DNA of 64,000 bases from Candidatus Curtissbacteria bacterium RIFCSPLOWO2_02_41_11. Its GTDB lineage: Bacteria; Patescibacteriota; Microgenomatia; Curtissbacterales; GWA2-41-24. Both the position numbers and the translations under genes were made by a program. Under the pieces are notes generated by a model. The model was given only the letters and a program-made list of their open reading frames with translations. It searched no databases and had not been told where the DNA came from. Location of the stretch: positions 120,535-184,534 of the forward strand of contig MFBU01000014.1 in assembly GCA_001775055.1 (NCBI GenBank). The letters run 5' to 3'. Below, piece after piece: positions 1 to 64,000 of this stretch. Each line of letters starts with the position of its first letter. Within the stretch, counting starts at the first letter, position 1.

Positions 1-71
1 CTCGTTTAGTCCATTTTCTTGACAACTTATCTTTCGCCGGAATTGGAGAAAACGAATATTTTCCTGGAGCA

Positions 72-1112
72 ATGTTCTTTTTCTTAATACCAGGTTTAGC
101 ACTTTTATTTGGTCCCAATAATGCCCAAACTTACCTTGCAGGACTAATCACCGTCAACATCCTCACCATAATTATTCTTCTTTATCTTTATCGCAGGCAT
201 AATCATTTTTCACCATTAATTTTTCTGGCAATTTTACTTTTTTCGGGCCCGATATTTTTTTTCCGTCATGATCTTTTTGTTTCTTTAGTCGTAATTCTAT
301 CTCTGCTTTTATGGAAATTACACAAAAGAAATTTCGCTGCTTTAATTCTTGGAATCAGTGTCAGCATCAAAATTTATCCTCTTTTAATCCTTCCATATTT
401 TTTAATTTTGTCCCTTAAAAATTATAATCTTCGTAAAAGTGTAGAAATTTTTGTCATATTTATATCGGGTGCTTTTTTAGTTTTTGGCCTTTATTCCCTT
501 TTAGGATCTTCCCCAAATGAAATTCTTGATACTATTCACCTAAACTCACTTAAACCAGTTCACATAGAGAGTTTATGGGGCAGCTTTTTGACAATTTTTT
601 CTAAAATGATTAACGGACAATGGGCGCTTGGTAAAGGAGAGCATGGAATTTTCGGAATCGACTCACGATACATTTTTCTACCCCTTACTTTTTACAATTA
701 TTTTTGGATAATTCCCTTAGGCATTTTTTATCTTTCTCTTTACAAGAAAGTTAGCAAAAATGGTGAACTGATGATCGAAGCTGTCTTTTTGATACTTTTA
801 TTATTTATCATTTTCTCAAAAATTCTTACTGGTCAATATATCTTCTGGATTCTTGCACTTTTCCCTTTATTCAAATATCATCAGAAACTCGAAACCTTAT
901 ACGTAATTTCATTTCTTATTATTTTGTTTATTGTCTTTCTCACACAATATATTTATCCACTTCACTATAATGAGCTTTTGGGAATTTTCTATACTTCAGG
1001 AGGTCAAGTAAAATATTTTTACATATTACTTCTTAGAAACTTGCTATTGTTAGTGCTTTTTGTATTGGTTGCTAAGTATGCTTTCGAAGATAAAATTTCA
1101 GGAAACACATGA
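72..1112 (+). CDS. polytopic integral membrane protein, GT-C-like (DUF2029/PMT-like) putative glycosyltransferase
   Basis: About 10 predicted hydrophobic TM helices. Resembles the GT-C/DUF2029 membrane glycosyltransferase layout (KIYPLLILPYF). Overlaps the next ORF by 4 nt (ATGA). Confidence 0.4.
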   Translation: MFFFLIPGLALLFGPNNAQTYLAGLITVNILTIIILLYLYRRHNHFSPLIFLAILLFSGPIFFFRHDLFVSLVVILSLLLWKLHKRNFAALILGISVSIKIYPLLILPYFLILSLKNYNLRKSVEIFVIFISGAFLVFGLYSLLGSSPNEILDTIHLNSLKPVHIESLWGSFLTIFSKMINGQWALGKGEHGIFGIDSRYIFLPLTFYNYFWIIPLGIFYLSLYKKVSKNGELMIEAVFLILLLFIIFSKILTGQYIFWILALFPLFKYHQKLETLYVISFLIILFIVFLTQYIYPLHYNELLGIFYTSGGQVKYFYILLLRNLLLLVLFVLVAKYAFEDKISGNT

Positions 1113-2752
1113 AGAATCTATTACAGATCGATAAATACTTTATTGCAATATTTGGCATTTTCGGTTTTTTATTTTGGCATTTCGCCAAAGATATGCTTCA
1201 GATAAGATCTGATGGCTGGTATGTCGGCCATGTTAATCTTTGGGGTGATCTTGCTTATCATTTAACTCTTATAAATAAGTTCTTAGAATCAGGTAACTTA
1301 TTGCCAGATAATCCAATTTTTGCAGGAGATAAAATTAATTACCCTATTTTTGCTGACTGGAGTACTGCCCAAATTGCCCGATTCACTGGGGTTGATTTTG
1401 CCTTGTTTATTACTACCTTTATAGTAGGATTGATATTGATTTATATCTCCAGATATTTCATTAAGATTTTTATAAAAAATGACAAAATTGTTTTTCTTGT
1501 TCTTCTTATTTTCTTTCTAAACGGAGGATTAGGTTTTTATTATTTCTTTCAGGACTATTTGTCATCTGGAAACTCAATCTTTAACTTTCTTATAAATCTA
1601 CCGAGAGAATACACTAATATTCAGCAAAATGGCTATTGGTGGATTAATGTTTATCTGGCATACTTTCTGCCACAAAGGGGGTTTTTATTTGCTTTCCCAA
1701 TCACTTTAACAGTTTTAATTCTTCTTTATTTAGGGTGGCAAAAAAGTAATAAAAAATTCTTTATACTCGCAGGATTCCTTGCAGGCATTTTACCTTTAGT
1801 TCAGGCACATAGCCTTTTCGTTATCTTTTTAATTTCTTTATTCTTCAGTATTGTAACAGTTCTTTTTGCCAAAGGGAAAAAAGGGGTCATTTTAAACTGG
1901 GCAATTTTTGCTTCCTTGACAATAGTTTTAGCTCTGCCGATTTTTAATGTAGTTTCATCTATAGGAAATCCCTTAAAGTATTTTCGTTTTGATCCCGGTT
2001 GGACGAGCCAGGAAAATATATTTTGGTTTTGGTTCAAAAATCTTGGGCTGTTTGCCCCAATGCTTCTGATTTCGCTGATATGGCTTTTTAAAAAAAATCG
2101 CCAATTTTTAATTCTTTATTCCCCCTTTTTGCTAATATTTCTGCTTTCAAACATTTTTATCTTTCAACCTTGGGATTTCGACAATGGCAAACTTTTAATT
2201 TATTGGTTTTTTGCTTCGAGTATAGTTGTAGCCTATTTTTTATACGATCAGTTTTTTGCTGAAGATTTTGTTAGAAAAACCCTTGGTCTAATTATTTTAT
2301 TCTTCATGATATTTGCTGGAGGCCTAGATATATTTAGAACATTTACGCCAATTACTAATTACCAACTTTTTTCCAGACAAGATTTAGAAGTTGCCGCTGC
2401 AGTAAAAAATTTAACCCCAAAAAATACACAGTTTGTGACAGCTAATAATCACAATCATCCGATCCCTGTTTTAACAGGACGATCTACGCTCTTGGGATTT
2501 CCTGGTTGGATTTGGAGTCATGGTATCGATTATTACCAAAGGGAAATTGATATCCAAGATATTTATACAGGTGGTAAAAAAGCTGAACGATTAATTTCGC
2601 AGTACAAGGTAAACTATATTACTGTTGGTCCTAATGAAAGAGCGAGTTTTAATATTAATGAAGGATATTTCACCAAGTACCCTAGTATTTTTTTAGGCAG
2701 TGGATGGGTAATCTATGATGTTAGTTATTTATGGACCGACGGCGACCGGTAA
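1109..2752 (+). CDS. large polytopic membrane protein with C-terminal soluble domain (putative GT-C / ArnT-PMT-like glycosyltransferase)
   Basis: Many TM segments followed by a roughly 150-aa hydrophilic C-terminus. Translationally coupled to the upstream membrane protein. Assignment is by architecture only. Confidence 0.35.
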   Translation: MKNLLQIDKYFIAIFGIFGFLFWHFAKDMLQIRSDGWYVGHVNLWGDLAYHLTLINKFLESGNLLPDNPIFAGDKINYPIFADWSTAQIARFTGVDFALFITTFIVGLILIYISRYFIKIFIKNDKIVFLVLLIFFLNGGLGFYYFFQDYLSSGNSIFNFLINLPREYTNIQQNGYWWINVYLAYFLPQRGFLFAFPITLTVLILLYLGWQKSNKKFFILAGFLAGILPLVQAHSLFVIFLISLFFSIVTVLFAKGKKGVILNWAIFASLTIVLALPIFNVVSSIGNPLKYFRFDPGWTSQENIFWFWFKNLGLFAPMLLISLIWLFKKNRQFLILYSPFLLIFLLSNIFIFQPWDFDNGKLLIYWFFASSIVVAYFLYDQFFAEDFVRKTLGLIILFFMIFAGGLDIFRTFTPITNYQLFSRQDLEVAAAVKNLTPKNTQFVTANNHNHPIPVLTGRSTLLGFPGWIWSHGIDYYQREIDIQDIYTGGKKAERLISQYKVNYITVGPNERASFNINEGYFTKYPSIFLGSGWVIYDVSYLWTDGDR

Positions 2753-3683
2753 AACTACATTAGCAATCGAGCTTGCCCAAAAATACAATGGAGAATTAAT
2801 TTCTGCTGATTCGAGACAAGTCTATCGTGGTCTTGATATCGGAACAGGGAAGGTAAGTTTCACCTCAAAAATCGGAAAACATCAAGGCTTTTGGATAGTA
2901 GATGATGTAAAAATCCACGGTTTTGACTTAGTCAATCCCGGCCAAAGATTTTCTGTAGCAGATTTTCTTACATTCGCTAATAGTTCAATAGTTCAAACTA
3001 TTAAACTAAATAAGTTGCCAATTATTGTTGGTGGAACGGGGTTTTATATTAAAGCCCTAATTAATGGGATTGGCTCAATTGGTATTCCTTTAAATCCAAA
3101 ACTTCGTCAACAACTTGAAAAATTATCAACTACCGATCTTTATCAAAAACTTCTCGAAATTAATCCAAAACGCGCTCAATCGATGAATGACTCGGACAGA
3201 AAAAATCCGAGGCGTTTGATCCGCGCCATCGAAATTGCTACATATAACAAGAAACTAAAAACTAGAAACTTGAAACGAAAGATTATTCACTACCAACTAC
3301 CCACTACCAACTACCAGCTCGTTGGCCTTACTGCTCCCAACTTCTATCTCTACAATCGTTCCGACAAATGGCTCGAAGAACGTCTTTCCCATGGAATGGT
3401 TGATGAAGTCAAAAATCTTCTTGATCAAAAAGTTAAACCCCAGTGGCTTGATGATCTTGGCCTTGAATACCGTTGGCTAACCCGATATTTACTTGGGCAA
3501 ATCACAAAGGAAGAAGCCATCAACCGTCTTAGAGGTGACATCCATTCTTTCATCCGTCGCCAAAAAACCTGGTTTCGGCAATTTCCAAATATTTATCTAT
3601 TTGATATCTCAAAACCAAGTTGGCGCCAAAAGTTAGAAAAAATAGTTAGCCTCTGCTATACTCAAACAAATGTCGCAAGATAA
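2715..3683 (+). CDS. miaA: tRNA dimethylallyltransferase (tRNA isopentenyltransferase)
   Basis: N-terminal P-loop LVIYGPTATGKTTLAIELA followed by ISADSRQVYRGLDIGTGK, the canonical MiaA signature. Length is about 320 aa. The true start is probably the second Met (about 2718-2721). Confidence 0.85.
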   Translation: MMLVIYGPTATGKTTLAIELAQKYNGELISADSRQVYRGLDIGTGKVSFTSKIGKHQGFWIVDDVKIHGFDLVNPGQRFSVADFLTFANSSIVQTIKLNKLPIIVGGTGFYIKALINGIGSIGIPLNPKLRQQLEKLSTTDLYQKLLEINPKRAQSMNDSDRKNPRRLIRAIEIATYNKKLKTRNLKRKIIHYQLPTTNYQLVGLTAPNFYLYNRSDKWLEERLSHGMVDEVKNLLDQKVKPQWLDDLGLEYRWLTRYLLGQITKEEAINRLRGDIHSFIRRQKTWFRQFPNIYLFDISKPSWRQKLEKIVSLCYTQTNVAR

Positions 3684-4701
3684 TTCACCAACCCGCATTG
3701 AAATTTCCTACAAGACGGTTATCTTTACTGTGGCTGTTTTGGTCGGGCTTTGGTTTATCATCCAAATTCGCCAAATTATTATCTTAGTCTTCTTATCAAT
3801 TATTTTACTTTCGGCGCTGCTTCGACCAGTCGAATGGCTAACAGCAAGACGTATCCCCAGAGTCTTAAGCGTTCTTTTAGTTTATATTATTCTTATCGCT
3901 CTTATTGCCTTTATCGTTGGTATTATTATTCCACCACTGGTTGCTCAAACTTCCGATTTTATCTCCAAACTACCGCAGATCGTTTCAACGATCAATAACT
4001 TTCTTGTTTTTAATAAAATACCAATAGAAAATCTTTCAAGTGTTATTGCCGGGCAAGTTCAACAAATTGCCCAAAATTTCCTAAGTATCTTCAAAGCCAT
4101 TTTCTCAAGTATTTTCTTATTAATTACAATCTTTGTCTTCACTTTTTATCTTCTTTTGGAATGGAAAAGTTTTGTGAAGTTAATTGGCTCACCCTTTTCT
4201 GGCAGACAAGAAAAAAAAGTAACTAGTATTATTGCTAAAGTTGAAACTGGTTTAGGAGGTTGGGTAAGAGGCCAAATCACTTTATCTTTAGTTGTAGGCA
4301 TCTTGACATTTATCGGTCTGACTATCTTACAAATCCCTTTTGCCCTGCCTTTGGCCTTAGTTGCTGGGATTCTTGAAATTGTGCCAATTATCGGACCGAT
4401 CATTTCAGCAATTCCTGCTATTCTTGTCGGCTTAACAATTTCCCCCATTGTGGCATTGGCAGTGGCTGCCCTGTTTTTTATAGTTCAACAGCTTGAGAAT
4501 CATTTAATTGTACCGATGGTTATGTCCAAAGTTGTCGGATTGCAGCCTCCGGTAGTCATCATTACTCTTTTAATTGGTGCCAAGCTTGCCGGCATCGGCG
4601 GGGCCTTTTTAGCTATCCCCACCGTTGTTGTTGCCAGAATTATTTTCAAAGAATTATTAACTGAAGATCAAAAACTCGAGGATGGGTTGAAAGAAGAATA
4701 G
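3670..4701 (+). CDS. AI-2E family transporter (UPF0118/PerM-like permease)
   Basis: Eight TM helices. C-terminal QQLENHLIVPMVMSKVVGLQPPVVIITLLIGAKLAGIGGAFLAIPTVVV is typical of the AI-2E/YhhT family. Confidence 0.7.
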   Translation: MSQDNSPTRIEISYKTVIFTVAVLVGLWFIIQIRQIIILVFLSIILLSALLRPVEWLTARRIPRVLSVLLVYIILIALIAFIVGIIIPPLVAQTSDFISKLPQIVSTINNFLVFNKIPIENLSSVIAGQVQQIAQNFLSIFKAIFSSIFLLITIFVFTFYLLLEWKSFVKLIGSPFSGRQEKKVTSIIAKVETGLGGWVRGQITLSLVVGILTFIGLTILQIPFALPLALVAGILEIVPIIGPIISAIPAILVGLTISPIVALAVAALFFIVQQLENHLIVPMVMSKVVGLQPPVVIITLLIGAKLAGIGGAFLAIPTVVVARIIFKELLTEDQKLEDGLKEE

Positions 4702-4728
4702 ATTTTTGGTAAAATTTAAGTTCGATTT

Positions 4729-5087
4729 CGGGAAGAAGAACGATCGCCCCGCCAAAAATTTAATATTTAGGCGGGGAGGAAAGTCCAGACAGCACCAAGC
4801 AGGGGACGGAGCGTAAGCTCCGACTAATGATAGCTGGTGTCTAAACTCTTTATCCGCGTGTGGAGTTTAGAACAAGTCTTGAATTAACAAGACTTGAGAG
4901 TCACAGAGACGAGCGGGAGTGAAACGTTGACAATCCTACCTGCTGCAACCCAGAATAGAACCGTTTGACCATGCTTCGGGGAGGTTCTAAGTAGGGGCAG
5001 CCGCCTAAAAGGCGAGCCGAAGTGATTAAAACGTCATTTCGAGATAGATGATCGTTAGAACAGAATCTGGCTTACTCTCTTCCCGAA
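4729..5087 (+). ncRNA. rnpB: RNase P RNA (bacterial type)
   Basis: Conserved GGCGGGGAGGAAAGTCCAGACAGCACC (the P4 5' strand and GGAAAGUCCGGGC motif). The 3' ACAGAATCTGGCTTA motif (ACAGAAcCCGGCUUA consensus) is present. The P1 helix pairs gggaagaagaa at 4729-4739 with tctcttccc at 5079-5087. Lies in a 450-nt non-coding gap. Confidence 0.8.
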
Positions 5088-5154
5088 ATTTTTTTTGCTT
5101 CAAATCCTCCAAAAATTTGACTGCTAGTGCAAAAAGATGCCATTATAATAATGT

Positions 5155-5355
5155 ATGGCCAAAAAACTAACCCTAAAAAGGTCCAAGAGTAATCCATTGT
5201 CGCAATTGTTGATCGCGGCAACAGCCCTAGTTATCTTGGTGGCAGCTTTTGAGTTTGTCACTCAAAATGACTTCACCTCAATCGCTCCCACCCAGCTCTT
5301 TTTAGTTGCCGGAGTCTTGGGCGTTTTAGGTCTTTACCTTAAAGACGAAAAGTAA
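5155..5355 (+). CDS. small two-TM membrane protein, unknown function
   Basis: 66-aa ORF with two hydrophobic helices. Upstream TTGACT ... TATAAT-like promoter with a very short leader. No homology recognised. Confidence 0.3.
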   Translation: MAKKLTLKRSKSNPLSQLLIAATALVILVAAFEFVTQNDFTSIAPTQLFLVAGVLGVLGLYLKDEK

Positions 5356-5420
5356 AGCTCTTTCTAAAAACCTCAATCCTTTGAACTAGGGTTTGACATA
5401 ACTTACCCAAACTTACTATA

Positions 5421-6035
5421 TTGAGCACAATTGTGAAGCGGATAGTCGTTTTAATCTCCAACAAAGGTACGGGTACAAACTTACAAGCAATCATTGATGG
5501 AGTAGAAAGTGGTCAAATCAATGCGCAGGTTGTTGCCGTCATCAGCGATACCGAAGAAGCGCTAGGATTACAACGGGCTAAAAAACACCACCTACCAATC
5601 GAAATTTGTCCCAAAAAAGAAGATTTGCTTTTTCTCCTAAAAAACCTTAATCCTGACTATATTTGTCTTGCCGGCTGGAAACAAATTATTTTAGATGAAG
5701 TGATTGATACATTCCCGAACCGTATTTTAAATACTCACCCCGGCCTTATTCCTGACACTATTGATGGGGTAGTCAATAATCCAGATGACACAGATGCCTT
5801 ATGGAACAGGGGCAAAATGACAGATAAGGCAATCCAGAATTTTTTTGATAATAAGGCTACATATGCCGGTTGTACTAATCACTTTTTATCTTATGAATTT
5901 GACTTTGGCCCGGTTCTTGGCAGATGCTTTGAAAAAATTCTGCCGAATGACACAGTAGATTCTCTCTATACTAGACTTAAGAAAAAAGAGAATGACCTAT
6001 ACGTAAAAGTTCTGCATAAACTTTGTAAAAGTTAG
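5421..6035 (+). CDS. purN: phosphoribosylglycinamide formyltransferase
   Basis: N-terminus IVVLISNKGTGTNLQAIIDG matches the PurN consensus (VLISGNGSNLQAII). Also LAGW..IL and NTHPGLIP (the NIHPSLLP motif). Carries about a 15-aa insertion after the HP motif. Confidence 0.7.
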   Translation: MSTIVKRIVVLISNKGTGTNLQAIIDGVESGQINAQVVAVISDTEEALGLQRAKKHHLPIEICPKKEDLLFLLKNLNPDYICLAGWKQIILDEVIDTFPNRILNTHPGLIPDTIDGVVNNPDDTDALWNRGKMTDKAIQNFFDNKATYAGCTNHFLSYEFDFGPVLGRCFEKILPNDTVDSLYTRLKKKENDLYVKVLHKLCKS

Positions 6036-6037
6036 CC

Positions 6038-7390
6038 ATGAAGAAAGCAACTATTTTGGTAATTGACGGTGGCGGCCGGGGAGCGGTTCTTGTCGATAAA
6101 TATTGCCAAAGTCGCCATGTCACACAAGTCTTGGCAGTCCCTGGCAATGACCTGATGAAAAAGCTCTCTCAAAAGCCTGTCAATATTTTCCCCAAAATTA
6201 AGACAACTGACATTTTATCAATAATCAAAATTTGCCAAAGCGAAAAAGTCGATCTAGTTGATGTTGTTCAGGACGATGCTGTTGCGAAAGGAGTAGTCGA
6301 TGCTTTGCAAAATGAGGGAATTCGCGTCTTTGGTCCCACTAAGGCAGCTTCCCAAATCGAATGGGATAAAGCCTGGGCCCGCAATTTTATGAAAAAATTT
6401 AAAATCCCAGCTCCGGAATTTAAAATCTGCAAATCATCTCAAGAAGGCATCGATTTCATCAAATCGCAAAAACGAGGCGAGTGGTTTATCAAAACCTCAG
6501 GACTGGCTGCTGGCAAAGGTGCTTTATATGCTAAAGATAACCATCAAGCAATTCAAAAAATCAATCAAATGAAAGATTTTGGCAAGGCAGGCCAAACTTA
6601 TCTTATCGAAAAGTGTCTTGTCGGTGAAGAATTTTCCTCCTTTGCCATCGTTGACGGATCAAACTTTGTTCTTCTTGGCCATGCCCAAGACCACAAGCCG
6701 GTTTTTGACGGAGATTTAGGACCAAATACCGGAGGCATGGGTTGCTCGTCACCGCCAATGGCCATCACCAAAAAAATCGAAAAACAAATCAAAAACATTT
6801 TTAAAAAAACAACTGAAGGCTTGGTTAAAATTGGTCGTTCTTACAGGGGTATCCTTTACCTTGGTGGAATGATCGATAAAAACGGTATGGTTTATGTTAT
6901 TGAGTTTAATGCCCGCTGGGGCGATCCCGAGGCACAGGTGATTATTCCTTCAATCAAAAATGATTTTTACGAACTGGCAAATCAAGTTCTTGACGGGGGG
7001 ATTAAAAAAATTAAAATAAAGAAAGATAATTCTTATCGAATTGCAGTTACCGCTGCTTCTCGCGGTTATCCGTCTGATTATTCAAAAGTGATCGGTAAAC
7101 AAATTTTCGGTCTGGATCATCTTCTTAATCAATTCACTTCCTCTCGTCATCCTGAGAGAAGCGAAGGATCTTATAAAATCTTTGGCGCTGGTGTAAAAAT
7201 CCATAATAGTAAATATCTGGTAAACGGCGGTAGATTATTTTATGTGACGACAGCTGGCAAAAATGTTGCACAAGCCAGAAAAATAGCCTATAATGCTCTT
7301 TCTTTAGTCAATGTCGAAAGCGACAATTTACATTACCGCACCGACATCGGCTGGCGAGATTTAGAAAGATTCTATGGAAAGACATTTTAA
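6038..7390 (+). CDS. purD: phosphoribosylamine--glycine ligase (GAR synthetase)
   Basis: MKKATILVIDGGGRGAVL...AVPGN is the PurD N-terminus. It has the ATP-grasp core and a PurD C-domain. Contains an in-frame GC-rich insertion encoding SRHPERSEGS (see findings). Confidence 0.9.
   Translation: MKKATILVIDGGGRGAVLVDKYCQSRHVTQVLAVPGNDLMKKLSQKPVNIFPKIKTTDILSIIKICQSEKVDLVDVVQDDAVAKGVVDALQNEGIRVFGPTKAASQIEWDKAWARNFMKKFKIPAPEFKICKSSQEGIDFIKSQKRGEWFIKTSGLAAGKGALYAKDNHQAIQKINQMKDFGKAGQTYLIEKCLVGEEFSSFAIVDGSNFVLLGHAQDHKPVFDGDLGPNTGGMGCSSPPMAITKKIEKQIKNIFKKTTEGLVKIGRSYRGILYLGGMIDKNGMVYVIEFNARWGDPEAQVIIPSIKNDFYELANQVLDGGIKKIKIKKDNSYRIAVTAASRGYPSDYSKVIGKQIFGLDHLLNQFTSSRHPERSEGSYKIFGAGVKIHNSKYLVNGGRLFYVTTAGKNVAQARKIAYNALSLVNVESDNLHYRTDIGWRDLERFYGKTF
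7148..7170. repeat. GC-rich short element with core CCTGAG-N5-CGAAGGA, in-frame in purD
   Basis: tcatCCTGAGagaagCGAAGGAtc. Encodes RHPERSEGS, absent from canonical PurD alignments. Confidence 0.6.
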
Positions 7391-8564
7391 ATCATTCCAA
7401 GAATCAAGAAAAAATACTGTAGTCATACCTACACTACCAGAGCTTCAAAGAAGCAATGTCGTAGGCTGCTTTGATATTGAGGGTCCATGGTATCTTGGCG
7501 ATTTTATTGATGAAGCCATGGCAAGAAGTCTTGTGCCCAAAAACGGCTACCTAGAGGCTTCACCATCTTACGGCCAAATCATTTATCACGAGACTTGGGA
7601 ATGGTTTTCCCAAGCAACTACTCCTAGGGAAACAATATCTCCAGCTCAGGAAGGTACTGATACTATTTTCCCAATGATTTTATTTTTGGCCCAAGGGGTT
7701 GGCTATCAACATCTTGAAGAGCTTACGCTTAAGTCCAAACAAACAACTGGTTCTCAAGAACTTGTGGCTAGGCTTCAAAAAGAAGGTATTAATGTTTTTG
7801 GTATAACAACTGCCCCTCAACAGCCTTACCAAGCACTAGTTCGTCAAACAGGAATACTTGATGAGCGGCATGTCATTGGTTCTCCATTCCCAATTGACGA
7901 GACAAGAGAACTGTTACAACGAACAGGTGTTTGGGAACAAGAAATCGCCATTGTTCAGGCGTACCTTCAGGATTGTTACCAGATTATTAATGAACATTCT
8001 AAGATTATTTCAGAAAATGACCAGACCTCTCGAACTCTTTCCGAAACAGGCAGTAAATTATTAAAAGCCCGCATTGCACATTTTCACACAAATGAGCTAG
8101 GAGTCTCCTATGATCATAATCGTCGTCAATTAAGAGAAACTCCAAAAACTCTTTTGGGACAAGTTGTAGAAGGAATCTACATGCTTGGTGATCGGGCTAA
8201 AGTCATGGTCGCTGTTAGTCTTCATTTAAGATATGGACGAATTGATAGTACTCTAGTTGCTGTCGGTGATGGCCTTAATGATACTTTAATGCTTCAGATG
8301 GCCCCAATTTCAATCGGTATTAATGGGCCCGATGCAGCAAAAGCAGCCAAAATTGCAGTAGTGACCGAGGATATGAGAAGTCTTTGGCCGATTTTTGAAC
8401 AAATCTTGGTAGGACAGAGAGATATGGGCACTATTATTCACAGAGTCCAACAACAAGTTGGGTCAAGTGCCATTGTATGCCGTGGGGGACCAGCTATACC
8501 CAAAGAAATTCTGGATCAACACCGGGCGACTAAGAAAAAATTAAGAGGCGATATTATTTATTAA
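7374..8564 (+). CDS. HAD-superfamily hydrolase-like protein (Cof/P-type-ATPase-like motif IV)
   Basis: C-terminal VAVGDGLNDTLMLQMAPISIGINGPDAAKAAK is the classic HAD motif IV (GDGxND). N-terminal motif I is atypical (FDIEG). Local GC is higher than the neighbours. Confidence 0.4.
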   Translation: MERHFKSFQESRKNTVVIPTLPELQRSNVVGCFDIEGPWYLGDFIDEAMARSLVPKNGYLEASPSYGQIIYHETWEWFSQATTPRETISPAQEGTDTIFPMILFLAQGVGYQHLEELTLKSKQTTGSQELVARLQKEGINVFGITTAPQQPYQALVRQTGILDERHVIGSPFPIDETRELLQRTGVWEQEIAIVQAYLQDCYQIINEHSKIISENDQTSRTLSETGSKLLKARIAHFHTNELGVSYDHNRRQLRETPKTLLGQVVEGIYMLGDRAKVMVAVSLHLRYGRIDSTLVAVGDGLNDTLMLQMAPISIGINGPDAAKAAKIAVVTEDMRSLWPIFEQILVGQRDMGTIIHRVQQQVGSSAIVCRGGPAIPKEILDQHRATKKKLRGDIIY

Positions 8565-8566
8565 AA

Positions 8567-9517
8567 TTGATGTTAGATATAATTGGTATCGGTTCTGCAT
8601 TTGTTGATTACTTTTTCCGAACTGATGAGGATTTTTTAAAAAAGTATAACCTTAAACCCGAAGATGATTTTTTATTTGGAGAAAAGAAAATAAACCCCAA
8701 TACTATCTTCAGTCAGCTCAGACCAATTACCAAAAGCCCCGGCGGTATTGCTCTAAATACCATTGCAACTCTTGCAAAACTCGGTGTCAATGTTGGCTAT
8801 TATGGGGTAATCGGAAAGGATGAAAATGGAGATTTTTGGCTTAAAAATATCGGCAGAGTTGACACATCAAAAGTTAATACAGCCGGCAAGATGTCGATTT
8901 GCACCTGTCTTTTAACTCATCGAGGCAAACGAAGAACTTTTGTTTCCCAAGTCAATCCAAATGATTTTAATTTCCTAAAAAATCTTGATTATAACTATTT
9001 AAATAACGTCAAATTTATCCATTTGGGCCCGCTTATTCTAAACTCTAGAAAAGGTATCAAGCGTTCCATAAAATTAATAGAAAAAATTATCAAACCCAAA
9101 CTTAGTTTTTCACCCAGTATTTTATACATTGCCGAAGGATGGGAAAATTTACTCCCAATATTTAAAAAGACCTACATACTTTTCGTAAATCAAAAAGAAA
9201 TGAAATATCTGACTCATCAAAATCCAAAGTCTGGATCAAAAAAGCTTCTTAAATATGGTCCAAAAATCGTCGTCTGCACTTTGGCCGAAAAGGGAGCGCT
9301 GGTAACGACCTCCAATGATCAATTCCATTCCCCGCGAGTTGATGTAGCCAAAATTATCGATACCACCGGCGCAGGAGATGCCTTTGCCGCCGGTTTTCTC
9401 TATGGACTCATAAAGAACAAATCTCTAAAGTGGTCTGCAAATTTTGCCAATCAAATTGCTGCCAAAAGTCTGACAGATTTTGGGTTGCAATGGTTAAAGC
9501 CTGCCCACTTCAGTTAA
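8567..9517 (+). CDS. PfkB-family carbohydrate/nucleoside kinase (ribokinase/adenosine kinase-like)
   Basis: DTTGAGDAFAAGFLYGL is the PfkB signature 2, with a ribokinase-like fold pattern. Embedded in the purine cluster, which suggests nucleoside salvage. Confidence 0.7.
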   Translation: MMLDIIGIGSAFVDYFFRTDEDFLKKYNLKPEDDFLFGEKKINPNTIFSQLRPITKSPGGIALNTIATLAKLGVNVGYYGVIGKDENGDFWLKNIGRVDTSKVNTAGKMSICTCLLTHRGKRRTFVSQVNPNDFNFLKNLDYNYLNNVKFIHLGPLILNSRKGIKRSIKLIEKIIKPKLSFSPSILYIAEGWENLLPIFKKTYILFVNQKEMKYLTHQNPKSGSKKLLKYGPKIVVCTLAEKGALVTTSNDQFHSPRVDVAKIIDTTGAGDAFAAGFLYGLIKNKSLKWSANFANQIAAKSLTDFGLQWLKPAHFS

Positions 9518-9528
9518 AATAACCACAA

Positions 9529-12369
9529 ATGATTTATGAAGTAAGAATTGCTTCCAAAGAAAAAACTGACCCCAAGGGACAGAATTTACTGGCCGAAATT
9601 GAAAGAACGCTTGGTGTAAAAACCATTAAAAACATCCGTACTGCCAAAATTTATCGACTTGAGGGAATAAGCAAGTCCGACGCCAAAATATTTACCCAAA
9701 AAGTTTTATTTGAGCCAATAGATCAAAAGATGACTTTTAATCAGCCGATTTTTAAAGGTACTGATCATTTAGTTGAAGTTGCTTATAAACCCGGTGTAAT
9801 GAATCCGGAGGCTGGGTCACTTTTAAAGTCAGCAAAGGATATTGGTATTGATCTTTTAGCTGCAGATTCTTCTTGGGAGTACGCATTTTTTGGCAAATTT
9901 GCAAAAGATCAACTTCAGGCAATCATCAAAAGGCTTTTAGTTAATGAAACAGTCGAGCATGTCGTCGAAAAATCTCCTAAGACTCTTTTGATTTCTGGCC
10001 ATGCCGGTAAGATCCAAACTATTCCAATTAGAGGGCTTGATGACCGCCAGCTAATGGAACTTTCTCAAGATAAGCTCTTTTTAAATCTTGAAGAGATGAA
10101 AGTTATCCAAAATTATTTTGCAAAAATCGACCGCGATCCAACTGATTGCGAAGTTGAGGTTCTTGCCCAAACATGGAGTGAGCATTGCGTCCACAAAACT
10201 TTTAAAGCTAAGTTGATAATCGATGGTAAGGCCAAAAAGCCCTTGATTGAGAGAATTAAAGAAACAGCTAAGTTTAGTCAAAAATTCATTGTCTCAGCCT
10301 TTGTAGATAATTCCGGAGTGATTGATTTTTATAATGGTTGGGCAGTAAGCGGCAAAGTCGAAACCCACAATTCGCCTTCGGCCATTGAACCCTATGGTGG
10401 TGCTATGACCGGATCTGGCGGAGTTTTTCGCGATATTTTAGGTACCGGTCAAGGAGCCAAACCGATTATCTCAACCGACATTTTTTGTTTTGCACCGCCG
10501 AGTCTTCCTGCAAAGGATCTTCCCCCAGGTTGTCTGCCACCAGACTATCTTCTTCGCAAAGTTGTAGCCGGCGTGCGCGATTACGGTAATCGTGTTGGTA
10601 TTCCCACCAACAATGGTTCTATCCATTTTCATAACGATTTTCGAGCTAAACCAACTGTAGCTGTTGGATCATATGGTCTAATTCCCAAAAAACAAGCTAA
10701 CAAACGACGGCCCAAAAAGGGCGATTTAATTTTAACTATCGGCGGGGCAACCGGCCGAGACGGTATTCACGGTGCTACTTTTTCATCCGGTGAAATGACC
10801 GATAGAACCATTGAAGTCTCCGGCTCGGCGGTTCAAATCGGCAATGCCATTGAGGAAAAAAGAATTATCGACTGTGTTTTAGCTCTTCGTCAACAAAATC
10901 TGTTTCGTACTTTAACCGATTGCGGTGCCGGTGGATATTCATCGGCTATTGGCGAAATGGGCCAAAAAATTGGCGCTCGTGTTTATCTTGAAAAAGTTCC
11001 TCTCAAATACAGCGGCCTTTCGCCTTGGGAAATTTTTCTCTCTGAATCTCAGGAACGCATGGTTTTGGCAATTGCCCCAAAAAATCTTAAAAAAGTTCTA
11101 AAAATCTGCAAACTTTACAATGTGCAAAGTGCGATTTTGGGCAAGTTTGACGGTTCAAAAAGAATAAAAGTTACTTATGATGATCAATTGGTTTGTGACC
11201 TTTCTATGCAATTTTTGCATCATGGTTTGCCCCAGAGGCGAATGGTTGGCAAGACAATTGTCAAAATGATTCCAGATAAGCCCCCGAAACAACCAAAGGA
11301 CTTATCAGCCGTTTGGCTTAAAGTCATGAGTCACGGCAATGTGTGTTCCAAAGAGCCGATTGTAAGACAGTATGATCATAATGTTCAAGGAACCAATGCT
11401 TTACATCCCTTAGGTGGAGTTAACTTTGATGCGCCAAATGACGGAGCAGTTGTCAGACCGATTCTTAACAAACCATACGGCTTAGTAGTCACCCATGGTC
11501 TTAACCCGATTCTTAATCGAATTGATCCATATTGGGGTAGCATTTGGGCAACCTGCGAGGCAGTCTCCAATTTTGTGGCCATAGGCGGCGACCTTAAAAA
11601 TGCAGCCTTAATTGATAACTTTATTTGGCCATTTCCGGACGAAGAATCCTTAGCCGATTTAGATAAATCTGTCGATGCCTGTTGTGATATGGCCAAACTT
11701 TTGGATATGCCTTTTATCTCTGGTAAAGACAGTTTGTCGAGTACGTACCGTTATCCCGATGGTCGAGTTTTAAAAATCCCGCCGGTTCTTTTAATTTCTG
11801 TCTTTGGCAAAATCCCAGATGTTAAAAAAACTACAAGTTCTGATTTTAAGAAAGTTGGTTCAACAATAGTTCTTATCGGCAAACCGGATCTTAAAAATCT
11901 CGGCGGCTCGGTCTATTTTGATGTTGCCGGCGGTCAATCCTCATCCGTTCCTAAGATTAATCTTAAATCGCAAAAGGCAGTTTTAACATCAATTACCGCC
12001 GGAATCAGAAGTGGTCAAATCCTTGCCTGTCATGATATTTCCGAAGGCGGCCTGGCAGCAGCGATGGCCGAAATGTGTTTTGGAAGCGACTGCGGTGCAG
12101 AAATTGACTTGTCCTCCATAGCTTTAGCGAAGGAGGATCATCCTGATTTTATTCTCTTTTCCGAAACCGCCGGCACATTTTTGATAGAAGTTGCAAATCC
12201 AATAGTTGCCAAAAAACTTTTCGCCAAAGTTCCCCACGTGATTATTGGACAGACTATCAAAGAAAGATCAATCCGCGTAAATCTAGGTCCCAAAAATCTG
12301 TGTAATCTGCGCCTAGATCAACTCAAACAAGCCTGGCAGAAGCCGATGAAGGAGATATTCCATGATTAA
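9529..12369 (+). CDS. purL: phosphoribosylformylglycinamidine synthase, PurS-like domain fused to PurL (FGAM synthetase II)
   Basis: N-terminal 80 aa (IYEVRIASKEKTDPKGQNLLAEIERTLGVKTIKNIRTAKIYRLEG) match PurS (YKV.V.VK.SVLDPQG...L...G...V.R.GK..L). WSEHCVHKTFK, ETHNSPSAIEPYGGAMTGSGGVFRDILG, GRDGIHGATFSS and DISEGGL are PurL (small type) motifs. Confidence 0.9.
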   Translation: MIYEVRIASKEKTDPKGQNLLAEIERTLGVKTIKNIRTAKIYRLEGISKSDAKIFTQKVLFEPIDQKMTFNQPIFKGTDHLVEVAYKPGVMNPEAGSLLKSAKDIGIDLLAADSSWEYAFFGKFAKDQLQAIIKRLLVNETVEHVVEKSPKTLLISGHAGKIQTIPIRGLDDRQLMELSQDKLFLNLEEMKVIQNYFAKIDRDPTDCEVEVLAQTWSEHCVHKTFKAKLIIDGKAKKPLIERIKETAKFSQKFIVSAFVDNSGVIDFYNGWAVSGKVETHNSPSAIEPYGGAMTGSGGVFRDILGTGQGAKPIISTDIFCFAPPSLPAKDLPPGCLPPDYLLRKVVAGVRDYGNRVGIPTNNGSIHFHNDFRAKPTVAVGSYGLIPKKQANKRRPKKGDLILTIGGATGRDGIHGATFSSGEMTDRTIEVSGSAVQIGNAIEEKRIIDCVLALRQQNLFRTLTDCGAGGYSSAIGEMGQKIGARVYLEKVPLKYSGLSPWEIFLSESQERMVLAIAPKNLKKVLKICKLYNVQSAILGKFDGSKRIKVTYDDQLVCDLSMQFLHHGLPQRRMVGKTIVKMIPDKPPKQPKDLSAVWLKVMSHGNVCSKEPIVRQYDHNVQGTNALHPLGGVNFDAPNDGAVVRPILNKPYGLVVTHGLNPILNRIDPYWGSIWATCEAVSNFVAIGGDLKNAALIDNFIWPFPDEESLADLDKSVDACCDMAKLLDMPFISGKDSLSSTYRYPDGRVLKIPPVLLISVFGKIPDVKKTTSSDFKKVGSTIVLIGKPDLKNLGGSVYFDVAGGQSSSVPKINLKSQKAVLTSITAGIRSGQILACHDISEGGLAAAMAEMCFGSDCGAEIDLSSIALAKEDHPDFILFSETAGTFLIEVANPIVAKKLFAKVPHVIIGQTIKERSIRVNLGPKNLCNLRLDQLKQAWQKPMKEIFHD

Positions 12370-13141
12370 ACCAAAAGTCTGCATTCTTCGTACCGATGGT
12401 ACCAACTGTGACGAGGAGCTATTTTATGCTTTCGAAAAATTTGGATCCAGTCCACAATACGTCCATATAAATGAACTAAGGGCGAAAAGCAAAAAGCTAA
12501 AGGCGTTTCAAATTCTCGCTCTTCCCGGCGGTTTTGCTTACGGTGATGACGTTGCCTCCGGAAAAATATTGGCAGTTGAACTTGTTAGTTTCCTTAAGGA
12601 TCAATTGCAGGAATATATAATTAAGAAAGGATTAATCTTTGGGGTCTGCAATGGTTTTCAGGTTTTAGTTAGGACTGGATTGTTACCTTTTGGCAAGTTA
12701 GGGAAAATGGATGTAACACTAGCCCAAAACGAAAGCGGCCATTTCGAATGTCGCTGGGTAAATTTAAAAATTGAAACTAGCCGTTGTGTCTTTCTTGATG
12801 ATCATAAAAGACAGGTTAGTCAGTTAGCCGTTAATCACGGTGAGGGAAAATTTTTCGCTGACACCAAAACCATCAAAAAAATCGAAGACGAAAACTTGGT
12901 AGTTTTTCGATATGTTGACGAAGATGGCAAACAAACTCAACTCTATCCGCAAAATCCCAATGGATCCACAAATGCCATCGCCGGCATCTGTGATCCAACC
13001 GGCAGAATTTTAGGCTTGATGCCACACCCCGAAAAATTTGTAGATATCACCCAACACCCCAACTGGCGAAGAAAAAAATTTGATCCACCTCACGGAGCAT
13101 TTATTTTCGAGGAAATGATAAGATATGCTCAAAATTCCTAA
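12362..13141 (+). CDS. purQ: phosphoribosylformylglycinamidine synthase I, glutaminase subunit
   Basis: LALPGGFAYGDD, GVCNGFQVL (catalytic Cys) and MPHPE are class-I glutamine amidotransferase / PurQ motifs. Overlaps the purL stop. Confidence 0.85.
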   Translation: MIKPKVCILRTDGTNCDEELFYAFEKFGSSPQYVHINELRAKSKKLKAFQILALPGGFAYGDDVASGKILAVELVSFLKDQLQEYIIKKGLIFGVCNGFQVLVRTGLLPFGKLGKMDVTLAQNESGHFECRWVNLKIETSRCVFLDDHKRQVSQLAVNHGEGKFFADTKTIKKIEDENLVVFRYVDEDGKQTQLYPQNPNGSTNAIAGICDPTGRILGLMPHPEKFVDITQHPNWRRKKFDPPHGAFIFEEMIRYAQNS

Positions 13142-14242
13142 ATGAAAAAGATTACTTACGCCAAAGTTGGTGATAACTATTACACCAAAGACCCAATCAA
13201 AAAGTTAGCCCAAGTGGCCGCCCAAAAAACTGCCCAAAATCTTGCAAAATCTGGATTTTCAGAAATCGGCGACAGTCGTGGCGAATCGGCATTCGTTTGG
13301 AGACAGGGTGATGTCTTAATGGCTGCCGTTGTCGAAGGTTTAGGGACCAAAAATCTAGTTGCTGACGAAATGCGCAAAGTCTCTCATCAAACTTTTTATG
13401 ACGTGATTGGTCATGATACGGTTGCTTGTATCATCAACGATCTAGTAACAGTCGGCACCAAACCATTAGTCATCCATGCTTACTGGGCCATTGAGGATAA
13501 CAGTTGGCTATCCGACAAAAAACGAATGACTGATTTTATTACCGGCTGGAAAAAAGCTTGTGATTTTTCCGATGCGACTTGGGGCGGGGGAGAAACACCA
13601 ACCCTCAAAGGAGTTATTTGCAAGAACACTGTTGATCTAGGTGGATCTGCAATTGGCATTATTAGTCCTTCAAATAGATTAATCACTGATAATAAATTGG
13701 TTGCAGGTGATAGGATTTTATTTCTCAAAAGCAACGGAATAAATTGTAATGGTATTTCTTTGGCTCGAGCCGTAGCCCAAAAACTTCCCAAAGGTTATAC
13801 AACCAAATTATCAAATGGCCAAATGTTTGGAGAGGCGATTCTGACTAAAACGAACATTTATGCAAAACTTATTCAAGATCTCTTAGATGCAAAAATTGAT
13901 ATACATTACATCTCCAACATCACCGGTCATGGTCTTAGAAAAATAATGAGAGCAAGGGGAAACTTTACTTATATTATTGAGAAAATTTTTGATCCTCAAG
14001 AAGTTTTTCTCTTTATCCAAAAGCATGCTGGTCTTTCCGATTACGAAATGTACGAAACTTTTAACATGGGACAAGATTACGCCATTTTTCTCCCATCAGG
14101 GGATATTGCAAAAGCCCAAAAAATTATTATCCAAAATAAATTCCAATCAATCGACGCCGGTTATATCAAATCCGGCCCCCGCCAAGTCATCATCAAACCC
14201 AAAAACATTACCTTTAAATCCGAAACCCTCGATCTTCGATGA
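13142..14242 (+). CDS. purM: phosphoribosylformylglycinamidine cyclo-ligase (AIR synthetase)-like
   Basis: GGGETPTLKG (GGETAEMPG motif), ISNITGHGL and YEMYETFNMGQDYAIFLP (HEMYRTFNCGVGMIIALP) match PurM. The N-terminus is divergent. Confidence 0.65.
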   Translation: MKKITYAKVGDNYYTKDPIKKLAQVAAQKTAQNLAKSGFSEIGDSRGESAFVWRQGDVLMAAVVEGLGTKNLVADEMRKVSHQTFYDVIGHDTVACIINDLVTVGTKPLVIHAYWAIEDNSWLSDKKRMTDFITGWKKACDFSDATWGGGETPTLKGVICKNTVDLGGSAIGIISPSNRLITDNKLVAGDRILFLKSNGINCNGISLARAVAQKLPKGYTTKLSNGQMFGEAILTKTNIYAKLIQDLLDAKIDIHYISNITGHGLRKIMRARGNFTYIIEKIFDPQEVFLFIQKHAGLSDYEMYETFNMGQDYAIFLPSGDIAKAQKIIIQNKFQSIDAGYIKSGPRQVIIKPKNITFKSETLDLR

Positions 14243-14315
14243 AAACTATAGCCCAAAGTCATAGGTCTGAACTGTGCTTTGATTAAGATAATTCAAACAT
14301 AGAATAATTAGATAA

Positions 14316-14909
14316 GTGAGAAATTATTATCCCATTATCTCTTTAATCTTTACAAACTTAATTCCCATCTTCGGGATCCTATTTTTACAATGGAATCTAT
14401 TTCAGTTACTCTTTGTCTACTCTTTAGAAACCGCAATTATCGGCTTATTTTTTAACCTCAGAATGATTTTTTCAAAAATAATAACCAACCAGAATCAAGT
14501 TTTATCTTTATATAAAAGGATAGAAGGAACAATATTTGGAGACTTCGGACTTGTGGTATTTATAGTTGGCCACGCCACTTTTATTTACATTCTTTCAATT
14601 ACTGCCGAACAAAGACTAAATTTTTCAGATTATCTCTTTTTTCTCCCCCTTTTATTTATAAGCCATAGCATTTCTTTTTTCTTCAACTTTATACGAAGAA
14701 GAGAGTATAAGATTCCTGTCTCAGTTGGATTATTACTTCTTCAGCCTTATAAAAGAGTACTCATTATGCACTTAACAATTGTTATTGGGGGCATAATTAC
14801 TGTCTCATTGAGTAGTTATCTAGGTTTAGTTATCCCTTTAATTATTTTAAAAACCTTGTTAGATCTAATATTTCATTTAAAAGAACATAATTCTTACAAA
14901 ACTAACTAA
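14316..14909 (+). CDS. polytopic membrane protein, unknown function
   Basis: 197-aa ORF with 5-6 hydrophobic helices. No recognisable motif. Confidence 0.35.
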   Translation: MRNYYPIISLIFTNLIPIFGILFLQWNLFQLLFVYSLETAIIGLFFNLRMIFSKIITNQNQVLSLYKRIEGTIFGDFGLVVFIVGHATFIYILSITAEQRLNFSDYLFFLPLLFISHSISFFFNFIRRREYKIPVSVGLLLLQPYKRVLIMHLTIVIGGIITVSLSSYLGLVIPLIILKTLLDLIFHLKEHNSYKTN

Positions 14910-15023
14910 TCTCCAATCTACCCCTTGTGTGTAATATCCGATGTATCATAGTTCTAGTCATTCCAACATTCTTAAGAATATTAGAATGATTTTGATAGAT
15001 AAAATTAGGTTCTTTACTAATAG

Positions 15024-15308
15024 TTGGACTATAATAATTTGTTAGTGAACGAAATTGAAAAGCTCAAAGAAGAAATCGAAAAGATTAAAGAACGCAATCG
15101 GCGGGTCGAAAAAGATAAGACTTGGGAAACTAGTCTTACTCGCCGTATCGCTATCGCCACCTCAACTTACATCTTAATAGCAATCTTCCTTATTATAATT
15201 GGCGTTGAAAAACCGTTTCTTGCCGCTATTATTCCAGCTGCTGCCTACCTTATCTCCACCGCATCATTGGAATTCTTAAGAAGATGGTGGCTTAAAAGCA
15301 AACAATGA
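15024..15308 (+). CDS. small membrane protein with N-terminal coiled-coil
   Basis: 94 aa with charged heptad-like N-terminus (EIEKLKEEIEKIKERNRR) followed by two TM helices. Overlaps the next gene (ATGA). Confidence 0.3.
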   Translation: MDYNNLLVNEIEKLKEEIEKIKERNRRVEKDKTWETSLTRRIAIATSTYILIAIFLIIIGVEKPFLAAIIPAAAYLISTASLEFLRRWWLKSKQ

Positions 15309-15907
15309 AATTATTTTTTGATCTGGAAACTATTCCGGCGCCGGAAGAATTGCGCCAAGTGGTCATCGAGGCAGAGCGCAAAAAGGCACGCAATCGAGAA
15401 ATCGCTAGTGACAACGAAGCTCTTTACCGCGCCAGCACCTTTTCTGGTGATTTTGGCCGAATTTTCTGCATCGGTTATGCACAAGATGATACACCCGCTC
15501 AAGTGATTAGCGGTCATGAGACCGAAATTCTTAAAAAATGGTGGCAGATTGCCCAAAGCGCCAATGTATTTATTGGTCACAACATTATTGATTTTGATAT
15601 TCCTTTTCTTTATAAACGCTCAATTGTTCACAAAATAAAACCATCGCAACTTCTGCCAATTAAAAAATTTCCAACCGAAAACATTTTTGATACGGCGCGC
15701 GAATGGAGCCGTTGGGATAATTATTCCCAAACAAGTCTTCACAATCTGGCGCTTGCTTTAGACTTGCCTTCTTCCAAAGACAAAATGGACGGCTCGCAAG
15801 TTTATGATTTTTATTTTAAAAGGCGTTTTGAGGACATATACACTTACTGCAAAAAAGATGTTGAACTCACCAGAAAAATCTACAAGCGAATGCTTTTTAT
15901 TGCTTAA
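15305..15907 (+). CDS. DnaQ-like / PolB-exonuclease-like 3'-5' exonuclease (RNase H-like fold)
   Basis: Exo I FFDLETIP (DxE). Exo II IGHNIIDFDIPFL. Exo III YCKKDVELTRKIY (YxxxD). This is the arrangement of the predicted 3'-5' exonuclease family related to PolB exo domains. Confidence 0.5.
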   Translation: MKLFFDLETIPAPEELRQVVIEAERKKARNREIASDNEALYRASTFSGDFGRIFCIGYAQDDTPAQVISGHETEILKKWWQIAQSANVFIGHNIIDFDIPFLYKRSIVHKIKPSQLLPIKKFPTENIFDTAREWSRWDNYSQTSLHNLALALDLPSSKDKMDGSQVYDFYFKRRFEDIYTYCKKDVELTRKIYKRMLFIA

Positions 15908-16085
15908 TGAATTTTAAGAAAAACTTTAAAAAACTTGGTTTTCGAACCCCTTCCACATTTCGCATCAATGCAATCTTATCAGCCAACAAAATCCTAGTAA
16001 GGCACTTTAAAGGAAAGAAGAAATAACATAATTTCTAGTTTTAAAATCAACTTTATTCAAAAAGATATAAAATTTCTTCTCAATT

Positions 16086-16114
16086 TTGCTTTTTTCACAA
16101 ATTGTGTGTAAAAT
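16086..16114 (+). promoter_or_regulatory. sigma70-like promoter: TTGCTT -35, 17-nt spacer, extended TGTG-TAAAAT -10, ATG 7 nt downstream (near-leaderless)
   Basis: TTGCTT at 16086-16091. Spacer ttttcacaaattgtgtg. TAAAAT at 16109-16114. purP ATG at 16121. Confidence 0.35.
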
Positions 16115-16120
16115 ACCTCA

Positions 16121-17134
16121 ATGGCGGCATCAAAAGGCTATAAAATCGCCACTTTAGGTTCTCACTCTGCTCTCCAAATCCTAAAAGGCGCAAAAGACGA
16201 AGGTTTTAAGACAATTTGTATCGTCACGCCTGATCGCCACCATCTCTACAGCCGATTTGCCTTCATCAATAAAATTATTAAGATTCCGACTTTTGCCGAT
16301 TTTCCCAAAATCGAAAAACAATTAATTGCCGATAACGCAATCGTTATTCCTCATGGTTCTTTTGTAGCTTATTTAGGTCTTAGCGAAAATAAAAATATGA
16401 AGGTTCCCTATTTTGGCAATAAGCAAGTTTTGGATTGGGAATCAGACAGAATGAAGCAAAGGGATTGGCTAATAGAAGCCAGCGTGCCGGTACCAAAAAG
16501 ATTTAAAAGGCAAGAGAAAATCGACAGACCAGTGATTATTAAATCGTATGGAGCCTCAGGCGGCCATGGTTATTTCTTCGCAAAAAACCAAAAGGAATTT
16601 GCATCCCGAATCAAAAATTTTAAAGCGAAAGATTTTATTATCCAGGAATATGTCATCGGAGTACCACTTTATATCCATTATTTTTATTCACCTCTTAACA
16701 AAAAATTAGAAATACTTTCGATCGATAAACGCTATGAAACTAATGTTGACTCCTTAGGGCGAATTCCTTCGCAGAATCAGCAAGGTCTTGGCATTGAACC
16801 CTCATTTGTGGTTGTTGGCAATATTCCCCTAACACTTCGCGAGTCACTTCTTTCCGAAGCATTTGAAATGGGCGAAAGAGTTGTTGCAACTTCAAAAAAA
16901 ATAATGGATGGGGGAATCTGGGGGCCGTTTTGTCTTGAAACGATTATTACACCAGAGCAGAAGTTTTCGATTATTGAAATTTCCTGTCGAATTGTTGCCG
17001 GAACCAATTTATTTATCGACAGTTCTCCATATGCCTCTCTATACTATGAAAAACCTGTTTCAACCGGCAGAAGAATCGCCATGGAGATCAAAGAGGCTAT
17101 TAAAAGAAACAAACTTGCCAGGATCTTAAACTAA
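16121..17134 (+). CDS. purP: 5-formaminoimidazole-4-carboxamide ribonucleotide synthetase (archaeal-type, formate-dependent)
   Basis: IATLGSHSALQILKGAKDEGFKTICI, IPHGSFVAY, FGN..L.WESDR, ATP-grasp core and IHYFYSPL. Matches PurP of methanogens along its whole length (about 340 aa). Confidence 0.85.
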   Translation: MAASKGYKIATLGSHSALQILKGAKDEGFKTICIVTPDRHHLYSRFAFINKIIKIPTFADFPKIEKQLIADNAIVIPHGSFVAYLGLSENKNMKVPYFGNKQVLDWESDRMKQRDWLIEASVPVPKRFKRQEKIDRPVIIKSYGASGGHGYFFAKNQKEFASRIKNFKAKDFIIQEYVIGVPLYIHYFYSPLNKKLEILSIDKRYETNVDSLGRIPSQNQQGLGIEPSFVVVGNIPLTLRESLLSEAFEMGERVVATSKKIMDGGIWGPFCLETIITPEQKFSIIEISCRIVAGTNLFIDSSPYASLYYEKPVSTGRRIAMEIKEAIKRNKLARILN

Positions 17135-18414
17135 TGAAAAATACCTCACTTAAAAGTTGGCAAGGCATTACCTGTGTGATTGGTCTTGACTGGGGTGATT
17201 CAGGTAAGGGGCGGTTGATTGATGATCTGTCCTCCCGCGCCGATATCGTTGCCCGCTATAGCGGTGGTTCAAATACCGGGCACACCGTCAAAAATAAATA
17301 CGGAAAATTTGCCATGCACATAATGCCCTCGGGTATTTTTAATCAAAAAGCTCAATGTTTAATCGGTCGGGGCGTTGCTTGCGATTTGGAATCTTTAATC
17401 GAAGATGAAATGGCCCAGCTCCAAAAAGCCGCTATCTCTTGGAAGAATTTAATTATTGATGAGCAGGCATCATTGACGATGCCTTGGCATAAACTTCGTG
17501 ATGGCTTACGCGAAGAATTCCGTTTAAAAAAAATTGGTACTACCAAGCGGGGTGTTGGCCCAACTTACGCCGACAGGATTGAAAGAGTCGGTTTAAGAAT
17601 TAAAGACCTCATGTCCTCTGATTTTAAAGACAAGCTTTTTGAAGAAGTCAAAATTCAGAATAAATTTTTTAATCTTAAACTTAACCCCACTCAAATCTAT
17701 AGAAGGTATCTAAAATTTTCCAAATTATTAAAACCTTACGTTGGCCAAACTATTCCGATTGTCAAAAATGCCCAAAATATGGGTAAAAATATTTTATTTG
17801 AAGGTACTCAAGGATCTCTTCTAGACGTCGATTTCGGAACTTACCCCTTTGTCACCTCCACTAATATTGGTGTTATCGGAATTTGGCGCAGTTTCAACCT
17901 TCATCCATCCGAGATTAACCACGTAATTGGGATATCCAAAGCCTACTCAACTAGAGTTGGCGCTGGTCCACAGCCGACAAAACTGGATGGAGAAAAAAGA
18001 CAAATCATTATCGAAAAAGGTCAGGAAATCGGTACAACTTCAGGCAGAACCCGCGACCCTGGATGGCTCGACTTAGTTATTATTAGAGCAGCAGCCGAGT
18101 TTAACAAACTCACTGCTTTGGCAATTACCAAACTTGATGTTTTGACTGGATTTAAAAAGATCAAAGTTTGTACTTCTTATAAAATCAATGACAAAACTGT
18201 TGAATATCTTTCCGGAGATGCCCAATTTTTGGCAAAGTGTCAACCAGTTTATAAAGAAGTTGATGGCTGGAGGGAAGATTTGTCAAAAATTCGCCAGTTT
18301 AAAAAGCTCCCTAAAAATGCCCAAAATTATATTAAGATAATTGAAAAATTGGTTGATGTTCCGGTAAAGTTTATATCAGTTGGGCCAAATAGGGGAGAAG
18401 TGATATACCTATGA
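17134..18414 (+). CDS. purA: adenylosuccinate synthetase
   Basis: GLDWGDSGKGRLID (GxQWGDEGKGK P-loop), GGSNTGHTV and GTTKRGVGPTYADR are PurA motifs. Confidence 0.9.
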   Translation: MKNTSLKSWQGITCVIGLDWGDSGKGRLIDDLSSRADIVARYSGGSNTGHTVKNKYGKFAMHIMPSGIFNQKAQCLIGRGVACDLESLIEDEMAQLQKAAISWKNLIIDEQASLTMPWHKLRDGLREEFRLKKIGTTKRGVGPTYADRIERVGLRIKDLMSSDFKDKLFEEVKIQNKFFNLKLNPTQIYRRYLKFSKLLKPYVGQTIPIVKNAQNMGKNILFEGTQGSLLDVDFGTYPFVTSTNIGVIGIWRSFNLHPSEINHVIGISKAYSTRVGAGPQPTKLDGEKRQIIIEKGQEIGTTSGRTRDPGWLDLVIIRAAAEFNKLTALAITKLDVLTGFKKIKVCTSYKINDKTVEYLSGDAQFLAKCQPVYKEVDGWREDLSKIRQFKKLPKNAQNYIKIIEKLVDVPVKFISVGPNRGEVIYL

Positions 18415-19589
18415 AAATCAAAAATCAACCCGTCCTTGACCGAGTCGAGACGAGGTCGGGAAAATCAAAAATCAAAAGTTATCAGGACCTTACAATCGCA
18501 ACAGTTGGGTCTCACTCTGCCCTTGATATTTGTCGCGGTGCCAAAGATGAAGGTTTTAAAACATTGGTTGTTGTTGAGAAAGGACGTGATCAAACCTATG
18601 TCAACTATTTTAAATCAGCCCGTCCTTCGACAAGCTCAGGACCTTCGGGTTGCGTCGATGAAGTTGTATATGTTGATAAATTTAAAGACATACTTTTGCC
18701 AAAAATCCAAAAAATCTTAAAAAATAAAAATTGTATTTTCATCCCTCACCGTTCATTTGAAGTCTATGTTAGCGATTATGATGCCATTGAAGATAAATTT
18801 GATGTCCCCATTTTTGGCAACCGCTATCTTTTGCGCTTTGAGGAAAGAAACGAAAAACCTAATCAGTACGATCTTTTAGAAAAGGCCGAAATAAGATATC
18901 CAAAAATATTTAAAGACCCTAAAGATATTAACACCATTGTTATAGTTAAAGTAAATGAAAAAGAAAGAAGGTTCGAAAGAGCTTTTTTCTTAGCAACTTC
19001 TCATGCGCGGTATAAATATGAGTCAGAAAGGCTAATCAAGGGTGGGGTTATTACTAAGATAGACCTTAATGCCGCTATTATCGAAGAATTTATTTTAGGT
19101 GTTCAAGTAAATTTTAACTTCTTCTATTCACCAATTAATCGTCGATTAGAGTTAGTTGGAACAGACACCAGAAGACAGACAGATTTAGAAGGAATTTTAA
19201 GGTTGCCTATTAACCAACAAGAGGAACTCTTTGAACTTAAAAGAATATATCCTCAATATGAAGAAGCAGGTCATATAGCAGTTACCACCTTGGAATCCAT
19301 GCTTGAGCCGGCTTTTGAAATTGGAGAAAAATTTGTAAAAGCCACAAAAGAAATGAAACCACCTGGTGTCATCGGTCCCTTTGGACTCCAATCGGTAATT
19401 ACCCCAGGCCCCCCAAAGAAAGAAATTGTCGTTTTTGACGTTTCACCCAGAATGCCCGGTTCGCCGGGGATTTCTAGCACCCCTTACAGCGGCTATCTTT
19501 ATGGGAAGAATATCAGCATGGGCAGGCGGGTTGCCATGGAAATTAAAAAAGCAGTCGCCATAAAGAGACTTTCAAAAATAGTCACATGA
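18411..19589 (+). CDS. purP: second PurP-family ATP-grasp paralog (FAICAR synthetase-like)
   Basis: IATVGSHSALDICRGAKDEGFKTLVVV, IPHRSFEVY, FGNRYLLRFEER, FYSPINRRLE, GPFGLQSV. Carries an extra GC-rich in-frame insert (SARPSTSSGPSGCVDEV) absent from paralog 1. Confidence 0.8.
   Translation: MKIKNQPVLDRVETRSGKSKIKSYQDLTIATVGSHSALDICRGAKDEGFKTLVVVEKGRDQTYVNYFKSARPSTSSGPSGCVDEVVYVDKFKDILLPKIQKILKNKNCIFIPHRSFEVYVSDYDAIEDKFDVPIFGNRYLLRFEERNEKPNQYDLLEKAEIRYPKIFKDPKDINTIVIVKVNEKERRFERAFFLATSHARYKYESERLIKGGVITKIDLNAAIIEEFILGVQVNFNFFYSPINRRLELVGTDTRRQTDLEGILRLPINQQEELFELKRIYPQYEEAGHIAVTTLESMLEPAFEIGEKFVKATKEMKPPGVIGPFGLQSVITPGPPKKEIVVFDVSPRMPGSPGISSTPYSGYLYGKNISMGRRVAMEIKKAVAIKRLSKIVT
18620..18660. 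repeat. same-family GC-rich element (reverse orientation: CGAAGG-t-CCTGAG-cttgt-CGAAGGA), in-frame in purP paralog 2
   Basis: Plus strand gTCCTTCGacaagCTCAGGaCCTTCGggttgcgtcg. Encodes SARPSTSSGPSGCVDEV, absent from paralog 1. Confidence 0.6.
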
Positions 19590-20986
19590 CGAATAACGAT
19601 ATACCTTTAAACCAGTTAACTGCGATTAGTCCCCTAGACGGGCGCTACCGTGACAAAACTAAGGAGCTTGCCGAATATGTTTCTGAGTACGCTTTAATTT
19701 CTACCAGATTTGAAATAGAGGCTAAATATTTGGTTGCTCTTTCAGATATTAAAGTTATCAGAAATTTAACCGCCAAAGAGAAAACAAAACTCAACTTGCT
19801 TGGTTCAAAGATTACCTTAGCTGATGCCGTGATGGTTAAGAAAATTGAGGAGGAAACCAGACACGATGTCAAAGCGCTGGAGCGGGCATTTCGCCAAATG
19901 GTTAAAGGCACAAGTCTAGCGGATATTACGGAAATGATTCACTTTGGGTTAACTTCCGAGGATGTTAACAATCTTGCTTATCGTCTGATGTTAAGAAGAG
20001 CAACTGATAATGTTTGTGTTCTGATTTTAGATGAATTGATCGATCAGCTCACAGAGCGGGCACAAAAATATCTCTCCATCCCAATGCTGGCACGGACTCA
20101 TGGGCAAGCGGCTGTACCAACAACCGTCGGTAAAGAACTGGCTGTTTTTGCCACAAGGTTAAATTGGCAAGTTTTAAAACTTAAAGAATATCAACTTACG
20201 GGAAAATTAACCGGTGCGGTTGGTAATTTTAACGCCCTACAACTTACTCACTCTACTGTTGATTGGCTGAAATTTTCACAAGAGTTCATCAAGCAGTTTA
20301 GTTTTAAGCCAAATTTGGTTACCACTCAAATAAACCCCTATGAGGATATAATTGAATTTTTTCAAATTTACACGCGAATTAATAGTATTATCATTGATTT
20401 TGCTCAAGATATCTGGCGCTATATTAGTGACGATTGGTTTGTCCAGGAGGTTAAAAAAGGAGAAATCGGTTCATCAACCATGCCTCAAAAAGTAAATCCG
20501 ATTGATTTTGAAAACGCTGAGGGTAATCTGACTTTAGCCAACGGAATTTTGGAAACTCTTTGTCGAAAGCTGGCTATTTCCCGTTTGCAGCGAGATCTAA
20601 CAGATAGCACTACTATTCGCAATATTGGTTCTGCCTTAGGTTACTCGCTTATCGGTTATAAAAGTATTTTAAGTGGCCTTGCCAGAATCCGCCCGAATGT
20701 CGAAAAACTTGAGAAAGATTTAAATCGCGATTGGTCAATTCTCGCAGAGGCTGTCCAAACTCTACTTCGAAAAGCCAAAGTATCTGATCCTTACTCACTT
20801 ATTTCCTCATTAACCCGCGGTGAACATATCAACGAAGAGAAGTGGCAAAAATGGATCAGGAGTTTGCCAATTAAAAACGACCTCAAAAGTACTCTTGCCA
20901 AACTAATGCCCTCGACTTATATTGGACTTGCCGAAGAAATTACCAAAAGAGCTGCCAAAGAAATTAAAGCATCAAGACATAAATGA
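19586..20986 (+). CDS. purB: adenylosuccinate lyase
   Basis: SPLDGRYRDKT N-terminal motif. Fumarate-lyase family signature region GSSTMPQKVNPIDFEN. Confidence 0.9.
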   Translation: MTNNDIPLNQLTAISPLDGRYRDKTKELAEYVSEYALISTRFEIEAKYLVALSDIKVIRNLTAKEKTKLNLLGSKITLADAVMVKKIEEETRHDVKALERAFRQMVKGTSLADITEMIHFGLTSEDVNNLAYRLMLRRATDNVCVLILDELIDQLTERAQKYLSIPMLARTHGQAAVPTTVGKELAVFATRLNWQVLKLKEYQLTGKLTGAVGNFNALQLTHSTVDWLKFSQEFIKQFSFKPNLVTTQINPYEDIIEFFQIYTRINSIIIDFAQDIWRYISDDWFVQEVKKGEIGSSTMPQKVNPIDFENAEGNLTLANGILETLCRKLAISRLQRDLTDSTTIRNIGSALGYSLIGYKSILSGLARIRPNVEKLEKDLNRDWSILAEAVQTLLRKAKVSDPYSLISSLTRGEHINEEKWQKWIRSLPIKNDLKSTLAKLMPSTYIGLAEEITKRAAKEIKASRHK

Positions 20987-21510
20987 CAAAACCGCAAGTT
21001 GGCATTATCATGGGCTCTGATTCGGATCTGCCAGTGATGACCGAGGCCACTAAAATCTTGGACGAGTTGGGGATAGAAAATGAAGTTTTGATTCTTTCCA
21101 CACACAGAGTGCCTGAGCAAACTGCCCGTTATGCCAGACAAGCTAAAGATCGCGGCCTCAAAGTTCTAATCGCCGGCGCCGGCGGAGCTGCAGCTTTACC
21201 TGGATCACTTGCCTCTCTTACCACGCTTCCCGTGATCGGTGTTCCAATCAAAACAAAATCAATGGAAGGGTTAGATTCGTTGCTTTCCATTGCCCAAATG
21301 CCACCCGGTGTTCCGGTTGCCACAGTTAGCGTCAATGGCGCCAAAAACGCTGGTATTTTGGCAGCTCAAATAATTGGAGTTTTCGATTCCGAAGTTGCTA
21401 AAAAAATTGCCGATTATAAAAAAAAACTAAAAAATGAAGTCTTGGCTAAAAATTTTCAATTACAAAAATTAGGTTGGCCTAAATATCTTAAACAGTTAAT
21501 GACTAAATGA
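20983..21510 (+). CDS. purE: N5-carboxyaminoimidazole ribonucleotide mutase / AIR carboxylase catalytic subunit
   Basis: VGIIMGSDSDLPVM ... IAGAGGAAALPG is the PurE signature. Confidence 0.9.
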   Translation: MTKPQVGIIMGSDSDLPVMTEATKILDELGIENEVLILSTHRVPEQTARYARQAKDRGLKVLIAGAGGAAALPGSLASLTTLPVIGVPIKTKSMEGLDSLLSIAQMPPGVPVATVSVNGAKNAGILAAQIIGVFDSEVAKKIADYKKKLKNEVLAKNFQLQKLGWPKYLKQLMTK

Positions 21511-22478
21511 TTGATCAAAAAACCATTACCAAAAATATTTCATCCGCTATCGATAAAATAAACTATTCCAAACTCGGTAAAAGGTATAGCGGAAAAGTGC
21601 GGGATTGGTACAAACAAGAGCATTTCAGAATTTTGATTGCCACAGATAGAATTTCCGCTTTTGATAGAGTTTTAGGACTTATTCCTTTCAGGGGTGCAGT
21701 CTTAAATAAACTTTCCCAATTTTGGTTTGAAAAAACGCGCGATATTGTTCCCAACCACATGATCGGGGTGATTGATCCAAATATCATGCTGGTGACCGAA
21801 TGCCAAGCCTTGCCCGTTGAGGTGGTAGTTCGTGGCTATATTACCGGTGTAACCAGCACCTCACTTTGGAGAAAGTACTCGGAAGGGGAACGCGTCATTT
21901 ACGGAATTAAATTCCCCGAAGGTTTAGTTAAAAATCAAAAGCTTAAGAATCCGCTAATTACGCCAACTACCCGTGGAACCGGTCCTAGCGGTCATGATGA
22001 GCCGATAACCGCTGCGGAAATTATTAAGAAAAAATTAGTGCCTTCCTCACTCTGGAAGCAGATCGAAAAAGTTGCCTACAAACTTTTTGAAAGAGGCAGT
22101 CAAATTTGTCAAAAAGCCGGTTTTATTTTAGCCGATACCAAGTACGAGTTCGGTTTAGATAAAAAAGGCCGCTTGACACTTATCGATGAAATTCACACTC
22201 CGGACTCAAGCCGGCTCTGGGTCAAAAAGACCTATCCTGCGCGTTTCAAAACAGGGGAAGAGGTTGAAAATTATGATAAGGAGTTTATGCGACTTTGGTT
22301 TGCCCAGCAGGGTTATATGGGAAGCGGTAAGCCACCCCAAATGCCTAGTGATTTAATTGTTAAAATAGCCCAGCGCTATATTGATGCATGCGAAAATATA
22401 ACAGGCGAAAAATTCGTCATTGATCTAACAATTCCTCCCAAACAAAGAATTTTAGAAAGTCTCTCAAAATTGATATAA
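21507..22478 (+). CDS. purC: phosphoribosylaminoimidazole-succinocarboxamide synthase (SAICAR synthetase, long form)
   Basis: YSGKVRDWY, ILIATDRISAFD, ADTKYEFG are PurC motifs. About 320 aa, the long (yeast-like) form. Confidence 0.9.
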   Translation: MIDQKTITKNISSAIDKINYSKLGKRYSGKVRDWYKQEHFRILIATDRISAFDRVLGLIPFRGAVLNKLSQFWFEKTRDIVPNHMIGVIDPNIMLVTECQALPVEVVVRGYITGVTSTSLWRKYSEGERVIYGIKFPEGLVKNQKLKNPLITPTTRGTGPSGHDEPITAAEIIKKKLVPSSLWKQIEKVAYKLFERGSQICQKAGFILADTKYEFGLDKKGRLTLIDEIHTPDSSRLWVKKTYPARFKTGEEVENYDKEFMRLWFAQQGYMGSGKPPQMPSDLIVKIAQRYIDACENITGEKFVIDLTIPPKQRILESLSKLI

Positions 22479-22484
22479 TGCCTC

Positions 22485-24026
22485 ATGGTTGCAGTCATTA
22501 ACTTCGGTGGGCAGTACGCTCATCTTATTGCCAGAAGAATTAGGGAACTTGGCGTAAAAAGTGAACTGATTAGTCCCGATAGTAATATTTCTACTGTAAA
22601 AAAATTAGCCCCTCAAGCTCTAATTTTATCTGGGAGTCCTTTCTCCTGCTATGAAAAAAATGCCCCAAAGGTAGATCTTAAAATCTATGAGCTTGGTCTG
22701 CCGATACTTGGTATTTGCTATGGTCAGCAATTGATGGCCGTACAACTTGGTGGTCAAGTTTCGTCCCATTCCTCAAAACAATTTGGCAGGGAACTTCTGA
22801 AAATTACAACGTCGGCCCTATTTGAGAATCTTAAAAGTTCGCAAACGGTTTGGTTCTCTCATGGCGATCAAGTCGACAGACTTCCCACAGGTTTTAAAAT
22901 AATTGCTTCAAGTAAAAATGCCAAGATTGCCGGCATGGAAGATTCACAAAGGCGATTTTATGGAATCCAATTTCATCCTGAGGTAACCCATACACCGAAT
23001 GGTGAGGTAATCCTATCGAACTTTCTTTTTAAAATTGCCAAGGCCAAAAAAGATTGGAATCTAAAATCTCTCAAGGAAGACATAGTTAATAACTTAATAA
23101 AGAAAATTAAAAATCAAAAAGTAGTGATGGCTCTGTCCGGCGGAGTTGATTCATTGGTTGCCGCTACCTTGTTGAAGGAAGCAATCGGCGATAATTTGTT
23201 TTTAGTTTTTATCGATACTGGGCTACTTCGCAAATATGATCTTGAAGATCTGGAAAATGTTGTTAAAAGTGTCAATTTCAAAAACCTGCCTGCCGGCAGG
23301 CAGGGATTCAGAATAGTTAACTCGCAAAGTCGTTTTCTTAAAATTCTCCAACGCGTCAATGATCCTGAAGAAAAACGAAAAGTTATTGCCAAACTTTATT
23401 TTGCGATCCTAGAGGAAGAGGCCAAAAAAATCGGCAATGTGACTTTTTTGGCCCAAGGCACAATTTATCCAGATCGAATCGAATCAGCAAAGCCTTCCAA
23501 ACATGCCGACAAAATCAAAAGCCATCACAATGTTACCTTGCCGAAAGGTCTTAAATTAAAAATAATTGAGCCTTTGGGGGAATTTTACAAAGACGAGGTC
23601 AGAAAATTGGGTAAAATCTTAAGAATTCCACAAGAATTCTTAAACCGCCATCCGTTTCCAGGACCTGGCCTAGCGATTAGGATTTTAGGAGAAGTGACTG
23701 AAGATCGACTCAAGATTCTAAGGGAGGCTGATGCTATCTTTATTGAGGAGTTAAAGAAAGCAGGTATATATAATAAGGTAGGACAAGCATTGGCTGCGCT
23801 TTTACCTGTTAAATCGGTTGGCGTAATGGGTGACGCACGTACTTATTCATATATCATCGCTTTAAGATCGGTAGATACTGTCGATTTTATGACCGCCGAC
23901 TGGTCAAAAATTCCAAGCGATGTCATGGAGAAAGTCTCATCACGAATTGTCAATGAAGTACGAGGAGTCAACCGTGTCGTCTACGATATCACTCAAAAAC
24001 CTCCGGCCACCATTGAATATGAGTAA
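22485..24026 (+). CDS. guaA: GMP synthase (glutamine-hydrolysing)
   Basis: GATase domain with ICYGQQ (catalytic Cys). PP-loop ALSGGVDS. C-terminal GMP synthase dimerisation domain. Contains a 27-nt GC-rich palindromic insert encoding NLPAGRQG. Confidence 0.9.
   Translation: MVAVINFGGQYAHLIARRIRELGVKSELISPDSNISTVKKLAPQALILSGSPFSCYEKNAPKVDLKIYELGLPILGICYGQQLMAVQLGGQVSSHSSKQFGRELLKITTSALFENLKSSQTVWFSHGDQVDRLPTGFKIIASSKNAKIAGMEDSQRRFYGIQFHPEVTHTPNGEVILSNFLFKIAKAKKDWNLKSLKEDIVNNLIKKIKNQKVVMALSGGVDSLVAATLLKEAIGDNLFLVFIDTGLLRKYDLEDLENVVKSVNFKNLPAGRQGFRIVNSQSRFLKILQRVNDPEEKRKVIAKLYFAILEEEAKKIGNVTFLAQGTIYPDRIESAKPSKHADKIKSHHNVTLPKGLKLKIIEPLGEFYKDEVRKLGKILRIPQEFLNRHPFPGPGLAIRILGEVTEDRLKILREADAIFIEELKKAGIYNKVGQALAALLPVKSVGVMGDARTYSYIIALRSVDTVDFMTADWSKIPSDVMEKVSSRIVNEVRGVNRVVYDITQKPPATIEYE
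23279..23305. repeat. 27-nt GC-rich element with perfect 20-bp palindrome CCTGCCTGCCGGCAGGCAGG, inserted in-frame in guaA (copy 1 of 2)
   Basis: caaaaacctgcctgccggcaggcaggg. An identical 27-mer is at 48863-48889. Confidence 0.9.
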
Positions 24027-24570
24027 GCTGAAGCTTTCAGATCTAGTTGTGGTCACTACCAATAAGGATAAGCTTGCCGAAATTAATGAAATCTTAGGAA
24101 CCAATCACAAAGTTTCCAAAAACGATATTACCGAGATTCAGTCATTGGATCTTGATGAGGTGATTGCCGATAAAGCCAAAAAAGCTTATCAGATTGTTAA
24201 AAAGCCGGTTTTGGTGGAAGATGTAAGTCTGGAAATTAAATCACTTAGCGGATTGCCCGGGCCATTGGTTAAGTTTTTTCTCAAGACTCTTGGTACCGAA
24301 GGAACCGTCAGACTAGTTAAAGGCAAAGATACGACTACTCGCGCGATCTGTGCCTTGGCTATTTATGATGGTAAAATCCTTAAAATTTTTAGAGGTTTCT
24401 CTTATGGAACATTATCAGAAGAAAACAGAGGAAGTTTTGGTTTTGGTTTTGACAAAGTCTTTATTCCCAAAGGTTACACTCAAACTTTTGCCCAAATGCC
24501 GCCATCTTTAAAAAATCAAATTTCCCACCGTGCCAAAGCCTTAATGCAAGTCAAAAAGTATCTTGGCTGA
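24019..24570 (+). CDS. rdgB: non-canonical purine NTP pyrophosphatase (Ham1/RdgB/ITPase family)
   Basis: The ORF begins at 23920 inside guaA in another frame. Start is placed at ATG 24019 (MSKLKLSDLVVVTTNKDKLAEINEIL, matching the LVLATGNKGKLRE Ham1 N-terminus). Length is about 183 aa. Confidence 0.75.
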   Translation: MSKLKLSDLVVVTTNKDKLAEINEILGTNHKVSKNDITEIQSLDLDEVIADKAKKAYQIVKKPVLVEDVSLEIKSLSGLPGPLVKFFLKTLGTEGTVRLVKGKDTTTRAICALAIYDGKILKIFRGFSYGTLSEENRGSFGFGFDKVFIPKGYTQTFAQMPPSLKNQISHRAKALMQVKKYLG

Positions 24571-24629
24571 TCGAATTTCTTTTAGACATTTGACAGCAGA
24601 TAACAAGTGTTTTATTCTTAAGCACAAAA

Positions 24630-25784
24630 GTGATCAAAAAACTTCTTTTTATTGCCATAGTTATTTTAGTGCCTCTTTTGATAGTTGGCTCGGTTTTTGC
24701 CAAGGAAGTCAAAGATCAAAATAAAAACATAGTTCTTCCAAAAGACGAAATTGTCAATAAAGATTATTTTGCAGCAGGCGAGACTGTCACCCTTGCCGGC
24801 ACGATCAATGGCGATGCCTATTTGGCCGGTGGTACCGTCAATATTGAAGGACGAGTAAACGGTGATCTGATTGCTGTTGGTGGCATAGTCAATGTTCGAG
24901 GCAAGGTAGAAAATGACGTCCGAATTGGTGCCGGCCAAATTATCATCTCCGGTGAAATCGGTGGCAATGCTACAACTGGTGCCGGATCGGTCAGTATTAC
25001 TGATTCAGCCAAAGTTAACGGAAGTTTAGTATCAGGTTCTGGCAATCTTTCTATATTTGCTCCAATTGGCAAAGGGCTGACCATTGGTGCCGGCAACTCT
25101 ACCATCGGCAGCGAAGTTACAGGTGATATTACAGCAGGTGTTGGTCAACTAACCTTCACTCCCAATGCTAAAGTTTCGGGAAATGTAACCTATTGGAGTG
25201 ATGTCGACGCACAGATTCAACCCGGGGCTCAAATCTTAGGTAAGATCGTGCATAACTTTCCCCCAAAACCAGACAAAGAAAAAGCTGCCAAAGCCATGGG
25301 TACTTTTGCCTTGGCAGTTAAGGTTATTAGCTTTATTTCTGCCTTAATTATCGGTTTTCTACTGATAAAGTTTTTGCCCATCTTTACCCAAAGAACGGCA
25401 AACACTATTTCCAAGAATGCCCTAAAAAGTCTTGGTATGGGAATTTTAGCTCTGATTTTGACCCCAATTATCGCCGTGATTTTACTAGTTACTATAGTTG
25501 GTATACCTCTCGCTTTTATACTATTAGTAGCTTTTGCAATCGAACTTTATCTTGCCAAAATTTTTGTCTCTCTGGTGATTGGCCAAAAAATCTTAAAATT
25601 CTTAGGCCAGAAAGCAGGTAATGGCTGGTCGCTTGTCTTAGGTTTGATAGTTTTCATGATTGTCACAATGGTTCCAATAATTGGATGGATAGTGGCACTA
25701 ATTGTCTTACTTCTTGGTTTAGGAGCAATAGTTCTCCAAAAGAGAGAAACCTTTCTTCAGATAAGTAACAAAAAGCTTATTTAA
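24630..25784 (+). CDS. membrane protein with bactofilin-like (polymer-forming, beta-helical G-x-V/I-x-I repeat) domain and C-terminal TM helices
   Basis: Signal/anchor N-terminus. Repeated GDxYLAGGTVNIEGRVNGDLIAVGGIVNVRGKVEND-type beta-helix repeats. Four C-terminal TM helices. Confidence 0.35.
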   Translation: MIKKLLFIAIVILVPLLIVGSVFAKEVKDQNKNIVLPKDEIVNKDYFAAGETVTLAGTINGDAYLAGGTVNIEGRVNGDLIAVGGIVNVRGKVENDVRIGAGQIIISGEIGGNATTGAGSVSITDSAKVNGSLVSGSGNLSIFAPIGKGLTIGAGNSTIGSEVTGDITAGVGQLTFTPNAKVSGNVTYWSDVDAQIQPGAQILGKIVHNFPPKPDKEKAAKAMGTFALAVKVISFISALIIGFLLIKFLPIFTQRTANTISKNALKSLGMGILALILTPIIAVILLVTIVGIPLAFILLVAFAIELYLAKIFVSLVIGQKILKFLGQKAGNGWSLVLGLIVFMIVTMVPIIGWIVALIVLLLGLGAIVLQKRETFLQISNKKLI

Positions 25785-26446
25785 TACTTCGATATTGACC
25801 GCAGATGTCTCAATGATAAATCAGTTAGTGAATCTAAGATTAAATCTGCTTTTGTCAGATCTTGCTTTGGGGTGTGGGAATTTTTAACAGCAATACAAAA
25901 ACAACCGGCAGCTTTTGCAGCAGCAATTCCATTGGTGGCATCCTCAAGAACCACGGCTTGAGACGGCCTAATACCTAATTTCTTTACTGCGATAAGATAA
26001 GTTTCAGGGTCCGGCTTTCCGCGTTTAACGTCATCACCAGAAACAATCACATCAAAATAGTCTGCAACTTTAAGTTTTTCCAAAACGATGTTTATGTATT
26101 TTTTCGTACCGGAGCTTGCCAATGCAATTTTAAATTTATTTTGCCTGAATAATTTTAGAGATTGAAAAAGTCCGGGCATTACTTGTAATTTTTTCCTTAC
26201 TAACTCAAGAAATATCGCTGAGCGCTTCTCCCTCAAATCTTCAAGATTAACGCCCAATTGGAAATAATCAATAAGATTCTTTAAAATGTCCGAAACTCTC
26301 ATCCCGATAAATTTTGCCCTAATATGCTCGGGCAATTTTTTTTGACTGACCCCATATTTTTGAAGAACTTTATCAGAGGCTTCCGTGTGTAGCGGATTGG
26401 AATTGACCATCAAATCATCTAAGTCATAAATAATTGCTTTAATCAT
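25781..26446 (-). CDS. HAD-IA family hydrolase (beta-phosphoglucomutase/phosphatase-like)
   Basis: Motif I IIYDLDDLMVNS (DxD). Motif III/IV K...VLEDATNGIAAAKAAG. Length is about 220 aa. Confidence 0.7.
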   Translation of the reverse strand: MIKAIIYDLDDLMVNSNPLHTEASDKVLQKYGVSQKKLPEHIRAKFIGMRVSDILKNLIDYFQLGVNLEDLREKRSAIFLELVRKKLQVMPGLFQSLKLFRQNKFKIALASSGTKKYINIVLEKLKVADYFDVIVSGDDVKRGKPDPETYLIAVKKLGIRPSQAVVLEDATNGIAAAKAAGCFCIAVKNSHTPKQDLTKADLILDSLTDLSLRHLRSISKY

Positions 26447-26502
26447 GCATATATTTTAGCAACTTATGGGTTAGAAAGGTTGATATAATCAAATAAGTTT
26501 AT

Positions 26503-27276
26503 GTGAAACGTTTATCTCTGATTTTTGCGGTATTAGCAGTTCTTTTAATTGGCGCCGGCTTAGGGTTTTTCATATCTCAAACCTCAAAGTCCAATCCAGA
26601 CCAGTCAGGACAAAATCAATCGGTGAGTCGGATTGAAGGCGAAAAGACAGGTCAACAATTACCGTCACCAACTATTTTAGCGGGACAAAGAATCAAAGTA
26701 ATAAGAATTATTGACGGTGATACTATTGAAATTGAAGGCGGCCAAAAAGTCCGCTACATTGGTATTGATGCTCCTGAAACTGTCCATCCCGATATGAAAG
26801 TACAATGTTTTGGAAAAGAGGCAGCAGTCAAAAATAAAGAATTGATCGAAGGCAAAATTATCGAGCTTGAAAAAGATGTCTCAGAAACTGATAAGTATGG
26901 AAGGCTATTGAGATATATCTATAGTGATAATATTTTTGTCAATGACTTTCTGGTAAGACAAGGTTTTGCTCATGCCTCAACTTATCCGCCGGATGTTAAA
27001 TACCAAGATCAGTTTCGTCAGGCCGAACAAGAAGCCCAAGAATTTAATCGCGGACTTTGGGGAGTTTGTCAGTCAACTTCCTCTCAACCCTCTTCATCCT
27101 CTCAACCATCTGATTGTTTAATCAAAGGCAACATTTCATCATCCGGCGAAAAAATTTACCACATGCCCGGCCAGAGGTATTATGACAAAACGGTCATTGA
27201 TGAGAATAAAGGCGAGCGCTGGTTTTGTTCTGAGGATGAAGCAGTCTTGGCCGGCTGGCGCAAATCAAAAATATAA
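26503..27276 (+). CDS. secreted thermonuclease (staphylococcal nuclease/SNase-like) with C-terminal small Cys-containing domain
   Basis: N-terminal TM/signal. VIRIIDGDTIEI ... VRYIGIDAPE is the SNase signature. C-terminal KGNISSSGEKIYHMPGQRYYDKT...WFCSEDEA domain. Confidence 0.7.
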   Translation: MKRLSLIFAVLAVLLIGAGLGFFISQTSKSNPDQSGQNQSVSRIEGEKTGQQLPSPTILAGQRIKVIRIIDGDTIEIEGGQKVRYIGIDAPETVHPDMKVQCFGKEAAVKNKELIEGKIIELEKDVSETDKYGRLLRYIYSDNIFVNDFLVRQGFAHASTYPPDVKYQDQFRQAEQEAQEFNRGLWGVCQSTSSQPSSSSQPSDCLIKGNISSSGEKIYHMPGQRYYDKTVIDENKGERWFCSEDEAVLAGWRKSKI

Positions 27277-27301
27277 AAGTTATAATAAGTAAGTACAAAA
27301 A

Positions 27302-28846
27302 ATGCTTGCCAAAGTCACTTCTGCCGCAGTTATCGGACTTGATGCAGTTCCCATTACTGTTGAGGTTGACATCGCAGCAATGGGTTTGCCCTCCTTTACT
27401 ATTGTTGGCCTTCCGGATAAAGCGGTTGAGGAATCAAAAGAAAGAGTCCGTGCTGCTCTTAAAAACTCCGGCGCCGATCTGCCGCCAAAGCGTATTACCG
27501 TCAATCTTGCTCCCGCAGATTTGCCCAAAGAAGGTCCAGCATATGACTTGCCGATCGCCTTGGGTATTTTAATGGCTTCAGAACAATTGACAGCTCGGGA
27601 TCTGTCCGATTCTATTTTCTTAGGAGAGCTTTCACTTGACGGATCAGTCCGCAGAATCTGGGGAGTTTTACCATGCGTACTTCTTGCCAGAGAGAAAAAA
27701 TTCATTAATTGTTTTATACCCAAAGAAAATATTGCTGAAGCGCAAGTTGTTGATAAAATTAATATTTTTCCGGTTGCAAACCTAAAACAACTCTTTAATC
27801 ATTATTCAACTTCTCACTTGCCGGAAATCAATCGAAAGCAAATCGTACCAGCAAAATTTCAAAAACAAAAATTTACAAATATACACGATAGCGAATATGA
27901 TTTTGAAAATATCCGGGGTCAGGAGTCTGCCAAAAGGGCCCTAGAGATTGCAGCTGCCGGCGGCCATAATGTTTTGATGAAAGGACCACCCGGTGCCGGT
28001 AAAACCTTAATGGCCAGATCCTTTGCCACCATTTTGCCAAAACTGACTTTCGAGGAAAGTCTGGAAGTAACCAAAATTTATTCGGTCGCAAACCTGCTGA
28101 ATCAGTCGAATCCAATAATATTATCAAGACCAATCCGTAGTCCCCATCATACGACCAGTAATATCGGTTTAATTGGTGGAGGAAATATTCCAAGGCCTGG
28201 CGAGATTTCCCTTGCCCATCGCGGGGTTCTTTTCTTGGATGAATTCCCAGAATTCCCCAGACACGTTCTTGAGGCTCTTCGCCAACCTATGGAAGATGGG
28301 CATGTAACTATTTCTCGAGCTGCGGGCTCTGTTAAATTTCCTTGTCGATTTACTTTAATTGCCGCTTCCAATCCTTGTCCCTGCGGATTTTTTGGCGATG
28401 AAACCAGAAATTGTACCTGTATGCCGCATATGATCACCCGCTATCAAAAAAGAATCTCCGGACCGATTTTAGACAGGATTGACATGCACATATCAGTCCC
28501 GGCTGTTAAAGTCGAAAAATTAACCGGCAAATTTCAGGCCGAGTCATCATCACAGATTCAAAAACGAGTTCAGAGAGCTCGCGACTTTCAGCTTAAAAGA
28601 TTCAAAGGTTTAAAAATTACCTCAAATTCCGAGATGAACAATAAACAATTAAAGCAATTCTGCAATCTCGATGATCAATCAATTCTCCTTTTAAAACAAG
28701 CAATCTCCAAACTCAATCTTTCTGCCAGAGCCTTTCACAGAGTAATTAAAATCGCCCGCACAATTGCAGACCTTGAAGGTTCCATCAAAATTCAATCCAA
28801 TCACGTCGCAGAGGCACTACAATACCGTCCTCAGGTCGATAGTTAG
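27302..28846 (+). CDS. comM: YifB/ComM-family Mg-chelatase-like AAA+ ATPase
   Basis: MLAKVTSAAVIGLDAVPITVEVDIA N-terminus. Walker A MKGPPGAGKT. Walker B LFLDEFPEF. C-terminal helix ARAFHRVIKIARTIADLEG. About 510 aa. Confidence 0.85.
   Translation: MLAKVTSAAVIGLDAVPITVEVDIAAMGLPSFTIVGLPDKAVEESKERVRAALKNSGADLPPKRITVNLAPADLPKEGPAYDLPIALGILMASEQLTARDLSDSIFLGELSLDGSVRRIWGVLPCVLLAREKKFINCFIPKENIAEAQVVDKINIFPVANLKQLFNHYSTSHLPEINRKQIVPAKFQKQKFTNIHDSEYDFENIRGQESAKRALEIAAAGGHNVLMKGPPGAGKTLMARSFATILPKLTFEESLEVTKIYSVANLLNQSNPIILSRPIRSPHHTTSNIGLIGGGNIPRPGEISLAHRGVLFLDEFPEFPRHVLEALRQPMEDGHVTISRAAGSVKFPCRFTLIAASNPCPCGFFGDETRNCTCMPHMITRYQKRISGPILDRIDMHISVPAVKVEKLTGKFQAESSSQIQKRVQRARDFQLKRFKGLKITSNSEMNNKQLKQFCNLDDQSILLLKQAISKLNLSARAFHRVIKIARTIADLEGSIKIQSNHVAEALQYRPQVDS
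28481..28846 (+). repeat. left copy of 366-bp direct repeat (comM 3' end). Core 28487-28771 is 100% identical to 32405-32689. The last 75 nt are diverged.
   Basis: Direct comparison of the two stretches in the sequence. Confidence 0.9.
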
Positions 28847-29063
28847 AAACATTAATTTGTAATATCGCACAACTTATTGCCTATTTTTAAGATAAATTTG
28901 ACCTTGATAGCACTCCTTGATATGCTTAGCTTCGTAATTAGCAGGCTAATTAATATGTCTGCTTAACTTTGAAAATATTTTTGATTATGTCAAATTTGAA
29001 TTTACTTCTTATTTAAGCAGGTTTATTTCTTCAGTATTACTGCATATTTACTAAAATTAGAAT

Positions 29064-31271
29064 ATGAAAATTGCATTTATCGCATCATTTGTACCACGCA
29101 AATGTGGTGTTGCCACATACACGAGAGATCTTTCTTTGGAAATACACAAAAAACGTATTCCTATCTCAATTTTTGCAATGGAAAATCCCATGATTCCTAC
29201 TGTATATGCTCCTCCGGTAATGGAAACTATTCAACAAGAAAAAATCGCTGATTACCAAAAAGTTGCAAAACTTCTAAATTCCAGCTCTGTTGATATTGTG
29301 CATTTGCAGCACGAGTTTGGTCTCTTTGGAGGAGCAGATGGTGAATATATCCTGGATCTTGCATCACTACTTAATAAACCACTCGTAGTTACATTCCATA
29401 CAGTACTACTAACACCAACGGAGCATCAGAAATACATTATTCAAGAACTTACACGGTTGTCAAGAAACGTGATTATTATGGATGAAGTGGCAAACAACCG
29501 ACTAGAACAGGTATACGGACTTAACCCCAGCGATAGCGTTTTTATACTGCATGGCGCTCCAATTACTACGATGAAGAAGGATGTTGCAAAAAAAATTATT
29601 AATTTTCCTTACACATTTATTTTACTTGCAAATAATCTGCTCAGTAGAAATAAAGGTATTGAATATGCAATCGAAGCAGTCGCACAAGCTGTTTTAAAAA
29701 TACCAAATTTAGTATTTCTTGTATTAGGAGAAACACATCCTCTTGTCAAAAAAACTGAAGGCGAATCATACAGAGAAGAGCTTATGGAGCAAGTTATTAA
29801 ATTAAAACTCGAAAAGCATATTATCTTTATAAACAAATATTTACCACTTGAGCAGTTGCAAATATATTTGGCTGCTGCTGATGTATATATTACTCCTTAC
29901 CTTGATCCTCAACAAATTACATCAGGTACGCTCTCATATGCAATTGGCGCTGGAAAAGCGTGCATCTCAACTGAGTTCATATATGCCAAAGATATTCTCG
30001 CAAAAGGCCAAGGTATACTGGTGCAGTTTCGTGATAGTAATGCAATTGCAAAGGCTCTTGTCCAATTGTATAAAGATCCAAAAAAGCTTCGAAAATTAGA
30101 AACGAATGCTACTAACCTACGAAAAGATATGCGTTGGTCGCGCGTTGCCCAAAAACATATCTTACTCTACGAAAAAATTCTGCAACTGAATGATTCACAA
30201 ACAATAGCTAAAAAAATTCTACGTGCTCCGCTTGATATTTCATACCTCTCTCATTTAACTGATGCTGTCGGTGTGATTCAGCATACACATCACATCATTC
30301 CAGATAGAAAATTTGGATATAGTACCGACGATAATGCACGGGCACTCATCGTAGTGTCGCAGTTATATAAACAACATAAAACAGACGACATTTTGAAACT
30401 TATCAAACTTTATGTGACTTTTTTAAAATTTGCTCAAAGTGCAAATGGCAAATTTCATACATTTCTCAATTTCAACCGAAGCTGGGACGACACAACCGAT
30501 GTTACCGATCCATATGGAAAAGCCATGTGGGCATTAGGCTTTAATTTATATCTTAACGACAATCCACCTTTTGCACAGTCTGTCCACTCTCTTTTTGTCA
30601 TGAATCTAGAACAGATGGATAATATCCGCGATCTAAGAACTGCAGCTTACACGATGCTTGGGCTGTACTATTATATTCTGACGTATGAATCAAAGACAGA
30701 TGCTGCAGTACAAGCAAGCGTTTATCTGAAAAAATTAGCTGATTTTCTCATTGGCGCATATGAAAAAAGCCACACAACCAGTTGGGATTGGTTTGAAGAT
30801 ACAGTTACATATGATAATTTCCGTCTTCCGCAGGCACTTTTTGCAGCTTACATGATTACCCGAAACGTTAAATATAAAAAGGTTGCAAACTTAACTCTGC
30901 AATTTATCACAAATTGCAATTATGATAAACAGAAGAGTTATTTTGACTTTATCGGACAAGATGGTTGGTATGTAAAAGGAGAAAAAAAGGCAGAGTATGA
31001 CCAGCAACCACTTGAAGCTGCGGCAGCAGTTGATGCATATGTATTTGCTGCTAAGGCATTACATAAAAAAAATTATCTAAGTCGTGCACTTCTTGCATTC
31101 GAGTGGTTTTTTGGCAATAACCGCAATCATAGATATATCTATGATGAAAATACTAAGGGTGTTTTTGACGGGCTTACCAAAAGAGGCGTCAATCAAAATG
31201 AAGGTGCAGAATCAACCGTTTGTTTTTTGATGTCTTGTTTTTCTTTACAACACTCCCTAAAAAAGATTTAG
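29064..31271 (+). CDS. bifunctional-looking glycosyltransferase: N-terminal GT4 (group 1) domain fused to about 350-aa C-terminal domain of unknown (possibly glycosidase-like) function
   Basis: MKIAFIASFVPRKCGVATYTRDL and the GT4 C-terminal EX7E-like region (GTLSYAIGAGKACISTEF). Size is 735 aa. Located inside the comM-flanked insertion. Confidence 0.55.
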   Translation: MKIAFIASFVPRKCGVATYTRDLSLEIHKKRIPISIFAMENPMIPTVYAPPVMETIQQEKIADYQKVAKLLNSSSVDIVHLQHEFGLFGGADGEYILDLASLLNKPLVVTFHTVLLTPTEHQKYIIQELTRLSRNVIIMDEVANNRLEQVYGLNPSDSVFILHGAPITTMKKDVAKKIINFPYTFILLANNLLSRNKGIEYAIEAVAQAVLKIPNLVFLVLGETHPLVKKTEGESYREELMEQVIKLKLEKHIIFINKYLPLEQLQIYLAAADVYITPYLDPQQITSGTLSYAIGAGKACISTEFIYAKDILAKGQGILVQFRDSNAIAKALVQLYKDPKKLRKLETNATNLRKDMRWSRVAQKHILLYEKILQLNDSQTIAKKILRAPLDISYLSHLTDAVGVIQHTHHIIPDRKFGYSTDDNARALIVVSQLYKQHKTDDILKLIKLYVTFLKFAQSANGKFHTFLNFNRSWDDTTDVTDPYGKAMWALGFNLYLNDNPPFAQSVHSLFVMNLEQMDNIRDLRTAAYTMLGLYYYILTYESKTDAAVQASVYLKKLADFLIGAYEKSHTTSWDWFEDTVTYDNFRLPQALFAAYMITRNVKYKKVANLTLQFITNCNYDKQKSYFDFIGQDGWYVKGEKKAEYDQQPLEAAAAVDAYVFAAKALHKKNYLSRALLAFEWFFGNNRNHRYIYDENTKGVFDGLTKRGVNQNEGAESTVCFLMSCFSLQHSLKKI

Positions 31272-32177
31272 CACTAATTTTTTTTCGACAGTAGCAACTC
31301 CTATCACACGATCAGCAGCACCATAGTAGACGTAATAGATACCACCCTTTTCGATTGCTCCGCAGGTAAATACGACATTGGGAACAAAACCAAATGTTTC
31401 ATAATCAGTTTCAGGTTCAAATATCGGTTCTGGTGAACGATATAAGATTTTTGTTGGGTCATTCCTATCAAGAAACATGATGCCCAATCTGTAGATATTT
31501 TCTTCATCAACACCATGATAAAAAAGAAGCCACCCTTTTTCGGTTTCTATAGGAGGCGAGCCGATACCAGTTCGCTTACTATCCCAAAACCCTGCTCGAT
31601 TATTAAAGACGGGATATACTTGCGGCCACAAGTTGAGTTGATCTGATTTTGCAAAATAGCTTATGCTGTTTTCTTTCCTATAAAGAAGCCAATACTCACC
31701 GTTTATTTTTTTGGGAAATAAACTCGCATTTTTTCCCACTATATAAGGCAGGATAATACCGTGTTCATGGAAAGATCTAAAGTCTTTTGTTGAAATCATA
31801 GCGATATGGGCTACCATGTTAATTAATTCTGGCCAATTGGGATTTATTTTTCCTTGTGGGTTTTCGGAGACTATTGTAAACGTTATAAAAAACATATCAT
31901 TTATTTTTACGATTCGAGGATCTTCGACACCAAGTTTTCTAAATTTTTCTTCTCTTGCGAAGTAGACAGGCTTTTCTCTTCGTTCGAAATGAATTCCATC
32001 ATGACTTGTGGATAGACCAAAGCGTGAAGTAGACTCGTTTTTTCCTCGCGCTCTGTAAAGAAGATATACAATATCCTTTGATACAACTGCACCAGGGTTG
32101 AAAACAAGCCTATTCTCCCATGATAAATTCGACGGCGTAAGAATGGGATTTTCTTTTGCGCGGGTAAGCTTGACCAT
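31257..32177 (-). CDS. GH130-family glycoside phosphorylase/hydrolase (beta-mannoside phosphorylase-like, DUF377)
   Basis: N-terminus ENPILTPSNLSWENRLVFNPGAVV and a 5-bladed propeller-like pattern typical of GH130. About 300 aa. Confidence 0.65.
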   Translation of the reverse strand: MVKLTRAKENPILTPSNLSWENRLVFNPGAVVSKDIVYLLYRARGKNESTSRFGLSTSHDGIHFERREKPVYFAREEKFRKLGVEDPRIVKINDMFFITFTIVSENPQGKINPNWPELINMVAHIAMISTKDFRSFHEHGIILPYIVGKNASLFPKKINGEYWLLYRKENSISYFAKSDQLNLWPQVYPVFNNRAGFWDSKRTGIGSPPIETEKGWLLFYHGVDEENIYRLGIMFLDRNDPTKILYRSPEPIFEPETDYETFGFVPNVVFTCGAIEKGGIYYVYYGAADRVIGVATVEKKLVLNLF

Positions 32178-32398
32178 AAAAATAGTTTATACCTAAAATA
32201 CTTCAACTTGCATCTATTAAAAAGAATTTTAGGTACATAATCGGTTAACGAGAGTTGCAAACTCGAGTTAAACGAGTTTATATCACTTGTTATAACGGCA
32301 CAATACTACCGGGGTGTGGGACTTGCCTAGGCAAAGTAGAAATTTTCTCACCGAAAAACTAATGCGAAAAGAGAAGAAAAGCTCGCGATAAAGGGGTC

Positions 32399-32764
32399 GA
32401 CATACACATATCAGTCCCGGCTGTTAAAGTCGAAAAATTAACCGGCAAATTTCAGGCCGAGTCATCATCACAGATTCAAAAACGAGTTCAGAGAGCTCGC
32501 GACTTTCAGCTTAAAAGATTCAAAGGTTTAAAAATTACCTCAAATTCCGAGATGAACAATAAACAATTAAAGCAATTCTGCAATCTCGATGATCAATCAA
32601 TTCTCCTTTTAAAACAAGCAATCTCCAAACTCAATCTTTCTGCCAGAGCCTTTCACAGAGTAATTAAAATCGCCCGCACAATTGCAGACTTAGAAGGATC
32701 AGAAAAGATTAAATCAAACCACGTCGCAGAAGCCCTGCAGTATAGACCACAAGTGGATAGTTAG
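32399..32764 (+). pseudogene. comM: duplicated 3' fragment of comM (right copy of direct repeat). Encodes only the last about 120 codons, with no start context.
   Basis: Identical to comM codons about 395-490, then a diverged tail (LEGSEKIKSNHVAEALQYRPQVDS versus LEGSIKIQSNHVAEALQYRPQVDS). The tracked ORF 32552..32764 lies within it. Confidence 0.7.
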
Positions 32765-32781
32765 TCTGTTAGAATAAACGA

Positions 32782-33402
32782 GTGAAGAGACTTGTTATCA
32801 TTTCAGTAATTTTTATCCTTGTTTTTATAATTGCTTCTATAATTACAGCGATTATTATTAGCTTTACGGTTGTAAAGCCGACCACAGAGGCAATCAATCA
32901 AAAACTTGCCGAGCATTTTGCAAAGATTGTGCGTATTCCTAAAGGTATTCTGCCTCCAAATATCGGGTTTGACTTAACAAGTTATTCATGGGAAATGGAA
33001 ACTATCGAGAAAGAAGTAACCGGAATTAAGTTCAGTTATAATCCTGCTTTTGTCAGAAACCAAAGCGTTATATTAGCTACTTTAGAAATGCCCGAAGGAG
33101 GGGACGTCAGCATTTTTAATAAGGTCTTGGGTGCGGTTGTTTCCGATAAACAATCGCTAAATTCTGCGCTTGATATTGAGAAAGCAAATTTATCGGCAAA
33201 TCAGGATGCCGGATATAGTAAAATTAACCTTTCAATTAAGCCGGAAACCAAACAAACAATCAAAATAACTTGGGAATACGATAAAAGTAAGCTGGGCAAT
33301 GATCTAAGTCAAGACTATGCTAAACTTGCTAAATACCCCCCGTCGCTGTTAGGGATATTTTACGGTTTGCCCCACTTAATCATAGGACTGCTTGGAGGCT
33401 AA
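32782..33402 (+). CDS. membrane-anchored hypothetical protein
   Basis: N-terminal TM helix followed by about 170 aa of soluble sequence. No motif recognised. Confidence 0.35.
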   Translation: MKRLVIISVIFILVFIIASIITAIIISFTVVKPTTEAINQKLAEHFAKIVRIPKGILPPNIGFDLTSYSWEMETIEKEVTGIKFSYNPAFVRNQSVILATLEMPEGGDVSIFNKVLGAVVSDKQSLNSALDIEKANLSANQDAGYSKINLSIKPETKQTIKITWEYDKSKLGNDLSQDYAKLAKYPPSLLGIFYGLPHLIIGLLGG

Positions 33403-33480
33403 TTGTCTCTAGAAAAAACCCCACTAGATCACTTTCGTAATTTGTCTTGGGGCTTTTTCTATATCTATGCTTGAAGATTA

Positions 33481-33621
33481 CTAACCACCAATTTTAAACA
33501 TGGTCGTGCCGCAAACTGGACATTTCCCTTTCATTGCTGGTTTGCCGTTTTTCATGGTTACTTTTTGAGCATTGGGGTCGTCCCTCTTTTCGCGGCACTT
33601 AACGCAGTACATCTGAGTCAT
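33481..33621 (-). CDS. 46-aa zinc-ribbon protein (CxxC...CxxC), not in the supplied ORF track
   Basis: Minus-strand ORF MTQMYCVKCREKRDDPNAQKVTMKNGKPAMKGKCPVCGTTMFKIGG. AGGAGGTG Shine-Dalgarno sits 7 nt upstream (plus-strand cctcct at 33633-33638). Four Cys in two CxxC pairs. Confidence 0.5.
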   Translation of the reverse strand: MTQMYCVKCREKRDDPNAQKVTMKNGKPAMKGKCPVCGTTMFKIGG

Positions 33622-33726
33622 TCTTTTAATCACCTCCTTAGGCAGTCAAGTCTTGAAGTTCTAGGTTCATTCTGAGGCTACCTAGCTTCGATTAGCTTCA
33701 ACCATAGCACAGGCTTGAAGCTAAAG

Positions 33727-34014
33727 TCAAGGGAGCGCAATATTGGGCAAAAATTGACGAAGTAGTACGAGGGCAACCTGAACAGTAATAATTACGGCAG
33801 TCAGGACCATAATTTTTAAAAGATCGCCCCTAACGTAGCTATAGTCACCCTCAATTTTTTTGGTTAAATTGTGAGTTTGGTTTGACAACGGGGAAGCCTT
33901 TAATGTTGTCTTTTCAGTTACTTCTTGAGCCGAGTTGGTACTGGTTTTAGTTTCGATAAAAGTAAAACGACGAGCAGCGGCAGCAATTTTCTCTCTCTTA
34001 GTCCTAAACGGCAT
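33727..34014 (-). CDS. small tail-anchored hypothetical protein
   Basis: 95 aa, hydrophilic N-terminus and a C-terminal TM helix. Divergent from the next gene. Confidence 0.25.
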   Translation of the reverse strand: MPFRTKREKIAAAARRFTFIETKTSTNSAQEVTEKTTLKASPLSNQTHNLTKKIEGDYSYVRGDLLKIMVLTAVIITVQVALVLLRQFLPNIALP

Positions 34015-34170
34015 CTTATTTTGGATATCTTAACACATTATAATCAGTCCGAAAAAAATATTTGTAACTTGGCACTATGACGATTTGAGTTTCTTAAAAC
34101 CCTGACTGCGGGATTGACAATTTTAATACCTGCATGGTAAAAGAAGGGGTACTAAATTTATCCAAAGTTT

Positions 34171-34641
34171 ATGTGGCAACAGGTAGGAGCCACTGAGTAT
34201 TTAATAGCGGGACTGGCAATTTGGCTTGCGATTTTAAGTATCTTTCTATTTAAAACAATCAGTCATTACCGAAAACTTACAAAAGGGGTAAAAGGACAAA
34301 CACTGGATAAAGTTTTAGAAGAGATTATCGACAAACTTAATTTACATGATCAACAGAAACAACAGCTCATCAAACATATTCAAAAACTCGAAGATTGGCA
34401 AAAGATTTGTTTTTCCAAGCATGCACTCATCCGTTTCAACCCTTTTGAAGACACTGGTGGTGATCAAAGTTTTGTTTTAAGCCTGCTTGATGGGACTAAC
34501 AATGGAGTGGTCATCTCATCTTTGCATTCAAGAGGCGGAACCAGAGTTTATGCCAAAGGGGTTTTCGGTGCCAAACCGACAACCCACCCGTTTTCCAAGG
34601 AGGAAAAAGAGGTAGTTGAAAAAGCTGCCCGCCAAGTCTGA
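34171..34641 (+). CDS. membrane-anchored protein, DUF4446-like
   Basis: N-terminal TM, coiled region, then RFNPFEDTGGDQSFVLSLLD...GVVISSLHSRGGTRVYAKG, which resembles the DUF4446 conserved block (by memory). Confidence 0.4.
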   Translation: MWQQVGATEYLIAGLAIWLAILSIFLFKTISHYRKLTKGVKGQTLDKVLEEIIDKLNLHDQQKQQLIKHIQKLEDWQKICFSKHALIRFNPFEDTGGDQSFVLSLLDGTNNGVVISSLHSRGGTRVYAKGVFGAKPTTHPFSKEEKEVVEKAARQV

Positions 34642-34659
34642 CTTGGCAACAAAATAACT

Positions 34660-35787
34660 TTGAATAAGAAAAAACTGCTACTTATTATTGCCGGAGCGTT
34701 GGTTTTATATTTAGCCTCGGCCGGACTATCTTATATGGTTTTTAATACGGTTTTAAAAGGACCGGTCAATATCGTTACACCTTTTGGCAGTCTAACTGAT
34801 GTTACTTCCCAACAAGAAGAAGGTTCTAAGGATAAGCCCTGCCCATTAAACGGCGCTCTTTACACCAAAAGTAGGCAAGAGAAATGGCAGGAAAGAAGGC
34901 CGCTTGGCGTGATGGTTGAAAACCATCTGGATTCAAGACCATCGCTCGGTTTGTCCCGTGCCGATGTAATCTATGAAGCTGTTGCCGAAGGCGGCATTAC
35001 CAGATTTTTGGCACTTTATCTTTGCCAAGACGCTGGCGATATCGCACCTGTCAGATCCGCCAGAACTTACTTTTTGGATTGGGTGTTGGAATATAATGCA
35101 CTCTATGCTCATGTCGGCGGCGCCAATACGCCCGGACCGGCAGACGCTCTTGGTCAAATTAGACAATATGGAATTTTAGATATGGATCAGTTTGGTTTAG
35201 GCTTTCCGACTTACTGGCGAGGGACGGATAAACTTGCTCCTCACAATGTTCATTCAACCACCAAAAAACTTTGGGAAGCAGCAGAAGAAAGAGGTTTTGG
35301 TCCAAAAGATGAAAAAGGCAATCGTTGGGACAAGAATTTTATAGAGTGGAAATTTAAAGACGATGCTTCACTTAATGACCGTGGCGATCAAAAACCAGTG
35401 GCCGTACCTTTTTGGACGCAAGCTCCTGATTACACGGTAACTTGGCAATATGATAAAAATGCCAATTTATATCGCCGATTTCACGACCAAGCAGCTCAAA
35501 ATGATCCAATAACCAATGAGCAGCTTTCTGCCAAAAACGTAATCGTCCAGTTTCAGACTGAAAGAACCGCCAACGACGGATATCCTGATGGCCATCTGCT
35601 TTACGGCACGACCGGGTCCGGCAATGCACTTATTTTTATGGATGGTAAAGTAGTCAAGGGAAAATGGATCAAGAAAGACAGAACGTCAAGAACTCAATAT
35701 GTCGACGAGCGCGGCAAAGAAGTTCAATTTAATAGAGGACTTATTTGGATCGAAACTGTACCTGTTGGCAATGTTGTCGAGTATTAA
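34660..35787 (+). CDS. DUF3048-domain secreted protein (YerB-like)
   Basis: Signal anchor. RPLGVMVENHLDSRPSLGLSRADVIYEAVAEGGITRFLALY matches the DUF3048 N-terminal block. Confidence 0.6.
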   Translation: MNKKKLLLIIAGALVLYLASAGLSYMVFNTVLKGPVNIVTPFGSLTDVTSQQEEGSKDKPCPLNGALYTKSRQEKWQERRPLGVMVENHLDSRPSLGLSRADVIYEAVAEGGITRFLALYLCQDAGDIAPVRSARTYFLDWVLEYNALYAHVGGANTPGPADALGQIRQYGILDMDQFGLGFPTYWRGTDKLAPHNVHSTTKKLWEAAEERGFGPKDEKGNRWDKNFIEWKFKDDASLNDRGDQKPVAVPFWTQAPDYTVTWQYDKNANLYRRFHDQAAQNDPITNEQLSAKNVIVQFQTERTANDGYPDGHLLYGTTGSGNALIFMDGKVVKGKWIKKDRTSRTQYVDERGKEVQFNRGLIWIETVPVGNVVEY

Positions 35788-36032
35788 ACAAACATTTTCG
35801 GTCTGCTGGAGGTCCTACCTTTAAAGAACTGCCATATTAATCTGCTCAGTAATTTCTAATTTTAAATTTGAAATTTTTAATCAATATTTAATTTTAAAAT
35901 TACAAACATTTAAGTTTCAATATCAGCAATGCTAAAGCATTCGGATATATCAGGAAAGCCTCGCTTCATACCGAAAGCTTGAAGTAAATGGCTGATATAA
36001 AAATTGAAAATTATAAATCGAAAATTTAAACA

Positions 36033-36611
36033 ATGTTAGTTGATATTTTAATTTCAAAAGTCAGGGTTAAGGTCTTAGAGCTTTTTTTAGGAAATCCCGG
36101 TCAAATCTATCATGTCAGGGACATAGTCAGAAGAGTCGATGAAGAGATTAATGCCGTCAGGCGCGAATTGGCAAGGCTTGAAAAAACCGGACTTCTAACA
36201 AGTGAATGGCGTGCCAATCGCCGGTTCTATGCAATCCGCCGCGAGTTTATTTTCTTTAACGAACTTTTATCGATTATCAATAAAAGTGTTGGACTCGGCG
36301 GGGCAATTATCGCCAATAAACAAAAACTTGGCAAAATAAAATATGCAATGCTTTCAAGCTCGTTTGTCAAAGGCAAGCCTTACACTCAAAATGATGTCGA
36401 TTTATTTGTAGTCGGCACCATCGTTTTACCGGAATTAGGTGCAATTATCCGCGAGGAAGAGGCCAGACGCGCAAGAGAAATAAATTTTACACCGATGGCC
36501 GAAGAGGAATTTAATTTCCGCAAGAATCGTCGTGATCCTTTTGTGATGGGAATTTTGGCAAAACCGCGTGTGATGTTAATCGGCGATGAAGAAGAAATGG
36601 TTAAACTTTAA
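36033..36611 (+). CDS. winged-helix transcriptional regulator with C-terminal nucleotidyltransferase-like domain
   Basis: HTH-like VRDIVRRVDEEINAVRRELARLEKTGLL. Downstream DVDLFVVG (minimal NTase-like motif). Confidence 0.45.
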   Translation: MLVDILISKVRVKVLELFLGNPGQIYHVRDIVRRVDEEINAVRRELARLEKTGLLTSEWRANRRFYAIRREFIFFNELLSIINKSVGLGGAIIANKQKLGKIKYAMLSSSFVKGKPYTQNDVDLFVVGTIVLPELGAIIREEEARRAREINFTPMAEEEFNFRKNRRDPFVMGILAKPRVMLIGDEEEMVKL

Positions 36612-36653
36612 CTTTAAGATACGCTTTCCCCAATTTTAGTATAATTCTGATTA

Positions 36654-37964
36654 ATGCTGAAAAATCCCAGAAGGATTCTTTTATTAATTGTTCTTTTAAC
36701 AATCGCTGCTGTTTTCCTCGATCTCCCCAAATTTAAAATCAGGAATATAGAAATTTCCCACCCCAAGATAAATACAAAGCTTGTAAAGCGCGATTTGGAA
36801 CCAAAACTTGGACTTGATCTTGCAGGCGGAGTTCAACTAACAATGTCTGCCGACATGCAAAATATTGACCCACAAGATCGTGATGCCGCTCTTGCATCCG
36901 CCAAAGATATAGTCGAAAATAGAATTGATTCCTTAGGCGTTGCCGAACCGGTAATTCAAACCGCCAAAACGCAAGCTCAATACAGACTTATCATTGAAAT
37001 TCCCGGGATTTCCGATATCGATCAAGCAGTTGCCACAGTCAAAAAAACAGCTCATCTTGAATTTAAAATTCTCAAAAAAGACTCATCCGCGGAAGCAACC
37101 TATGCCGCAAAACCAGAAGATTTTGAAGCCTCCGGTCTTACCGGTAAAGACTTAAAAAGAGCAGCCGCTGCGCCAAGTCAGGATCCTGGGACTCCCGGCT
37201 ATGTCGTCAATCTGACATTTAATCAAGATGGCGCCAAAAAATTGGAAGTGATTACCGCCGACAACCTTGAAAAGCCAATGGCTATGTATCTTGATGACCA
37301 ACCGATTTCTTGGCCGCCACCGGTAATTAAGGCGGTAATCACAGACGGCAATGCCCAAATCACCGGCAACTTTACATCAGATGAGGCCAAACAACTATCC
37401 ATTCAACTTAATGCCGGTGCTCTGCCGGTGCCCTTAAAGATTGAAAGTCAAACTCGCGTCGGGCCGACCATCGGCGCAGGTTCAATTCAAAAAAGTATTT
37501 TTGCGACGGTAGTTGGTCTTTTGTCCGTTGCACTCTTTATGGTCATTTATTATCGCATTCTTGGTATTTTTGCAGTTCTGGCACTTTTTATTTATACCCT
37601 TATTGTATTTGCAATTTTCAAAATAATTCCGGTTACTTTGACCTTGGCAGGCATTGCCGGTTTTGTTCTTTCTATTGGCATGGCCGTTGATGCCAACATT
37701 TTAATTTTTGAAAGAATCAAGGAAGAAGTTCGCTGGGGCAAACCAAAACATGAGGCTCTCTTTGCTGGTTTTAACAGGGCTTGGTCTTCAATTCGCGATT
37801 CCAATGTCTCATCACTAATTACCACTGTTATTCTTTTTAATTTCGGCACTGGCTCAATTCGCGGTTTTGCCTTAACTTTGGCAATTGGCATTTTAGTCTC
37901 AATGTTTTCGGCAATTACCGTGACTAGAACTTTTATTAGAGTATTTTGGGTACGCCAGTCATGA
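36654..37964 (+). CDS. secD: protein translocase subunit SecD
   Basis: LGLDLAGGVQLTM (SecD first periplasmic motif). Six C-terminal TM helices. Overlaps secF. Confidence 0.85.
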   Translation: MLKNPRRILLLIVLLTIAAVFLDLPKFKIRNIEISHPKINTKLVKRDLEPKLGLDLAGGVQLTMSADMQNIDPQDRDAALASAKDIVENRIDSLGVAEPVIQTAKTQAQYRLIIEIPGISDIDQAVATVKKTAHLEFKILKKDSSAEATYAAKPEDFEASGLTGKDLKRAAAAPSQDPGTPGYVVNLTFNQDGAKKLEVITADNLEKPMAMYLDDQPISWPPPVIKAVITDGNAQITGNFTSDEAKQLSIQLNAGALPVPLKIESQTRVGPTIGAGSIQKSIFATVVGLLSVALFMVIYYRILGIFAVLALFIYTLIVFAIFKIIPVTLTLAGIAGFVLSIGMAVDANILIFERIKEEVRWGKPKHEALFAGFNRAWSSIRDSNVSSLITTVILFNFGTGSIRGFALTLAIGILVSMFSAITVTRTFIRVFWVRQS

Positions 37965-38857
37965 ACATTATTAAATATCGCAACTGGTTTTTTGTTCTGT
38001 CTCTTCTGATTATAATTCCAGGCATTATTGCGCTTTCGGTTTGGGGCCTTCGACTGGGTATTGATTTTGCCGGCGGAACGCTTTGGGAAATGAAATTCGA
38101 AAAGGGAAATATCGAAACCTCACAACTTCATCAAGTTTTAAATTTAGAAAAAACCGAAGTTTCTTCTATCGCCGCAACTTCCCAAAATTCATTTTTGGTC
38201 AGATTGAAGATTACTGATGAGGCAAAAATTAATGATCTTAAAGATAAACTTACAAAAGATTTTGGTAGAGTCGAAGATGTCCGTCTGGAAACTGTCGGGC
38301 CGATAATTTCTAAGGAACTGACCAGAAAAGCTGCAACTGCCGTTTTAATTTCAATTTTGGCAATTGTTGCCTATGTCACTTGGGCTTTTAGACAAGTTCC
38401 CAAGCCGGCGACATCAATTGCTTTTGGTATCACCACAATTATTGCCCTTATTCATGATGTTATTGTGGTGGTAGGAATTTTTGCCATTCTTGGCCATTTT
38501 TTTGAAATCGAAGTTGATTCGTTATTTATCACAGCCCTTTTGACCGTAATCGGTTTTTCGGTTCACGATACGATTGTTGTCTTTGACCGTATCCGCGAAA
38601 ATCTCAAAAAGCATGGTGATTTTGCTTTTGAAGAAGTTGTTAACCATTCGGTTGTCCAGACTTTTGCCAGATCCCTAAATACCTCACTGACCGTTGTATT
38701 CGTGCTTCTGGCTCTTCTTCTATTTGGCGGCGCCTCTATTAGAAATTTTGTACTGGCCCTTTTAATTGGAATAGTTTCCGGCACCTACTCCTCAATCTTC
38801 AATGCCGCCCCACTTTTGGTCGTCTGGCAAAAGTTAAAGGTGAAAAATAAAGAATGA
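37946..38857 (+). CDS. secF: protein translocase subunit SecF
   Basis: GIDFAGGT motif. Six TM helices. C-terminal SGTYSSIF. Confidence 0.85.
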   Translation: MGTPVMNIIKYRNWFFVLSLLIIIPGIIALSVWGLRLGIDFAGGTLWEMKFEKGNIETSQLHQVLNLEKTEVSSIAATSQNSFLVRLKITDEAKINDLKDKLTKDFGRVEDVRLETVGPIISKELTRKAATAVLISILAIVAYVTWAFRQVPKPATSIAFGITTIIALIHDVIVVVGIFAILGHFFEIEVDSLFITALLTVIGFSVHDTIVVFDRIRENLKKHGDFAFEEVVNHSVVQTFARSLNTSLTVVFVLLALLLFGGASIRNFVLALLIGIVSGTYSSIFNAAPLLVVWQKLKVKNKE

Positions 38858-39408
38858 AAGTTATACTCCTTCCGGGAAATGGGTATCATGACGACATCAA
38901 TAAATATTACTGGTTCCCGTATTTAATTGAAAAACTGACACTTTTAGGCTTAAGGATTATTGCCAAAAACATGCCAGATTGGTATCTTGCACGGCGGAAA
39001 TATTGGGAACCTTTTATCATTGATACATTAAAGGCAGATAATAACTCAATTCTTATTGGTCATTCATCCGGAGCAGCCGCGACTATGCGTGTACTTGAAA
39101 AAATAAAAGTTTTAGGAGCGATTTTAGTTGCTGCACATTATACAGACCTTGGTTATAAGGAAGATAAATTAAGCGGTTACTTTGATGATTTTTGGAAATG
39201 GCCAACTATTAAAATGAACGCCAAGTGGATTGTCCAATTTGCCTCCAAAGATGATCCATTTATTCCAATTGAACATTCGCGATTCATTCATAAAAAATTA
39301 AACACTGAATATTTTGAATTTGAGAATGAAGACCATTTCGGTTTTTCGAAACCTAAAACAGAATTTCCGGAAATTGTGGAGTTGATTAAAAAAAAGATTA
39401 AAAAATAA
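38854..39408 (+). CDS. alpha/beta-fold serine hydrolase (RBBP9/YdeN-like esterase)
   Basis: LIGHSSGAAAT nucleophile elbow (GHSxG). About 180 aa, the size and layout of the YdeN/RBBP9 family. Confidence 0.5.
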   Translation: MKVILLPGNGYHDDINKYYWFPYLIEKLTLLGLRIIAKNMPDWYLARRKYWEPFIIDTLKADNNSILIGHSSGAAATMRVLEKIKVLGAILVAAHYTDLGYKEDKLSGYFDDFWKWPTIKMNAKWIVQFASKDDPFIPIEHSRFIHKKLNTEYFEFENEDHFGFSKPKTEFPEIVELIKKKIKK

Positions 39409-39412
39409 TTCT

Positions 39413-40840
39413 TCAGTTTTTTAATTCTTTTAATCTTTTTAGTAAATATTCCCGATTATTCTTTTTTTCATCATCAACCACTTCCTCAAAAAGTTTATTT
39501 AAAACTTCTCCGACTTTTGGCCCCGGTCCAATATCAAGAATTTTCATCACATCGTTCCCGTCAATTTTAAGATCGGAAACCGTGAAAGGTTTTTTCATTA
39601 CCTCTTTTAATCTTTGTCTGAAAAGCTTAAGTCTCCAAGACTCCGGCTGCTGCAAGCCTCCGCCAAGCCTATCGCCGATTCTCAAATCCATTATGTCCTC
39701 AATATTTTCTACCCCAATATTTTTAATAAAGCGCCGCAAAGCCTTATCAGTCTGATTTTCATTAACCGTAAACTGGTGCCAGCGGACTAATTTAAAAAGT
39801 TTCTCTCTCTGGATGTGTGATAGATTCCATCTTTTGGCAATTACCAGAGCTTGTCTTGAGCCAATAACCTCATGATTATGGAAAGTCCTTATCCCGTCTT
39901 CGGTTACTTCAGCCACCTTAGCTTTGCCAATATCATGAAGAAGCGTCGCAAGTTTGGTGATTGAATCTTTCGATGGACAATGTTTTAAGCTCATCACACA
40001 ATGTGTTCCTACGTCGTAAATGTGATGGCGCTTTGGGCTTTTCTGTTCAACCTCAAAAGATTCGTCAAGCTCCGGTAAAAAAACTTTCAACAGCCCTGTT
40101 TCCCTTGCTAAGAAAATTCCTTGAGCCGCATTATCATTCTCTAAAATTTTAAAAAGCTCATCACGGATTCGTTCGCCGGAAATCAAAGAGAGCAACTTCG
40201 CATTTTTGGCAATTGCCGACAGGGTTTTTTCTTCAATTTTAAATCCTAAAATCGTGGCAAAGCGGACTGCCCGCAGTAAGCGTAAAGCATCCTCACCAAA
40301 ACGTTTATTAGGATCACCAACCGTTCGGACAATTTTATTTTTTAAATCTTTCTGCCCGCCATATGGATCAACCAAAGTCAGGGTATAGGAACTAGAGGTT
40401 AAGGGATAGGTCTTTTGTCTTTGACTAGACGCTAGACTCTGATCGCTAGGGTCTACTTTTAATGCCATGGCATTGATCGTAAAATCCCGTCTGGCCAAAT
40501 CCTCATCAAGCGTCTTTCCCCAGACAATGACATCCGGATGCCGTCTATCCGTATATTTCTCTTCTTTTCGGTAAGTGGTGATTTGAACTATCTGACCCTT
40601 GACCCTTGACCCTTGACCCTTAACCCTAAGCGGCACACCGACTGTCCCGAATCGATTGTTATAAAAGGCATTTTTAAAAAGTTTCAGAATTTCCTCGGGT
40701 CTGGTATTGGTCGCTAGATCCCAGTCACTCACCGACTTTTTAGAAAGAACGTCCCTAACCGCACCTCCGACAATTGCCACCTCAAAACCAGCTTTGGTGA
40801 TCTTATCTAAAATATTTAGAACTTCTTTATCAATTGACAT
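39413..40840 (-). CDS. cca: CCA tRNA nucleotidyltransferase / poly(A) polymerase family protein with HD domain
   Basis: Head-domain motif AIVGGAVRD. RRDFTINAMA. HD-domain HDIGK. Contains a heptamer tandem repeat encoding KGQGSRVKGQ. Confidence 0.8.
   Translation of the reverse strand: MSIDKEVLNILDKITKAGFEVAIVGGAVRDVLSKKSVSDWDLATNTRPEEILKLFKNAFYNNRFGTVGVPLRVKGQGSRVKGQIVQITTYRKEEKYTDRRHPDVIVWGKTLDEDLARRDFTINAMALKVDPSDQSLASSQRQKTYPLTSSSYTLTLVDPYGGQKDLKNKIVRTVGDPNKRFGEDALRLLRAVRFATILGFKIEEKTLSAIAKNAKLLSLISGERIRDELFKILENDNAAQGIFLARETGLLKVFLPELDESFEVEQKSPKRHHIYDVGTHCVMSLKHCPSKDSITKLATLLHDIGKAKVAEVTEDGIRTFHNHEVIGSRQALVIAKRWNLSHIQREKLFKLVRWHQFTVNENQTDKALRRFIKNIGVENIEDIMDLRIGDRLGGGLQQPESWRLKLFRQRLKEVMKKPFTVSDLKIDGNDVMKILDIGPGPKVGEVLNKLFEEVVDDEKKNNREYLLKRLKELKN
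40593..40627. repeat. tandem heptanucleotide repeat (TGACCCT)x4 plus one degenerate copy, in-frame inside cca
   Basis: tgaccct tgaccct tgaccct tgaccct taaccct, read directly from the sequence. The minus-strand translation is VKGQGSRVKGQ. Confidence 0.9.
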
Positions 40841-40921
40841 AAGATTTTTAACTTAAATAAATTATAGCAGCTTAAAAGCCCTAATCAGCATACAGGGAGT
40901 GATTCTTGCTACAATATTTTT

Positions 40922-42553
40922 GTGAGAGCAAATGTCTGGAAAGTCGCGGCAAAGCCGCCATATCCTAAAAACAAAAATTGGCTGCTAAAGCTACTAGCCC
41001 AAAATAGAGGATTGACTACAAAAAAGAAATTGAACCAGTTTTTGAACCCCAGGCTTGAGGACGTCTTAAAAATTAACCCTTCGGATACTAAAAGAGCTCT
41101 AGAACGTATTATCAAAGCCATCAAAAATAAAGAGAAAATAATTGTCTATTCCGATTATGATGCTGACGGAATTTGTGCAACTGCCATCATGTGGGAAACT
41201 CTTTACGATTTAGGTGCTCAAGTTCTTCCCTACGTCCCACATAGAATAAAGGAAGGATATGGGCTTTCAAAGGGGGCAATAGATAAGCTTGCCAAAAAGG
41301 GAGTAAAGCTAATTATTACCGTTGATCATGGAGTCACCGCCAATGACCAAGTAGCCCATGCTAAATCCCTTGGTCTTGATGTTATTATCACCGATCACCA
41401 TGTCTTGCCCAAAAAACTTCCTCAAGCTTCTGCAATCGTTCATACAACCGACCTCTGTGGAGCAGGGGTTGCCTGGCGTTTCTGCTTCAATATTGTCAAA
41501 CGACTAAAATCTAGCTATCAAGAAACTTTGATTGAAAAATTAGAACTGGCAGCCTTAGCAACAATTGCCGATTTAGTGCCTTTACTTTCTGCAAATCGGG
41601 CAATTGTTAAAATTGGCCTAGAAAAACTCCGAGAAACAAAGCGGCCCGGAATTAAAGCGTTAATAAAAGCGTCAAATCTTACTACTCAACTTGGCACTTA
41701 TGAAATTGGCCATATTTTAGCTCCCCGTATCAATGCCATGGGCAGAATTGAACATGGTATTGATTCTTTAAGGCTTCTTTGCGCCAAGAACCAAAGCCAA
41801 GCCGACGATTTAGCCCAGCTCCTTTCAAAAACCAACAGCAAAAGGCAGGATTTAACAACAAAAGCAATTGCCCATGCTATTGATATGGTTGACGGTGAAA
41901 GTCCGATTGGTATTATCTCTCACCATCTTTGGCATGAGGGCATAATCGGTTTGGTAGCTGCCCGTCTTGTTGAAACCCATCACAAACCGATGGTTGTTAT
42001 TTCCCAGGGTGAAGTTTATTCAAAAGGGTCGGCCAGGTCCGTGCCGGGTTTTAATATGGTTGAGGCAATCCGTTCCGCAAGCGAATTATTGGTTGACGCT
42101 GGTGGCCATCCGATGGCTGCCGGATTCACCATCGAAACAAAACATATTGAGGAATTCACTAAAAGATTAACTTCCTATGCGCAAAGTCAAATTAGCGGTG
42201 AGCTTTTAAAACCGATTATAAATATTGAGTGTGAGCTAGATAAAAATAGTATAAATGACAAGACACTGGCAACCATCAAACTTTTTGAACCTTATGGAGT
42301 TTCCAATCCCCAGCCGATTTTTTTAACGAGAAAAATGTTAGTTGAGGATGTCAGATCTGTTGGTGCAACAGGTCAACATTTAAAACTGCAACTGGATGGT
42401 TTTGGCGCAATTGGTTTTAACATGGGAGGGTTAAAAGCAGCAATGAGGCCTGGTTATTTAGTTGACCTAGTTTACACTTTGGCAGAAGACAGTTATAACG
42501 GCCATGGAAAACTCCAGTTAAAGATCAAAGATTTGGCCATTGTCCCAAATTAG
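40922..42553 (+). CDS. recJ: single-stranded-DNA-specific exonuclease RecJ
   Basis: DHH motifs: YSDYDADGICATAIM, VDHGV, ITDHH. DHHA1 region GGHPMAAG. Confidence 0.85.
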   Translation: MRANVWKVAAKPPYPKNKNWLLKLLAQNRGLTTKKKLNQFLNPRLEDVLKINPSDTKRALERIIKAIKNKEKIIVYSDYDADGICATAIMWETLYDLGAQVLPYVPHRIKEGYGLSKGAIDKLAKKGVKLIITVDHGVTANDQVAHAKSLGLDVIITDHHVLPKKLPQASAIVHTTDLCGAGVAWRFCFNIVKRLKSSYQETLIEKLELAALATIADLVPLLSANRAIVKIGLEKLRETKRPGIKALIKASNLTTQLGTYEIGHILAPRINAMGRIEHGIDSLRLLCAKNQSQADDLAQLLSKTNSKRQDLTTKAIAHAIDMVDGESPIGIISHHLWHEGIIGLVAARLVETHHKPMVVISQGEVYSKGSARSVPGFNMVEAIRSASELLVDAGGHPMAAGFTIETKHIEEFTKRLTSYAQSQISGELLKPIINIECELDKNSINDKTLATIKLFEPYGVSNPQPIFLTRKMLVEDVRSVGATGQHLKLQLDGFGAIGFNMGGLKAAMRPGYLVDLVYTLAEDSYNGHGKLQLKIKDLAIVPN

Positions 42554-42559
42554 TTTAAA

Positions 42560-43924
42560 ATGTTGATCATGGAGCGAACCTTAGCCCTTGACTGCAAAGG
42601 TAAAGTTGGCCAGAAGGTTATTCTTTTTGGTTGGATTAACACGGTTAGGGACCATGGCAAAATTACCTTTTATGACCTAAGAGATGCATCCGGTATTATC
42701 CAGACAGTTACCAAAAAGAGATTCGATGTCTCTGCAGAAGACGTAGTCAAAATAGAAGGAGTCGTCACTAAACGCCCCCAAAAGCTTATTAATCCTCAGA
42801 TTGCAACCGGAGAGATCGAAGTAAAAGTAGATTCCCTGACAATAATTGGCAAATCAGAAACTTTGCCTTTTCCCATTGACGATTTGGGCCTTGATATCGA
42901 GGAAACACTCAGACTCAAATACAGGTATTTGGATTTGCGCCGAGAGCGCTTAGTTACCAATCTTAAACTTCGCCATCAGATGATTAATTTCATGCGCCAG
43001 TTTTTAACAAAGCGTGGTTTTGTTGAGATCGAAACGCCGATTTTAACCAAAGCCACGCCCGAAGGCGCACGCGATTTTATCGTGCCGTCGCGTTTGCAGC
43101 CGGGTAATTTTTATGCCCTGCCGCAATCACCGCAGCAATATAAACAGCTTTTGATGGTAGCCGGTTTTGAAAAATATTTCCAGATTGCCCGCTGTTTTCG
43201 GGATGAAGATCCCAGAACCGACCGCTCTTACGGCGAATTTTCCCAACTTGATCTTGAAATGTCATTTGTAAATCAAGAGGATATTCTTCAATTAATTGAA
43301 GAACTCTTTGCCGAGATTACTGAAAAAGTCTTCAAAAAGAAAGTTTACAAATTTCCCTTCCCAAGAATTAGTCATCAAGAAGCAATTGCCAAATATCAAT
43401 CAGATAAATTTGATTTGAGAGAAAAAAAAGACCCAAATGTCTTGGCCTTTGCCTTTATTGTTAACTTCCCGCTTTTTGAGAGGACCCAAAATCAGCCGAT
43501 TTCACCAAGTCATCATCCTTTTACCGCTCCCAAAGACGAAGATATTCCGCAACTTTTTAAAGATCCGATGAAGGTTAGATCATGGCAACATGATTTGGTC
43601 GCCAACGGTCTTGAAATAGGCGGCGGCAGCATCCGAATTACCGATCCTAATGTCCAGCGAAAAATTTTTAAGATTTTAGGCTACAGGGAATCTGAAATTG
43701 AGGAAAAGTTTGGCCATTTACTTAATGCTTTTATATACGGAGTACCTCCTCATGGCGGCATTGCTTTGGGTTTGGAAAGGATATTAATGGTGGCAACCGG
43801 CGAGGAGAATACCCGGGAAGTTACCGCTTTTCCGATGAGTTCATCAGGGCAGACCGCGGTTATGGATGCTCCCTCAAAAGTCGATGAGCAAACGCTCAAA
43901 GAATTAAAGCTGAAAAAGTTGTGA
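42560..43924 (+). CDS. aspS: aspartyl-tRNA synthetase (compact form lacking the bacterial insertion domain)
   Basis: OB-fold N-terminus. Class II motifs LRYRYLDLRR, FQIARCFRDEDPRTDR (motif 2), GGGSIRI and GLERI (motif 3). 454 aa. Confidence 0.85.
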   Translation: MLIMERTLALDCKGKVGQKVILFGWINTVRDHGKITFYDLRDASGIIQTVTKKRFDVSAEDVVKIEGVVTKRPQKLINPQIATGEIEVKVDSLTIIGKSETLPFPIDDLGLDIEETLRLKYRYLDLRRERLVTNLKLRHQMINFMRQFLTKRGFVEIETPILTKATPEGARDFIVPSRLQPGNFYALPQSPQQYKQLLMVAGFEKYFQIARCFRDEDPRTDRSYGEFSQLDLEMSFVNQEDILQLIEELFAEITEKVFKKKVYKFPFPRISHQEAIAKYQSDKFDLREKKDPNVLAFAFIVNFPLFERTQNQPISPSHHPFTAPKDEDIPQLFKDPMKVRSWQHDLVANGLEIGGGSIRITDPNVQRKIFKILGYRESEIEEKFGHLLNAFIYGVPPHGGIALGLERILMVATGEENTREVTAFPMSSSGQTAVMDAPSKVDEQTLKELKLKKL

Positions 43925-44814
43925 ATCTTTCGCGTTTCCTCTTAATATTTTTAATTTTAATCTCACTTCTTGTATACTTTTTTTTAACCCGAGTCCCCTC
44001 AAATAAAGTGACAACAACAGGCGAGTTACCCAAGCTTTATCCTTATCCCGTAACTATTGAAAATCCCCAAAAACCTGCGGAAATTTCCGCAAAGTCAGCC
44101 ATAATTATTGATGCTAAAACCGGCGTTGCACTTTTTGAAAAAGATCCGGATACCCGCCATTTGCCCGCTTCAACCACTAAATTATTAACAGCCATAGTTG
44201 CGCAAGAGCGATGCGACCCCCAAAAAGTTGTTAAAGTCGAAAGAGTAGTTGAGGAGGGAACACAAATGGGGCTTTCTGAAGGCGATTTAGTAAGCGTTGG
44301 AAATTTGCTTTACGGTCTTTTGGTGGCATCGGGAAATGACGCCGCCTTTGTTTTGGCCGATTCTTGCTCGGATTCTTACATTCATTTTGTCGCCTCTATG
44401 AACCAGAAAGCCAAGGAGCTGGGAATGAAAAATAGCCATTTTATCAATCCGGCCGGTTTTGATGATCCGCTGCAATACTCAACAGCCAGGGATTTGGCTA
44501 AACTTGCTAAAGTTGCTGTTGCCAATTTGCAAATAGCCAAAATCGTTGCAACGAGAAGTATTGTTGTAACCGACCAGTTAACAACTAAAACTTACTACCT
44601 TGAAAATATCAATAAATTGTTGGGAGAGGTCGAAGGACTGGAAGGAGTTAAAACCGGCCAAACTGAAGGCTCCCTGGAAATTCTACTAACTAAAACTACA
44701 AGAAATAGCCATACTATTATCACGGCTGTACTTGGATCTGATGATCGCTTCAGCGAATCAAAACAACTGATAGAATGGGTCTTTGCCAATCACCGGTGGG
44801 TTAATCCTGAGTAG
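43921..44814 (+). CDS. serine-type D-Ala-D-Ala carboxypeptidase (PBP5/6-like, class A low-MW PBP)
   Basis: SxxK ASTTK. SxN VASGND. KTG VKTGQT. N-terminal signal anchor. Confidence 0.8.
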   Translation: MNLSRFLLIFLILISLLVYFFLTRVPSNKVTTTGELPKLYPYPVTIENPQKPAEISAKSAIIIDAKTGVALFEKDPDTRHLPASTTKLLTAIVAQERCDPQKVVKVERVVEEGTQMGLSEGDLVSVGNLLYGLLVASGNDAAFVLADSCSDSYIHFVASMNQKAKELGMKNSHFINPAGFDDPLQYSTARDLAKLAKVAVANLQIAKIVATRSIVVTDQLTTKTYYLENINKLLGEVEGLEGVKTGQTEGSLEILLTKTTRNSHTIITAVLGSDDRFSESKQLIEWVFANHRWVNPE

Positions 44815-45835
44815 TCCAAGAATCATCAACCGCGCTAACATAAGCTATTTGTCCGTTGTCGCTTTTGAAAACATAAACAGGCTGCAAATAATTTTGGAAT
44901 TTTCTTGTTTCAAGATAGGATAGAACTACATCCCTGATTGGAATTGTCGAAGTAGTTGGAACTTTGTTAAAAGCACCAAAACCTGTTTTTAACTGTTCAA
45001 ACGCCTTGTTTGTCCCTTTTAAAGGATATGTTGCAAACTTGTGTGGCCTTATTGAAAGTCTTGAAAGCTCTGCTTCTACAATTCTTCTTTCGGAAACTTG
45101 TGCCTTTACCGGTGGATTATTTTCTTGTGGGCTAATTACTCCAAGGTCATCTAAACTATTTCTTTGAAAACTCACTTCTACTAAGTTGGCAGATGAAAGA
45201 GCTGGAGTTTTTGTCAAGTTACCCCCATCCAAACGAAAATAGGCGGTTTGGATTTTATCCTGGGGAAAATCATCTTGTGTGATATCAAAGTTGTTAAAGA
45301 AGTTTCGGGCTAAATCAATTGCCGCCTCAAGAGATCTTGGCCGAGTTGAAATAACCTGCGGGTCGTTTTGATAATTACTCGCCAGTACGAAATTACCACT
45401 GGCGATATTAACTGTAATACTACGGTCTTCTTTAGGATCTTGAAATTTAAAGGTATTACCTGCAACTTCTTGTGGTTCGCCCGTAAAACCGATTTTGGAG
45501 ACTCTGATTTTAGTTCGCTCGAGTGCCCCAAAAGAAGACTCATCAGTATCTATCGCAAAAACTTTGGCCTTATCTACCAAATTTGGTAATTGGCCGCTGA
45601 TTGTTTCAATTTTAAAACTTGTATTGCTTTTTATCTGATAGCCCTCAGAAAGATCAAGCTTCGGCAATTTGCCGAATGCAACCGTTGCCGGTGGCGGTTT
45701 AGGAGGAAAGACCGTACTTGCGATAGTTTTACCAAGAACAATTAGAAGTACCAAAACTAAAAGCGCCCCAAGCCCCCAAATTAGCCACTTAAATGCTTTC
45801 CTGGAAAAAAATGCGGTTTCAGTTAAAGATGTCAT
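44801..45835 (-). CDS. membrane-anchored secreted hypothetical protein
   Basis: The ORF extends to 45955, but the probable start is Met at 45835 (MTSLTE...), just before a TM helix. This avoids the 95-nt overlap with gltX. Confidence 0.35.
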   Translation of the reverse strand: MTSLTETAFFSRKAFKWLIWGLGALLVLVLLIVLGKTIASTVFPPKPPPATVAFGKLPKLDLSEGYQIKSNTSFKIETISGQLPNLVDKAKVFAIDTDESSFGALERTKIRVSKIGFTGEPQEVAGNTFKFQDPKEDRSITVNIASGNFVLASNYQNDPQVISTRPRSLEAAIDLARNFFNNFDITQDDFPQDKIQTAYFRLDGGNLTKTPALSSANLVEVSFQRNSLDDLGVISPQENNPPVKAQVSERRIVEAELSRLSIRPHKFATYPLKGTNKAFEQLKTGFGAFNKVPTTSTIPIRDVVLSYLETRKFQNYLQPVYVFKSDNGQIAYVSAVDDSWTTQD

Positions 45836-45860
45836 TGTTTGCCTATGATACAATTTTACC

Positions 45861-47111
45861 ATGTCACGCGTGGTAGTCAGATATGCTCCGTCTCCAACGG
45901 GCATCCCCCATATCGGTAATATCAGAACCGCCCTTTTTAACTTCTTATTGGCCAAAAATCAAAATGGGCAATTTATCCTGCGGATTGAAGACACCGACCG
46001 CAAAAGATTTATTCCCAAGTCTATTCCCAAAATCAAAGAAAGCCTTCTAGTTTTGGGTTTGAAATGGGATGGAGAGGAAATTTATCAATCAAAAAGGCTT
46101 AATTTATACCAAGAACATCTCGAAATCCTCAAGAAAAAACAACTCACTTATAATAAAGAAGGTGCTTGGTACTTTAAAGTTGAAAAGAGCAAGAAGATCA
46201 GTTGGCAAGATTTACTTCACGGACCAATCAACTTTTCTTCGGATGTAATTGAGGATTTTGTAATTGTTAAATCCGATGGCTTTCCGACTTATCATTTTGC
46301 ATCGGTAGTTGATGATCATGAAATGCAAGTATCCCATGTGATGCGTGGTGACGAATGGATTTCTTCAACCCCCAAGCATTTACTCCTCTATCAAGCCTTT
46401 TCTTGGAATCCGCCTAAATTTATCCACTTGCCGCCGATTTTAGGCCCTGACAAGAAAAAGCTTTCCAAAAGGCAAGGCGCCCGATCAGTCCTCGAATACA
46501 TCGAAGATGGATATCTGCCGGAAGCTCTTGTTAATTTTCTGGCTCTTTTAGGTTGGTCACCCAAAGGAGACAGAGAGCTTTTTATACTTGATGAGCTCAT
46601 CCGCGAATTTTCCCTCGACCGGCTCAACAAAAACAGTCCGATTTTTAATATTGAGAAACTCAACTGGTTTAACAAAAAATACTTGCAAAAATACACGAGT
46701 GATGAACTTATTAAAAAAATCAGAAATTTTTCAAAATTGGCCAAAACTGTTAATGATCAACATTTGGTCAAAATCAGCCGTTTGGTCTGTGATCGCTTAA
46801 CGACTTTGGCTGATTTTGATTCGATTGCTTCAATTTTTTTCGAAAAAGGCAAAGAAAAACCACCACAGAAATCAAAAATCGAAAATGCCAGAAAAGCCAT
46901 AGAGTCAATCATTACCTGGGACGAGTATTCAATCGGTCAGGTACTGGACGAATGGATCGCAAGTAATCATTTTGAAAGCTCGGATTTTAAAAATACTCTC
47001 CGTCTTTCTGTCTTTGCTGATAATACTCCGCCAATCTACCAAAGCCTAGCAGTTTTATCCAAAGAAGAAGTGATAAATCGAATCGATGATGCCATCAAAA
47101 AAGCAAAATAG
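45861..47111 (+). CDS. gltX: glutamyl-tRNA synthetase (short form, 416 aa)
   Basis: VRYAPSPTGIPHIGNIRTA (HIGH region). RIEDTDRKR. KLSKRQG (KMSKS-type). Confidence 0.85.
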   Translation: MSRVVVRYAPSPTGIPHIGNIRTALFNFLLAKNQNGQFILRIEDTDRKRFIPKSIPKIKESLLVLGLKWDGEEIYQSKRLNLYQEHLEILKKKQLTYNKEGAWYFKVEKSKKISWQDLLHGPINFSSDVIEDFVIVKSDGFPTYHFASVVDDHEMQVSHVMRGDEWISSTPKHLLLYQAFSWNPPKFIHLPPILGPDKKKLSKRQGARSVLEYIEDGYLPEALVNFLALLGWSPKGDRELFILDELIREFSLDRLNKNSPIFNIEKLNWFNKKYLQKYTSDELIKKIRNFSKLAKTVNDQHLVKISRLVCDRLTTLADFDSIASIFFEKGKEKPPQKSKIENARKAIESIITWDEYSIGQVLDEWIASNHFESSDFKNTLRLSVFADNTPPIYQSLAVLSKEEVINRIDDAIKKAK

Positions 47112-47778
47112 GGTAGTCGTTGCTATCTTTGCTCACCCGGATGATGAGGCCTTTGGTCCATCGGGTACCATTGCCAAACTTGCAAAAAACCACAATGTTT
47201 ATGTTCTTTGTGCAACGCGCGGCGAAGCGGGTTTACCAGCCGAAGCTCAAGCGAAGGCGGACGGCAATCTTAAAAATATCGGCAAGGTGCGAGAAAAAGA
47301 ACTGCGTTGTTCTGCCCAAATTTTAGGAGTTAAAAAAGTTTATTTTTTGGGTTTTGTTGACGGTACTCTTTCCAATGCCTTGTATCATCTCCTGGCTGCA
47401 AGAATCAAGCAAAAGCTCAAGCTTTTAAAACCCCAAACCATCATAACTTTTGAACCCCGGGGAATTTCCGGCCACATTGATCATATCACCGTATCTCTAG
47501 CAACCACCTATGTTTTTTACCACCTTCCCTTTGTCAAAAAATTACTCTACTTCTGCATATCGGAGGAAGAAAGAAAATCGGTTAAAGACTACTTTATCTA
47601 CTTTCCCCCGGGTTACCCAAAAAGCCAAATTGACCAAGTAGTCGATGTTGCCGATGTTTGGGAGACAAAAATTCAAGCAATGATGTGCCACAAATCGCAA
47701 ATTACCGATGCCAGAAGAGTTCTTAAAATACGCCAAAAATTCCCCAAAGTTGAACATTTTTTAGAACTTGCCAAGTGA
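47086..47778 (+). CDS. PIG-L/LmbE-family N-acetylglucosaminyl deacetylase
   Basis: VVAIFAHPDDEAFGPSGTIAKL is the LmbE family signature (AHPDDE). ITFEPRGISGHIDH (His-rich metal site). Confidence 0.7.
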   Translation: MMPSKKQNRVVVAIFAHPDDEAFGPSGTIAKLAKNHNVYVLCATRGEAGLPAEAQAKADGNLKNIGKVREKELRCSAQILGVKKVYFLGFVDGTLSNALYHLLAARIKQKLKLLKPQTIITFEPRGISGHIDHITVSLATTYVFYHLPFVKKLLYFCISEEERKSVKDYFIYFPPGYPKSQIDQVVDVADVWETKIQAMMCHKSQITDARRVLKIRQKFPKVEHFLELAK

Positions 47779-48944
47779 AACTTTACAATTCCTACTCTGA
47801 AAAAAAAGAAACTCTTGACCTTTCACATCCAATCGGCCTTTATGTTTGTGGAATTACTCCTTATGACACAACACACTTAGGTCACGCTTTCACTTTTTTG
47901 GTCTATGATGTCTTGGTCAGATATTTAAGATTTTTGGGAAACAAAGTCACCTATGTCCAAAATGTTACAGACATTGATGATGACATTTTAATTAAGGCCA
48001 AATCCCTTGGTACAACTTGGCAAGCATTAATCCAAGCCGAGACGAAAAAACATTTCAAAAACATGGCTGGTCTTAACGCTCTAGCCCCGGACATTATCCC
48101 TTACGCCACAGGTCATATTAAAGAAATGATTAGTATTATCAAGGTTTTAATCGCCAGAGGTTTAGCCTATGAAAAAAATGGCTCTGTATATTTTAAAATT
48201 AGAAGCGACAAGAATTTTGGCAAACTTTCCAAACTCGGCTATCGGGCAATGCTTCAAATTGCCAATGACCGCGGCAATTTTCCACTTGATCCCAACAAGC
48301 GCGACCCTTTGGATTTTGTCCTTTGGCAAAAACACAAAGACGGTGAGCCCTCTTGGGATTCACCATGGGGCAGGGGCCGACCCGGTTGGCATGTTGAATG
48401 CTCGGCAATGGCTATGAAATATTTAGGTCCAACAATCACTATTCATGGTGGGGGAGAGGATTTAATTTTTCCTCATCATGAGGCCGAAATTGCTCAAAGT
48501 GAAAACTACACAAAGCAGAAATTCGTCAAAATTTGGATGCACACCGGCATGGTTTATTGTGACCAAAAGAAAATGAGCAAAAGCCTCGGCAACATGGTCT
48601 TTGTCTGCGATCTTTTAAAAATTTACTCTGCCAACACCTTAAGACTCTATCTTCTTTCTCACCACTGGCGCCAATCTTGGAATTATAATGAAAAAAAGCT
48701 AGAAGAATCGCAGAAGACAGCCAAAATTTTAGAAAAATCAGCCACCAAATCAAGTATGGATGATCGAGAAGTTCAAAAAAATCTACCGGTCTTTTTTACA
48801 GCTCTTGATGATGATTTAAATATTCCCCAAGCTATCGAGGTTTTGGTCAGTTTTGCCAAAAGCAAAAACCTGCCTGCCGGCAGGCAGGGGCAGGCAGGGG
48901 AGTTAATTACCAAATGCGGCCAAATTCTCGGGTTAAAATTTTAG
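47775..48944 (+). CDS. cysS: cysteinyl-tRNA synthetase (short form, 389 aa)
   Basis: YVCGITPYDTTHLGHAFT (HIGH). KMSKSLGN (KMSKS). Contains the same 27-nt GC-rich palindrome as guaA near the 3' end. Confidence 0.85.
   Translation: MKLYNSYSEKKETLDLSHPIGLYVCGITPYDTTHLGHAFTFLVYDVLVRYLRFLGNKVTYVQNVTDIDDDILIKAKSLGTTWQALIQAETKKHFKNMAGLNALAPDIIPYATGHIKEMISIIKVLIARGLAYEKNGSVYFKIRSDKNFGKLSKLGYRAMLQIANDRGNFPLDPNKRDPLDFVLWQKHKDGEPSWDSPWGRGRPGWHVECSAMAMKYLGPTITIHGGGEDLIFPHHEAEIAQSENYTKQKFVKIWMHTGMVYCDQKKMSKSLGNMVFVCDLLKIYSANTLRLYLLSHHWRQSWNYNEKKLEESQKTAKILEKSATKSSMDDREVQKNLPVFFTALDDDLNIPQAIEVLVSFAKSKNLPAGRQGQAGELITKCGQILGLKF
48863..48900. repeat. same 27-nt palindromic element plus an extra CAGGCAGGGG unit, inserted in-frame in cysS (copy 2 of 2)
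   Basis: caaaaacctgcctgccggcaggcaggggcaggcagggg. Encodes KNLPAGRQGQAGE. Confidence 0.9.
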
Positions 48945-48963
48945 AGATTGATACCCAAATTTA

Positions 48964-49941
48964 ATGGCAAAAATATTAAGCCTAAAAACAAAAACAAACT
49001 TGGCAGTTACGCCGTTTCCGCCGTTTAATTTTGATACTACTGTTTTTAAACCTTCTCACTATCCAGATTCACTCAAGATATATCAAACAGGAAAGTACTG
49101 GTTCGCTATGAGATATAACAACAGGGTCTATGGAATCAAGATGAAAAACGAGGGGACTGTGGATAATCCAAAAATTATGATTACTATTTTTTCTGAATCT
49201 AAACTCGCAAAAACAGAAGTTGAAAGAGTAATTGACGAACTTAAATTTAGATTTGAATTTAGCCGCAATATTTCAGAGTTTTATAAAAAGTTCAAAAATG
49301 ACAAAATTCTCGTGCCATTTATTAAAAGATGTTATGGAATGCATGGGAGTTGTGCCCAAAGTTTATACGGACTTTTGATGATAGGGATTCTTCTACAAAA
49401 TACAGTAATTAGAAGAAGTGTTCAAATGACAAAAGACATGCTTTTAAAGTATGGAGTCAAAGTTAAGTTTGATAGTAAAGAAGTTTATGAATTTTGGGAA
49501 CCCAGAGACTTAAAAAATGTGCGGGAAGAAGATTTAAGAAAACTAAAAGTCGGGTATAGAGCAAAATTATTTATCAAACTTTCTAAAACGTTTGTTGAAG
49601 AAAAGATTGACGAATTTGAACTTAGACAATTATCTGTTGGGGATGCAAAGGAAAGACTCTTGAGACTGTATGGTGTTGGTCCGGAGACTGTTCGTATTTT
49701 ACTAGTAGAAGCTTTGCATCATTATGAAATTTTTGATCATGTTGCGCCTTGGCAACAAAAAATTCTATCAAGATTACTTTTTAATAAACAATTGGTTCCA
49801 ACCGAAAAAATAATCAAGTACGTTAAAACTCGTTGGGGAAAATGGTCAGCCCTTGCGATACTTTACATTTGGGAAGATATTTTCTGGCAAAGAAAAGAAG
49901 GGAAAAGGATCAATTGGCTCGAGAAAGAAATTAGATTATGA
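48964..49941 (+). CDS. HhH-GPD-superfamily DNA glycosylase-like protein (AlkA/Ogg-like)
   Basis: LRLYGVGPETVRILLVEALHHYEIFDHVAPW resembles the helix-hairpin-helix GVGxKTA motif with a downstream Asp, as in Ogg/AlkA. Confidence 0.4.
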   Translation: MAKILSLKTKTNLAVTPFPPFNFDTTVFKPSHYPDSLKIYQTGKYWFAMRYNNRVYGIKMKNEGTVDNPKIMITIFSESKLAKTEVERVIDELKFRFEFSRNISEFYKKFKNDKILVPFIKRCYGMHGSCAQSLYGLLMIGILLQNTVIRRSVQMTKDMLLKYGVKVKFDSKEVYEFWEPRDLKNVREEDLRKLKVGYRAKLFIKLSKTFVEEKIDEFELRQLSVGDAKERLLRLYGVGPETVRILLVEALHHYEIFDHVAPWQQKILSRLLFNKQLVPTEKIIKYVKTRWGKWSALAILYIWEDIFWQRKEGKRINWLEKEIRL

Positions 49942-49952
49942 ATCTTGTTGGA

Positions 49953-50093
49953 CTATTTTTCCCTGAGGTGTTTGAAAAACTCTACCTGCTTTAATCTCTT
50001 TTTGGCCTCTTCTTTGGTATGATATGGCCCGCCAAGATTGCGGCCCGTCTTTTCCGAAAGCACGAAGTAACCTTCTTTACGTTTGACTATCAT
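49953..50093 (-). CDS. 46-aa basic hypothetical protein (not in ORF track)
   Basis: Minus-strand MIVKRKEGYFVLSEKTGRNLGGPYHTKEEAKKRLKQVEFFKHLREK. Short and unsupported beyond the intact frame. Confidence 0.25.
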   Translation of the reverse strand: MIVKRKEGYFVLSEKTGRNLGGPYHTKEEAKKRLKQVEFFKHLREK

Positions 50094-50146
50094 TGGCGAA
50101 ATTATACTACAGTAGATTAGTGAATTTGGTAAAATATGTAATGTTT

Positions 50147-50217
50147 TGCCGGATCGTCTAATGGTAGGACCGCAGACTCTGGATCTGCGTATCTAGGTTC
50201 GAATCCTAGCCTGGCAG
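50147..50217 (+). tRNA. tRNA-Gln (anticodon CUG)
   Basis: Hand-folded. U1 (bacterial tRNA-Gln hallmark), acceptor tgccgga. D-arm gtct/aatggta/ggac. Anticodon arm gcaga-ctCTGga-tctgc (U33, CTG at 34-36). T-arm ctagg-ttcgaat-cctag. 3' acceptor cctggca plus discriminator g. One A7:C66 mismatch. No encoded CCA. Confidence 0.65.
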
Positions 50218-50362
50218 CTGTGGCGATAAGAAAATTTGGCGGGCTTGACTCGCCATAGGCGGGTTGAATGGGACGACGGATTTCCCGCCAATGGCGGGAT
50301 AAACTGGCTTGCCACGTAATTGCGTGGATCCGTTTATCTAGCTTGTCCCGCTCTAAAGCGGG

Positions 50363-50386
50363 GGTTCGAGTCCTAGTCCGGCAGCT
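50363..50386 (+). repeat. duplicated 3' fragment of tRNA-Gln (T-loop plus 3' acceptor strand), candidate att-site remnant
   Basis: ggttcgagtcctagtccggcagct versus ggttcgaatcctagcctggcagct at 50196-50219. The 3' strand tccggca of this copy pairs perfectly with the tRNA 5' acceptor tgccgga. Confidence 0.55.
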
Positions 50387-50464
50387 AAATTTTGGCCACT
50401 TTGTTAGCCTCAAAAATTATCAAAAATAGACAATTTTTGGGATAACCTGGCTTGGATTCGAACT

Positions 50465-51076
50465 TTGGAATTGTATAATTTAATTATGAGTAGTCCGTTT
50501 CCAAACACGCTTTTCCATGCAATTTCTCAATCAAGATTACGAGAGGCGGTAACTAAGCCTACATTGCCTGGTCATTCAAAATTCCACTATGACCCAGAAG
50601 GCAAGATCCCCGGGATTTGGCTAGCAGATGAACTTAAATTTGTAGCATCAGATAATCCTTATGGGAAGGAAGAAACAGGTGAGATACTGGACATCTGGGA
50701 CAAAGATTTTATGCGGGAGGTTACGGGTCGAGATGATGCTGAGGCTTTAGTAATCAAACGCCAAAGGCCCGCAATTGTTCTTCAAGTCGAGGGGTTAGAT
50801 GAGGGCGACTTACTGCAACACCCTTTGTTGCACAATCATTTTTTTTACACAGGAGATATCCCGTGGGAAAAAGTTAAAAAATTTTTAGTTCCCATAAAAG
50901 ATAAGGAAGCTGAAGATACCGCTAGAGAGCTTGCAGAAACCCTCAATAGAAATGCAAGGCGTACTGTCGATGTTGAGACTTATGACCAAATGGCTTTTGA
51001 ACCAACATTCGAGATGAAGAAGGAATTACGAAATGAACTTAATCTTGGAGAAACCGGTAAAGGTAAATTAACATAA
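50465..51076 (+). CDS. hypothetical protein (first gene of right-hand higher-GC region)
   Basis: 203-aa ORF, no motif recognised. Confidence 0.35.
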   Translation: MELYNLIMSSPFPNTLFHAISQSRLREAVTKPTLPGHSKFHYDPEGKIPGIWLADELKFVASDNPYGKEETGEILDIWDKDFMREVTGRDDAEALVIKRQRPAIVLQVEGLDEGDLLQHPLLHNHFFYTGDIPWEKVKKFLVPIKDKEAEDTARELAETLNRNARRTVDVETYDQMAFEPTFEMKKELRNELNLGETGKGKLT

Positions 51077-51187
51077 GTATTGAATCTGAATGTCTATTTT
51101 AGTTTTGCAGAAACTGCACTGACTTCTGATAAACTAATTCGGGGTATTTGATCATTTCTACCCAATTTGCTGTTCGGAAATCATCAA

Positions 51188-51385
51188 CTACCCCAGCTCG
51201 TTTGTTTCTTTCGCCGTTAGAGAAGAATCAATCTTTCTCTTTATTCCTTTAGACTGTTTACCAATAAAATTTACAGGGCCATAAAAATGGACTTCAGTTT
51301 TGTTAAATGAATTAGTAGCTTCGGGGTGAAGTAAATCAGTTATTTTTGTCTTAAAGCTTGCTAAACCTTCAAGGATTTGTTTCAT
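51188..51385 (-). CDS. hypothetical small protein
   Basis: 65 aa, translationally coupled to the upstream ORF. Confidence 0.3.
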   Translation of the reverse strand: MKQILEGLASFKTKITDLLHPEATNSFNKTEVHFYGPVNFIGKQSKGIKRKIDSSLTAKETNELG

Positions 51386-51750
51386 TTTTTACCTAGTTCA
51401 ATAATAAAAACCTCTCCGATATCGGGTATGGTTTGTTTTTCCCAGTCATATCTTCCGGAATAAGTTTTCAAGTCTAGCCTGTTCGCTTTAAAGAAGGATT
51501 TGCCTGAAACAGTCGCCCCTGTTGTATCTCGGGTTATTTTAAGAATTCCGTTTTCTCGAACATTAATGAATTTAAATGCAATTGCTTCATTGCCGCTATC
51601 GTAAAATAACACGCAATATTTAAAGTTTGTAACGTTTGTTGATCTACAAAATCCAGAAGAAAGTCTTATGAGTCCGGATTTATTTATCCCAATTTTTGTA
51701 TCTCCTCTGGAATATACACCGTCGAACTTCTTGAATGAATAAGTTTTCAT
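51382..51750 (-). CDS. hypothetical protein
   Basis: 122 aa. Overlaps the next small ORF by ATGA, which suggests a two-gene operon. Confidence 0.35.
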   Translation of the reverse strand: MKTYSFKKFDGVYSRGDTKIGINKSGLIRLSSGFCRSTNVTNFKYCVLFYDSGNEAIAFKFINVRENGILKITRDTTGATVSGKSFFKANRLDLKTYSGRYDWEKQTIPDIGEVFIIELGKK

Positions 51751-52037
51751 ACTCGTATTGTAATACTAATTGTAATTCAAATCAAGTATCATGTATGACG
51801 TGTACAATGATCTAGAATACCTTGTCGGACCAGTTACCTTTGGGGTGATACAGTATGGAAATTAAGTTATAATGGCCGTAAGGGGTTCTGACCGTAGTAC
51901 TCAATTTTTCAGGACTATAACCCTAGGCACCGCGTCCGGGACTATATGATCGAAGGGGTCTACACCTGTACGCTCAGTTCTGACGAGCACCCCTAGGAGA
52001 CCGTCATCGCTAGAATAGCCTAATGGGACTTGCTAAA

Positions 52038-52058
52038 AGCCTCGTTAGGCTTTCTTTT
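52038..52058 (+). terminator. hairpin AGCCT-cgtt-AGGCT followed by TTTCTTTT (terminator-like), possibly the 3' end of an ncRNA or an attenuator ahead of 52133
   Basis: 5-bp GC-containing stem (extendable to 7 bp with 52007-52013 / 52045-52051) plus a T-run. Confidence 0.3.
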
Positions 52059-52132
52059 AATTCGAACCGACTATATAAAGCTAAGGGTAACCATAGAGAT
52101 CGGGGAACTCTGTTGTAAGTTATAATTCTTCC

Positions 52133-53005
52133 ATGAATGATTTGTTAACAGAACTAGGTCAGTTAATTAATAAAAAAAACTTGTCTCGTGGAGCAAAGAA
52201 AAGACTAAGAGTAGATTTAAATGCGATAAGTTTGCGTCTGGTTAAATTTGAATACGAAACTAGTGGAATAGTTGAGAATACTTTTGACGTCCCGGAAACA
52301 TTTAGACGAATGTACAAGCATCTCGATACTTATTCGAAGATTGCTAAAACATGGAGTTCTATATTATCTAATCTTCCTATAGATAAACAGACAAACATTT
52401 TAGATCTTTGTCCCGGCTACGCACCAAAAATTGAGTTAGCTTTATTTTATCTCGGATATAGAGGAACCGTTACCATAATTGATGAGGATAATACTTCAAT
52501 GAAGCAACTTGTCAAATTTATGGCACTATTTAACCCCCAATTCAAAATTGTAACCATGAAACGAGATTTATTTTCTCCTCTCAAAGAAAAATTTCATCTT
52601 GCCGTTGGCAACCATATAATTGATGATCTCATATTACATTACTTTGCTAAGAAGGCTGGAATTAATACTAATGAGTTCTATGAAAACGAGCAGGCTCTTG
52701 TCGACTTTTGGAAAAGGGTTCTTTTAAATAAAAACGAAAACCAAAAAGAAATTACTCAAAAAATATCCGACATATTTAAAACAATTATTGCAAACGGAGG
52801 TTATTTATGCTTGTCGCAATACAAGAGTTATATGGATAAAATGCTAGACTTAGAGAAGGAATTTTTATTCTCGAGAGCAGTTTTTACAAAAATAATCAAA
52901 AATTTAATGAGAAGCGAATTTATCAATTTAAACGTTAAAAATTACGAAGCGAAAAATCAATATTTTTCTGCTCATGATGTTGTAATTTTAAAAAAAACAA
53001 AATGA
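52133..53005 (+). CDS. hypothetical protein (weak Rossmann/SAM-methyltransferase-like pattern)
   Basis: ILDLCPGYAPK ... TIIDED ... LAVGNHIIDDL loosely resemble MTase motifs I, II and IV. Overlaps the next gene (ATGA). Confidence 0.3.
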   Translation: MNDLLTELGQLINKKNLSRGAKKRLRVDLNAISLRLVKFEYETSGIVENTFDVPETFRRMYKHLDTYSKIAKTWSSILSNLPIDKQTNILDLCPGYAPKIELALFYLGYRGTVTIIDEDNTSMKQLVKFMALFNPQFKIVTMKRDLFSPLKEKFHLAVGNHIIDDLILHYFAKKAGINTNEFYENEQALVDFWKRVLLNKNENQKEITQKISDIFKTIIANGGYLCLSQYKSYMDKMLDLEKEFLFSRAVFTKIIKNLMRSEFINLNVKNYEAKNQYFSAHDVVILKKTK

Positions 53006-54150
53006 TGGAAACACGAAGTATTCAGTCTCGAGATCTAGTCGATTTACGTGTAAAGCTTACCAACCTTGCTCGGAATATTAGAAGAACAACAATACCGGAT
53101 GACGTCGAGCTAATTTACCCACAATCATCAAGAGATGATACAGTTTTTTTTAAAGGATCAGTATTAAAGAGAAAAAGAATCGTTCTACTTGCCCCTGCAT
53201 GTGTTACTGCAACATGCACTATGTGCCCTTTACCAAACGAGGCTCTTGATCGAAAAACCAGGCCCATTTCGCCCGAGCAAATCATTCAACAGTTCGAATC
53301 ATCTTTTGAGGGAGAAAGGTCTCTCGATGACTACGAGCTAATAACTGTTTACAATAATGGAAATTTCTTTGCCGATTTAGAACTAGACCGGGCAGTTCGA
53401 AAGCACATTTACAAAAGAGTGGGCGAGAGCAAAGCATCAATACTTGTTGTGGAGTCACTGCCGCAATTCATTACGCCAGAAAAGGTTGAAGAAGCAAAAG
53501 AGCTTCTAGGGCAAAAAGAACTTGCGGTGGCTATCGGTTTACAGTCATCCAACGATTTAGTTCGAGAACTTGCTGTAAACTCAACATGCACAAAAGCTGC
53601 TTTCGAAAGAGCTGTGCGGTTGTTGGGGGAGAATGGATATAAACCGCTCACATTTCTTATGATCAAACCCCCATTTTTGACTGAAAAGGAGGGAATCGAG
53701 GATGCTGTAGGCTCCATAAAATATCTAGCAAGTTTGGGTATTGATGACCCTATATTATGCGCAACTCGAGTGGCACCGAACACTGTAGCAATGCTCCTTC
53801 GTGAGAAAGGGCTTTTTAATCCGCCATGGATTTGGTCAGTTGTTGAGGTTCTAAAAAAGAGTTCAACTGTTAGTCCTAGCAGTAGACCTCGAGTAGTGTT
53901 ATCAGAATTGAAGCCAGAAATTAACTTAGATTCCGCATGTCCTCAAAATTGCGATTTATGCAGTACTCGAATTATAGATTTGATAGATTCCTACAATAAA
54001 ACCGGTGACGTAAAAGTTTTTAGAGATGCAGATTGTGATTGTAGGGAAACTTATAAAGCGTATGTTGATTCTGTAGAAAAAGACATGGGGCGAGTTTCCC
54101 TTTTGGAGAGAGTCAGAGATTTTTTGGATGGTATATTAATAGAAAGTTGA
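53002..54150 (+). CDS. radical-SAM-like TIM-barrel enzyme with atypical CX4CX2C cluster motif
   Basis: LLAPACVTATCTMCPL (Cys-x4-Cys-x2-Cys). AIGLQSSNDLVRELAVNST...LTFLMIKPPFLTEKEGIEDAVGSIKYLASLGIDDP resembles the GxQS.ND...NR / downstream pattern of HemN/ELP3/TIGR01212-type radical SAM proteins. Additional Cys cluster CPQNCDLC...DCDC. Confidence 0.4.
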   Translation: MMETRSIQSRDLVDLRVKLTNLARNIRRTTIPDDVELIYPQSSRDDTVFFKGSVLKRKRIVLLAPACVTATCTMCPLPNEALDRKTRPISPEQIIQQFESSFEGERSLDDYELITVYNNGNFFADLELDRAVRKHIYKRVGESKASILVVESLPQFITPEKVEEAKELLGQKELAVAIGLQSSNDLVRELAVNSTCTKAAFERAVRLLGENGYKPLTFLMIKPPFLTEKEGIEDAVGSIKYLASLGIDDPILCATRVAPNTVAMLLREKGLFNPPWIWSVVEVLKKSSTVSPSSRPRVVLSELKPEINLDSACPQNCDLCSTRIIDLIDSYNKTGDVKVFRDADCDCRETYKAYVDSVEKDMGRVSLLERVRDFLDGILIES

Positions 54151-55922
54151 TTGAGATGCCAAAGACATATATCAACCATTGAAGACTTTTCACTGAAACC
54201 TATATATTTCATAAAATTTTTGAAGTAAGGATAAGTTTGCGATAATAATACGGGCTTTTCTAAGCTCTTATAAAATCCCACATTGAGTCTCCATAATTTG
54301 ATTGAAAATTCCAACTCTTCCGTAGGAGGTATCATTGCTCTACTGCGAAGTGAAACATAAGGCAGTAGATAAGGAACTCGGCAAATTTCACCGTCTGGTA
54401 AAGTTACCACTAGCCCAGAATCTTTTGAACCAATAATAAAGTCTCTTAAATCTACTACATCGATCAAATTGAAACTTTTTCCTGGTACGTACTTGCCCGT
54501 CTTTAAATCTTCGTGTAATAGCTTCAAGGTACTTTCTATCTTTATTCTCCGGGGTAATAGCGATAAAACCTTTCCTCCTGTATACCCGGTCGCAACATCA
54601 TCATCCACCAAAACATATGTTCCACTTGGGATATCTGAAATTTGCTTATCAACTAAGGGGTATCCAAGTCTACCAATTACAGCTCTTGGTTCTAGCTGTC
54701 CGTCACAGATATCAAAAAGCCTGGATACATATAATCTGTACCCACCATTTGTACAAACATCCATGTTTATTACTTTTTTAGATTTGTTGAGTACGTTGAT
54801 AAAATTTTGTTGTGATTTTAGATTTACGACAACTATTGAGTCTTTCGAAAAAATGGCTTGCAAATAGTAGACGAAATCATTCAAAAAACCTCTTTTTGCT
54901 TCTAGAACTTTTTGTTCACCATGGGATTTTGATAGTTTTTCAAGGGCCCAAAGGCCATCATTTCTTACAGCGTAAATTTTTTTTAAGGAGTCGTCACTTT
55001 TATAGAAGTTTTGGAAACTTATTTTTTTTCTCAATTCGCTTGAGGAAATACTTGGCTTCGTCCTAGATTGAGATGTAAAAATAATGTTTTTGGGTTTTGC
55101 TATTGGAACTTCGCGTGCAACATCCTCAAGTTTACTTTCGTAGCCCTCTCTTTTTACACAAACGCAACTGCCTTTATCTATAAATGCTCTCGAAAAAACA
55201 GCATTATCACTACCGAAAACATAAACAACTTCAATTTTTAGTCCCAAATGAAATTGAAGATAACCCTCTAGTCTTAATATTGCATCGGTATAAGTTATCG
55301 GCACCTTGTTATATCGCGCTTCCCATGTGTCAATCATCAACCAATCGCTGTCACGGATTGCTTTCTCGCAAAGATCTATTCGCGAAGACGAATCAAGGTT
55401 TAATGAATCTGTGTATTTATTCCATACATATTCATCATGTGATGGTGATATATAACCGCCAACAACGGTTTTATTTAATTTCTCAACCTCTAATTTTGCG
55501 AGTTTCATCATTTCGATATGCCCCGTGTGAACGGGCGAGAATCCACCGGTAGAAAACAAGACAACTGGGTGAAAACGCTTGTCTTTTTTATGCCGCTGCA
55601 AATTATCCGAAATTTTCTGAAAAGGGGTGCATAACCAATTATGGAAATCTAATTTAGTAAGCGATCCTGGTTCAAGTCCATCATCAAAAAATCCCGCTTC
55701 AATTACCGATTTTATGCTTTTATAAGCAAAATAAGTTTTTGAAAGAAATGGGTCTCGTAATATTTTCCACGCAAGCCTGAGATCGTTTATTTCGTACTTA
55801 TTTTCTTTTTTTAACCTTAGATAAGCAAGATCCAATTTAGAAGCAACATCAGTTCTTTTTACCCCAAACAACTTCCAGAGGTCTTCATTATTTTTTATTT
55901 TTAAATACATTAGTTCTCCCAA
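54051..55922 (-). CDS. fusion protein: NMN/NaMN adenylyltransferase-like nucleotidyltransferase domain plus C-terminal type-I phosphoribosyltransferase (PRPP-binding) domain
   Basis: VVLFSTGGFSPVHTGHIEMM (the (H/T)xGH nucleotidyltransferase motif). ISPSHDEYV and WLMIDTWEA parallel eukaryotic/archaeal NMNAT blocks (ISPVGDAYKK, WVEVDTWES). C-terminal YVLVDDDVATGYTGGKV is the PRPP-binding motif of type I PRTases/PRPP synthetase. Confidence 0.5.
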   Translation of the reverse strand: MGELMYLKIKNNEDLWKLFGVKRTDVASKLDLAYLRLKKENKYEINDLRLAWKILRDPFLSKTYFAYKSIKSVIEAGFFDDGLEPGSLTKLDFHNWLCTPFQKISDNLQRHKKDKRFHPVVLFSTGGFSPVHTGHIEMMKLAKLEVEKLNKTVVGGYISPSHDEYVWNKYTDSLNLDSSSRIDLCEKAIRDSDWLMIDTWEARYNKVPITYTDAILRLEGYLQFHLGLKIEVVYVFGSDNAVFSRAFIDKGSCVCVKREGYESKLEDVAREVPIAKPKNIIFTSQSRTKPSISSSELRKKISFQNFYKSDDSLKKIYAVRNDGLWALEKLSKSHGEQKVLEAKRGFLNDFVYYLQAIFSKDSIVVVNLKSQQNFINVLNKSKKVINMDVCTNGGYRLYVSRLFDICDGQLEPRAVIGRLGYPLVDKQISDIPSGTYVLVDDDVATGYTGGKVLSLLPRRIKIESTLKLLHEDLKTGKYVPGKSFNLIDVVDLRDFIIGSKDSGLVVTLPDGEICRVPYLLPYVSLRSRAMIPPTEELEFSIKLWRLNVGFYKSLEKPVLLSQTYPYFKNFMKYIGFSEKSSMVDICLWHLNQLSINIPSKKSLTLSKRETRPMSFSTESTYAL

Positions 55923-56872
55923 CCCCCTGGAACAAACCTCTTGTAGATATCGAAATGGACAGAAGGCGATTTGCCCAAATATTTATGCCTGTTGTATTGA
56001 TGTATTTTTTCTAAACGCTTAGATAACTTTTCAAATTGTTTCTTCGACTTTGCGTTTAGTTTTTTAGAAAATTCTATCTTTTCTTTTCGAGTAAATGTTA
56101 GGTACGTGATATATAATTCCACAAACTCATATGTTGTTCCAAATACTTCTTCATCTGTTCTTCCATCAAACATATCACCACTTGGTTTTATATTGATAAT
56201 TTCCTCAGGAATATTTAAGATTTTTGCAACTCGACACACCTCACTTTTATGAATATCTGAAATAATTTGTAAGTCTACCATCCCATCTGAGGCTTTGCCA
56301 AAATACCCTAGATAAGCTCCTTCATCACGATTTGTAGTTCCACAGACTACTGCAGGAGAATTTGCCTGATTTAAAAGGCTAGTAATATAATAGAGAGTCG
56401 GCGTTTTTATATAAGCCGCTAACTGCCCGGCTGCCCAGTTTTTGCCTTTGAGATTAATTGACTTATCTATTGTGTTTTTAAGAACTGTGTGGCTCTTTGT
56501 TAAATCAACAACAATCTTTTTTGAATTGAAATACTTCGCAATCTCCTCTCCTCTTTTTGAAGCACCTTTTTGATTGGTTGCCGCTAATGGAGAAAAAACA
56601 GGCATCAAGATTGCATAAATATTTTTAATAGGTGAATTTTTGTGACGCGAGGCATTATGAACTATTCCCAAAACTACGGCAGAGTCAACGCCTCCGCTTA
56701 CAGCAACAACACAAGACTTTAGTTTAAAATCACTCATGTATCGATTCAGCAACATCGATTTATTTTTAATATAAAGCTGTGGATTAAAATCTCTTTTTGC
56801 ACGAATAATAGTAAGGACATCAAGTAATCCTTGCTCCAAAGTTTTTCCTGTTTGGGGATTATTAATTCTCAT
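55910..56872 (-). CDS. nadE: NH3-dependent NAD+ synthetase-like PP-loop amidotransferase
   Basis: SCVVAVSGGVDSAVV (SGGxDS PP-loop). GTTNRDEGAYLGYFGKASDGMVDLQIISD parallels NadE GTDHAAE.ITGFFTKYGDGGTDINPL. C-terminal TTYEFVELY parallels VTYDNIDDY. Confidence 0.65.
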   Translation of the reverse strand: MRINNPQTGKTLEQGLLDVLTIIRAKRDFNPQLYIKNKSMLLNRYMSDFKLKSCVVAVSGGVDSAVVLGIVHNASRHKNSPIKNIYAILMPVFSPLAATNQKGASKRGEEIAKYFNSKKIVVDLTKSHTVLKNTIDKSINLKGKNWAAGQLAAYIKTPTLYYITSLLNQANSPAVVCGTTNRDEGAYLGYFGKASDGMVDLQIISDIHKSEVCRVAKILNIPEEIINIKPSGDMFDGRTDEEVFGTTYEFVELYITYLTFTRKEKIEFSKKLNAKSKKQFEKLSKRLEKIHQYNRHKYLGKSPSVHFDIYKRFVPGGWEN

Positions 56873-56916
56873 TTTTGTAAATTGTAGAATGAATCTAAAA
56901 ATTTACCAAGAGAGTA

Positions 56917-57855
56917 TTATCCTGAGGTTCTGACATATCCATACCCTCCACCCTCTGAAGACCTACGAGGCGGACGAGGGGTAGGCGGATTATAAGCAGG
57001 AGATGAGGATGCAGAACTTGACGATCTTCTACTTCGACTAGGGCTGGTCACCTCTTCCTCCTCTGCTACTTCTTCTTTTTGCAGTGCCGCGATCAGGTCT
57101 ATAGCACCCTTATGAACTTCAACAATTGATACCAAAGACTCTGTACCGTCCCTGGCACTTTTCAGTGGAATTGTGATCGAGTTATTAACTGGGTCTTTAT
57201 CGATATTTGCAAAATCTGGTTGAAATTTGCTATCTTCCAGTTGTTTGGGCACATTAATTTTATCTATCCCTTTTTTAGACCCAACTACTATTTTATACTG
57301 ATTCTTTTTGCCACGTGTGAACACAAACACAATGTCTTCTTCCGGATCAAGTTCCTTTCCATTTTTATCTTCAAAAGAAAACGGTATTCTGGCAATTTGC
57401 GGTTTTAAACCCTCTCGTATCAAATTTCTTTCTGCAATTCCATTTGTAAGTAAATCAACGTTAATCGAATGAAGTTCGAAAGGGTTTTGGGATTTACTTT
57501 CGAAAGCTTGTCGGAGTTTTTCGCGAAGTTCTATAAGTTCTTCATCGTTGGTTAATTCTAGCGCAGATGTAATTCTAAAAAAAAATGCTTCATCTCCATT
57601 CTCAATAGAGTCGGCAAGTGCCTTTTTTACTTTTTCTCTTTCTTCTCCCAAGCGTCTCTCGTTAATCCGAATCTGGCCATCAACAATCATAATTGGTGTG
57701 TCGGATTCTAGCTCTACTATTTCTGTATAAATTAAACCAGTTAAGAATCTTGGCCCCATCGAAGCCAACGGAATTCCCTCAGTAGGTTGGTCAGTTCCAA
57801 GGGGACTATCTGTTACTTGATCTGGGTGTTCTGATTGTTCAGATGGTCTTGGCAC
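56917..57855 (-). CDS. hypothetical protein with Ser/Arg/Pro-rich low-complexity C-terminus
   Basis: 312 aa. C-terminal SPSRSRRSSSSASSSPAYNPPTPRPPRRSSEGGGYGY. No motif recognised. Confidence 0.35.
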   Translation of the reverse strand: MPRPSEQSEHPDQVTDSPLGTDQPTEGIPLASMGPRFLTGLIYTEIVELESDTPIMIVDGQIRINERRLGEEREKVKKALADSIENGDEAFFFRITSALELTNDEELIELREKLRQAFESKSQNPFELHSINVDLLTNGIAERNLIREGLKPQIARIPFSFEDKNGKELDPEEDIVFVFTRGKKNQYKIVVGSKKGIDKINVPKQLEDSKFQPDFANIDKDPVNNSITIPLKSARDGTESLVSIVEVHKGAIDLIAALQKEEVAEEEEVTSPSRSRRSSSSASSSPAYNPPTPRPPRRSSEGGGYGYVRTSG

Positions 57856-57895
57856 AGTTAGTATTTTATCATGAGATTATTATATGCTCTAAAGC

Positions 57896-59362
57896 TTAAC
57901 TTATCTGCCAGTCGTGTTGCCATTGTTCAACTTGGACGCCCTTCTTTGCAGCTCTTCCAACCCACTCTGGAGGTCTTGGATTGTTTTTTGACTCGCCTAG
58001 TACATCTTCTACTCCGGACGCTTTGATTAAATCCAAAACTATTTCTTGATCTTCTCTATACATTCCTGCCAAATATTCTTGATAAACTGCCTCCATGAAT
58101 AAATCGTGCCAGTTATCGTTGGTTTTAACCTGCCCACTTCTGAATAACTCGTCAACATCTATAAGGGTCGTTTGGGCAGCTTTTATGCTATCAAGAATCC
58201 TTAATAAATTACGTCGAGTGTAAACGTAAGAACCTCCTTTGATGTCCTTTTCTGATCCAATTTTGCCAAGAGACGCTAAGTTTGAAAGATCACCTTGAAA
58301 AGCGGCTAACCATTTAATAACGGCATCCACGTTTGGTATGTTTTCAAGATCTCTGTACTCTGTTCTTACGTCTTTTTCTCCCTTATAACGCCTGTTCTGC
58401 CAAACTATATCGGGTTGTTCACCTTTGATTAAAAATCTCAAAAACTCTTCATATTCCTTAGTGGTTAATCCTTCAACTATTCTATCTTGCAGTCTGTTTC
58501 TCCTTGCCTCGGATTCTTCAAACCTGCCTCCACCGATGCCAAAAGGATTTTGAGCTGCTACATACCAATACCTGCTATCAAGACCAATAACCCCAGGTAC
58601 AATTCCACCATTGTCAATTATTGATTGCTCCTCAGGCGTTAAAGGTCTTATAATTTCTCCTTCATGTTCGACAATTCTTAATTGAGCCATTCTTTCAATT
58701 GCTGAGTTTTCCCGCTCAATAACATTACCCGGTGCTAAATTTGGTTCGTCAGCTCCATAAACGCTGCCATACATCATAGATCCTGCGAGTGTTCCATTTT
58801 GCCAGCGCCATTGGATAGTATCATCGAGACCATCAATCCCAAGAGCAGCGGCAATTTTTTTACTTTCAAGGAGCGTCAGAGGTCTTGATTGTTTCTCTGC
58901 AGACTCGACAATTTCTTTGAGGCTCTCAGGTAAGTCTGGATCAGCTAGGAGTTCTTTAAAACGAACTGCAAGTTTGGCATCAGCGGGTACAAATCTTCCA
59001 ATTGTGTCACCAGGATCGGAATCCTTAGAATAATTATGTCTCAGATAACTCCTGTTAGTAAGCGCACAAATCACCTCAGCTGCATATGATTTCGAAACAC
59101 CTGTAGGGCCTTCGTTTCTAGATGCAATCCCTCCTTTGAGCCGAACTGCCATATCTCTTATCAAAAGAACAGTTGGTGTATCCCAACAGGTAGAGGCTTT
59201 TAATAGCTCGATTTTCGGGATGAAACGTCTAGCATTAACATCTTCAGGCAATGGTAACCTGTCTAAAACAACATCCAGAACCCTTACTTGGTTTTCTTTA
59301 GGATATTCCTGAATGACTGGGACTTCCCCTAATTTTCGTTCAATGTCTCCCTTTTCTGTCAT
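57896..59362 (-). CDS. AAA+ ATPase, MoxR/dynein-related (AAA_5-like) clade
   Basis: Walker A GPTGVSKS. Walker B-like VYGADEPNLAP. Start is placed at Met 59362 (MTEKGD...), 1 nt after the upstream stop. The tracked ORF extends further in a non-coding frame. Confidence 0.55.
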   Translation of the reverse strand: MTEKGDIERKLGEVPVIQEYPKENQVRVLDVVLDRLPLPEDVNARRFIPKIELLKASTCWDTPTVLLIRDMAVRLKGGIASRNEGPTGVSKSYAAEVICALTNRSYLRHNYSKDSDPGDTIGRFVPADAKLAVRFKELLADPDLPESLKEIVESAEKQSRPLTLLESKKIAAALGIDGLDDTIQWRWQNGTLAGSMMYGSVYGADEPNLAPGNVIERENSAIERMAQLRIVEHEGEIIRPLTPEEQSIIDNGGIVPGVIGLDSRYWYVAAQNPFGIGGGRFEESEARRNRLQDRIVEGLTTKEYEEFLRFLIKGEQPDIVWQNRRYKGEKDVRTEYRDLENIPNVDAVIKWLAAFQGDLSNLASLGKIGSEKDIKGGSYVYTRRNLLRILDSIKAAQTTLIDVDELFRSGQVKTNDNWHDLFMEAVYQEYLAGMYREDQEIVLDLIKASGVEDVLGESKNNPRPPEWVGRAAKKGVQVEQWQHDWQIS

Positions 59363-59363
59363 T

Positions 59364-59822
59364 TCAACTAACCTTTCGTAAGTCCAACAGGTGGTCTGTG
59401 ATCTCCCGCATTTTATCTTCTGTATTTTGCTCTGACTCGTTTGTGACGAGGAAGATTTTTGCTTGACTCGGGATTGTAGTGTTTCGCAGGTCAAATGACC
59501 CCTGATGAATATCAAACTTGTTTGATTCCCGCAGTTTTATCAGTTGATCGTAAATAACTGGATCAAAATTTACAGAATTTGCGAAAACAACTATTACTTT
59601 TCCTTTTGAAAGATCCTCGGCAAGGCTTTGGAGAAATCCGAATACATCATTTTTTTCTTCATGAGTAACTTCCGCATAATCTACGTTCAAAAGACTAAAA
59701 AGGTCCCTGATCTGGTTTCTAACATTTGTAGGCGAAATAATTCCCTCTATTGTGTTATACGAGGAGCTGTGAGGGTGTAAATGGAAACTTAGAAATCTAG
59801 CAAGCTGTTTTTGTGCGTTCAT
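59364..59822 (-). CDS. hypothetical protein (possible N-terminal partner of the AAA+ ATPase)
   Basis: 152 aa. Stop TGA then A then ATG of the AAA+ gene (TGAaATG), i.e. two separate adjacent genes rather than a frameshift. Confidence 0.35.
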   Translation of the reverse strand: MNAQKQLARFLSFHLHPHSSSYNTIEGIISPTNVRNQIRDLFSLLNVDYAEVTHEEKNDVFGFLQSLAEDLSKGKVIVVFANSVNFDPVIYDQLIKLRESNKFDIHQGSFDLRNTTIPSQAKIFLVTNESEQNTEDKMREITDHLLDLRKVS

Positions 59823-59823
59823 A

Positions 59824-62148
59824 TTAACGATAGAAAAACTCTGGATGCTTTACCATATACTCCATGATTATAGCAAAAGCCCTGCCGAATTCTTCGGCGT
59901 CTGTGTATGAGTTTCCAACCTCATCAAAATTAGCACCAAGAGCTCTCGCAATATCTCTTTTTACTCTTTCATGGAGTTCAGGATAAGAATCATTAACGAA
60001 ATCGGTTCCTGGACCGATACCAAAGCCTGCTGTTACTACGCTTCTGTCAGACCTTACTTCACGAAGCAAATCGAGTACTTCTTCCTGCGATGTGCTGGTT
60101 GGCTCACCATCTGTTAAGGTAATAAAATAATTGTTGTCCAGTGGTAGACTGGACATTCTTCTTTTTAAATATCTGTAACTTGCTTGTGTAGCCTCATATG
60201 TAGGTGTACCACTTCCTCCACAATCGGATAGCATTTTTCCAAGTACATCTCTATCTTGATTTGTTAGTTTCTTTTTTCCAAAATCCTTATACAATCTGAC
60301 TTTTCCTTTGAAACTGTCTCTAAAACCTATAATTGCAAATTCAAGACCGAATCTATTCATTACTTCAGAAAAGGCTGCGACCATCTTAAACGTTTCAAAA
60401 ATTTTACCTTCCATTGATGGACTAAGATCAACTAAAAGTAGAAATCTATAGCTTTTTTCGGTGGGTCTACCTTTCGCTTCAAAAGCATTATATTTTCTGG
60501 GATCTGCCTCCATTTGCATTGCTTTTCTCATTGATGGCCTCAAACCGGTTGAGGAATAGCGAATACTCGGTTCTTCCGTCGGTTCAAAAAGTGTTTTAAA
60601 TTCTTTTTCTAGTCTTCTTCTGACAGCATCTACATCAGGCATAGATAGGACAGATTGGTAGGGATCCTCTTGAATTGTTTCGAGTGCTTCTTTTCGCCTT
60701 TTTTCCATATCTCTTGCAACTCTTTCTGCCTCCTTTTGTTGCTCCTCTTTTGCTTGACTAGTTTTTTCTCCTACTCGCCTTTCTTTGTGAGATTCTTGGT
60801 GTCGAGGATCATTTATATGCCCTTTTAGCTTTTCGTTTGCTTCGTCTTCTACATCCTCCAGATCTTCTCTTGCTCTCTGCTCGAGACTGTCTTTCGACTC
60901 ACTCGAAAGATTATCGTAAGCATCTTCTATAGCTTTCTTTGTTTTGTCAGAAAAGTCGTCCCAAGGAATTCTCATGTCAGATCCATTCTCACTTCGACCA
61001 TCCTCTTCTCTGCCTTGAGCACTCGATCCTTGTGTTCCCTCAGCAGGTTCAGCACTTTCTTCTTGCACATTCATACCTTGTTCACTACCAGAAGAATCTC
61101 CTGACTGTTCTCCTTGCGTTTGTTGCGTTTGACCATTAGCCCCAGATTGACCGTCTTCTCCTGTCTGTTTTTCTTGATCTTTCTCTGCTCTTTCTTGCCC
61201 TTGAGGTTCACCAGACTGCTTGGGACCTTTTTGGCCTTGTTGTCGATTAGCCTCTTTTACTTTTTCTCTAATTTCGTCTTGTACATCTTTAGGTAGCGCA
61301 TCAAACGGTATAACCATAATTTGTCCTCCTCCATGCTGGCCCTGGCCACCACCTTGCTGATCTTGAGAGAGCATGTCTTTTATCATATTGACCATATTCT
61401 GGTCTTTTAAGGATTCCTCTACTAATTGTTTATATTTGGGCCAGATCTTTTCTATGAAGACTTCAGTGCTTGCGATAGCTTCTCTCTGAACATCAAATTC
61501 ATCCTTAGTTGTGGGGGTTATTCGGTAAAACTCATCAAATGCGTCGATCGTTTCCCTAATTGTTCTTCTGACATCCTCATCTGGGATTTCTTCCAAAAAA
61601 TGTTCTTTGTCTTCTTCAGTCTTGAGCCCATCTGTAAACTCTCTTTTGTACCAATGATGTATTATTTCTCCTCCCCATTGCATGAATTTAGGTACGTACC
61701 CTAATGAATTCCGGGCGTCTGCTAGCATGCCTTTGTAGTCTAAGCCTCCTCCAGGACTCAGGTCGCGTTCTATATACGCTCTGATCCAGTCTCTGGAGCC
61801 AGGCCTCATACTCATACCGGCTTGGTTTGCTCTGGGATCCTCACAAGCGTTGAAACCAAAGGAAAAACCTGGTTCTTGCCATAAATCAGTAACGTGTTCC
61901 GCTCTTGATACGAGTCTATGATTACCTTCATGAGCAGCAATACCTTTGACAACATCCTCGGGTTCTGTCGCCAAGTCCTTAGCATCCATATTTACGTGAT
62001 TCTTAACAAAATCCCAATGCCAACCACTTCCCCATGGACCAACACCAACTGTCATGCCATAATCTCCACCCATAAAAAGTGCAATTACATCTGCCTTTCT
62101 TCTTATAGTTTCGTCTATCTGGGGTTGTCTTTCGGTTTGATCATTCAT
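59824..62148 (-). CDS. large VWA-domain protein with N-terminal HExxH (putative zincin-like) region and acidic/Gln-Gly-rich linker (CbbO/NorD/DUF2201-like MoxR partner)
   Basis: C-terminal MIDAS LLLVDLSPSMEG ... T ... D (von Willebrand A). N-terminal AAHEGNHRL (HExxH). Central (Q/G/E)-rich low-complexity segment. 774 aa. Confidence 0.6.
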   Translation of the reverse strand: MNDQTERQPQIDETIRRKADVIALFMGGDYGMTVGVGPWGSGWHWDFVKNHVNMDAKDLATEPEDVVKGIAAHEGNHRLVSRAEHVTDLWQEPGFSFGFNACEDPRANQAGMSMRPGSRDWIRAYIERDLSPGGGLDYKGMLADARNSLGYVPKFMQWGGEIIHHWYKREFTDGLKTEEDKEHFLEEIPDEDVRRTIRETIDAFDEFYRITPTTKDEFDVQREAIASTEVFIEKIWPKYKQLVEESLKDQNMVNMIKDMLSQDQQGGGQGQHGGGQIMVIPFDALPKDVQDEIREKVKEANRQQGQKGPKQSGEPQGQERAEKDQEKQTGEDGQSGANGQTQQTQGEQSGDSSGSEQGMNVQEESAEPAEGTQGSSAQGREEDGRSENGSDMRIPWDDFSDKTKKAIEDAYDNLSSESKDSLEQRAREDLEDVEDEANEKLKGHINDPRHQESHKERRVGEKTSQAKEEQQKEAERVARDMEKRRKEALETIQEDPYQSVLSMPDVDAVRRRLEKEFKTLFEPTEEPSIRYSSTGLRPSMRKAMQMEADPRKYNAFEAKGRPTEKSYRFLLLVDLSPSMEGKIFETFKMVAAFSEVMNRFGLEFAIIGFRDSFKGKVRLYKDFGKKKLTNQDRDVLGKMLSDCGGSGTPTYEATQASYRYLKRRMSSLPLDNNYFITLTDGEPTSTSQEEVLDLLREVRSDRSVVTAGFGIGPGTDFVNDSYPELHERVKRDIARALGANFDEVGNSYTDAEEFGRAFAIIMEYMVKHPEFFYR

Positions 62149-62936
62149 TGGTATTTATTACATATATTAAATGGCTTGTTGTAAGAGAGCATATTTTCGA
62201 TGATAATATCGCTGGCTTCTCTTAGATTTTTATTTTTAATTAACCCTGAAAAAATATTGATCCCTGGTGAAATAAAGAGATTACTAACTGCGTAGGTTGG
62301 TCTATGTTTTCGAACATCTTCAGTGACTAATTCTAAGCAAATATATCCGAGCCTGGGAAAGCTGTTCATCACTTTTTTAGCAGTTTCAATAATTTGCGGG
62401 CTTATGCTGTCAGTTATATTTTCATAATCGTAATTACCTTCGATCAAAACCATCTTTCCATTTTTTACTATTCTCTTAAGGTCGACTCTTTTTGAATAAA
62501 TTTTTAGAGGTATTTGCAATGGATCATTCGAATTTATTCTTTTAATGTTCTCTTGTTTTATTAGATCGTTTAATTTTGTAACACCATCTACCTTTAAATA
62601 AACTTTCTTCTCTAAAAGAGCGTTGTAAAAATGGTTATTTGTGATAAAAACTCGTATTTTATCGTGATTACTGTAACTGTTTACCACCACCTTTATTTTA
62701 GAACCTTTTAATATTTCAGTCCAAAAGTGTCTACGTGATAGTACGATTCCCCACATATAAGGTATTGAAGGTGTGAAATCTCCGTAAAATTCATAGCTGT
62801 TGCCCTTAAAGTTTATTGAATATATTGCTGTTCCTTTAAGTCTTGTGAATGTGGCGCCCTTATTTAATAACTCTTTTGCGATCTTTTTCGACGCAGTAGG
62901 AAGGTCAAAATCAACAATTCCTTGTTTTGTTTTCAT
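62145..62936 (-). CDS. hypothetical protein, possibly degenerate ATP-grasp-like
   Basis: 263 aa, translationally coupled (ATGA) on both sides. Weak VYLKVDG / GYICLEL / LFISPG resemblance to ATP-grasp elements. Confidence 0.3.
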   Translation of the reverse strand: MKTKQGIVDFDLPTASKKIAKELLNKGATFTRLKGTAIYSINFKGNSYEFYGDFTPSIPYMWGIVLSRRHFWTEILKGSKIKVVVNSYSNHDKIRVFITNNHFYNALLEKKVYLKVDGVTKLNDLIKQENIKRINSNDPLQIPLKIYSKRVDLKRIVKNGKMVLIEGNYDYENITDSISPQIIETAKKVMNSFPRLGYICLELVTEDVRKHRPTYAVSNLFISPGINIFSGLIKNKNLREASDIIIENMLSYNKPFNICNKYQ

Positions 62937-63925
62937 ATTACGGGAGGAAAAATAACATCTACTATTGCGTTTGCAACATCTCTTGACTTTCCTTTCTCGG
63001 GCATCATATGCAAAGACAATCCAGGAGCGCTATTTAATTCACAGACCTTGTAGTCATCCATATTTTTGGAAATATCACTGCATAGGAGATCAATACCCAC
63101 AAAGGGCACATTTAGAGCATTTAATATTGCTTTTGCAAGTTTTTTGTAAGAAAGATGCATACTATCTGTAACATCGTAACAGTTTCCTCCAGTTGAAACA
63201 TTTGAATTCTTTCGCAGAAATACTTTTTGTCCTTTTGTAGGAGTCGCAGAAAAGCTTAAACCCTGTTTCTTAAGATGATTTTTAGAAATATCGTCTATTG
63301 CAATTTTGCATAAACAAGTATTTCTAGGATTCATCCGTCTATAATTTTCTACTTTAATTAGTTTCCTAATTGTGCTTTTTCCGTCACCCGTTATATTCGC
63401 TGGGGTCCTTTCTACTGCGGCGATGAAACCGCTTTGAGTAACAAAAATACGATATTCCTTTGCTTCAAACTGTTTTTCGATGAGGAAATAAGCCGACTGG
63501 TTGTATTTCGATAGGAAAGTAACAATTGCAATTTTGAGATCCCTAACACTGTTAATATCCATAATCACGTTTTCACCATGAGAACTAATAGTTGGTTTCA
63601 CTACAACAGGAAAGCCAATTTCTCTTGCGTAGGTAAGTGCTGTTTTTTTGTAGTCTCCGTCAAAAATCTCGCCAGTATTAACCTTGAACCCTTTACTGCT
63701 TAGAAACTTTTTTGCATAGTATTTATCATCAATAATGATTCCTTTAGTAAAGGGAACCAAATTAGTGTAGATGTCATACAATACTTCCTTGTGTCCCTTG
63801 TAGCTTGCTTGGACGAAGTTTGTTTTTCTAATTGGTTGCAATGCCACGCCTCTTTTTCTCATTGCTTCCAGCAAGAGCCTCGAATTAAATGAATGTTTTT
63901 TAAATAAAACATCAATACTATCCAT
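62933..63925 (-). CDS. ATP-grasp ligase (cyanophycin-synthetase-N-terminal / RimK-like)
   Basis: FPVVVKPTISSHGENVIM (central ATP-binding). RKNSNVSTGGNCYDVTDSMH parallels the CphA NLSTGG.A.DVTD.VH motif. VCELNSAPGL (E-x-N...PG catalytic loop). Confidence 0.6.
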   Translation of the reverse strand: MDSIDVLFKKHSFNSRLLLEAMRKRGVALQPIRKTNFVQASYKGHKEVLYDIYTNLVPFTKGIIIDDKYYAKKFLSSKGFKVNTGEIFDGDYKKTALTYAREIGFPVVVKPTISSHGENVIMDINSVRDLKIAIVTFLSKYNQSAYFLIEKQFEAKEYRIFVTQSGFIAAVERTPANITGDGKSTIRKLIKVENYRRMNPRNTCLCKIAIDDISKNHLKKQGLSFSATPTKGQKVFLRKNSNVSTGGNCYDVTDSMHLSYKKLAKAILNALNVPFVGIDLLCSDISKNMDDYKVCELNSAPGLSLHMMPEKGKSRDVANAIVDVIFPPVI

Positions 63926-64000
63926 AATTTTCCTAAAACGTACGCTTGATTATAGTATAGTCAGGGTTCAATTCAAGAATACATAAAAAATACCCGAAGA

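Follow-up and report, generated by a model that had tools for sequence, protein, structure and literature searches.

A bacterial and phage sister clade of the radical SAM enzyme RaSEA in a conserved neighbourhood of NAD genes

The radical SAM family that contains RaSEA and QueL serves in archaeosine synthesis and queuine salvage. It has two characterised members, and both use 7-deazaguanines. ArcS, as described in PMC11298593, is active solely in complex with RaSEA, and lysine is the nitrogen donor. QueL, in the account given in PMC11130926, regenerates preQ1 from queuine. In phage thymidine hypermodification, amino acids are appended and then sculpted by radical SAM, PLP-decarboxylase, lyase and acetyltransferase enzymes (PMC8989533).

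Two kinds of NAD system are also relevant. In the glutamine-dependent NAD synthetase, NadE is joined to a nitrilase-type glutaminase domain. The phage pathways NARP2 (NAMPT and NMNAT) and NARP3 (PnuC and a NadR-like protein) restore NAD. NAD biosynthesis is regarded as essentially fully mapped, and we know of no radical SAM step in it. In the literature searched, no radical SAM enzyme is described as taking part in NAD reconstitution or as accompanying NadE in phages, and TIGR01210 is not mentioned.

The locus described here comes from a Candidatus Curtissbacteria genome. The window is the whole stretch of DNA that was analysed, 64,000 nucleotides long, and all coordinates are positions within it. 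Its features are as follows.

50147-50218, plus strand: tRNA-Gln(CTG), immediately upstream of P in L001, a related genome, but displaced from it in the window by about 1.9 kb
52017-52062, plus strand: conserved terminator-like hairpin and T-run inside a supposed leader, found also in L001 after tRNA-Gln
52121-52126, plus strand: TATAAT, 6 nt upstream of the ATG of P, read from the sequence and conserved in L001
52133-53005, plus strand: P, a 290-aa partner with a predicted class-I SAM-methyltransferase fold, whose stop overlaps the start of R (ATGA)
53002-54150, plus strand: R, a predicted 382-aa radical SAM enzyme of a bacterial and phage sister clade of RaSEA (TIGR01210-like)
53200-53226, plus strand: codons for C67-x4-C72-x2-C75, the inferred radical-SAM [4Fe-4S] ligands
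53950-54042, plus strand: codons of a further conserved site of four Cys, C317-x2-C320 ... C345-x-C347, a putative metal site
54051-54150, both strands: convergent overlap of the 3' ends of R and N
54051-55922, minus strand: N, a 623-aa fusion of a J-like N-terminal region (recognised by eye), a eukaryote-type NMN/NaMN adenylyltransferase (PF01467) and a C-terminal half bearing a motif like a PRPP loop (VLVDDDVATGYT)
55910-56872, minus strand: E, a 320-aa NadE-like NAD synthetase of the NH3 type (PP-loop; PF02540, E 1.1e-31)
56917-57855, minus strand: a312, a protein with no family match that belongs to one minus-strand string of genes with N and E, conserved in window/L007, L001/L002/L088 and L003/L008
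57896-59515, minus strand: b539, a protein that faintly matches AAA_5 (MoxR-like) and is conserved in L016 and L096 as well
59364-59822, minus strand: c152, a conserved small protein
59824-62148, minus strand: d774, a large protein whose C-terminal part is a VWA domain (PF00092, 26.1 bits; cut-off 23.8), conserved in L003 and L096
62145-62936, minus strand: e263, a conserved protein
62933-63925, minus strand: f330, a predicted ATP-grasp amino-acid ligase, cyanophycin-synthetase/GshB-like (TIGR02068, E 2.9e-70; PF08443)

R almost certainly belongs, as a genuine radical SAM enzyme, to the RaSEA/QueL (TIGR01210-like) family. Its match to Pfam PF04055 is a marginal pass, with 30.4 bits against a gathering score of 29.5 (E 5.2e-7). 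The best family profile is TIGR01210, which agrees with the radical-SAM identity proposed in the initial annotation. Fold comparison shows that the partial TIM-barrel of R, in which GLQSSND forms residues 179-185, resembles solved radical SAM enzymes; the closest solved structure is QueL (PDB 6p78).

The open reading frames of 290 and 382 codons that the initial annotation had named are both present, as is the N-terminal triad CVTATCTMC with its Cx4Cx2C spacing. C67, C72 and C75 are 100% conserved among 111 full-length homologues of R and invariant in all three clades. The spacing had been taken as a non-canonical oddity. It is instead the mark of a family already known: RaSEA proteins of archaea that score above the TIGR01210 cut-off show Cx4Cx2C or Cx7Cx2C, and the cluster motif of QueL 6p78 is CIWGKCSFC. 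Thus, Cx4Cx2C is not idiosyncratic. A C-terminal Cys cluster had also been claimed, and here the picture is divided. C317, C320, C345 and C347 are 95-99% conserved in the same 111 homologues, but C313, the first Cys of CPQNCDLC, is conserved in merely 37%. The four-Cys consensus is Cys in the bacterial, actinomycete and archaeal groups, with C345 at 82% in the CPR-type group. R therefore carries the whole Cys signature of the family, Cx4/7Cx2C followed by a C-terminal CxxC...CxC.

Membership in the family does not make R a RaSEA. R matches TIGR01210 with E 3.3e-57 and 194.1 bits, which is under the equivalog cut-off of 212.15; bacterial members score 173-207 bits and archaeal members 332-397. 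Across the archaeal, actinomycete and CPR-type clades, 25 alignment columns keep an identical residue at 90% or more. A midpoint-rooted neighbour-joining tree of 79 sequences, a simple distance tree without support values, splits cleanly, with the archaea on one side and the actinomycete and CPR-type bacteria on the other. Residues specific to the bacterial R clade are L153, Q181 and C253, where archaeal proteins have arginine, glutamate and asparagine, and a helix with R370. Because of the score gap and of the tree split with its clade-specific residues, the R clade is placed as sister to archaeal RaSEA and not orthologous to it. Some R homologues carry the JGI name 'archaeosine synthase beta-subunit'. 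The score gap, the phylogeny and the gene context argue against this name for the bacterial and phage clade, where it is carried over from archaea and is an annotation hazard.

Archaeal loci were inspected as a control. There, the conserved neighbour of RaSEA is the PP-loop subunit of GMP synthase (34 of 41 loci). This is not taken as an independent link between radical SAM and PP-loop enzymes, because the loci are mostly from related Methanosarcinales.

The partner gene P is coupled to R by the ATGA overlap that had been claimed, which can be read at 53002-53005 (...AAA ACA AAA TGA / ATG ATG GAA). For P, in which a faint methyltransferase-like pattern had been noted earlier, fold comparison gives a Rossmann-like, class-I methyltransferase fold. 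Sequence searches are less generous. The P of the window has no match in Pfam or NCBIfam, and its profile has none against PDB sequences even at E<=10; a distant P-like protein in another locus (L016) matches Methyltransf_23 weakly. Motif I of P is DLCPGYAPK, of which the central Gly alone is invariant, and the acidic D117 at the end of strand 2 is conserved. No relatives of P were found in IMG/VR. In L004, a 241-aa gene downstream of R was considered as a flipped partner and rejected (hhalign probability 0.1%).

A structured non-coding leader of about 370 nt had been proposed upstream of P. The spacer is 382 nt long (51751-52132). It has no match in an Rfam scan at E<=1, in which the tRNA is the sole match, and 51875-52065 folds no better than shuffles (z = -1.27), so a riboswitch or structured leader for P is rejected. 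The spacer holds instead the terminator-like hairpin, which with its T-run spans 52036-52062 and ends about 70 nt ahead of the ATG. In L001 this hairpin comes right after the tRNA-Gln gene and has a compensatory change in its stem, so the simplest reading is that it closes a tRNA transcription unit lying upstream. The TATAAT could be the -10 box of a leaderless transcript.

On the opposite strand, N and E look like real NAD enzymes. The adenylyltransferase domain of N matches a PDB NMNAT (9rpk, E 3.5e-11), and its motifs GGFSPVHTGH, ISPSHDEY and DTWEA align to those of plant and human NMNATs (GxFxPxHxGH, ISPxxDxY, DxWE); against TIGR00482 it scores 57, below the cut-off of 112. The C-terminal half of N has no Pfam match. 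Its invariant DDD..G.T loop aligns to the PRPP loops of APRT, HGXPRT and ComF, below threshold (E 0.04-0.5). E reaches 105.9 bits against TIGR00552 (nadE; cut-off 63.65) and E 1e-16 against PDB 2e18, and its SGGVDS aligns to the PP-loop SGGxDS of NadE structures; against the full-length equivalog NF010587 it scores 118, below the cut-off of 255.

The 3' ends of R and N overlap, as had been claimed at about 100 nt; from the ORF coordinates it is exactly 100 nt. The suggested causes, antisense coupling or a mis-extended R frame, do not hold up. The C-terminus of R is conserved in all homologues, while only the window, L001 and L089 have the tail of about 30 residues on N. On these grounds the idea that the R frame was mis-called or over-extended is rejected, and the alignments indicate that the overlap is due to a lineage-specific tail on N. 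The convergent gene had been treated as an unrelated neighbour. Yet N and the NadE-like E are the most consistent companions of R across lineages, and this companionship is the main clue to the function of R.

R and P sit in a conserved and repeatedly reshuffled neighbourhood with NAD genes. Twenty-two de-duplicated lineages of R were compared; they are mutually related, so the counts are not independent events. E or N occurs within the fetched flanks of R in 12 of the 22, N in 11 and E in 11, and at least one of E, N, P and f330 in 15. All four are absent from the fetched flanks in the remaining seven, three of which are loci that are short or at a contig edge. At least eight gene orders are seen around R, and the neighbourhood recurs in several CPR lineages, in MAGs of other bacteria and in contigs of jumbo phages. 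In addition, many matches to the N family have the same longest-contig size as the R matches.

The core is R with E and N. Frequent extras are P, the ATP-grasp ligase, PnuC, a NadR-like NMNAT/ribosylnicotinamide kinase, NAMPT, Nudix and 2OG oxygenases. In L016 and L019 the three genes form co-directional R>E>N operons. In L108 the order is R>E and the two genes overlap by 1 nt; in L111, a jumbo-phage contig from IMG/VR, it is E>R, overlapping by 8 nt, and then N. In all four loci the ends of E and R overlap or almost abut. A contig with a phage-sheath gene reads Nudix-NAMPT-E-N-x-R (L110), and another has PnuC and NadR-like genes upstream of R>P>ATP-grasp/rSAM>..>E>N (L107). A minimal R-E-N triad without local accessories is found in Collierbacteria, Shapirobacteria and phage loci. 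Where P occurs without R, PnuC and/or a NadR-like gene lies directly upstream of it.

The accessories also occur as neighbours and fusions. The f330 family adjoins P in L092, L096, L098 and L103, and in L013 and L107 the f330-type ATP-grasp domain forms a fusion with a radical SAM/SPASM enzyme. E is fused to a 2OG oxygenase in L092, and a PhyH-type oxygenase adjoins P in L010. Two mobile elements (L112, L113) carry E-N-P clusters without R. These include a PLP decarboxylase and radical SAM enzymes different from R (two across L112/L113), as well as a GNAT and a short member of the P family. Actinomycete homologues of R lie in sugar/nucleoside-type biosynthetic clusters without E or N. Known anti-phage defence systems and phage families were also searched. 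PADLOC gave no match for any of ten cluster proteins, PHROG gave none for R, P and N and only 'NAD synthetase' for E, and a tblastn search with R found no match in 50,697 deposited phage genomes.

For the bacterial and phage clade, function is read wholly from gene context and analogy. On this footing a functional link of R to the NAD-type genes is quite probable. We infer that R acts in pyridine-nucleotide metabolism and not on 7-deazaguanine in tRNA, which points to a radical step, so far undescribed, in the making or altering of NAD. Whether R uses C-N lyase chemistry on a pyridine-nucleotide intermediate is an even call. Taken together, an R of the RaSEA/QueL family with a NAD-gene neighbourhood, a pyridine-nucleotide role and C-N-cleaving chemistry is the best overall explanation, favoured by a modest margin over its negation.

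By analogy with the two characterised members of the family, the Cx4Cx2C [4Fe-4S] cluster of R would cleave SAM, and the 5'-deoxyadenosyl radical would take a hydrogen from a carbon bonded to nitrogen. The C-N bond would then break, with the nitrogen retained on the side chain of the heterocycle. A specific form of this, 'append and trim', is tentative. In it, E would adenylate the nicotinate carboxylate of NaAD (or NaMN) and couple an amino-acid or amine donor in place of free ammonia, and R would strip the carbon skeleton of the donor, leaving the carboxamide and so NAD. P, the ATP-grasp ligase and the other variable enzymes may extend or tailor the appended group, or yield a modified product.

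Several observations weigh against the overall explanation. E resembles an ordinary NH3-dependent NadE, and since such enzymes work without a partner, R may not be required for amidation. The seven lineages without companions and the actinomycete homologues also count against it, and the phosphoribosyltransferase assignment of N is sub-threshold (best E 0.04). For the clusters of L112 and L113, a pathway that tailors a modified product is as good an explanation as plain NAD synthesis, or a better one.

The cluster may produce a modified pyridine dinucleotide or another NAD-derived small molecule instead of ordinary NAD, a reading that is somewhat unlikely. E would ligate an amine or amino acid to the nicotinate carboxylate, and R, P (by methylation), the ATP-grasp ligase (by adding more amino acids), the SPASM radical SAM enzyme, 2OG oxygenases, GNAT and PLP decarboxylase would tailor it. 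The product could be a cofactor, a signal, or a NADase-resistant surrogate of NAD in phage-host conflict. The varied accessory set is typical of tailoring enzymes, and the ATP-grasp/radical SAM/SPASM fusions, the E-oxygenase fusion, the PhyH-type oxygenase and the two mobile elements all suit this reading, as do the occurrence in jumbo-phage contigs and the adjoining vWA/MoxR-like module. Append-and-sculpt chemistry also has a precedent in phage thymidine hypermodification. However, the minimal R-E-N triads lack these accessories locally, PADLOC is silent, and CPR genomes are small and presumably in need of a plain NAD route. To our knowledge, no modified pyridine dinucleotide of the proposed type has been described.

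It is improbable that R is instead a QueL-like salvage lyase that acts on a conjugated or N-substituted pyridine from the environment and frees nicotinamide, nicotinate or their nucleoside, with the released compound feeding E and the PRT-like and NMNAT domains of N. In its favour, the nearest solved structure, that of QueL, belongs to a C-N lyase that works in salvage, the salvage genes PnuC, NadR-like and NAMPT abound in the context, and CPR bacteria live by scavenging. This would leave the tight coupling of R and E, with their overlapping genes, unexplained, along with P and the ATP-grasp ligase, and it has no candidate substrate.

Synteny could also exist without shared function, with R and P acting on an unrelated substrate such as a peptide. 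The seven lineages without local companions favour this reading, and ATP-grasp and SPASM radical SAM neighbours are typical of peptide maturation. It is nonetheless very improbable. Membership is kept while order is shuffled, start and stop codons overlap, and this recurs in several CPR lineages, in other MAGs and in phage contigs; as an order-of-magnitude estimate, a nadE present in one copy would fall by chance within about 8 kb in about 1-2% of cases in a genome of about 1 Mb.

R could also be a genuine enzyme of archaeosine or 7-deazaguanine, in effect a bacterial RaSEA with tRNA or DNA as its substrate, P in the place of ArcS and the NAD genes incidental. This reading has the best family match, the JGI name and the substrates of both relatives in its favour but is very unlikely indeed, given a score below the equivalog cut-off with a clear gap to the archaeal proteins, putative substrate-side residues unlike those of archaeal RaSEA, no TGT, PUA, QueC, QueD or QueE Pfam label among the called genes of the twelve neighbourhoods examined, and a NAD-gene association that recurs in many gene orders and in phages.

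If R does act with E on pyridine nucleotides, the pair could, speculatively, be a new kind of NAD synthetase, in which a donor is ligated to NaAD and its skeleton is removed by radical SAM chemistry, or, with the accessories, the builder of a novel N-substituted nicotinamide dinucleotide. It would be chromosomal in CPR bacteria, and in jumbo phages it would stand beside NAMPT and Nudix as a NAD-restoring or NAD-diversifying counter-defence. The consequence would be either a new route by which NAD gains its amide nitrogen or a whole family of molecules derived from NAD. Both matter for the cofactor supply of ultra-small symbiotic bacteria and for the phage-host conflict over NAD+ (NARP1-3).

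The known systems resemble this locus to different degrees. Several loci, phage contigs among them, place gene kinds of NARP2 and NARP3 next to R, P, E and N: PnuC, an HTH-less NadR-like NMNAT/RNK, NAMPT, Nudix and NMNAT. The two NARP texts searched mention no radical SAM enzyme, NadE or ATP-grasp ligase, and NARP pathways belong to phages, whereas the R-E-N triad is also chromosomal in CPR bacteria. The glutamine-dependent NAD synthetase is alike in concept, a PP-loop synthetase with a dedicated nitrogen-supplying partner. There the partner is a glutaminase, and here the candidate partner would be a radical SAM enzyme.

Phage thymidine hypermodification shares the logic of placing an amino acid on a base and then sculpting or trimming it, and its tailoring toolkit is like that of L112 and L113. 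Its enzymes (amino acid:DNA transferase, radical SAM isomerase, PLP decarboxylase, flavin lyase or acetyltransferase) are of other families without sequence kinship to R or P, and its substrate is DNA. QueL is just 19% identical to R and has about 230-250 residues, so that the C-terminal 150 or so residues of R, with the four-Cys site, lie beyond its coverage. It works in queuosine salvage, while R is found among NAD genes.

RaSEA gives the best profile match; it works with ArcS and ArcTGT on preQ0-Lys15 in tRNA. R has the same Cx4Cx2C-type cluster motif and C-terminal CxxC...CxC site and is likewise genetically coupled to a partner enzyme. It differs in showing GLQS where RaSEA has GLE(T/S), in L153 and C253, and in the extra C-terminal helix bearing R370. 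Its context is also different: ArcS, TGT and PUA are absent from the neighbourhoods examined, the partner has a predicted methyltransferase fold, and the neighbours are NAD genes. In the append-and-trim scheme, the roles of E and R would parallel the addition of lysine to preQ0 by ArcS and its trimming by RaSEA.

The consistent genomic partners of the radical SAM protein R are genes of NAD synthesis and NAD salvage. The features concerned are as follows.

50147-50218: functional tRNA-Gln
52017-52062: terminator-like hairpin and T-run, in the spacer upstream of P
52133-53005, plus strand: P, 290-aa ORF, partner of R
53002-54150, plus strand: R, 382-aa ORF
54051-55922, minus strand: N, 623-aa ORF convergent with R
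55910-56872, minus strand: E, NadE-like gene, next after N

Candidatus Curtissbacteria bacterium GW2011_GWC2_38_9, a member of the candidate phyla radiation (CPR), has a deposited protein identical to R, under the name 'Radical SAM domain protein'. The initial annotation took R for a radical SAM enzyme, and sequence and predicted fold bear this out. Its motifs are present: CVTATCTMC is C67-x4-C72-x2-C75, GLQSSND occupies residues 179-185, and the listed C-terminal cysteines are there. R lies narrowly above the gathering score of Pfam Radical_SAM (30.4 against 29.5 bits), and the triad C67/C72/C75 is invariant in 111 full-length homologues. In the same homologues C253, C317, C320, C345 and C347 show 95-99% conservation, and C313 just 37%. 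Neither result that would have refuted the radical SAM reading, a triad that varies among homologues or a match to another family, was obtained. The single strong specific NCBIfam match is TIGR01210, the archaeosine-biosynthesis radical SAM protein RaSEA (E 3.3e-57). The cysteine spacing had been called non-canonical; it is the ordinary signature of this known family, whose archaeal members have Cx4Cx2C (CRWRRCNMC in a Thermococci MAG) or Cx7Cx2C.

By these comparisons R falls in a bacterial sister clade and is not a RaSEA orthologue, because the tree is split, residues differ and scores stay below the cut-off. R scores 194.1 bits against an equivalog cut-off of 212.15; five archaeal proteins reach 332-397 bits with this curated model, and five other bacterial proteins 173-207. 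For the tree, 80 loci were fetched from named genomes and 79 distinct proteins aligned. In this distance tree Euryarchaeota stand apart from bacteria, which form an actinomycete clade and a 'CPR-type' clade containing R. At otherwise conserved positions bacteria have GLQS, L153 and C253 where archaea have GLE(T/S), R and N. The C-terminal helix with R370 is a bacterial feature, and the four-Cys site C317/C320/C345/C347 is common to all three clades. A 124-aa antisense ORF within R (53409-53783, minus strand), with similar ones in eight loci, is most likely an artefact of the coding constraints on R and not a gene.

P and R are coupled as reported: the tetranucleotide ATGA holds the TGA stop of P and the ATG start of R. 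P is a methyltransferase-fold protein, as had been suspected, without a place in the profile libraries searched. P has a degenerate motif I, DLCPGYAPK, in which G95 is invariant, and conserves an acidic D117 after strand 2 and a cluster of N160, H161, D164 and D165. SAM binding is plausible.

The 382-nt spacer upstream of P had been described as a structured non-coding leader. It contains a hairpin and T-run, at 52036-52062 within the element listed above. The likeliest reading of the spacer is the end of a tRNA unit that adjoins an insertion, because an Rfam scan gave no match at E<=1, the fold is unremarkable (z = -1.27) and the hairpin is tied to a tRNA-Gln in a related genome, L001 (66-74% protein identity). 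There the same hairpin, with a compensatory stem change, lies directly 3' of a tRNA-Gln(CTG) about 165 nt upstream of P. In the window, about 1.75 kb separates tRNA-Gln and hairpin. This DNA (50147-52132 region) looks like a small insertion relative to L001, and carries three small unannotated ORFs (203 aa, plus; 65 aa and 122 aa, minus) without family matches. A GC-rich stretch just before the hairpin (51880-51975) bears only a weak resemblance to a tRNA 3' half. A TATAAT in the 52121-52133 region, kept in L001, ends 6 nt ahead of the P start codon, and no Shine-Dalgarno sequence is visible there. This position suggests a possible leaderless transcript for the P-R operon. Upstream of tRNA-Gln, a 325-aa protein (48964-49941, plus strand) shows weak similarity to 8-oxoguanine DNA glycosylase (HhH-GPD).

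The convergent overlap exists and covers exactly 100 nt of the R 3' end. It had been taken for possible antisense coupling or a mis-extended frame. According to the alignments, it arises instead from a read-through tail that N has gained in one lineage and that runs antisense to a constrained R 3' end: every homologue conserves the R C-terminus (…ERV..FL…, R370), and the last ~30 residues of N occur solely in the window, L001 and one further locus, L089. All other N proteins end just past a conserved C.WH..L motif. The tail (54051-54140, residues ~595-623) ends in a conserved ...ETYA(L), and this conservation is probably passive since it is antisense to the conserved ...YKAYV... coding sequence of R. 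The initial annotation was thus largely correct in observation, right on the radical SAM enzyme and its methyltransferase-like partner, and wrong on the leader and the meaning of the overlap.

It also missed the functional link of R to the convergent genes, which recur beside R across lineages. By sequence, E and the central domain of N pass as NadE and NMNAT relatives. E matches PF02540 (E 1e-31) and NadE structures and exceeds the TIGR00552 cut-off. The N domain is clearly like eukaryote-type NMN/NaMN adenylyltransferases (E 3.5e-11), with catalytic and NMN-binding motifs aligned. The C-terminal half of N has an invariant PRPP-loop-like DDD..G.T; APRT, HGXPRT and ComF matches are all sub-threshold, and its PRT assignment is unproven. 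Residues 1-112 (55590-55922) include ~110 residues conserved across lineages (LRLAWKILRDP..Y, EAGFFDD), by eye like J-domain helices lacking the HPD motif; a profile search with them gave no match. Beyond E, f330 is an ATP-grasp ligase nearest to cyanophycin-synthetase and GshB domains (E 2.9e-70). Within the string a312-b539-c152-d774-e263, a VWA domain was recognised in d774 and a faint AAA signal of MoxR type in b539.

When the proteins encoded around R and P in the window were searched against all fetched loci, R and P proved to be part of a gene set that is conserved yet reshuffled.

Gene orders (a-f stand for a312, b539, c152, d774, e263 and f330)
Window, L001: P R> <N E a b c d e f
Collierbacteria, Shapirobacteria: R> <N E
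Peribacteria: <P <f <(radical SAM fusion) R> <N <E P>
Peregrinibacteria: (ATP-grasp + radical SAM + SPASM fusion)> P> R>
L016, L019: R> E> N>, co-directional
L092, L096, L098, L103: P> f>
L107: PnuC + NadR-like upstream, then R> P> ATP-grasp/radical SAM/SPASM> .. E> N
L108: R> E, 1-nt overlap, then a second radical SAM enzyme
L110, contig with a phage tail-sheath gene: Nudix, NAMPT, E, N-like, 202-aa gene, R
L111, 231.7-kb IMG/VR jumbo-phage contig: E> R (8-nt overlap) > 161 aa > N
L112 (5005-14442) and L113 (5026-14421), gut-type metagenomes: variant cluster without R

Collapsing R at 90% identity left 22 non-actinomycete lineages, which are not independent. Within the fetched flanks, E was found in 11 of the 22, N in 11, either in 12 and P in 10; at least one of E, N, P and f330 was found in 15. 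Chance adjacency of a single-copy gene within ~8 kb of a ~1-Mb genome is estimated by us at ~1-2%. The many gene orders and overlapping start and stop codons argue for functional coupling of R with this neighbourhood, and mere synteny without shared function is unlikely. Where P occurs without R, the gene or genes immediately upstream of it encode PnuC (E 1e-60) and/or a NadR-like NMNAT and ribosylnicotinamide kinase (AAA_28, E 1e-37).

Several fusions and neighbours were also seen. L013 (380-2488, Peregrinibacteria) and L107 (9993-12125) encode fusions of the ATP-grasp ligase with a second, SPASM-bearing radical SAM domain, the two in either order. A 606-aa, partly f330-like protein with a radical SAM domain (L010 3387-5207, Peribacteria) showed no ATP-grasp or SPASM Pfam. 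L092 (11037-12806) has a NadE-like protein with a C-terminal 2OG-Fe(II) oxygenase, and a PhyH-type oxygenase follows P in L010 and L100. The b539-c152-d774-e263 string (57896-62936, minus strand; VWA C-terminal in d774) accompanies P, f330 and R in several lineages (also L003, L016, L096). The domain TCAD9, whose definition comes from 'ternary' conflict systems of vWA-MoxR type, occurs in neighbours at L010 and L013. A vWA-MoxR module may be linked to the NAD cluster. PADLOC models matched none of the ten cluster proteins. L108 also encodes ArdcN/MPTase-PolyVal and TROVE/vWA_Ro60 proteins (2866-5683), and R of L109 is surrounded by numerous small, unannotated, co-directional ORFs; the two contigs may derive from phages or mobile elements. 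R was not found in deposited phage genomes or PHROGs. The longest contigs of many of the closest N relatives are the same size as those of R matches.

The characterised relatives of R are RaSEA and QueL. RaSEA forms archaeosine from preQ0-Lys15 in tRNA, and ArcS shows activity solely in complex with it (PMC11298593); lysine is thus a nitrogen donor, and the remainder is cut off. QueL regenerates preQ1 from queuine (PMC11130926). Both reactions break a C-N bond and leave nitrogen on a heterocycle side chain. By analogy, R would break a C-N bond beside the side chain of a pyridine nucleotide. Among its companions E is the most closely coupled, and as a PP-loop enzyme E activates the carboxylate of nicotinate, so an 'append and trim' scheme is the likeliest of those considered. 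E would join NaAD to a donor, either an amine or an amino acid, and R would then remove the donor's carbon skeleton, leaving the carboxamide.

As specified, this scheme is tentative. E looks like an ordinary NH3-dependent NadE, and companion genes are absent in some R lineages. Actinomycete R homologues (L006, L020-L043; 34-40% identity) lack E, N and P and lie in sugar/nucleoside-type clusters. In Nocardia sp. (L006) the neighbours are two inosine-uridine nucleoside hydrolases, a SIS-PfkB-nucleotidyltransferase fusion, an epimerase, P450, SHMT, GT9 heptosyltransferase and carbamoyltransferase; the locus looks like a heptose-nucleoside natural-product cluster. R is also replaceable: L112 and L113 run PLP decarboxylase-like > different radical SAM enzyme (291 aa, Cx3Cx2C) > E > N (GNAT-fused in L113) > GNAT > SPASM-type radical SAM enzyme > 619 aa > .. 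> short P-family protein. Their DNA appears to be mobile elements (integrase, resolvase, Mob_Pre, RhuM). N-family proteins of this ~565-aa type form protein clusters, some of which contain >100 sequences.

Alternately, the appended group could be kept and tailored into a modified dinucleotide, an about equally tentative reading. The variable accessory enzymes fit this equally well, with P, the ATP-grasp ligase, SPASM radical SAM, 2OG oxygenases, GNAT and PLP decarboxylase as candidate tailoring set. Phage thymidine hypermodification is a precedent for append-then-tailor logic (PMC8989533). A salvage lyase in the manner of QueL is a third option. A genuine archaeosine role is unlikely despite the family match; twelve context look-ups found no TGT, PUA or Que Pfam labels among called genes. 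At archaeal RaSEA loci (L044-L087) a GMP synthase PP-loop subunit (GMP_synt_C) lies immediately upstream in 34 of 41; here too, a PP-loop amidating enzyme is the neighbour of a protein of this radical SAM family. The pairing may be inherited synteny, because these loci are mostly from related Methanosarcinales.

The searchable literature yielded no account of TIGR01210 members from bacteria, none of an association of NadE and NMNAT with a radical SAM enzyme, and none of such an enzyme in the NARP pathways. An append-and-trim NAD synthetase or a new NAD-derived molecule, if confirmed, would constitute a new pathway. Compared with known systems, R stands outside RaSEA by score, phylogeny and context. 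Under append-and-trim, R would be the radical analogue of the domain that acts as glutaminase in glutamine-dependent NadE. The PnuC and NadR-like pair upstream of P in loci without R is the same pair that makes up the recently characterised phage NARP3 pathway (PMC13464706).

What the first reader, a model, noticed from the sequence alone, without database searches (positions are those of the whole stretch)
54051..56872. Compact two-gene NAD module: NadE-like amidotransferase plus a novel NMNAT-like / type-I PRT fusion protein
The 623-aa protein carries an HxGH nucleotidyltransferase core whose blocks (ISPSHDEYV, IDTWEA) resemble eukaryotic/archaeal NMNAT rather than bacterial NadD. It ends in a PRPP-binding motif (VLVDDDVATGYTGG) typical of type I phosphoribosyltransferases or PRPP synthetase. 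The neighbouring gene overlaps it by 13 nt and is NadE-like. Together the three activities (phosphoribosyl transfer to a base, adenylylation, amidation) would convert nicotinate or nicotinamide plus PRPP to NAD in two polypeptides. This parallels the NadM/NadE route and phage NAD-reconstitution pathways, but with an architecture I do not recognise; canonical nicotinate/nicotinamide PRTases are type II, not type I.
Basis: partly seen in the sequence, partly recalled or inferred. Interest (0 to 1): 0.75.

Follow-up and report, generated by a model that had tools for sequence, protein, structure and literature searches.

The report
NAD module with unusual three-domain enzyme
Two coupled genes in an uncultured bacterium encode a special NAD-synthetase paralogue and a three-domain protein (J-like domain, eukaryote-type NMN/NaMN adenylyltransferase, divergent phosphoribosyltransferase-like domain). 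The pair is conserved, uncharacterised and clearly tied to NAD metabolism, but the chemistry of its third domain is still unproven.

Summary
Both ORFs exist, with a likelier ATG start giving 619 aa and a TAATG stop/start overlap. All the quoted motifs are present.

- **Neighbour:** a NadE-family amidoligase with an intact PP-loop.
- **C-terminal 290 aa:** a confident model (pLDDT 93) with no Pfam model and no close solved structure. It has a near-canonical PRPP loop and weak but consistent similarity to type I PRTs only.

The family is large (1129 cluster representatives) and is found in CPR bacteria, gut Firmicutes, Melainabacteria, Myxococcota and others.

- All 60 loci examined with the PRT-like domain have this NadE paralogue adjacent or fused, sometimes in ~1200-aa megafusions with a 2OG oxygenase.
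- NrtR, PncB, NadV and canonical NadE(Gln) sit beside the module in several genomes. This ties it to NAD metabolism but argues against simple redundancy with the classical route.
- Radical-SAM, racemase, PLP-decarboxylase-like and GNAT genes recur nearby and are unexplained.

Best reading, at moderate confidence: a Preiss-Handler-like three-step route. No description of the family was found in the literature.

The parts
55910..56872 (-). NadE-family ATP-dependent amidoligase (320 aa), a distinct paralogue that always accompanies the fusion protein
   Evidence: Pfam NAD_synthase E 1.1e-31. TIGR00552 105.9 bits, above the 63.65 cut-off, but full-length equivalog models are not reached (118 against 255). 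Best PDB sequence matches are P. horikoshii NadE at 1e-16 and Francisella 3fiu at 8.5e-16. It is 43-66% identical to the partner genes in other phyla.
56681..56698 (-). PP-loop ATP-binding motif SGGVDS of the NadE-like protein
   Evidence: Located by translation.
54051..55910 (-). Three-domain protein, 619 aa from the ATG (623 aa if the TTG at 55922 is used). The TAATG overlap with the nadE-like stop suggests translational coupling.
   Evidence: AlphaFold2 full-length model has pLDDT 90.7 and pTM 0.90.
55596..55910 (-). N-terminal J-like helical domain without the HPD motif (residues 1-105)
54996..55583 (-). Eukaryote-type NMN/NaMN adenylyltransferase domain (residues ~110-305), with HTGH (55518..55529), ISPSHDEYV (55425..55451), IDTWEA (55317..55334) and ISSSELR (55029..55049)
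54123..54995 (-). Divergent type-I-phosphoribosyltransferase-like domain (residues ~306-596), with no Pfam model. Invariant residues are R316, R397, R414, D437, D438, D487, D490, G494, G499, Y514, P517, R524 and N543.
54573..54617 (-). PRPP-loop-like motif YVLVDDDVATGYTGG
   Evidence: Coordinates. It matches 12 of 13 positions of PROSITE PS00103 (pattern recalled from memory). The relaxed pattern occurred in 0 of 2000 shuffles. It aligns to the APRT PRPP loop.
54051..54122 (-). Non-conserved, low-confidence C-terminal tail plus stop codon. It overlaps the 3' end of the convergent radical-SAM gene by 100 nt.
   Evidence: pLDDT is below 50 for residues 597-619. The alignment is not conserved here. 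ORF coordinates.
53002..54150 (+). Possible accessory gene: convergent RaSEA-like radical SAM protein (382 aa)
   Evidence: TIGR01210 E 3.3e-57, 194 bits against a cut-off of 212. It holds the same convergent position in L001, L003, L009, L052, L053 and L023. In Collierbacteria it is divergent from nrtR.
52133..53005 (+). Possible accessory gene: 290-aa protein of unknown function with a degenerate methyltransferase-like motif, overlapping the radical SAM gene start by 4 nt
   Evidence: No Pfam hit. Homologues lie near the module in 19 of 60 loci, including gut Firmicutes. A weak hit to a SAM-dependent methyltransferase, E 0.15.

Best explanation
The locus is a conserved, uncharacterised NAD-metabolism module on a bacterial (CPR-like) chromosome. 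It has two parts. One is a dedicated NadE-family amidoligase. The other, translationally coupled to it, is a three-domain protein: a J-like domain without HPD, a eukaryote-type NMN/NaMN adenylyltransferase, and a divergent type-I-PRT-like domain.

Most likely mechanism:
1. The PRT-like domain uses PRPP to convert a pyridine carboxylate (nicotinate is the simplest candidate) into its mononucleotide.
2. The fused adenylyltransferase domain converts that to the dinucleotide.
3. The NadE paralogue amidates the carboxylate to give NAD.

The order could instead be amidation at the mononucleotide stage, as in the Francisella NMN-synthetase route.

What is shown and what is inferred:
- Shown: the domain identities, intact ATP-binding motifs in the NMNAT and NadE parts, a PRPP-loop-like motif, obligate pairing of the PRT-like domain with this NadE paralogue, and genomic linkage to NAD regulators and salvage genes.
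- Inferred: that the PRT-like domain is catalytic, what its base substrate is, the substrate of the NadE paralogue, and the role of the J-like domain.
For: Domain identities:
- NMNAT. Catalytic motifs HxGH and ISSxxxR are intact and conserved.
- NadE: with the PP-loop.
- PRT-like domain: PRTs are the only recurring family in three independent searches. Its invariant Asp-Asp/Thr PRPP loop and many invariant Arg and Asp residues are typical of a phosphate-binding active site.

Functional coupling:
- The NadE paralogue lies within 1.9 kb in 60/60 loci that have the PRT-like domain. It is on the same strand in the loci whose gene maps were read. It is absent from the 2 loci where only J-like+NMNAT occurs.
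- Single polypeptides exist with NadE+NMNAT+PRT-like and with NadE+2OG oxygenase+NMNAT+PRT-like.
- By analogy with NadR (NMNAT+RNK), fusing an NMNAT to the enzyme of the preceding step has precedent (established knowledge).

NAD link:
- NrtR is adjacent in 8 species-level loci across CPR, Clostridia and Gammaproteobacteria.
- PncB, NadV or NadE(Gln) are adjacent in L013, L030, L057, L058, L022 and L025.
- In L013 the operon PncB/NadE(Gln)/NrtR contains no other adenylyltransferase than the fusion protein.

The host can make use of PRPP: the same window carries a de novo purine operon.
Against: - Canonical PncB, NadV and glutamine-dependent NadE lie beside the module in some genomes. One of these is a small Saccharibacteria genome that therefore carries two NadE-family genes. 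The module's PRT-like and NadE-like parts are thus probably not plain duplicates of the classical enzymes.
- All known nicotinate, nicotinamide and quinolinate PRTs are type II (established knowledge).
- The recurrent accessory genes have no role in a simple salvage route: radical SAM enzymes, Asp racemase, a fused 2OG oxygenase, a Lys/Orn-decarboxylase-like PLP enzyme, GNAT and the 290-aa family.
- No whole-genome census could be made to show that canonical nadD or pncB are missing in the host.
Confidence: 0.45

Rival explanations
1. The module supplies only the last two steps, as NadD- and NadE-type activities. The PRT-like domain is not a pyridine-base phosphoribosyltransferase. It would be a ligand-sensing or regulatory domain (binding PRPP, a nucleotide or ADP-ribose), or it would catalyse a different NAD-cycle reaction. 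NaMN or NMN would come from canonical PncB or NadV, or from uptake.
For: Canonical PncB (L013, L030) and NadV (L058) lie directly beside the module. Type I PRT folds are known to act as PRPP or nucleotide sensors, for example PyrR and PurR (established knowledge); PyrR is among the Foldseek hits. Similarity to catalytic PRTs is marginal. The pTM of 0.90 suggests a rigid multi-domain unit compatible with allosteric coupling.
Against: The strict co-occurrence of the PRT-like domain with the NadE paralogue, and its absence from the short J-NMNAT proteins, is easier to explain by a shared pathway. The domain has as many invariant charged residues as the catalytic NMNAT domain. Adjacent PncB or NadV was found in only 3 of 60 loci.
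Confidence: 0.25
2. The module is the core of a pathway to something other than plain salvage NAD. Either it is a new route that builds the pyridine base de novo, or it makes a modified pyridine (or other carboxylated-base) adenine dinucleotide. The PRT-like domain would load a non-standard base. The NadE paralogue would amidate or ligate its carboxylate. The radical SAM, 2OG oxygenase, racemase, PLP enzyme, GNAT and 290-aa proteins would make or tailor the base.
For: Accessory enzymes recur with the module:
- A 291-aa radical SAM protein in 29 loci and a Lys/Orn-decarboxylase-like PLP enzyme in 26.
- An Asp racemase in 10 loci and the RaSEA-like radical SAM protein in 6.
- The 290-aa family in 19 loci, spanning CPR and Firmicutes.
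- Radical SAM genes even next to the short J-NMNAT proteins.

Other support:
- A 2OG-Fe(II) oxygenase is fused between the NadE and NMNAT parts in megafusions.
- The NadE paralogue is only 22-29% identical to canonical NadE encoded in the same locus.
- Two NadE-family genes are kept in a small Saccharibacteria genome.
Against: The accessory sets differ between lineages and none is universal. The window itself has only the radical SAM and 290-aa pair. The link to NrtR and the salvage genes points to NAD itself. The module occurs in reduced CPR genomes, where secondary metabolism is unusual. No product can be inferred.
Confidence: 0.22
3. The pair is a phage-type NAD reconstitution (NARP-like) or anti-defence cassette carried on a mobile element.
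For: The NadE-like protein matches PHROG 11189, 'NAD synthetase'.
Confidence: 0.02

Closest known systems
Eukaryotic-type NMN/NaMN adenylyltransferases (NMNAT1-3, yeast Nma1, fungal 9iw1, plant 9rpk) and bacterial NadD
   Different: Here the domain is embedded between a J-like domain and a 290-aa PRT-like domain. It is below the TIGR00482 trusted cut-off (57 against 112 bits) and only about 23% identical.
Bifunctional NMNAT fusions: NadR (NMNAT + ribosylnicotinamide kinase) and NadM-Nudix (NMNAT + ADP-ribose pyrophosphatase)
   Same: An NMNAT is fused to a second NAD-cycle domain. The genes are associated with the regulator NrtR or with NAD salvage genes.
Preiss-Handler route PncB-NadD-NadE, and the Francisella NadE*(NMN synthetase)/NadM variant
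   Same: The same three formal chemistries are proposed: phosphoribosyl transfer, adenylylation and amidation. The second-best PDB sequence match of the NadE-like protein is the Francisella enzyme 3fiu.
   Different: PncB is a type II, ATP-coupled PRT, whereas here the candidate is type-I-like. The NadE is a separate paralogue that coexists with canonical NadE(Gln) and PncB in some loci.
Type I phosphoribosyltransferases (APRT, HGPRT, OPRT, XPRT; Pfam Pribosyltran, PRTase_2, PRTase-CE)
   Different: The similarity is very remote: Z no higher than 6.2 and about 10-17% identity over 100-120 residues. The domain is 290 aa, with large family-specific parts such as DxVDLRDFxxGS, GGLVV and RAPYxLPYVS. 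There is an extra Asp in the loop. The window protein has no Pfam hit.
Phage NAD reconstitution pathways NARP1 (Adps + Namat) and NARP2 (NAMPT + NMNAT)
   Same: A compact set of genes that could rebuild NAD. An NMNAT is present, as in NARP2.
   Different: There is no NAMPT or Namat-like protein and no Prs-like Adps. The setting is cellular and no viral homologues were found.

Membership tests
NMN/NaMN adenylyltransferase (NadD/NMNAT branch of the HxGH nucleotidyltransferases) | N-terminal (H/T)xGH ATP-binding motif in GxFxPxHxGH | tested here: met
   GGFSPVHTGH, with HTGH at residues 128-131. Kept in 68 of 73 homologues.
NMN/NaMN adenylyltransferase (NadD/NMNAT branch of the HxGH nucleotidyltransferases) | C-terminal ISSTxxR motif | tested here: met
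   ISSSELR at residues 288-294. S289, S290 and R294 are at least 90% conserved.
NMN/NaMN adenylyltransferase (NadD/NMNAT branch of the HxGH nucleotidyltransferases) | Closest structural and sequence relatives are NMNAT/NadD rather than cytidylyltransferases, PPAT or NadM | tested here: met
NMN/NaMN adenylyltransferase (NadD/NMNAT branch of the HxGH nucleotidyltransferases) | Score above the curated equivalog cut-off (TIGR00482) | tested here: not met
   57.3 bits against a cut-off of 112.45. The superfamily model PF01467 is passed, 28.7 against 21.
NMN/NaMN adenylyltransferase (NadD/NMNAT branch of the HxGH nucleotidyltransferases) | Adenylyl transfer to NMN and/or NaMN | not testable with these tools
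   Needs an enzyme assay.
Type I phosphoribosyltransferase | PRPP-binding loop (PROSITE PS00103-type: four hydrophobic residues, two acidic, then h-h-x-[ST]-G-x-[ST]) | tested here: inconclusive
   YVLVDDDVATGYT fits 12 of 13 positions; Asp replaces the hydrophobic residue at position 7. The strict pattern is found in 0 of 73 homologues and the relaxed pattern in 14 of 73. D437, D438 and G442 are invariant and T444 nearly so. The pattern itself was recalled from memory.
Type I phosphoribosyltransferase | Significant match to Pfam Pribosyltran (PF00156) or a clan member | tested here: not met
   The window domain has no PRT hit at E<=1. Among 36 homologues, 7 hit Pribosyltran (best 0.0011), 5 PRTase_2 and 4 PRTase-CE, all below threshold.
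Type I phosphoribosyltransferase | PRT core fold (parallel sheet with the PRPP loop between a strand and a helix) | tested here: inconclusive
Type I phosphoribosyltransferase | PRPP-dependent transfer to a base | not testable with these tools
   Needs an enzyme assay.
NAD+ synthetase NadE (PP-loop amidoligase) | PP-loop SGGxDS | tested here: met
   SGGVDS at residues 59-64.
NAD+ synthetase NadE (PP-loop amidoligase) | Score above the curated family cut-offs | tested here: met
   The TIGR00552 nadE domain model gives 105.9 bits against 63.65, and PF02540 gives 110 against 21. Full-length equivalog models are not reached, for example PRK13980 at 118 against 255.
NAD+ synthetase NadE (PP-loop amidoligase) | Orthology with the housekeeping NadE and NaAD specificity | tested here: inconclusive
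   It forms its own group, 43-66% identical across phyla. It is only 22-29% identical (E 1e-6 to 0.2) to the canonical NadE(Gln) in the same loci. Substrate specificity cannot be tested here.
J-domain (DnaJ/Hsp40 co-chaperone) | J-domain helical fold | tested here: met
J-domain (DnaJ/Hsp40 co-chaperone) | HPD tripeptide needed to stimulate Hsp70 | tested here: not met
   HPD is present in the first 80 residues of only 1 of 73 homologues and is absent in the window protein.
Phage NARP1/NARP2 NAD reconstitution | NAMPT/Namat-type (type II PRT) enzyme, Prs-like Adps, and phage genomic context | tested here: not met

The most novel reading that the evidence does not exclude
The NadE paralogue plus the J-NMNAT-PRT-like protein form the conserved core of an undescribed pyridine-nucleotide pathway. 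A new class of type-I-like PRT would load a base onto PRPP. That base would be made or tailored by the lineage-specific radical SAM, 2OG oxygenase, racemase or PLP enzymes. The result would be either a NadA/NadB/NadC-independent de novo route to NAD or a modified NAD-like dinucleotide, in CPR bacteria and uncultured gut Firmicutes.
Probability: 0.2. Interest if true: 0.9.

Novelty: new variant of a known kind. Interest (0 to 1): 0.65.

Why it matters
NAD biosynthesis is one of the best-mapped cofactor pathways, and all known pyridine-base PRTs are type II. A widespread module in which an NMNAT is fused to a type-I-like PRT domain and locked to a private NadE paralogue would be one of two things: a non-orthologous replacement of the first salvage step, or the entry to unknown pyridine-nucleotide chemistry. 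The module has more than 1100 cluster representatives, all from uncultured lineages, including reduced CPR genomes and common gut Firmicutes.

It also matters for practical reasons:
- It bears on metabolic reconstruction of CPR symbionts and of niacin economy in the gut.
- It corrects current annotations ('hypothetical', 'NadD', or wrongly 'NH3-dependent NAD synthetase').
- It defines a 290-aa domain family that has no Pfam model.
- The hypothesis is directly testable with two recombinant proteins.

Tried and rejected
- **Cytidylyltransferase reading of the central domain:** rejected.
- **Phage or NARP origin:** rejected.
- **Foldseek against PDB with the C-terminal model:** nothing significant.
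- **AFDB50 library:** not available.
- **Pattern-based genome scan with the 36-sequence C-terminal alignment:** failed for lack of a sufficiently conserved block. It was repeated with a 9-sequence alignment.
- **Literature:** five searches for a description of the fusion, and one on NAD metabolism in CPR bacteria, found nothing relevant.
- **Promoter and terminator scan:** no enrichment over shuffles, so the operon boundaries are not settled.
- **Accessory proteins:** PDB sequence search of the 291-aa radical SAM partner gave no hit. The profile of the 290-aa family gave only E 0.08-0.15 hits.
- **Circular-permutation idea:** DxVDLRDF in this family resembles the APRT PPi loop GLDSRGF but lies after the PRPP loop. 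I could not test this without model coordinates.
- **Whole-genome census for nadD, pncB and nadV in the host or in complete CPR relatives:** not possible, because only 10-kb flanks are retrievable.

Full report
**1. Observation**

The two minus-strand ORFs are present as described: 54051..55922 (623 aa from a TTG) and 55910..56872 (320 aa).
- The sequence at the junction is GGGAGAACTAATG, and homologues align from the ATG at 55910.
- The likely product is therefore 619 aa. Its start codon shares one base with the TAA stop of the upstream gene, an arrangement that suggests translational coupling. The 13-nt overlap applies only to the less likely TTG start.
- A relaxed PRPP-loop pattern never arose in 2000 shuffles of the protein.

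The window is a cellular chromosome.
- It carries SecD/SecF, RecJ, the CCA-adding enzyme, a class II (D/K/N-type), a Glu/Gln-type and a Cys-tRNA synthetase, and a D-Ala-D-Ala carboxypeptidase.
- It also carries a large de novo purine operon.
- Its closest relatives are CPR/Patescibacteria metagenome contigs.
- No other recognisable NAD gene lies in the 64 kb.

**2. Anatomy of the large protein**

An AlphaFold2 model built on 73 homologues is confident (pLDDT 90.7, pTM 0.90). Only the last ~23 residues are disordered. There are three domains.

(a) Residues 1-105 form a J-like helical domain.
- The HPD tripeptide is missing in 72 of 73 family members, so this is not a canonical Hsp70 co-chaperone domain.

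(b) Residues ~110-305 are an NMN/NaMN adenylyltransferase.
- TIGR00482 gives E 2e-15, below its trusted cut-off.
- The family profile hits plant NMNAT at 6.5e-33, human NMNAT1/3 at about 1e-20, bacterial NadD at 1e-5 and a cytidylyltransferase at only 0.041.
- The two ATP-site motifs are intact and conserved.
'Eukaryotic-type' is right and 'archaeal' is not.

(c) Residues ~306-596 form a compact alpha/beta domain.
- Its own model has pLDDT 93.4. There is no Pfam, NCBIfam or PHROG match.
- A 36-sequence profile of this domain finds only PRTs at the top of the PDB sequence list. APRT scores E 0.012, aligned on the PRPP loop.
- When each member is scanned against Pfam, three PRT-clan families recur (Pribosyltran 7 members, PRTase_2 5, PRTase-CE 4). 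Every other family appears once.
- The loop YVLVDDDVATGYT sits between a strand and a helix. D437, D438 and G442 are invariant and T444 nearly so.
- The domain carries many further invariant Arg and Asp residues (R316, R397, R414, D487, D490, R524). That pattern fits a phosphate-binding active site.

My reading is a highly divergent type-I-PRT-like domain that probably binds PRPP or a ribose-5-phosphate moiety. Catalysis and substrate are inferred, not shown.

**3. The neighbour**

The 320-aa protein is a NadE-family PP-loop amidoligase.
- PF02540 gives E 1e-31 and TIGR00552 is above its cut-off, with the SGGVDS motif present.
- Its best PDB sequence matches are short NH3-dependent enzymes, including the Francisella entry 3fiu. 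I recall 3fiu as the NMN synthetase; that identification is from memory.
- It belongs to a separate orthologous group. Partner genes in Clostridia, Saccharibacteria, Gammaproteobacteria and Myxococcota are 43-66% identical to one another.
- They are only 22-29% identical to the canonical glutamine-dependent NadE encoded in the same loci.

**4. Distribution and linkage**

- The full-length family has 178 hits in the word-indexed search.
- A profile of the C-terminal domain finds 1129 50%-identity cluster representatives, 547 of them below 1e-30.
- In species-representative genomes it occurs only in MAGs. These are Collier-, Shapiro-, Sacchari- and Peregrinibacteria, many uncultured Clostridia, Bacilli and Mollicutes, Melainabacteria, Armatimonadota, Myxococcota, Gamma- and Betaproteobacteria and Gaiellaceae.
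- Source annotations are 'hypothetical protein', 'nicotinic acid mononucleotide adenylyltransferase', or wrongly 'NH(3)-dependent NAD(+) synthetase'.

Linkage of the two genes:
- In all 60 non-redundant loci that contain the PRT-like domain, the NadE paralogue lies within 1.9 kb. It is on the same strand in the loci whose gene maps were read.
- In two Patescibacteria loci the protein is only J-like+NMNAT (311-316 aa). There the NadE paralogue is absent as well.
- Single polypeptides exist with NadE+NMNAT+PRT-like (855 and 883 aa), with 2OG oxygenase+NMNAT+PRT-like (824 aa), and with NadE+2OG-Fe(II) oxygenase+NMNAT+PRT-like (about 1200-1430 aa).
- The functional coupling of the two window genes is therefore well supported.

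**5. Link to NAD metabolism, and a complication**

The NAD regulator NrtR (Nudix + NrtR winged helix) is adjacent in eight species-level loci from four lineages. Three loci are especially informative:
- Clostridiales contig L013: PLP enzyme, radical SAM, NadE-like, fusion, PncB, NadE(Gln), NrtR.
- Saccharibacteria L057: NadE(Gln), NrtR, racemase, NadE-like(+2OG), fusion.
- Gammaproteobacterial L058: NrtR, NadV, J-NMNAT and PRT-like (apparently split), then NadE-like+2OG.

This ties the module firmly to NAD. It also shows that it coexists with the classical type II PRTs and with a canonical NadE, even in a small genome. The PRT-like and NadE-like parts are therefore unlikely to be simple duplicates. 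In L013 the only adenylyltransferase in the NAD operon is the fusion protein.

**6. Unexplained accessory genes**

Clustering the neighbours of 60 loci shows the following:
- a 291-aa radical SAM protein (29 loci) and a Lys/Orn-decarboxylase-like PLP enzyme (26 loci), both upstream in Firmicutes;
- GNAT, fused in the 705-aa forms;
- a second radical SAM/SPASM-like protein;
- a 617-aa unknown protein (19 loci);
- an Asp racemase (10 loci; TIGR00035 above its cut-off);
- a RaSEA-like radical SAM protein (6 loci, including the window at 53002..54150);
- a 216-290-aa family (19 loci, in both CPR and Firmicutes; the window copy is at 52133..53005).

Even the short J-NMNAT genes are preceded by two radical-SAM-type genes. 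None of these has a role in textbook salvage.

**7. Mechanism**

The best-supported reading (confidence about 0.45) is a Preiss-Handler-like three-step route:
1. PRT-like domain: pyridine carboxylate + PRPP gives the mononucleotide.
2. NMNAT domain: mononucleotide gives the dinucleotide.
3. NadE paralogue: amidation.

Amidation might instead come at the mononucleotide stage. The arguments are:
- the logic of fusing consecutive steps, as in NadR;
- the strict co-occurrence of the PRT-like domain with an amidoligase, which is needed only if a carboxylated base is used;
- the NAD genomic context.

The rivals:
- The PRT-like domain is regulatory or does another NAD-cycle reaction, and the pair acts as NadD+NadE (0.25).
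- The module is the core of a pathway to a de novo pyridine or a modified dinucleotide, using the accessory enzymes (0.22).
- It is a phage-type NARP cassette (0.02; refuted).

**8. Comparison with known systems, and novelty**

- It works like an NMNAT fusion enzyme of the NadR or NadM-Nudix kind, and like the PncB-NadD-NadE route.
- It is not a member of the NadM, NadR, PncB or NARP families.
- Membership in the NMNAT/NadD family is supported at motif and fold level, though below the equivalog cut-off.
- Membership in the type I PRT family is unproven: one defining test was not met and two were inconclusive.
- I found no paper describing it.
- I rate it a new variant of a known kind, with a substantial chance of hiding new chemistry, and an interest of 0.65.

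Noticed in passing
window 53002..54150 (+) and 52133..53005 (+): A RaSEA-like radical SAM gene (TIGR01210 E 3e-57, just below its cut-off) converges on the fusion gene and overlaps it by 100 nt. It is preceded, with a 4-nt overlap, by a 290-aa protein with no Pfam hit and a degenerate methyltransferase-like motif. Both recur next to the module in other genomes: the 290-aa family in 19 of 60 loci, including gut Firmicutes. In Collierbacteria the radical SAM gene is divergent from nrtR.
   Followed up: partly
window 55596..55910 (-): The fusion protein starts with a J-like domain that lacks the HPD motif in nearly all family members. Its role is unknown; oligomerisation, partner docking or an HscB-like link to Fe-S/radical SAM proteins are possibilities.
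   Followed up: partly
window 5421..24026 (+): A large de novo purine operon in a CPR-like genome: PurN, PurD, PurS/L, PurQ, PurM, PurA, PurB, PurE, PurC and GuaA. It includes two paralogues of the DUF1246/DUF1297 ATP-grasp family, which I take to be the archaeal-type PurP, at 16121..17134 and 18411..19589.
   Followed up: no
window 56917..62148 (-): Upstream of nadE-like, on the same strand, lie four genes. They are a 312-aa protein with a Ser/Pro-rich tail, a 539-aa AAA-like protein (PHROG 'porphyrin biosynthesis'/CobS-like, E 1e-9), a 152-aa ORF and a 774-aa highly acidic, low-complexity protein ending in a VWA domain. This looks like a MoxR/CobS-VWA pair. The 539-aa and 312-aa genes are syntenic only in the closest relative, L001, so they are probably not part of the module.
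   Followed up: partly
loci L027, L044, L046, L049, L062, L063; proteins P0132, P0212, P0164, P0238, P0205: Megafusions of 824-1591 aa join NadE, a 2OG-Fe(II) oxygenase/PhyH-like domain, NMNAT and the PRT-like domain in one polypeptide. They occur in Myxococcota, Burkholderiales and others. The oxygenase has no obvious role in NAD synthesis.
   Followed up: partly
L013:16-9173, L057:4758-11851, L058:7147-14282: Canonical NAD genes (PncB, NadV, glutamine-dependent NadE, NrtR) lie in the same operon-like arrays as the module. A Saccharibacteria genome therefore keeps two NadE-family genes side by side.
   Followed up: yes
L060:8060-10894 and L059:2-2059: Falkowbacteria and a marine Patescibacterium have a short J-like+NMNAT protein (311-316 aa) without the PRT-like domain and without the NadE paralogue. 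It is preceded by two radical-SAM-type genes.
   Followed up: partly
Firmicute loci, e.g. L018:13273-15126 and L045:15206-15541: A 617-aa protein of unknown function, containing a 'GSGRA' motif, and a ~111-aa small protein follow the module in 19 and 11 loci respectively. The motif recalls SelO-like AMPylases; that resemblance is from memory and was not tested.
   Followed up: no
protein P0005 (Collierbacteria orthologue): UniRef and NCBI nr name this fusion protein 'NH(3)-dependent NAD(+) synthetase'. This looks like an annotation error carried over from the adjacent gene. JGI calls relatives 'nicotinic acid mononucleotide adenylyltransferase'.
   Followed up: yes
window 50147..50218 (+): A single tRNA-Gln(CTG) gene lies in the gap between the aminoacyl-tRNA synthetase block and the region studied.
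   Followed up: no

What the first reader, a model, noticed from the sequence alone, without database searches (positions are those of the whole stretch)
62145..63925. Tandem ATP-grasp genes heading the accessory operon
The 330-aa protein has a full ATP-grasp signature, including a cyanophycin-synthetase-like NVSTGGNCYDVTDSMH block, implying amino-acid or peptide ligation to a carboxylate. The following 263-aa protein is coupled by ATGA and is faintly ATP-grasp-like. ATP-grasp ligases are not normally operonic with NAD-pathway enzymes. They are common in peptide-tagging and modification, and in conflict or biosynthetic systems.
Basis: inference. Interest (0 to 1): 0.5.

Follow-up and report, generated by a model that had tools for sequence, protein, structure and literature searches.

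The report
Active ATP-grasp ligase plus dead paralog
Two adjacent genes in a Candidatus Curtissbacteria (CPR) genome encode a working amide-bond ligase and a crippled copy of it, and across related uncultured bacteria this pair always sits in a conserved, apparently undescribed gene cluster, usually alongside NAD-supply genes and often a midasin-like ATPase machine, whose function is unknown.

Summary
Both ORFs are real, lie on the minus strand, and are coupled by ATGA overlaps.

- **ORF-A (330 aa):** a stand-alone ATP-grasp ligase of the cyanophycin-synthetase G-domain/GshF clade. All ATP, Mg2+ and acyl-phosphate residues are intact. It is not a cyanophycin synthetase, GshF, RimK or Ddl.
- **ORF-B (263 aa):** a paralog of ORF-A (hhalign 99.9%, E 4e-33). 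It has lost the 65-residue ATP-binding lid and most catalytic residues, so it is a pseudoenzyme.
- **Partnership:** ORF-B accompanies ORF-A in all 14 independent related loci sampled.
- **Cluster:** the pair belongs to a conserved Patescibacteria cluster. A 290-aa methyltransferase-like protein was found in 12 of the 14 loci, and radical SAM enzymes are frequent. About ten loci also carry an HExxH-VWA protein, and most of those that extend far enough also carry a midasin-like AAA+ ATPase and a 312-aa protein with a conserved disordered C-terminal tail.
- **NAD link:** it is conserved, not incidental. Clear NAD genes lie next to the pair in 10 of 13 informative loci, as two non-homologous gene sets.

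My best guess (confidence about 0.4) is an A/B heteromer that ligates an amine to a peptide C-terminal carboxylate, probably the tail of the 312-aa protein. The substrate and the role of NAD are unresolved. I found no published description.

The parts
62933..63925 (-). ORF-A, 330 aa. Active stand-alone ATP-grasp ligase of the CphA G-domain/GshF clade.
   Evidence: Aligned to TeCphA1 (7wac), these residues are kept: K68=K220, K110=K261, H116=H267, R159=R309, R173=R323, N242=N394, S244=S396, D279=D431, E296=E450, G302=G456. Two are not: E215->I63 and R458->S304. Residue roles are from PMC9427784. The kept residues are invariant across the family.
62145..62936 (-). ORF-B, 263 aa. Lid-less, catalytically degenerate paralog of ORF-A (pseudo-ATP-grasp).
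   Evidence: BLASTP E 4e-9. hhalign 99.9%, E 4.4e-33, with ORF-A residues 87-151 absent. Key-residue table. phmmer over 1.84e9 representatives gives 52 hits, including ORF-A family members. AF2 pLDDT 80, then Foldseek top 17 hits all CphA2/CphA1/GshF, E 1e-10.
63949..63976 (-). Promoter-like site TTGAAT-16-TATAAT, 24 nt upstream of the ORF-A start codon.
   Evidence: 10 of 12 matches. The same site is seen in L013. This is a consensus match only; the count in the region is not above chance.
59824..62148 (-). 774-aa protein: N-terminal HExxH (HEGNH) domain, acidic/Gln-rich linker, C-terminal VWA domain with an intact MIDAS site.
   Evidence: Pfam VWA 1.1e-5. HExxH and the DxSxS/T/D MIDAS positions are invariant in 9 orthologs. 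The same architecture is described for a jumbo-phage MoxR partner in PMC7824862.
59364..59822 (-). 152-aa conserved protein of unknown fold, always between the VWA and AAA+ genes.
   Evidence: No Pfam, PHROGs or NCBIfam match.
57896..59362 (-). 488-aa AAA+ ATPase of the MoxR/dynein-midasin clade. It is the most conserved protein of the cluster.
   Evidence: Walker A GPTGVSKS and Walker B DE are invariant. The family profile hits the midasin AAA module at E 3.9e-26, against 0.26 for CbbQ. Start codon taken from the called gene in L013.
56917..57855 (-). Protein Y, 312 aa. Structured core (about residues 42-270) plus a conserved disordered tail YNPPxPRxPRRSSEGGGYGYxRxSG-COOH. Candidate ligase substrate or scaffold.
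55910..56872 (-). NH3-dependent NAD+ synthetase (NadE).
   Evidence: Pfam NAD_synthase 1.1e-31. TIGR00552 105.9 bits against a cut-off of 63.65.
54051..55910 (-). NMN/NaMN adenylyltransferase fused to a C-terminal domain that looks like a type I phosphoribosyltransferase. The PRTase call rests only on the motif VLVDDDVATGYT.
   Evidence: TIGR00482 2e-15. Eukaryote-type NMNAT structures match at E 3.5e-11. The C-terminal PRTase assignment is inferred from sequence and was not tested.
53002..54150 (+). Radical SAM protein of the RaSEA (TIGR01210) type. It is convergent with the operon and overlaps its 3' end by 100 nt.
   Evidence: 194 bits against a cut-off of 212. It is conserved next to the cluster in L001, L003, L008/L010, L012 and L018.
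52133..53005 (+). p290, a 290-aa methyltransferase-like (Rossmann) protein found in 12 of the 14 related loci sampled. In five loci (L006, L007, L009, L017, L019) it lies immediately upstream of the ATP-grasp gene.
   Evidence: No match to solved-structure sequences. Only weak MTase Pfam hints, in 1 of 6 members.

Best explanation
ORF-A is an active ATP-grasp amide ligase. It would phosphorylate a carboxylate with ATP to form an acyl-phosphate, then couple it to an amine. ORF-B is its catalytically dead, lid-less paralog and obligate partner.

ORF-B most likely forms a heteromer with ORF-A through the core-core dimer interface that CphA G domains use. In that role it would supply a substrate-binding surface rather than catalysis.

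Both characterised relatives (the CphA G domain and the GshF ATP-grasp module) activate the C-terminal alpha-carboxylate of a peptide. I therefore propose that the pair adds an amino acid or other amine to a peptide C-terminus. The best candidate is the conserved disordered tail of the co-encoded protein Y (...PRRSSEGGGYGYVRTSG-COOH).

This would be one step in a multi-enzyme protein-tail maturation system. The other parts would be p290 (methyltransferase-like), radical SAM enzymes, an HExxH peptidase-VWA protein and a midasin-like AAA+ ATPase that binds or remodels Y.

The adjacent NAD-supply genes indicate that the process consumes or is tied to NAD. How is not known.

**Shown:** enzyme class, intact active site, pseudoenzyme status of ORF-B, conserved partnership and gene cluster.
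**Inferred:** heteromer formation, the peptide-tail substrate, and the roles of the other parts.
For: **Active site**
- It is complete and of CphA type, including the P-loop His116.

**ORF-B**
- It is homologous to ORF-A but lacks ORF-A residues 87-151 (K110, H116, E150), the NVSTGG loop, R173, and the E296 and N298 equivalents.
- It is present in all 14 independent loci that carry an ORF-A ortholog.
- It evolves faster than ORF-A (48-50% against 65-67% identity in the same genome pairs).

**Partner protomer contributes to substrate binding in CphA1**
- In TeCphA1, Glu215 of the partner protomer in the Gcore-Gcore dimer binds the primer (PMC9427784).

**Pointers to a peptide substrate**
- In L018 a radical SAM-SPASM domain is fused to the ATP-grasp. 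The homologous rSAM lies immediately upstream in L011 and L025.
- An invariant HExxH domain sits in the VWA partner.
- In L019, NadE is fused to a 2OG-Fe(II) oxygenase domain.

**Y tail**
- It is conserved in 17 homologs and in divergent variants, ending ...RxSG in most.
- Loci that lack Y (L018, L019) carry a small ORF rich in S/E/G/R/Y directly after the pseudo-grasp gene.

**Operon structure**
- Eight genes run on one strand with overlaps or gaps of at most 44 nt.
Against: - No direct evidence ties ORF-A to the Y tail.
- The last residue of the tail is not invariant: Gly in most, but also Arg, His or Asn.
- The L018 small ORF is not significantly similar to Y (E 0.028 in a five-sequence search). 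The resemblance is compositional.
- The ATP-grasp/pseudo-grasp/p290 trio occurs without Y, the AAA+ or the large VWA protein in L018 and L019, yet with NAD genes. This fits a small-molecule NAD-linked role at least as well.
- R458 of CphA1, which holds the incoming amino acid's alpha-carboxylate, is Ser304 here. The nucleophile therefore may not be a free alpha-amino acid.
- The ORF-B model was built with ORF-A relatives in its alignment, which biases it towards that fold.
- Heteromer formation was not tested.
Confidence: 0.4

Rival explanations
1. Small-molecule ligase in pyridine-nucleotide metabolism. ORF-A/B, with p290 and the RaSEA-like radical SAM, would act on an NAD-pathway intermediate or a related metabolite. 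One version: the ligase couples an amino acid to a carboxylate, and the radical SAM then trims it to an amide. That would parallel ArcS/RaSEA, which uses lysine as a nitrogen donor. Alternatively they build a modified cofactor.
For: - The trio ATP-grasp/pseudo-grasp/p290 stays with NAD genes even where Y, the AAA+ and the large VWA protein are absent (L018, L019).
- Clear NAD genes adjoin the pair in 10 of 13 informative loci, as two non-homologous sets: NadE+NMNAT-PRT or NadR+PnuC.
- The relative GshF ligates small molecules.
- The RaSEA-type radical SAM scores 194 bits.
- In L019, NadE is fused to a dioxygenase domain.
Against: - L011, L024 and L025 lack clear NAD genes within 10 kb. Only weak Nudix and isochorismatase hints appear there.
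- L006 and L007 lack the radical SAM.
- SPASM radical SAM fusions and an HExxH peptidase are typical of peptide substrates.
- No chemistry in known NAD pathways needs such a ligase.
- NadE already performs the amidation step.
Confidence: 0.25
2. NAD-centred conflict system (defence, or an epibiont's tool against its host's NAD-depleting immunity). The NAD module would replenish NAD as phage NARP pathways do. The MoxR-VWA-peptidase machine with the ATP-grasp pair would modify or activate a protein effector or target.
For: - PnuC+NadR is exactly the two-gene phage NARP3 module (PMC13464706).
- MoxR-vWA pairs, including vWA fused to a metallopeptidase, recur in conflict and phage contexts (PMC7824862).
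- The distribution is patchy and rare: 4 of about 185,000 species genomes in a pattern-limited scan.
- Accessory genes vary between loci.
Against: - None of the ten cluster proteins matches a PADLOC model.
- No toxin, nuclease, TIR, Sir2 or ART domain was recognised.
- No phage homolog of the AAA+ was found by tblastn.
- The window neighbours are housekeeping genes: aminoacyl-tRNA synthetases, RecJ, CCA-adding enzyme.
- No mobile-element genes were noticed next to the cluster in the window.
Confidence: 0.15
3. Synthesis of cyanophycin, another poly-amino-acid, or a cell-envelope peptide polymer, as in CphA or in Firmicute teichuronopeptide-type clusters.
For: - The best sequence matches are CphA1/CphA2 G domains.
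- Remote relatives (35% identity or less) in Oceanobacillus and in an uncultured bacterium lie among cell-wall polymer genes, with several other ATP-grasp genes: TupA, YheCD, LytR, TagF-like.
Against: - ORF-A has no N domain and no Mur-ligase M domain. It scores 237 bits against a cut-off of 850.
- The primer-Arg binder E215 and the Asp alpha-carboxylate binder R458 are replaced by Ile and Ser.
- No cyanophycinase or cell-wall polymer gene lies in the operon or its orthologs.
Confidence: 0.05
4. Ordinary housekeeping ligase (D-Ala-D-Ala ligase, glutathione synthetase, or RimK acting on ribosomal protein S6) that happens to lie next to NAD genes.
For: Weak hits to RimK, Ddl and LysX models.
Against: - All these hits are far below family cut-offs: RimK family 50 against 143, Ddl 22.8 against 243, GshAB 195 against 425.
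- There is no GshA domain.
- The gene neighbourhood is conserved and specific.
- ORF-A orthologs are rare: 134 clusters in 5.8 billion, in a word-seeded search.
Confidence: 0.03

Closest known systems
Cyanophycin synthetase 1/2 G domain (CphA1 7lgm, 7wac, 7lg5; CphA2 7ta5, 8fxh)
   Same: Closest solved relatives (E 5.6e-41). ORF-A shares the Gcore/Glid/G-omega layout. It also shares the ATP-binding lysines, the P-loop His, the Arg that stabilises the acyl-phosphate, the N-x-S-T-G-G large loop, and the Mg2+ ligands. By homology, the expected chemistry is an acyl-phosphate on a peptide C-terminal carboxylate.
   Different: ORF-A is a 330-aa stand-alone protein with no N (primer-anchoring) domain and no M (Mur-ligase) domain. 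The residues that bind the cyanophycin primer Arg (E215) and the alpha-carboxylate of the incoming Asp (R458) are Ile and Ser. It is paired with a dead paralog rather than forming homodimers. There is no cyanophycin context.
GshF / GshAB C-terminal ATP-grasp module (3ln7, 3ln6)
   Same: Same clade (E 8.6e-39; NCBIfam PRK02471 E 2.2e-57 over its C-terminal third). GshF adds an amino acid (Gly) to a C-terminal carboxylate (of gamma-Glu-Cys).
   Different: ORF-A has no fused GshA domain. Its P-loop carries His, as in CphA, not the Tyr/Phe of GshF (PMC9427784).
MoxR AAA+ / vWA chaperone pairs, especially the jumbo-phage pair with vWA fused to an N-terminal metallopeptidase (PMC7824862), and eukaryotic midasin (Rea1)
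   Same: The downstream genes encode an AAA+ of this clade and a partner with HExxH, an acidic linker and a MIDAS-VWA domain. The AAA+ profile matches the midasin AAA module at E 3.9e-26. An acidic linker followed by MIDAS mirrors the midasin tail.
   Different: Here the pair is embedded with an ATP-grasp/pseudo-grasp pair, p290, two extra conserved subunits (152 aa and Y) and NAD genes. No phage homolog was found by tblastn. Midasin itself has six AAA modules in one chain.
Scaffold-peptide and RiPP-type pathways that use ligases and radical SAM-SPASM maturases (PQQ, mycofactocin, PEARL/pearlin pathways, pheganomycin PGM1). Recalled from knowledge, not tested here.
   Same: The cluster combines a peptide-directed ligase, radical SAM-SPASM enzymes, a peptidase and a conserved C-terminal peptide segment. 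In the PEARL precedent, an amino acid is added to a scaffold C-terminus, tailored, then cleaved off.
   Different: The putative scaffold is a 312-aa protein, not a short peptide. The ligase is of the CphA-G type, not LanB-like or graspetide-type (Foldseek to PsnB only E 0.028). No RRE domain was recognised and no product is known.
Phage NAD+ reconstitution pathway NARP3 (PnuC + NadR; PMC13464706)
   Same: The related loci L006, L007, L017 and L018 flank the cluster with exactly PnuC + NadR.
   Different: The window itself uses NadE plus an NMNAT-PRT-like fusion instead. The genes are chromosomal in CPR bacteria, not phage-borne.

Membership tests
ATP-grasp superfamily (ORF-A) | Two ATP-phosphate-binding lysines, a flexible phosphate-binding lid loop, and acidic/Asn Mg2+ ligands in the C-domain | tested here: met
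   K68, K110, loop S115-H116-G117, D279, E296 and N298 align to K220, K261, H267, D431, E450 and N452 of TeCphA1 (roles). They are invariant in 8-13 orthologs. Pfam RimK scores 38.7, above the cut-off of 21.
ATP-grasp superfamily (ORF-B) | Homology to and fold of an ATP-grasp enzyme | tested here: met
   hhalign 99.9%, E 4.4e-33. Foldseek top 17 hits are all CphA/GshF, E 1e-10, TM 0.62 (the model's alignment included ORF-A relatives).
ATP-grasp superfamily (ORF-B) | Catalytic competence: lid with Lys and P-loop, Mg2+ ligands, substrate loop | tested here: not met
   ORF-A residues 87-151 are deleted. The NVSTGG loop is absent. R173->E, E296->N/S and N298->F/L, depending on which alignment is used. 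Full-length orthologs have K110->R/Y and N298->Y/F.
Cyanophycin synthetase (CphA1) | Three-domain architecture N + G + M (about 870-930 aa), scoring above the TIGR02068 cut-off | tested here: not met
   Only profile positions 164-473 of 862 are matched. The score is 237 bits against a cut-off of 850. The protein is 330 aa.
Cyanophycin synthetase (CphA1) | Residues that recognise the beta-Asp-Arg primer and the incoming Asp (E215, R458) | tested here: not met
   I63 and S304 occupy these positions. S304 is invariant in the family.
GshF bifunctional glutathione synthetase | N-terminal GshA (gamma-Glu-Cys ligase) domain, and Tyr/Phe in the P-loop | tested here: not met
   The match covers only profile positions 436-753 of 756, at 195 bits against a cut-off of 425. 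The P-loop residue is His116.
   Scores against cut-offs: RimK family 50.4/143.4, LysX 34.2/275.6, MptN 29.3/350, Ddl 22.8/243, CofF 21.2/300.
MoxR-type AAA+ / VWA chaperone pair (downstream genes) | AAA+ with Walker A and B motifs, adjacent to a VWA protein with a complete MIDAS motif | tested here: met
   GPTGVSKS and DE are invariant. Midasin AAA matches at E 3.9e-26. DxSxS, T and D are invariant in 9 orthologs, and HExxH is also invariant. Pfam AAA_5 itself is only marginal (E 0.01-0.11).
Graspetide / RiPP ATP-grasp systems | MdnB/C- or PsnB-type ATP-grasp with a short precursor peptide gene | tested here: inconclusive
   The ORF-B model matches PsnB only at E 0.028. No short precursor gene was identified in the window, although Y carries a conserved tail. 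A 33-aa ORF precedes the radical SAM in L025 but was not examined further.
Known anti-phage defence systems (PADLOC-DB 2.0) | Any component matching a defence-system model | tested here: not met
   No hit at E <= 0.01 for any of the 10 cluster proteins.

The most novel reading that the evidence does not exclude
The cluster is a protein-scaffold biosynthetic or modification machine unique to CPR bacteria.

1. The A/B ligase appends an amino acid to the C-terminal tail of protein Y.
2. p290, radical SAM enzymes and, in some lineages, a 2OG oxygenase tailor it.
3. The HExxH-VWA protein and the midasin-like AAA+ process or release the product.

The product or modification would be chemically tied to NAD, for example a pyridine-nucleotide precursor or conjugate built on a protein scaffold. 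That would explain why two unrelated NAD-supply modules are attached to the system.
Probability: 0.12. Interest if true: 0.9.

Novelty: new variant of a known kind. Interest (0 to 1): 0.62.

Why it matters
- **Minimal genomes.** CPR/Patescibacteria genomes are very small, so a conserved 8-11-gene cluster is a large investment. Understanding it would reveal something specific about how these epibionts obtain or use NAD, or modify their proteins.
- **A natural experiment on cyanophycin synthetase.** The pair shows a CphA G domain working without the N and M domains, next to a lid-less pseudoenzyme partner. This bears on how that clade recognises its substrates.
- **Origin of midasin.** The adjacent AAA+ resembles eukaryotic midasin far more than bacterial CbbQ does (midasin E 3.9e-26, CbbQ E 0.26). 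Its partner carries an acidic linker followed by a MIDAS domain. This is of interest for the origin of midasin-type machines.
- **A possible new NAD-linked process.** The repeated coupling to two independent NAD-supply modules, one identical in make-up to phage NARP3, suggests an unknown NAD-dependent process.

Tried and rejected
- **Phage origin.** Megablast of 24 kb against 50,697 phage records found nothing. tblastn with ORF-A hit only about 30%-identical sequences in records labelled as Listeria and Enterococcus phages, which I take to be GshF-type genes of host origin; these records were not inspected. tblastn with the AAA+ found nothing.
- **ORF-B in family libraries.** No hit in Pfam, PHROGs or NCBIfam. 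Homology came only from pairwise and profile comparison.
- **p290.** No PDB sequence hit and only weak MTase hints.
- **p189.** This gene lies upstream of the ATP-grasp in L001, L003 and L015. It is not conserved in the source genome, so it is not a core part.
- **L018 140-aa ORF.** It is not significantly related to Y. I rejected homology and kept only the compositional resemblance.
- **PQQ-like E-x3-Y reading of the tail.** Rejected, because the E-to-Y spacing is not conserved across orthologs.
- **Tool limits.** The afdb50 fold library was unavailable. The genome and metagenome scans rely on short peptide patterns and returned only 4 and 9 loci, so prevalence figures are lower bounds.
- **Literature.** Searches for the combination ATP-grasp / vWA / MoxR / NAD / PnuC / Patescibacteria / cyanophycin found no description of this cluster.

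Full report
**1. Observation**

The two ORFs are real and lie on the minus strand. ORF-A is 62933..63925 (330 aa) and ORF-B is 62145..62936 (263 aa). The + strand reads tcat at 62933-62936 and at 62145-62148. So ORF-A/ORF-B and ORF-B/next gene are each joined by an ATGA stop/start overlap. The block NVSTGGNCYDVTDSMH is ORF-A residues 242-257.

The pair opens a run of eight minus-strand genes, 63925 to 54051, with overlaps or gaps of at most 44 nt. In the source contig an unrelated 220-aa ORF lies 140 bp upstream. A TTGAAT-16-TATAAT site sits 24 nt before the ORF-A start. This is a consensus match only.

The organism is Candidatus Curtissbacteria (CPR/Patescibacteria). P0005 and P0123 are 100%-identical GenBank proteins from that genome. 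The window is chromosomal, with aminoacyl-tRNA synthetases, RecJ and the CCA-adding enzyme nearby. It is not phage.

**2. ORF-A**

- Pfam RimK scores 38.7 bits against a cut-off of 21.
- NCBIfam cyanophycin synthetase gives E 2.9e-70, but only over profile positions 164-473 of 862, and at 237 bits against a cut-off of 850. GshAB matches over its C-terminal third only. RimK, LysX, MptN, CofF and Ddl are all far below their cut-offs.
- The best solved relatives are CphA1 (7lgm, E 5.6e-41; 7wac), CphA2 (7ta5, 8fxh) and GshAB (3ln7).

I mapped the 7wac alignment onto the residue roles established for TeCphA1 in PMC9427784.

| ORF-A | TeCphA1 | Role |
|---|---|---|
| K68 | K220 | beta-phosphate |
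| K110 | K261 | alpha-phosphate |
| H116 | H267 | P-loop His; CphA-type, where GshF has Tyr/Phe |
| R159 | R309 | carboxylate / acyl-phosphate |
| R173 | R323 | binds the beta-carboxyl of the incoming Asp |
| N242, S244 | N394, S396 | large loop |
| D279, E296 | D431, E450 | Mg2+ ligands |
| G302 | G456 | oxyanion |

All of these are kept and are invariant in the family.

Two specificity residues are not kept. E215, which binds the primer Arg from the partner protomer, is I63. R458, which binds the alpha-carboxylate of the incoming Asp, is S304.

ORF-A is therefore an active ligase of the CphA-G/GshF clade with a different substrate. It is not a cyanophycin synthetase, because it has no N or M domain.

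**3. ORF-B**

ORF-B has no family-library hit, but it is clearly a paralog of ORF-A.

- BLASTP gives 22% identity over 167 aa (E 4e-9), plus an N-terminal segment at E 8e-5.
- A profile of six ORF-B orthologs aligns to the ORF-A family at 99.9% probability, E 4.4e-33, over 249 columns. There is one gap, covering ORF-A residues 87-151. That is the lid carrying K110, H116 and E150.
- phmmer against 1.84 billion representatives finds only 52 proteins at E <= 1e-3. Among them are genuine ORF-A family members: P0016 at 4.8e-16, plus P0041 and P0067.
- Alignment to an ORF-A HMM shows two kinds of ORF-B. Short forms lack the lid. Full-length forms (about 310-330 aa) keep a degenerate lid with K110->R/Y, H116 variable, N242 variable and N298->Y/F.
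- An AlphaFold2 model (pLDDT 80, pTM 0.77) matches CphA2, CphA1 and GshF as its top 17 Foldseek hits (E 1e-10, TM 0.62). The caveat is that ORF-A relatives were in the model's alignment.

ORF-B is a pseudoenzyme. It is nonetheless retained in every locus examined, and it diverges faster than ORF-A (48-50% against 65-67% identity in the same genome pairs).

**4. Context**

I compared 14 independent loci carrying ORF-A orthologs at 43-67% identity.

*Found in every locus or nearly every locus*
- The ATP-grasp and the pseudo-grasp are present in all 14.
- p290 was found in 12 of the 14. It is the window ORF 52133-53005, methyltransferase-like by motif, with only weak Pfam support. It was not detected in L015 or L025, both of which reach a contig end. 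It lies immediately upstream of the ATP-grasp in L006, L007, L009, L017 and L019.

*In most loci*
- A large protein with an invariant HExxH, an acidic linker and a complete MIDAS-VWA domain.
- A 150-aa protein of unknown fold.
- A highly conserved AAA+ (58-76% identity). Its profile hits the midasin AAA module at E 3.9e-26, against 0.26 for CbbQ.
- Protein Y.

*NAD genes*
- They adjoin the pair in 10 of 13 informative loci.
- They come as two non-homologous sets. One is NadE plus an NMNAT-PRT-like fusion, usually with the RaSEA-like radical SAM. The other is NadR plus PnuC. L018 has both.

*Loci without the AAA+/VWA/Y module*
- L018 and L019 have the ATP-grasp trio and NAD genes, but no midasin-like AAA+, no large VWA protein and no Y within 10 kb.
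- The trio is therefore tied to NAD genes at least as tightly as to the AAA+/VWA module.

*Loci without clear NAD genes*
- L011, L024 and L025 have the AAA+/VWA module, or at least its start, and extra radical SAM genes. They have no clear NAD genes.
- Only weak Nudix and isochorismatase-like hints appear nearby.

*Informative fusions*
- L018 fuses a radical SAM-SPASM domain to the ATP-grasp. The homologous radical SAM lies immediately upstream in L011 and L025 (E 1e-41 and 1e-49).
- L019 fuses NadE to a 2OG-Fe(II) oxygenase domain.

*Family boundary*
- Remote homologs (35% identity or less) in Oceanobacillus and in an uncultured bacterium sit in cell-wall polymer clusters instead.
- This marks the edge of the CPR-type system.

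**5. Candidate substrate**

Protein Y (56917-57855) has a structured core with no recognisable fold. Its disordered C-terminal tail is conserved in 17 homologs: YxPPxPRxPRRSSE[SG]GGYGYxxVS[G, rarely R/H/N]. The tail ends ...RSG or ...TSG even in the divergent variants L011, L012 and L024.

L018 and L019 lack Y. Each carries a small ORF directly after the pseudo-grasp gene. One ends ...SSEGSRPGYSSN. The other consists of about 13 GEGGR repeats. This resemblance is compositional only.

**6. Mechanism**

Shown:
- ORF-A has everything needed to form an acyl-phosphate and an amide bond.
- ORF-B cannot bind ATP in the canonical way.
- The two genes are always together.

Inferred:
- They form a heteromer modelled on the CphA Gcore-Gcore dimer, in which the partner protomer contributes to substrate binding.
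- Both characterised relatives activate a peptide C-terminal alpha-carboxylate. The SPASM radical SAM fusion, the invariant HExxH domain and the oxygenase fusion all point to a peptide substrate.
- The most economical proposal is that A/B ligates an amine to the Y tail, within a tail-maturation system served by the VWA/AAA+ machine.

I put this at about 0.4.

The main rival, at 0.25, is a small-molecule role in pyridine-nucleotide metabolism. It is favoured by L018 and L019 and by the ArcS/RaSEA analogy.

A conflict-system reading, at 0.15, is compatible with either. It is suggested by the NARP3-like PnuC+NadR module and by phage MoxR/vWA-peptidase pairs. It has no positive support from PADLOC or from any recognised effector domain.

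**7. Novelty**

ORF-A alone is a new member of a known clade. Three further things appear to be undescribed in the literature I could search:
- the obligate pairing with a lid-less pseudo-paralog;
- the conserved CPR cluster with a midasin-like AAA+ and an HExxH-VWA protein;
- the repeated attachment of two different NAD-supply modules.

GenBank names a fragment of ORF-A 'UDP-N-acetylmuramyl tripeptide synthase', which is wrong.

I rate the finding a new variant of a known kind. Interest is 0.62, limited by the unknown substrate and the unknown role of NAD.

Noticed in passing
window 57896-59362 (-) and 59824-62148 (-): The AAA+ ATPase resembles the eukaryotic midasin (Rea1) AAA module far more than bacterial CbbQ (E 3.9e-26 against 0.26). 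Its partner has an acidic/Gln-rich linker followed by a MIDAS-VWA domain, like the midasin tail, plus an invariant HExxH domain. Together they look like a 'split proto-midasin' in a CPR bacterium.
   Followed up: partly
window 54051-54150; also L001 19861-19969 and L003 15738-15849: The 3' ends of the convergent NMNAT-PRT gene and the RaSEA-like radical SAM gene overlap by about 100-112 nt. The overlap is conserved in three lineages.
   Followed up: no
window 53002-54150 (+): A bacterial radical SAM protein scores 194 bits on the archaeal archaeosine RaSEA model (cut-off 212). It is translationally coupled to p290 by a 4-nt overlap at 53002-53005. No ArcS-like partner was seen.
   Followed up: partly
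window 54051-55910 (-): A eukaryote-type NMNAT domain (best PDB matches are NMNAT1/3-like, E 3.5e-11) is fused to a roughly 300-aa C-terminal region. That region carries a type I PRTase-like PRPP motif (VLVDDDVATGYT) and has no match to any solved structure. It may be an unusual pyridine phosphoribosyltransferase.
   Followed up: partly
L018 8837-10969; L019 14122-15891 (-): Two fusions occur in relatives: radical SAM-SPASM::ATP-grasp (710 aa) and NadE::2OG-Fe(II) oxygenase (589 aa). Both are confirmed by Pfam.
   Followed up: yes
L019 11834-12283; L018 11853-12275: Small ORFs lie directly after the pseudo-grasp gene in the two loci that lack protein Y. One is made of about 13 GEGGR repeats. 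The other ends ...SSEGSRPGYSSN, reminiscent of the Y tail. Whether they are real genes was not tested.
   Followed up: partly
L025 8734-8835: A called 33-aa ORF (MWNQMVKNNVLINILQNAVPVPHNITAINHTFY) lies just upstream of the SPASM radical SAM and ATP-grasp genes. It could be a precursor peptide or a chance ORF.
   Followed up: no
L006 1-4891: Six tandem paralogous ORFs of 265-288 aa lie upstream of the cluster. The one scanned (737-1534) has no Pfam match. A resolvase gene lies downstream at 16700.
   Followed up: no
window 62933-63925 (GenBank protein P0005): The deposited annotation of a fragment of ORF-A, 'UDP-N-acetylmuramyl tripeptide synthase', is a misannotation. The protein has no Mur-ligase domain.
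   Followed up: yes
L026 and L027 (remote ORF-A homologs, 35% identity or less): In Oceanobacillus and in an uncultured bacterium, stand-alone CphA-G-like ATP-grasp genes lie in cell-wall polymer clusters. Those clusters hold several other ATP-grasp genes (TupA, YheCD, acylphosphatase fusions), suggesting a separate envelope-peptide role for that branch.
   Followed up: no
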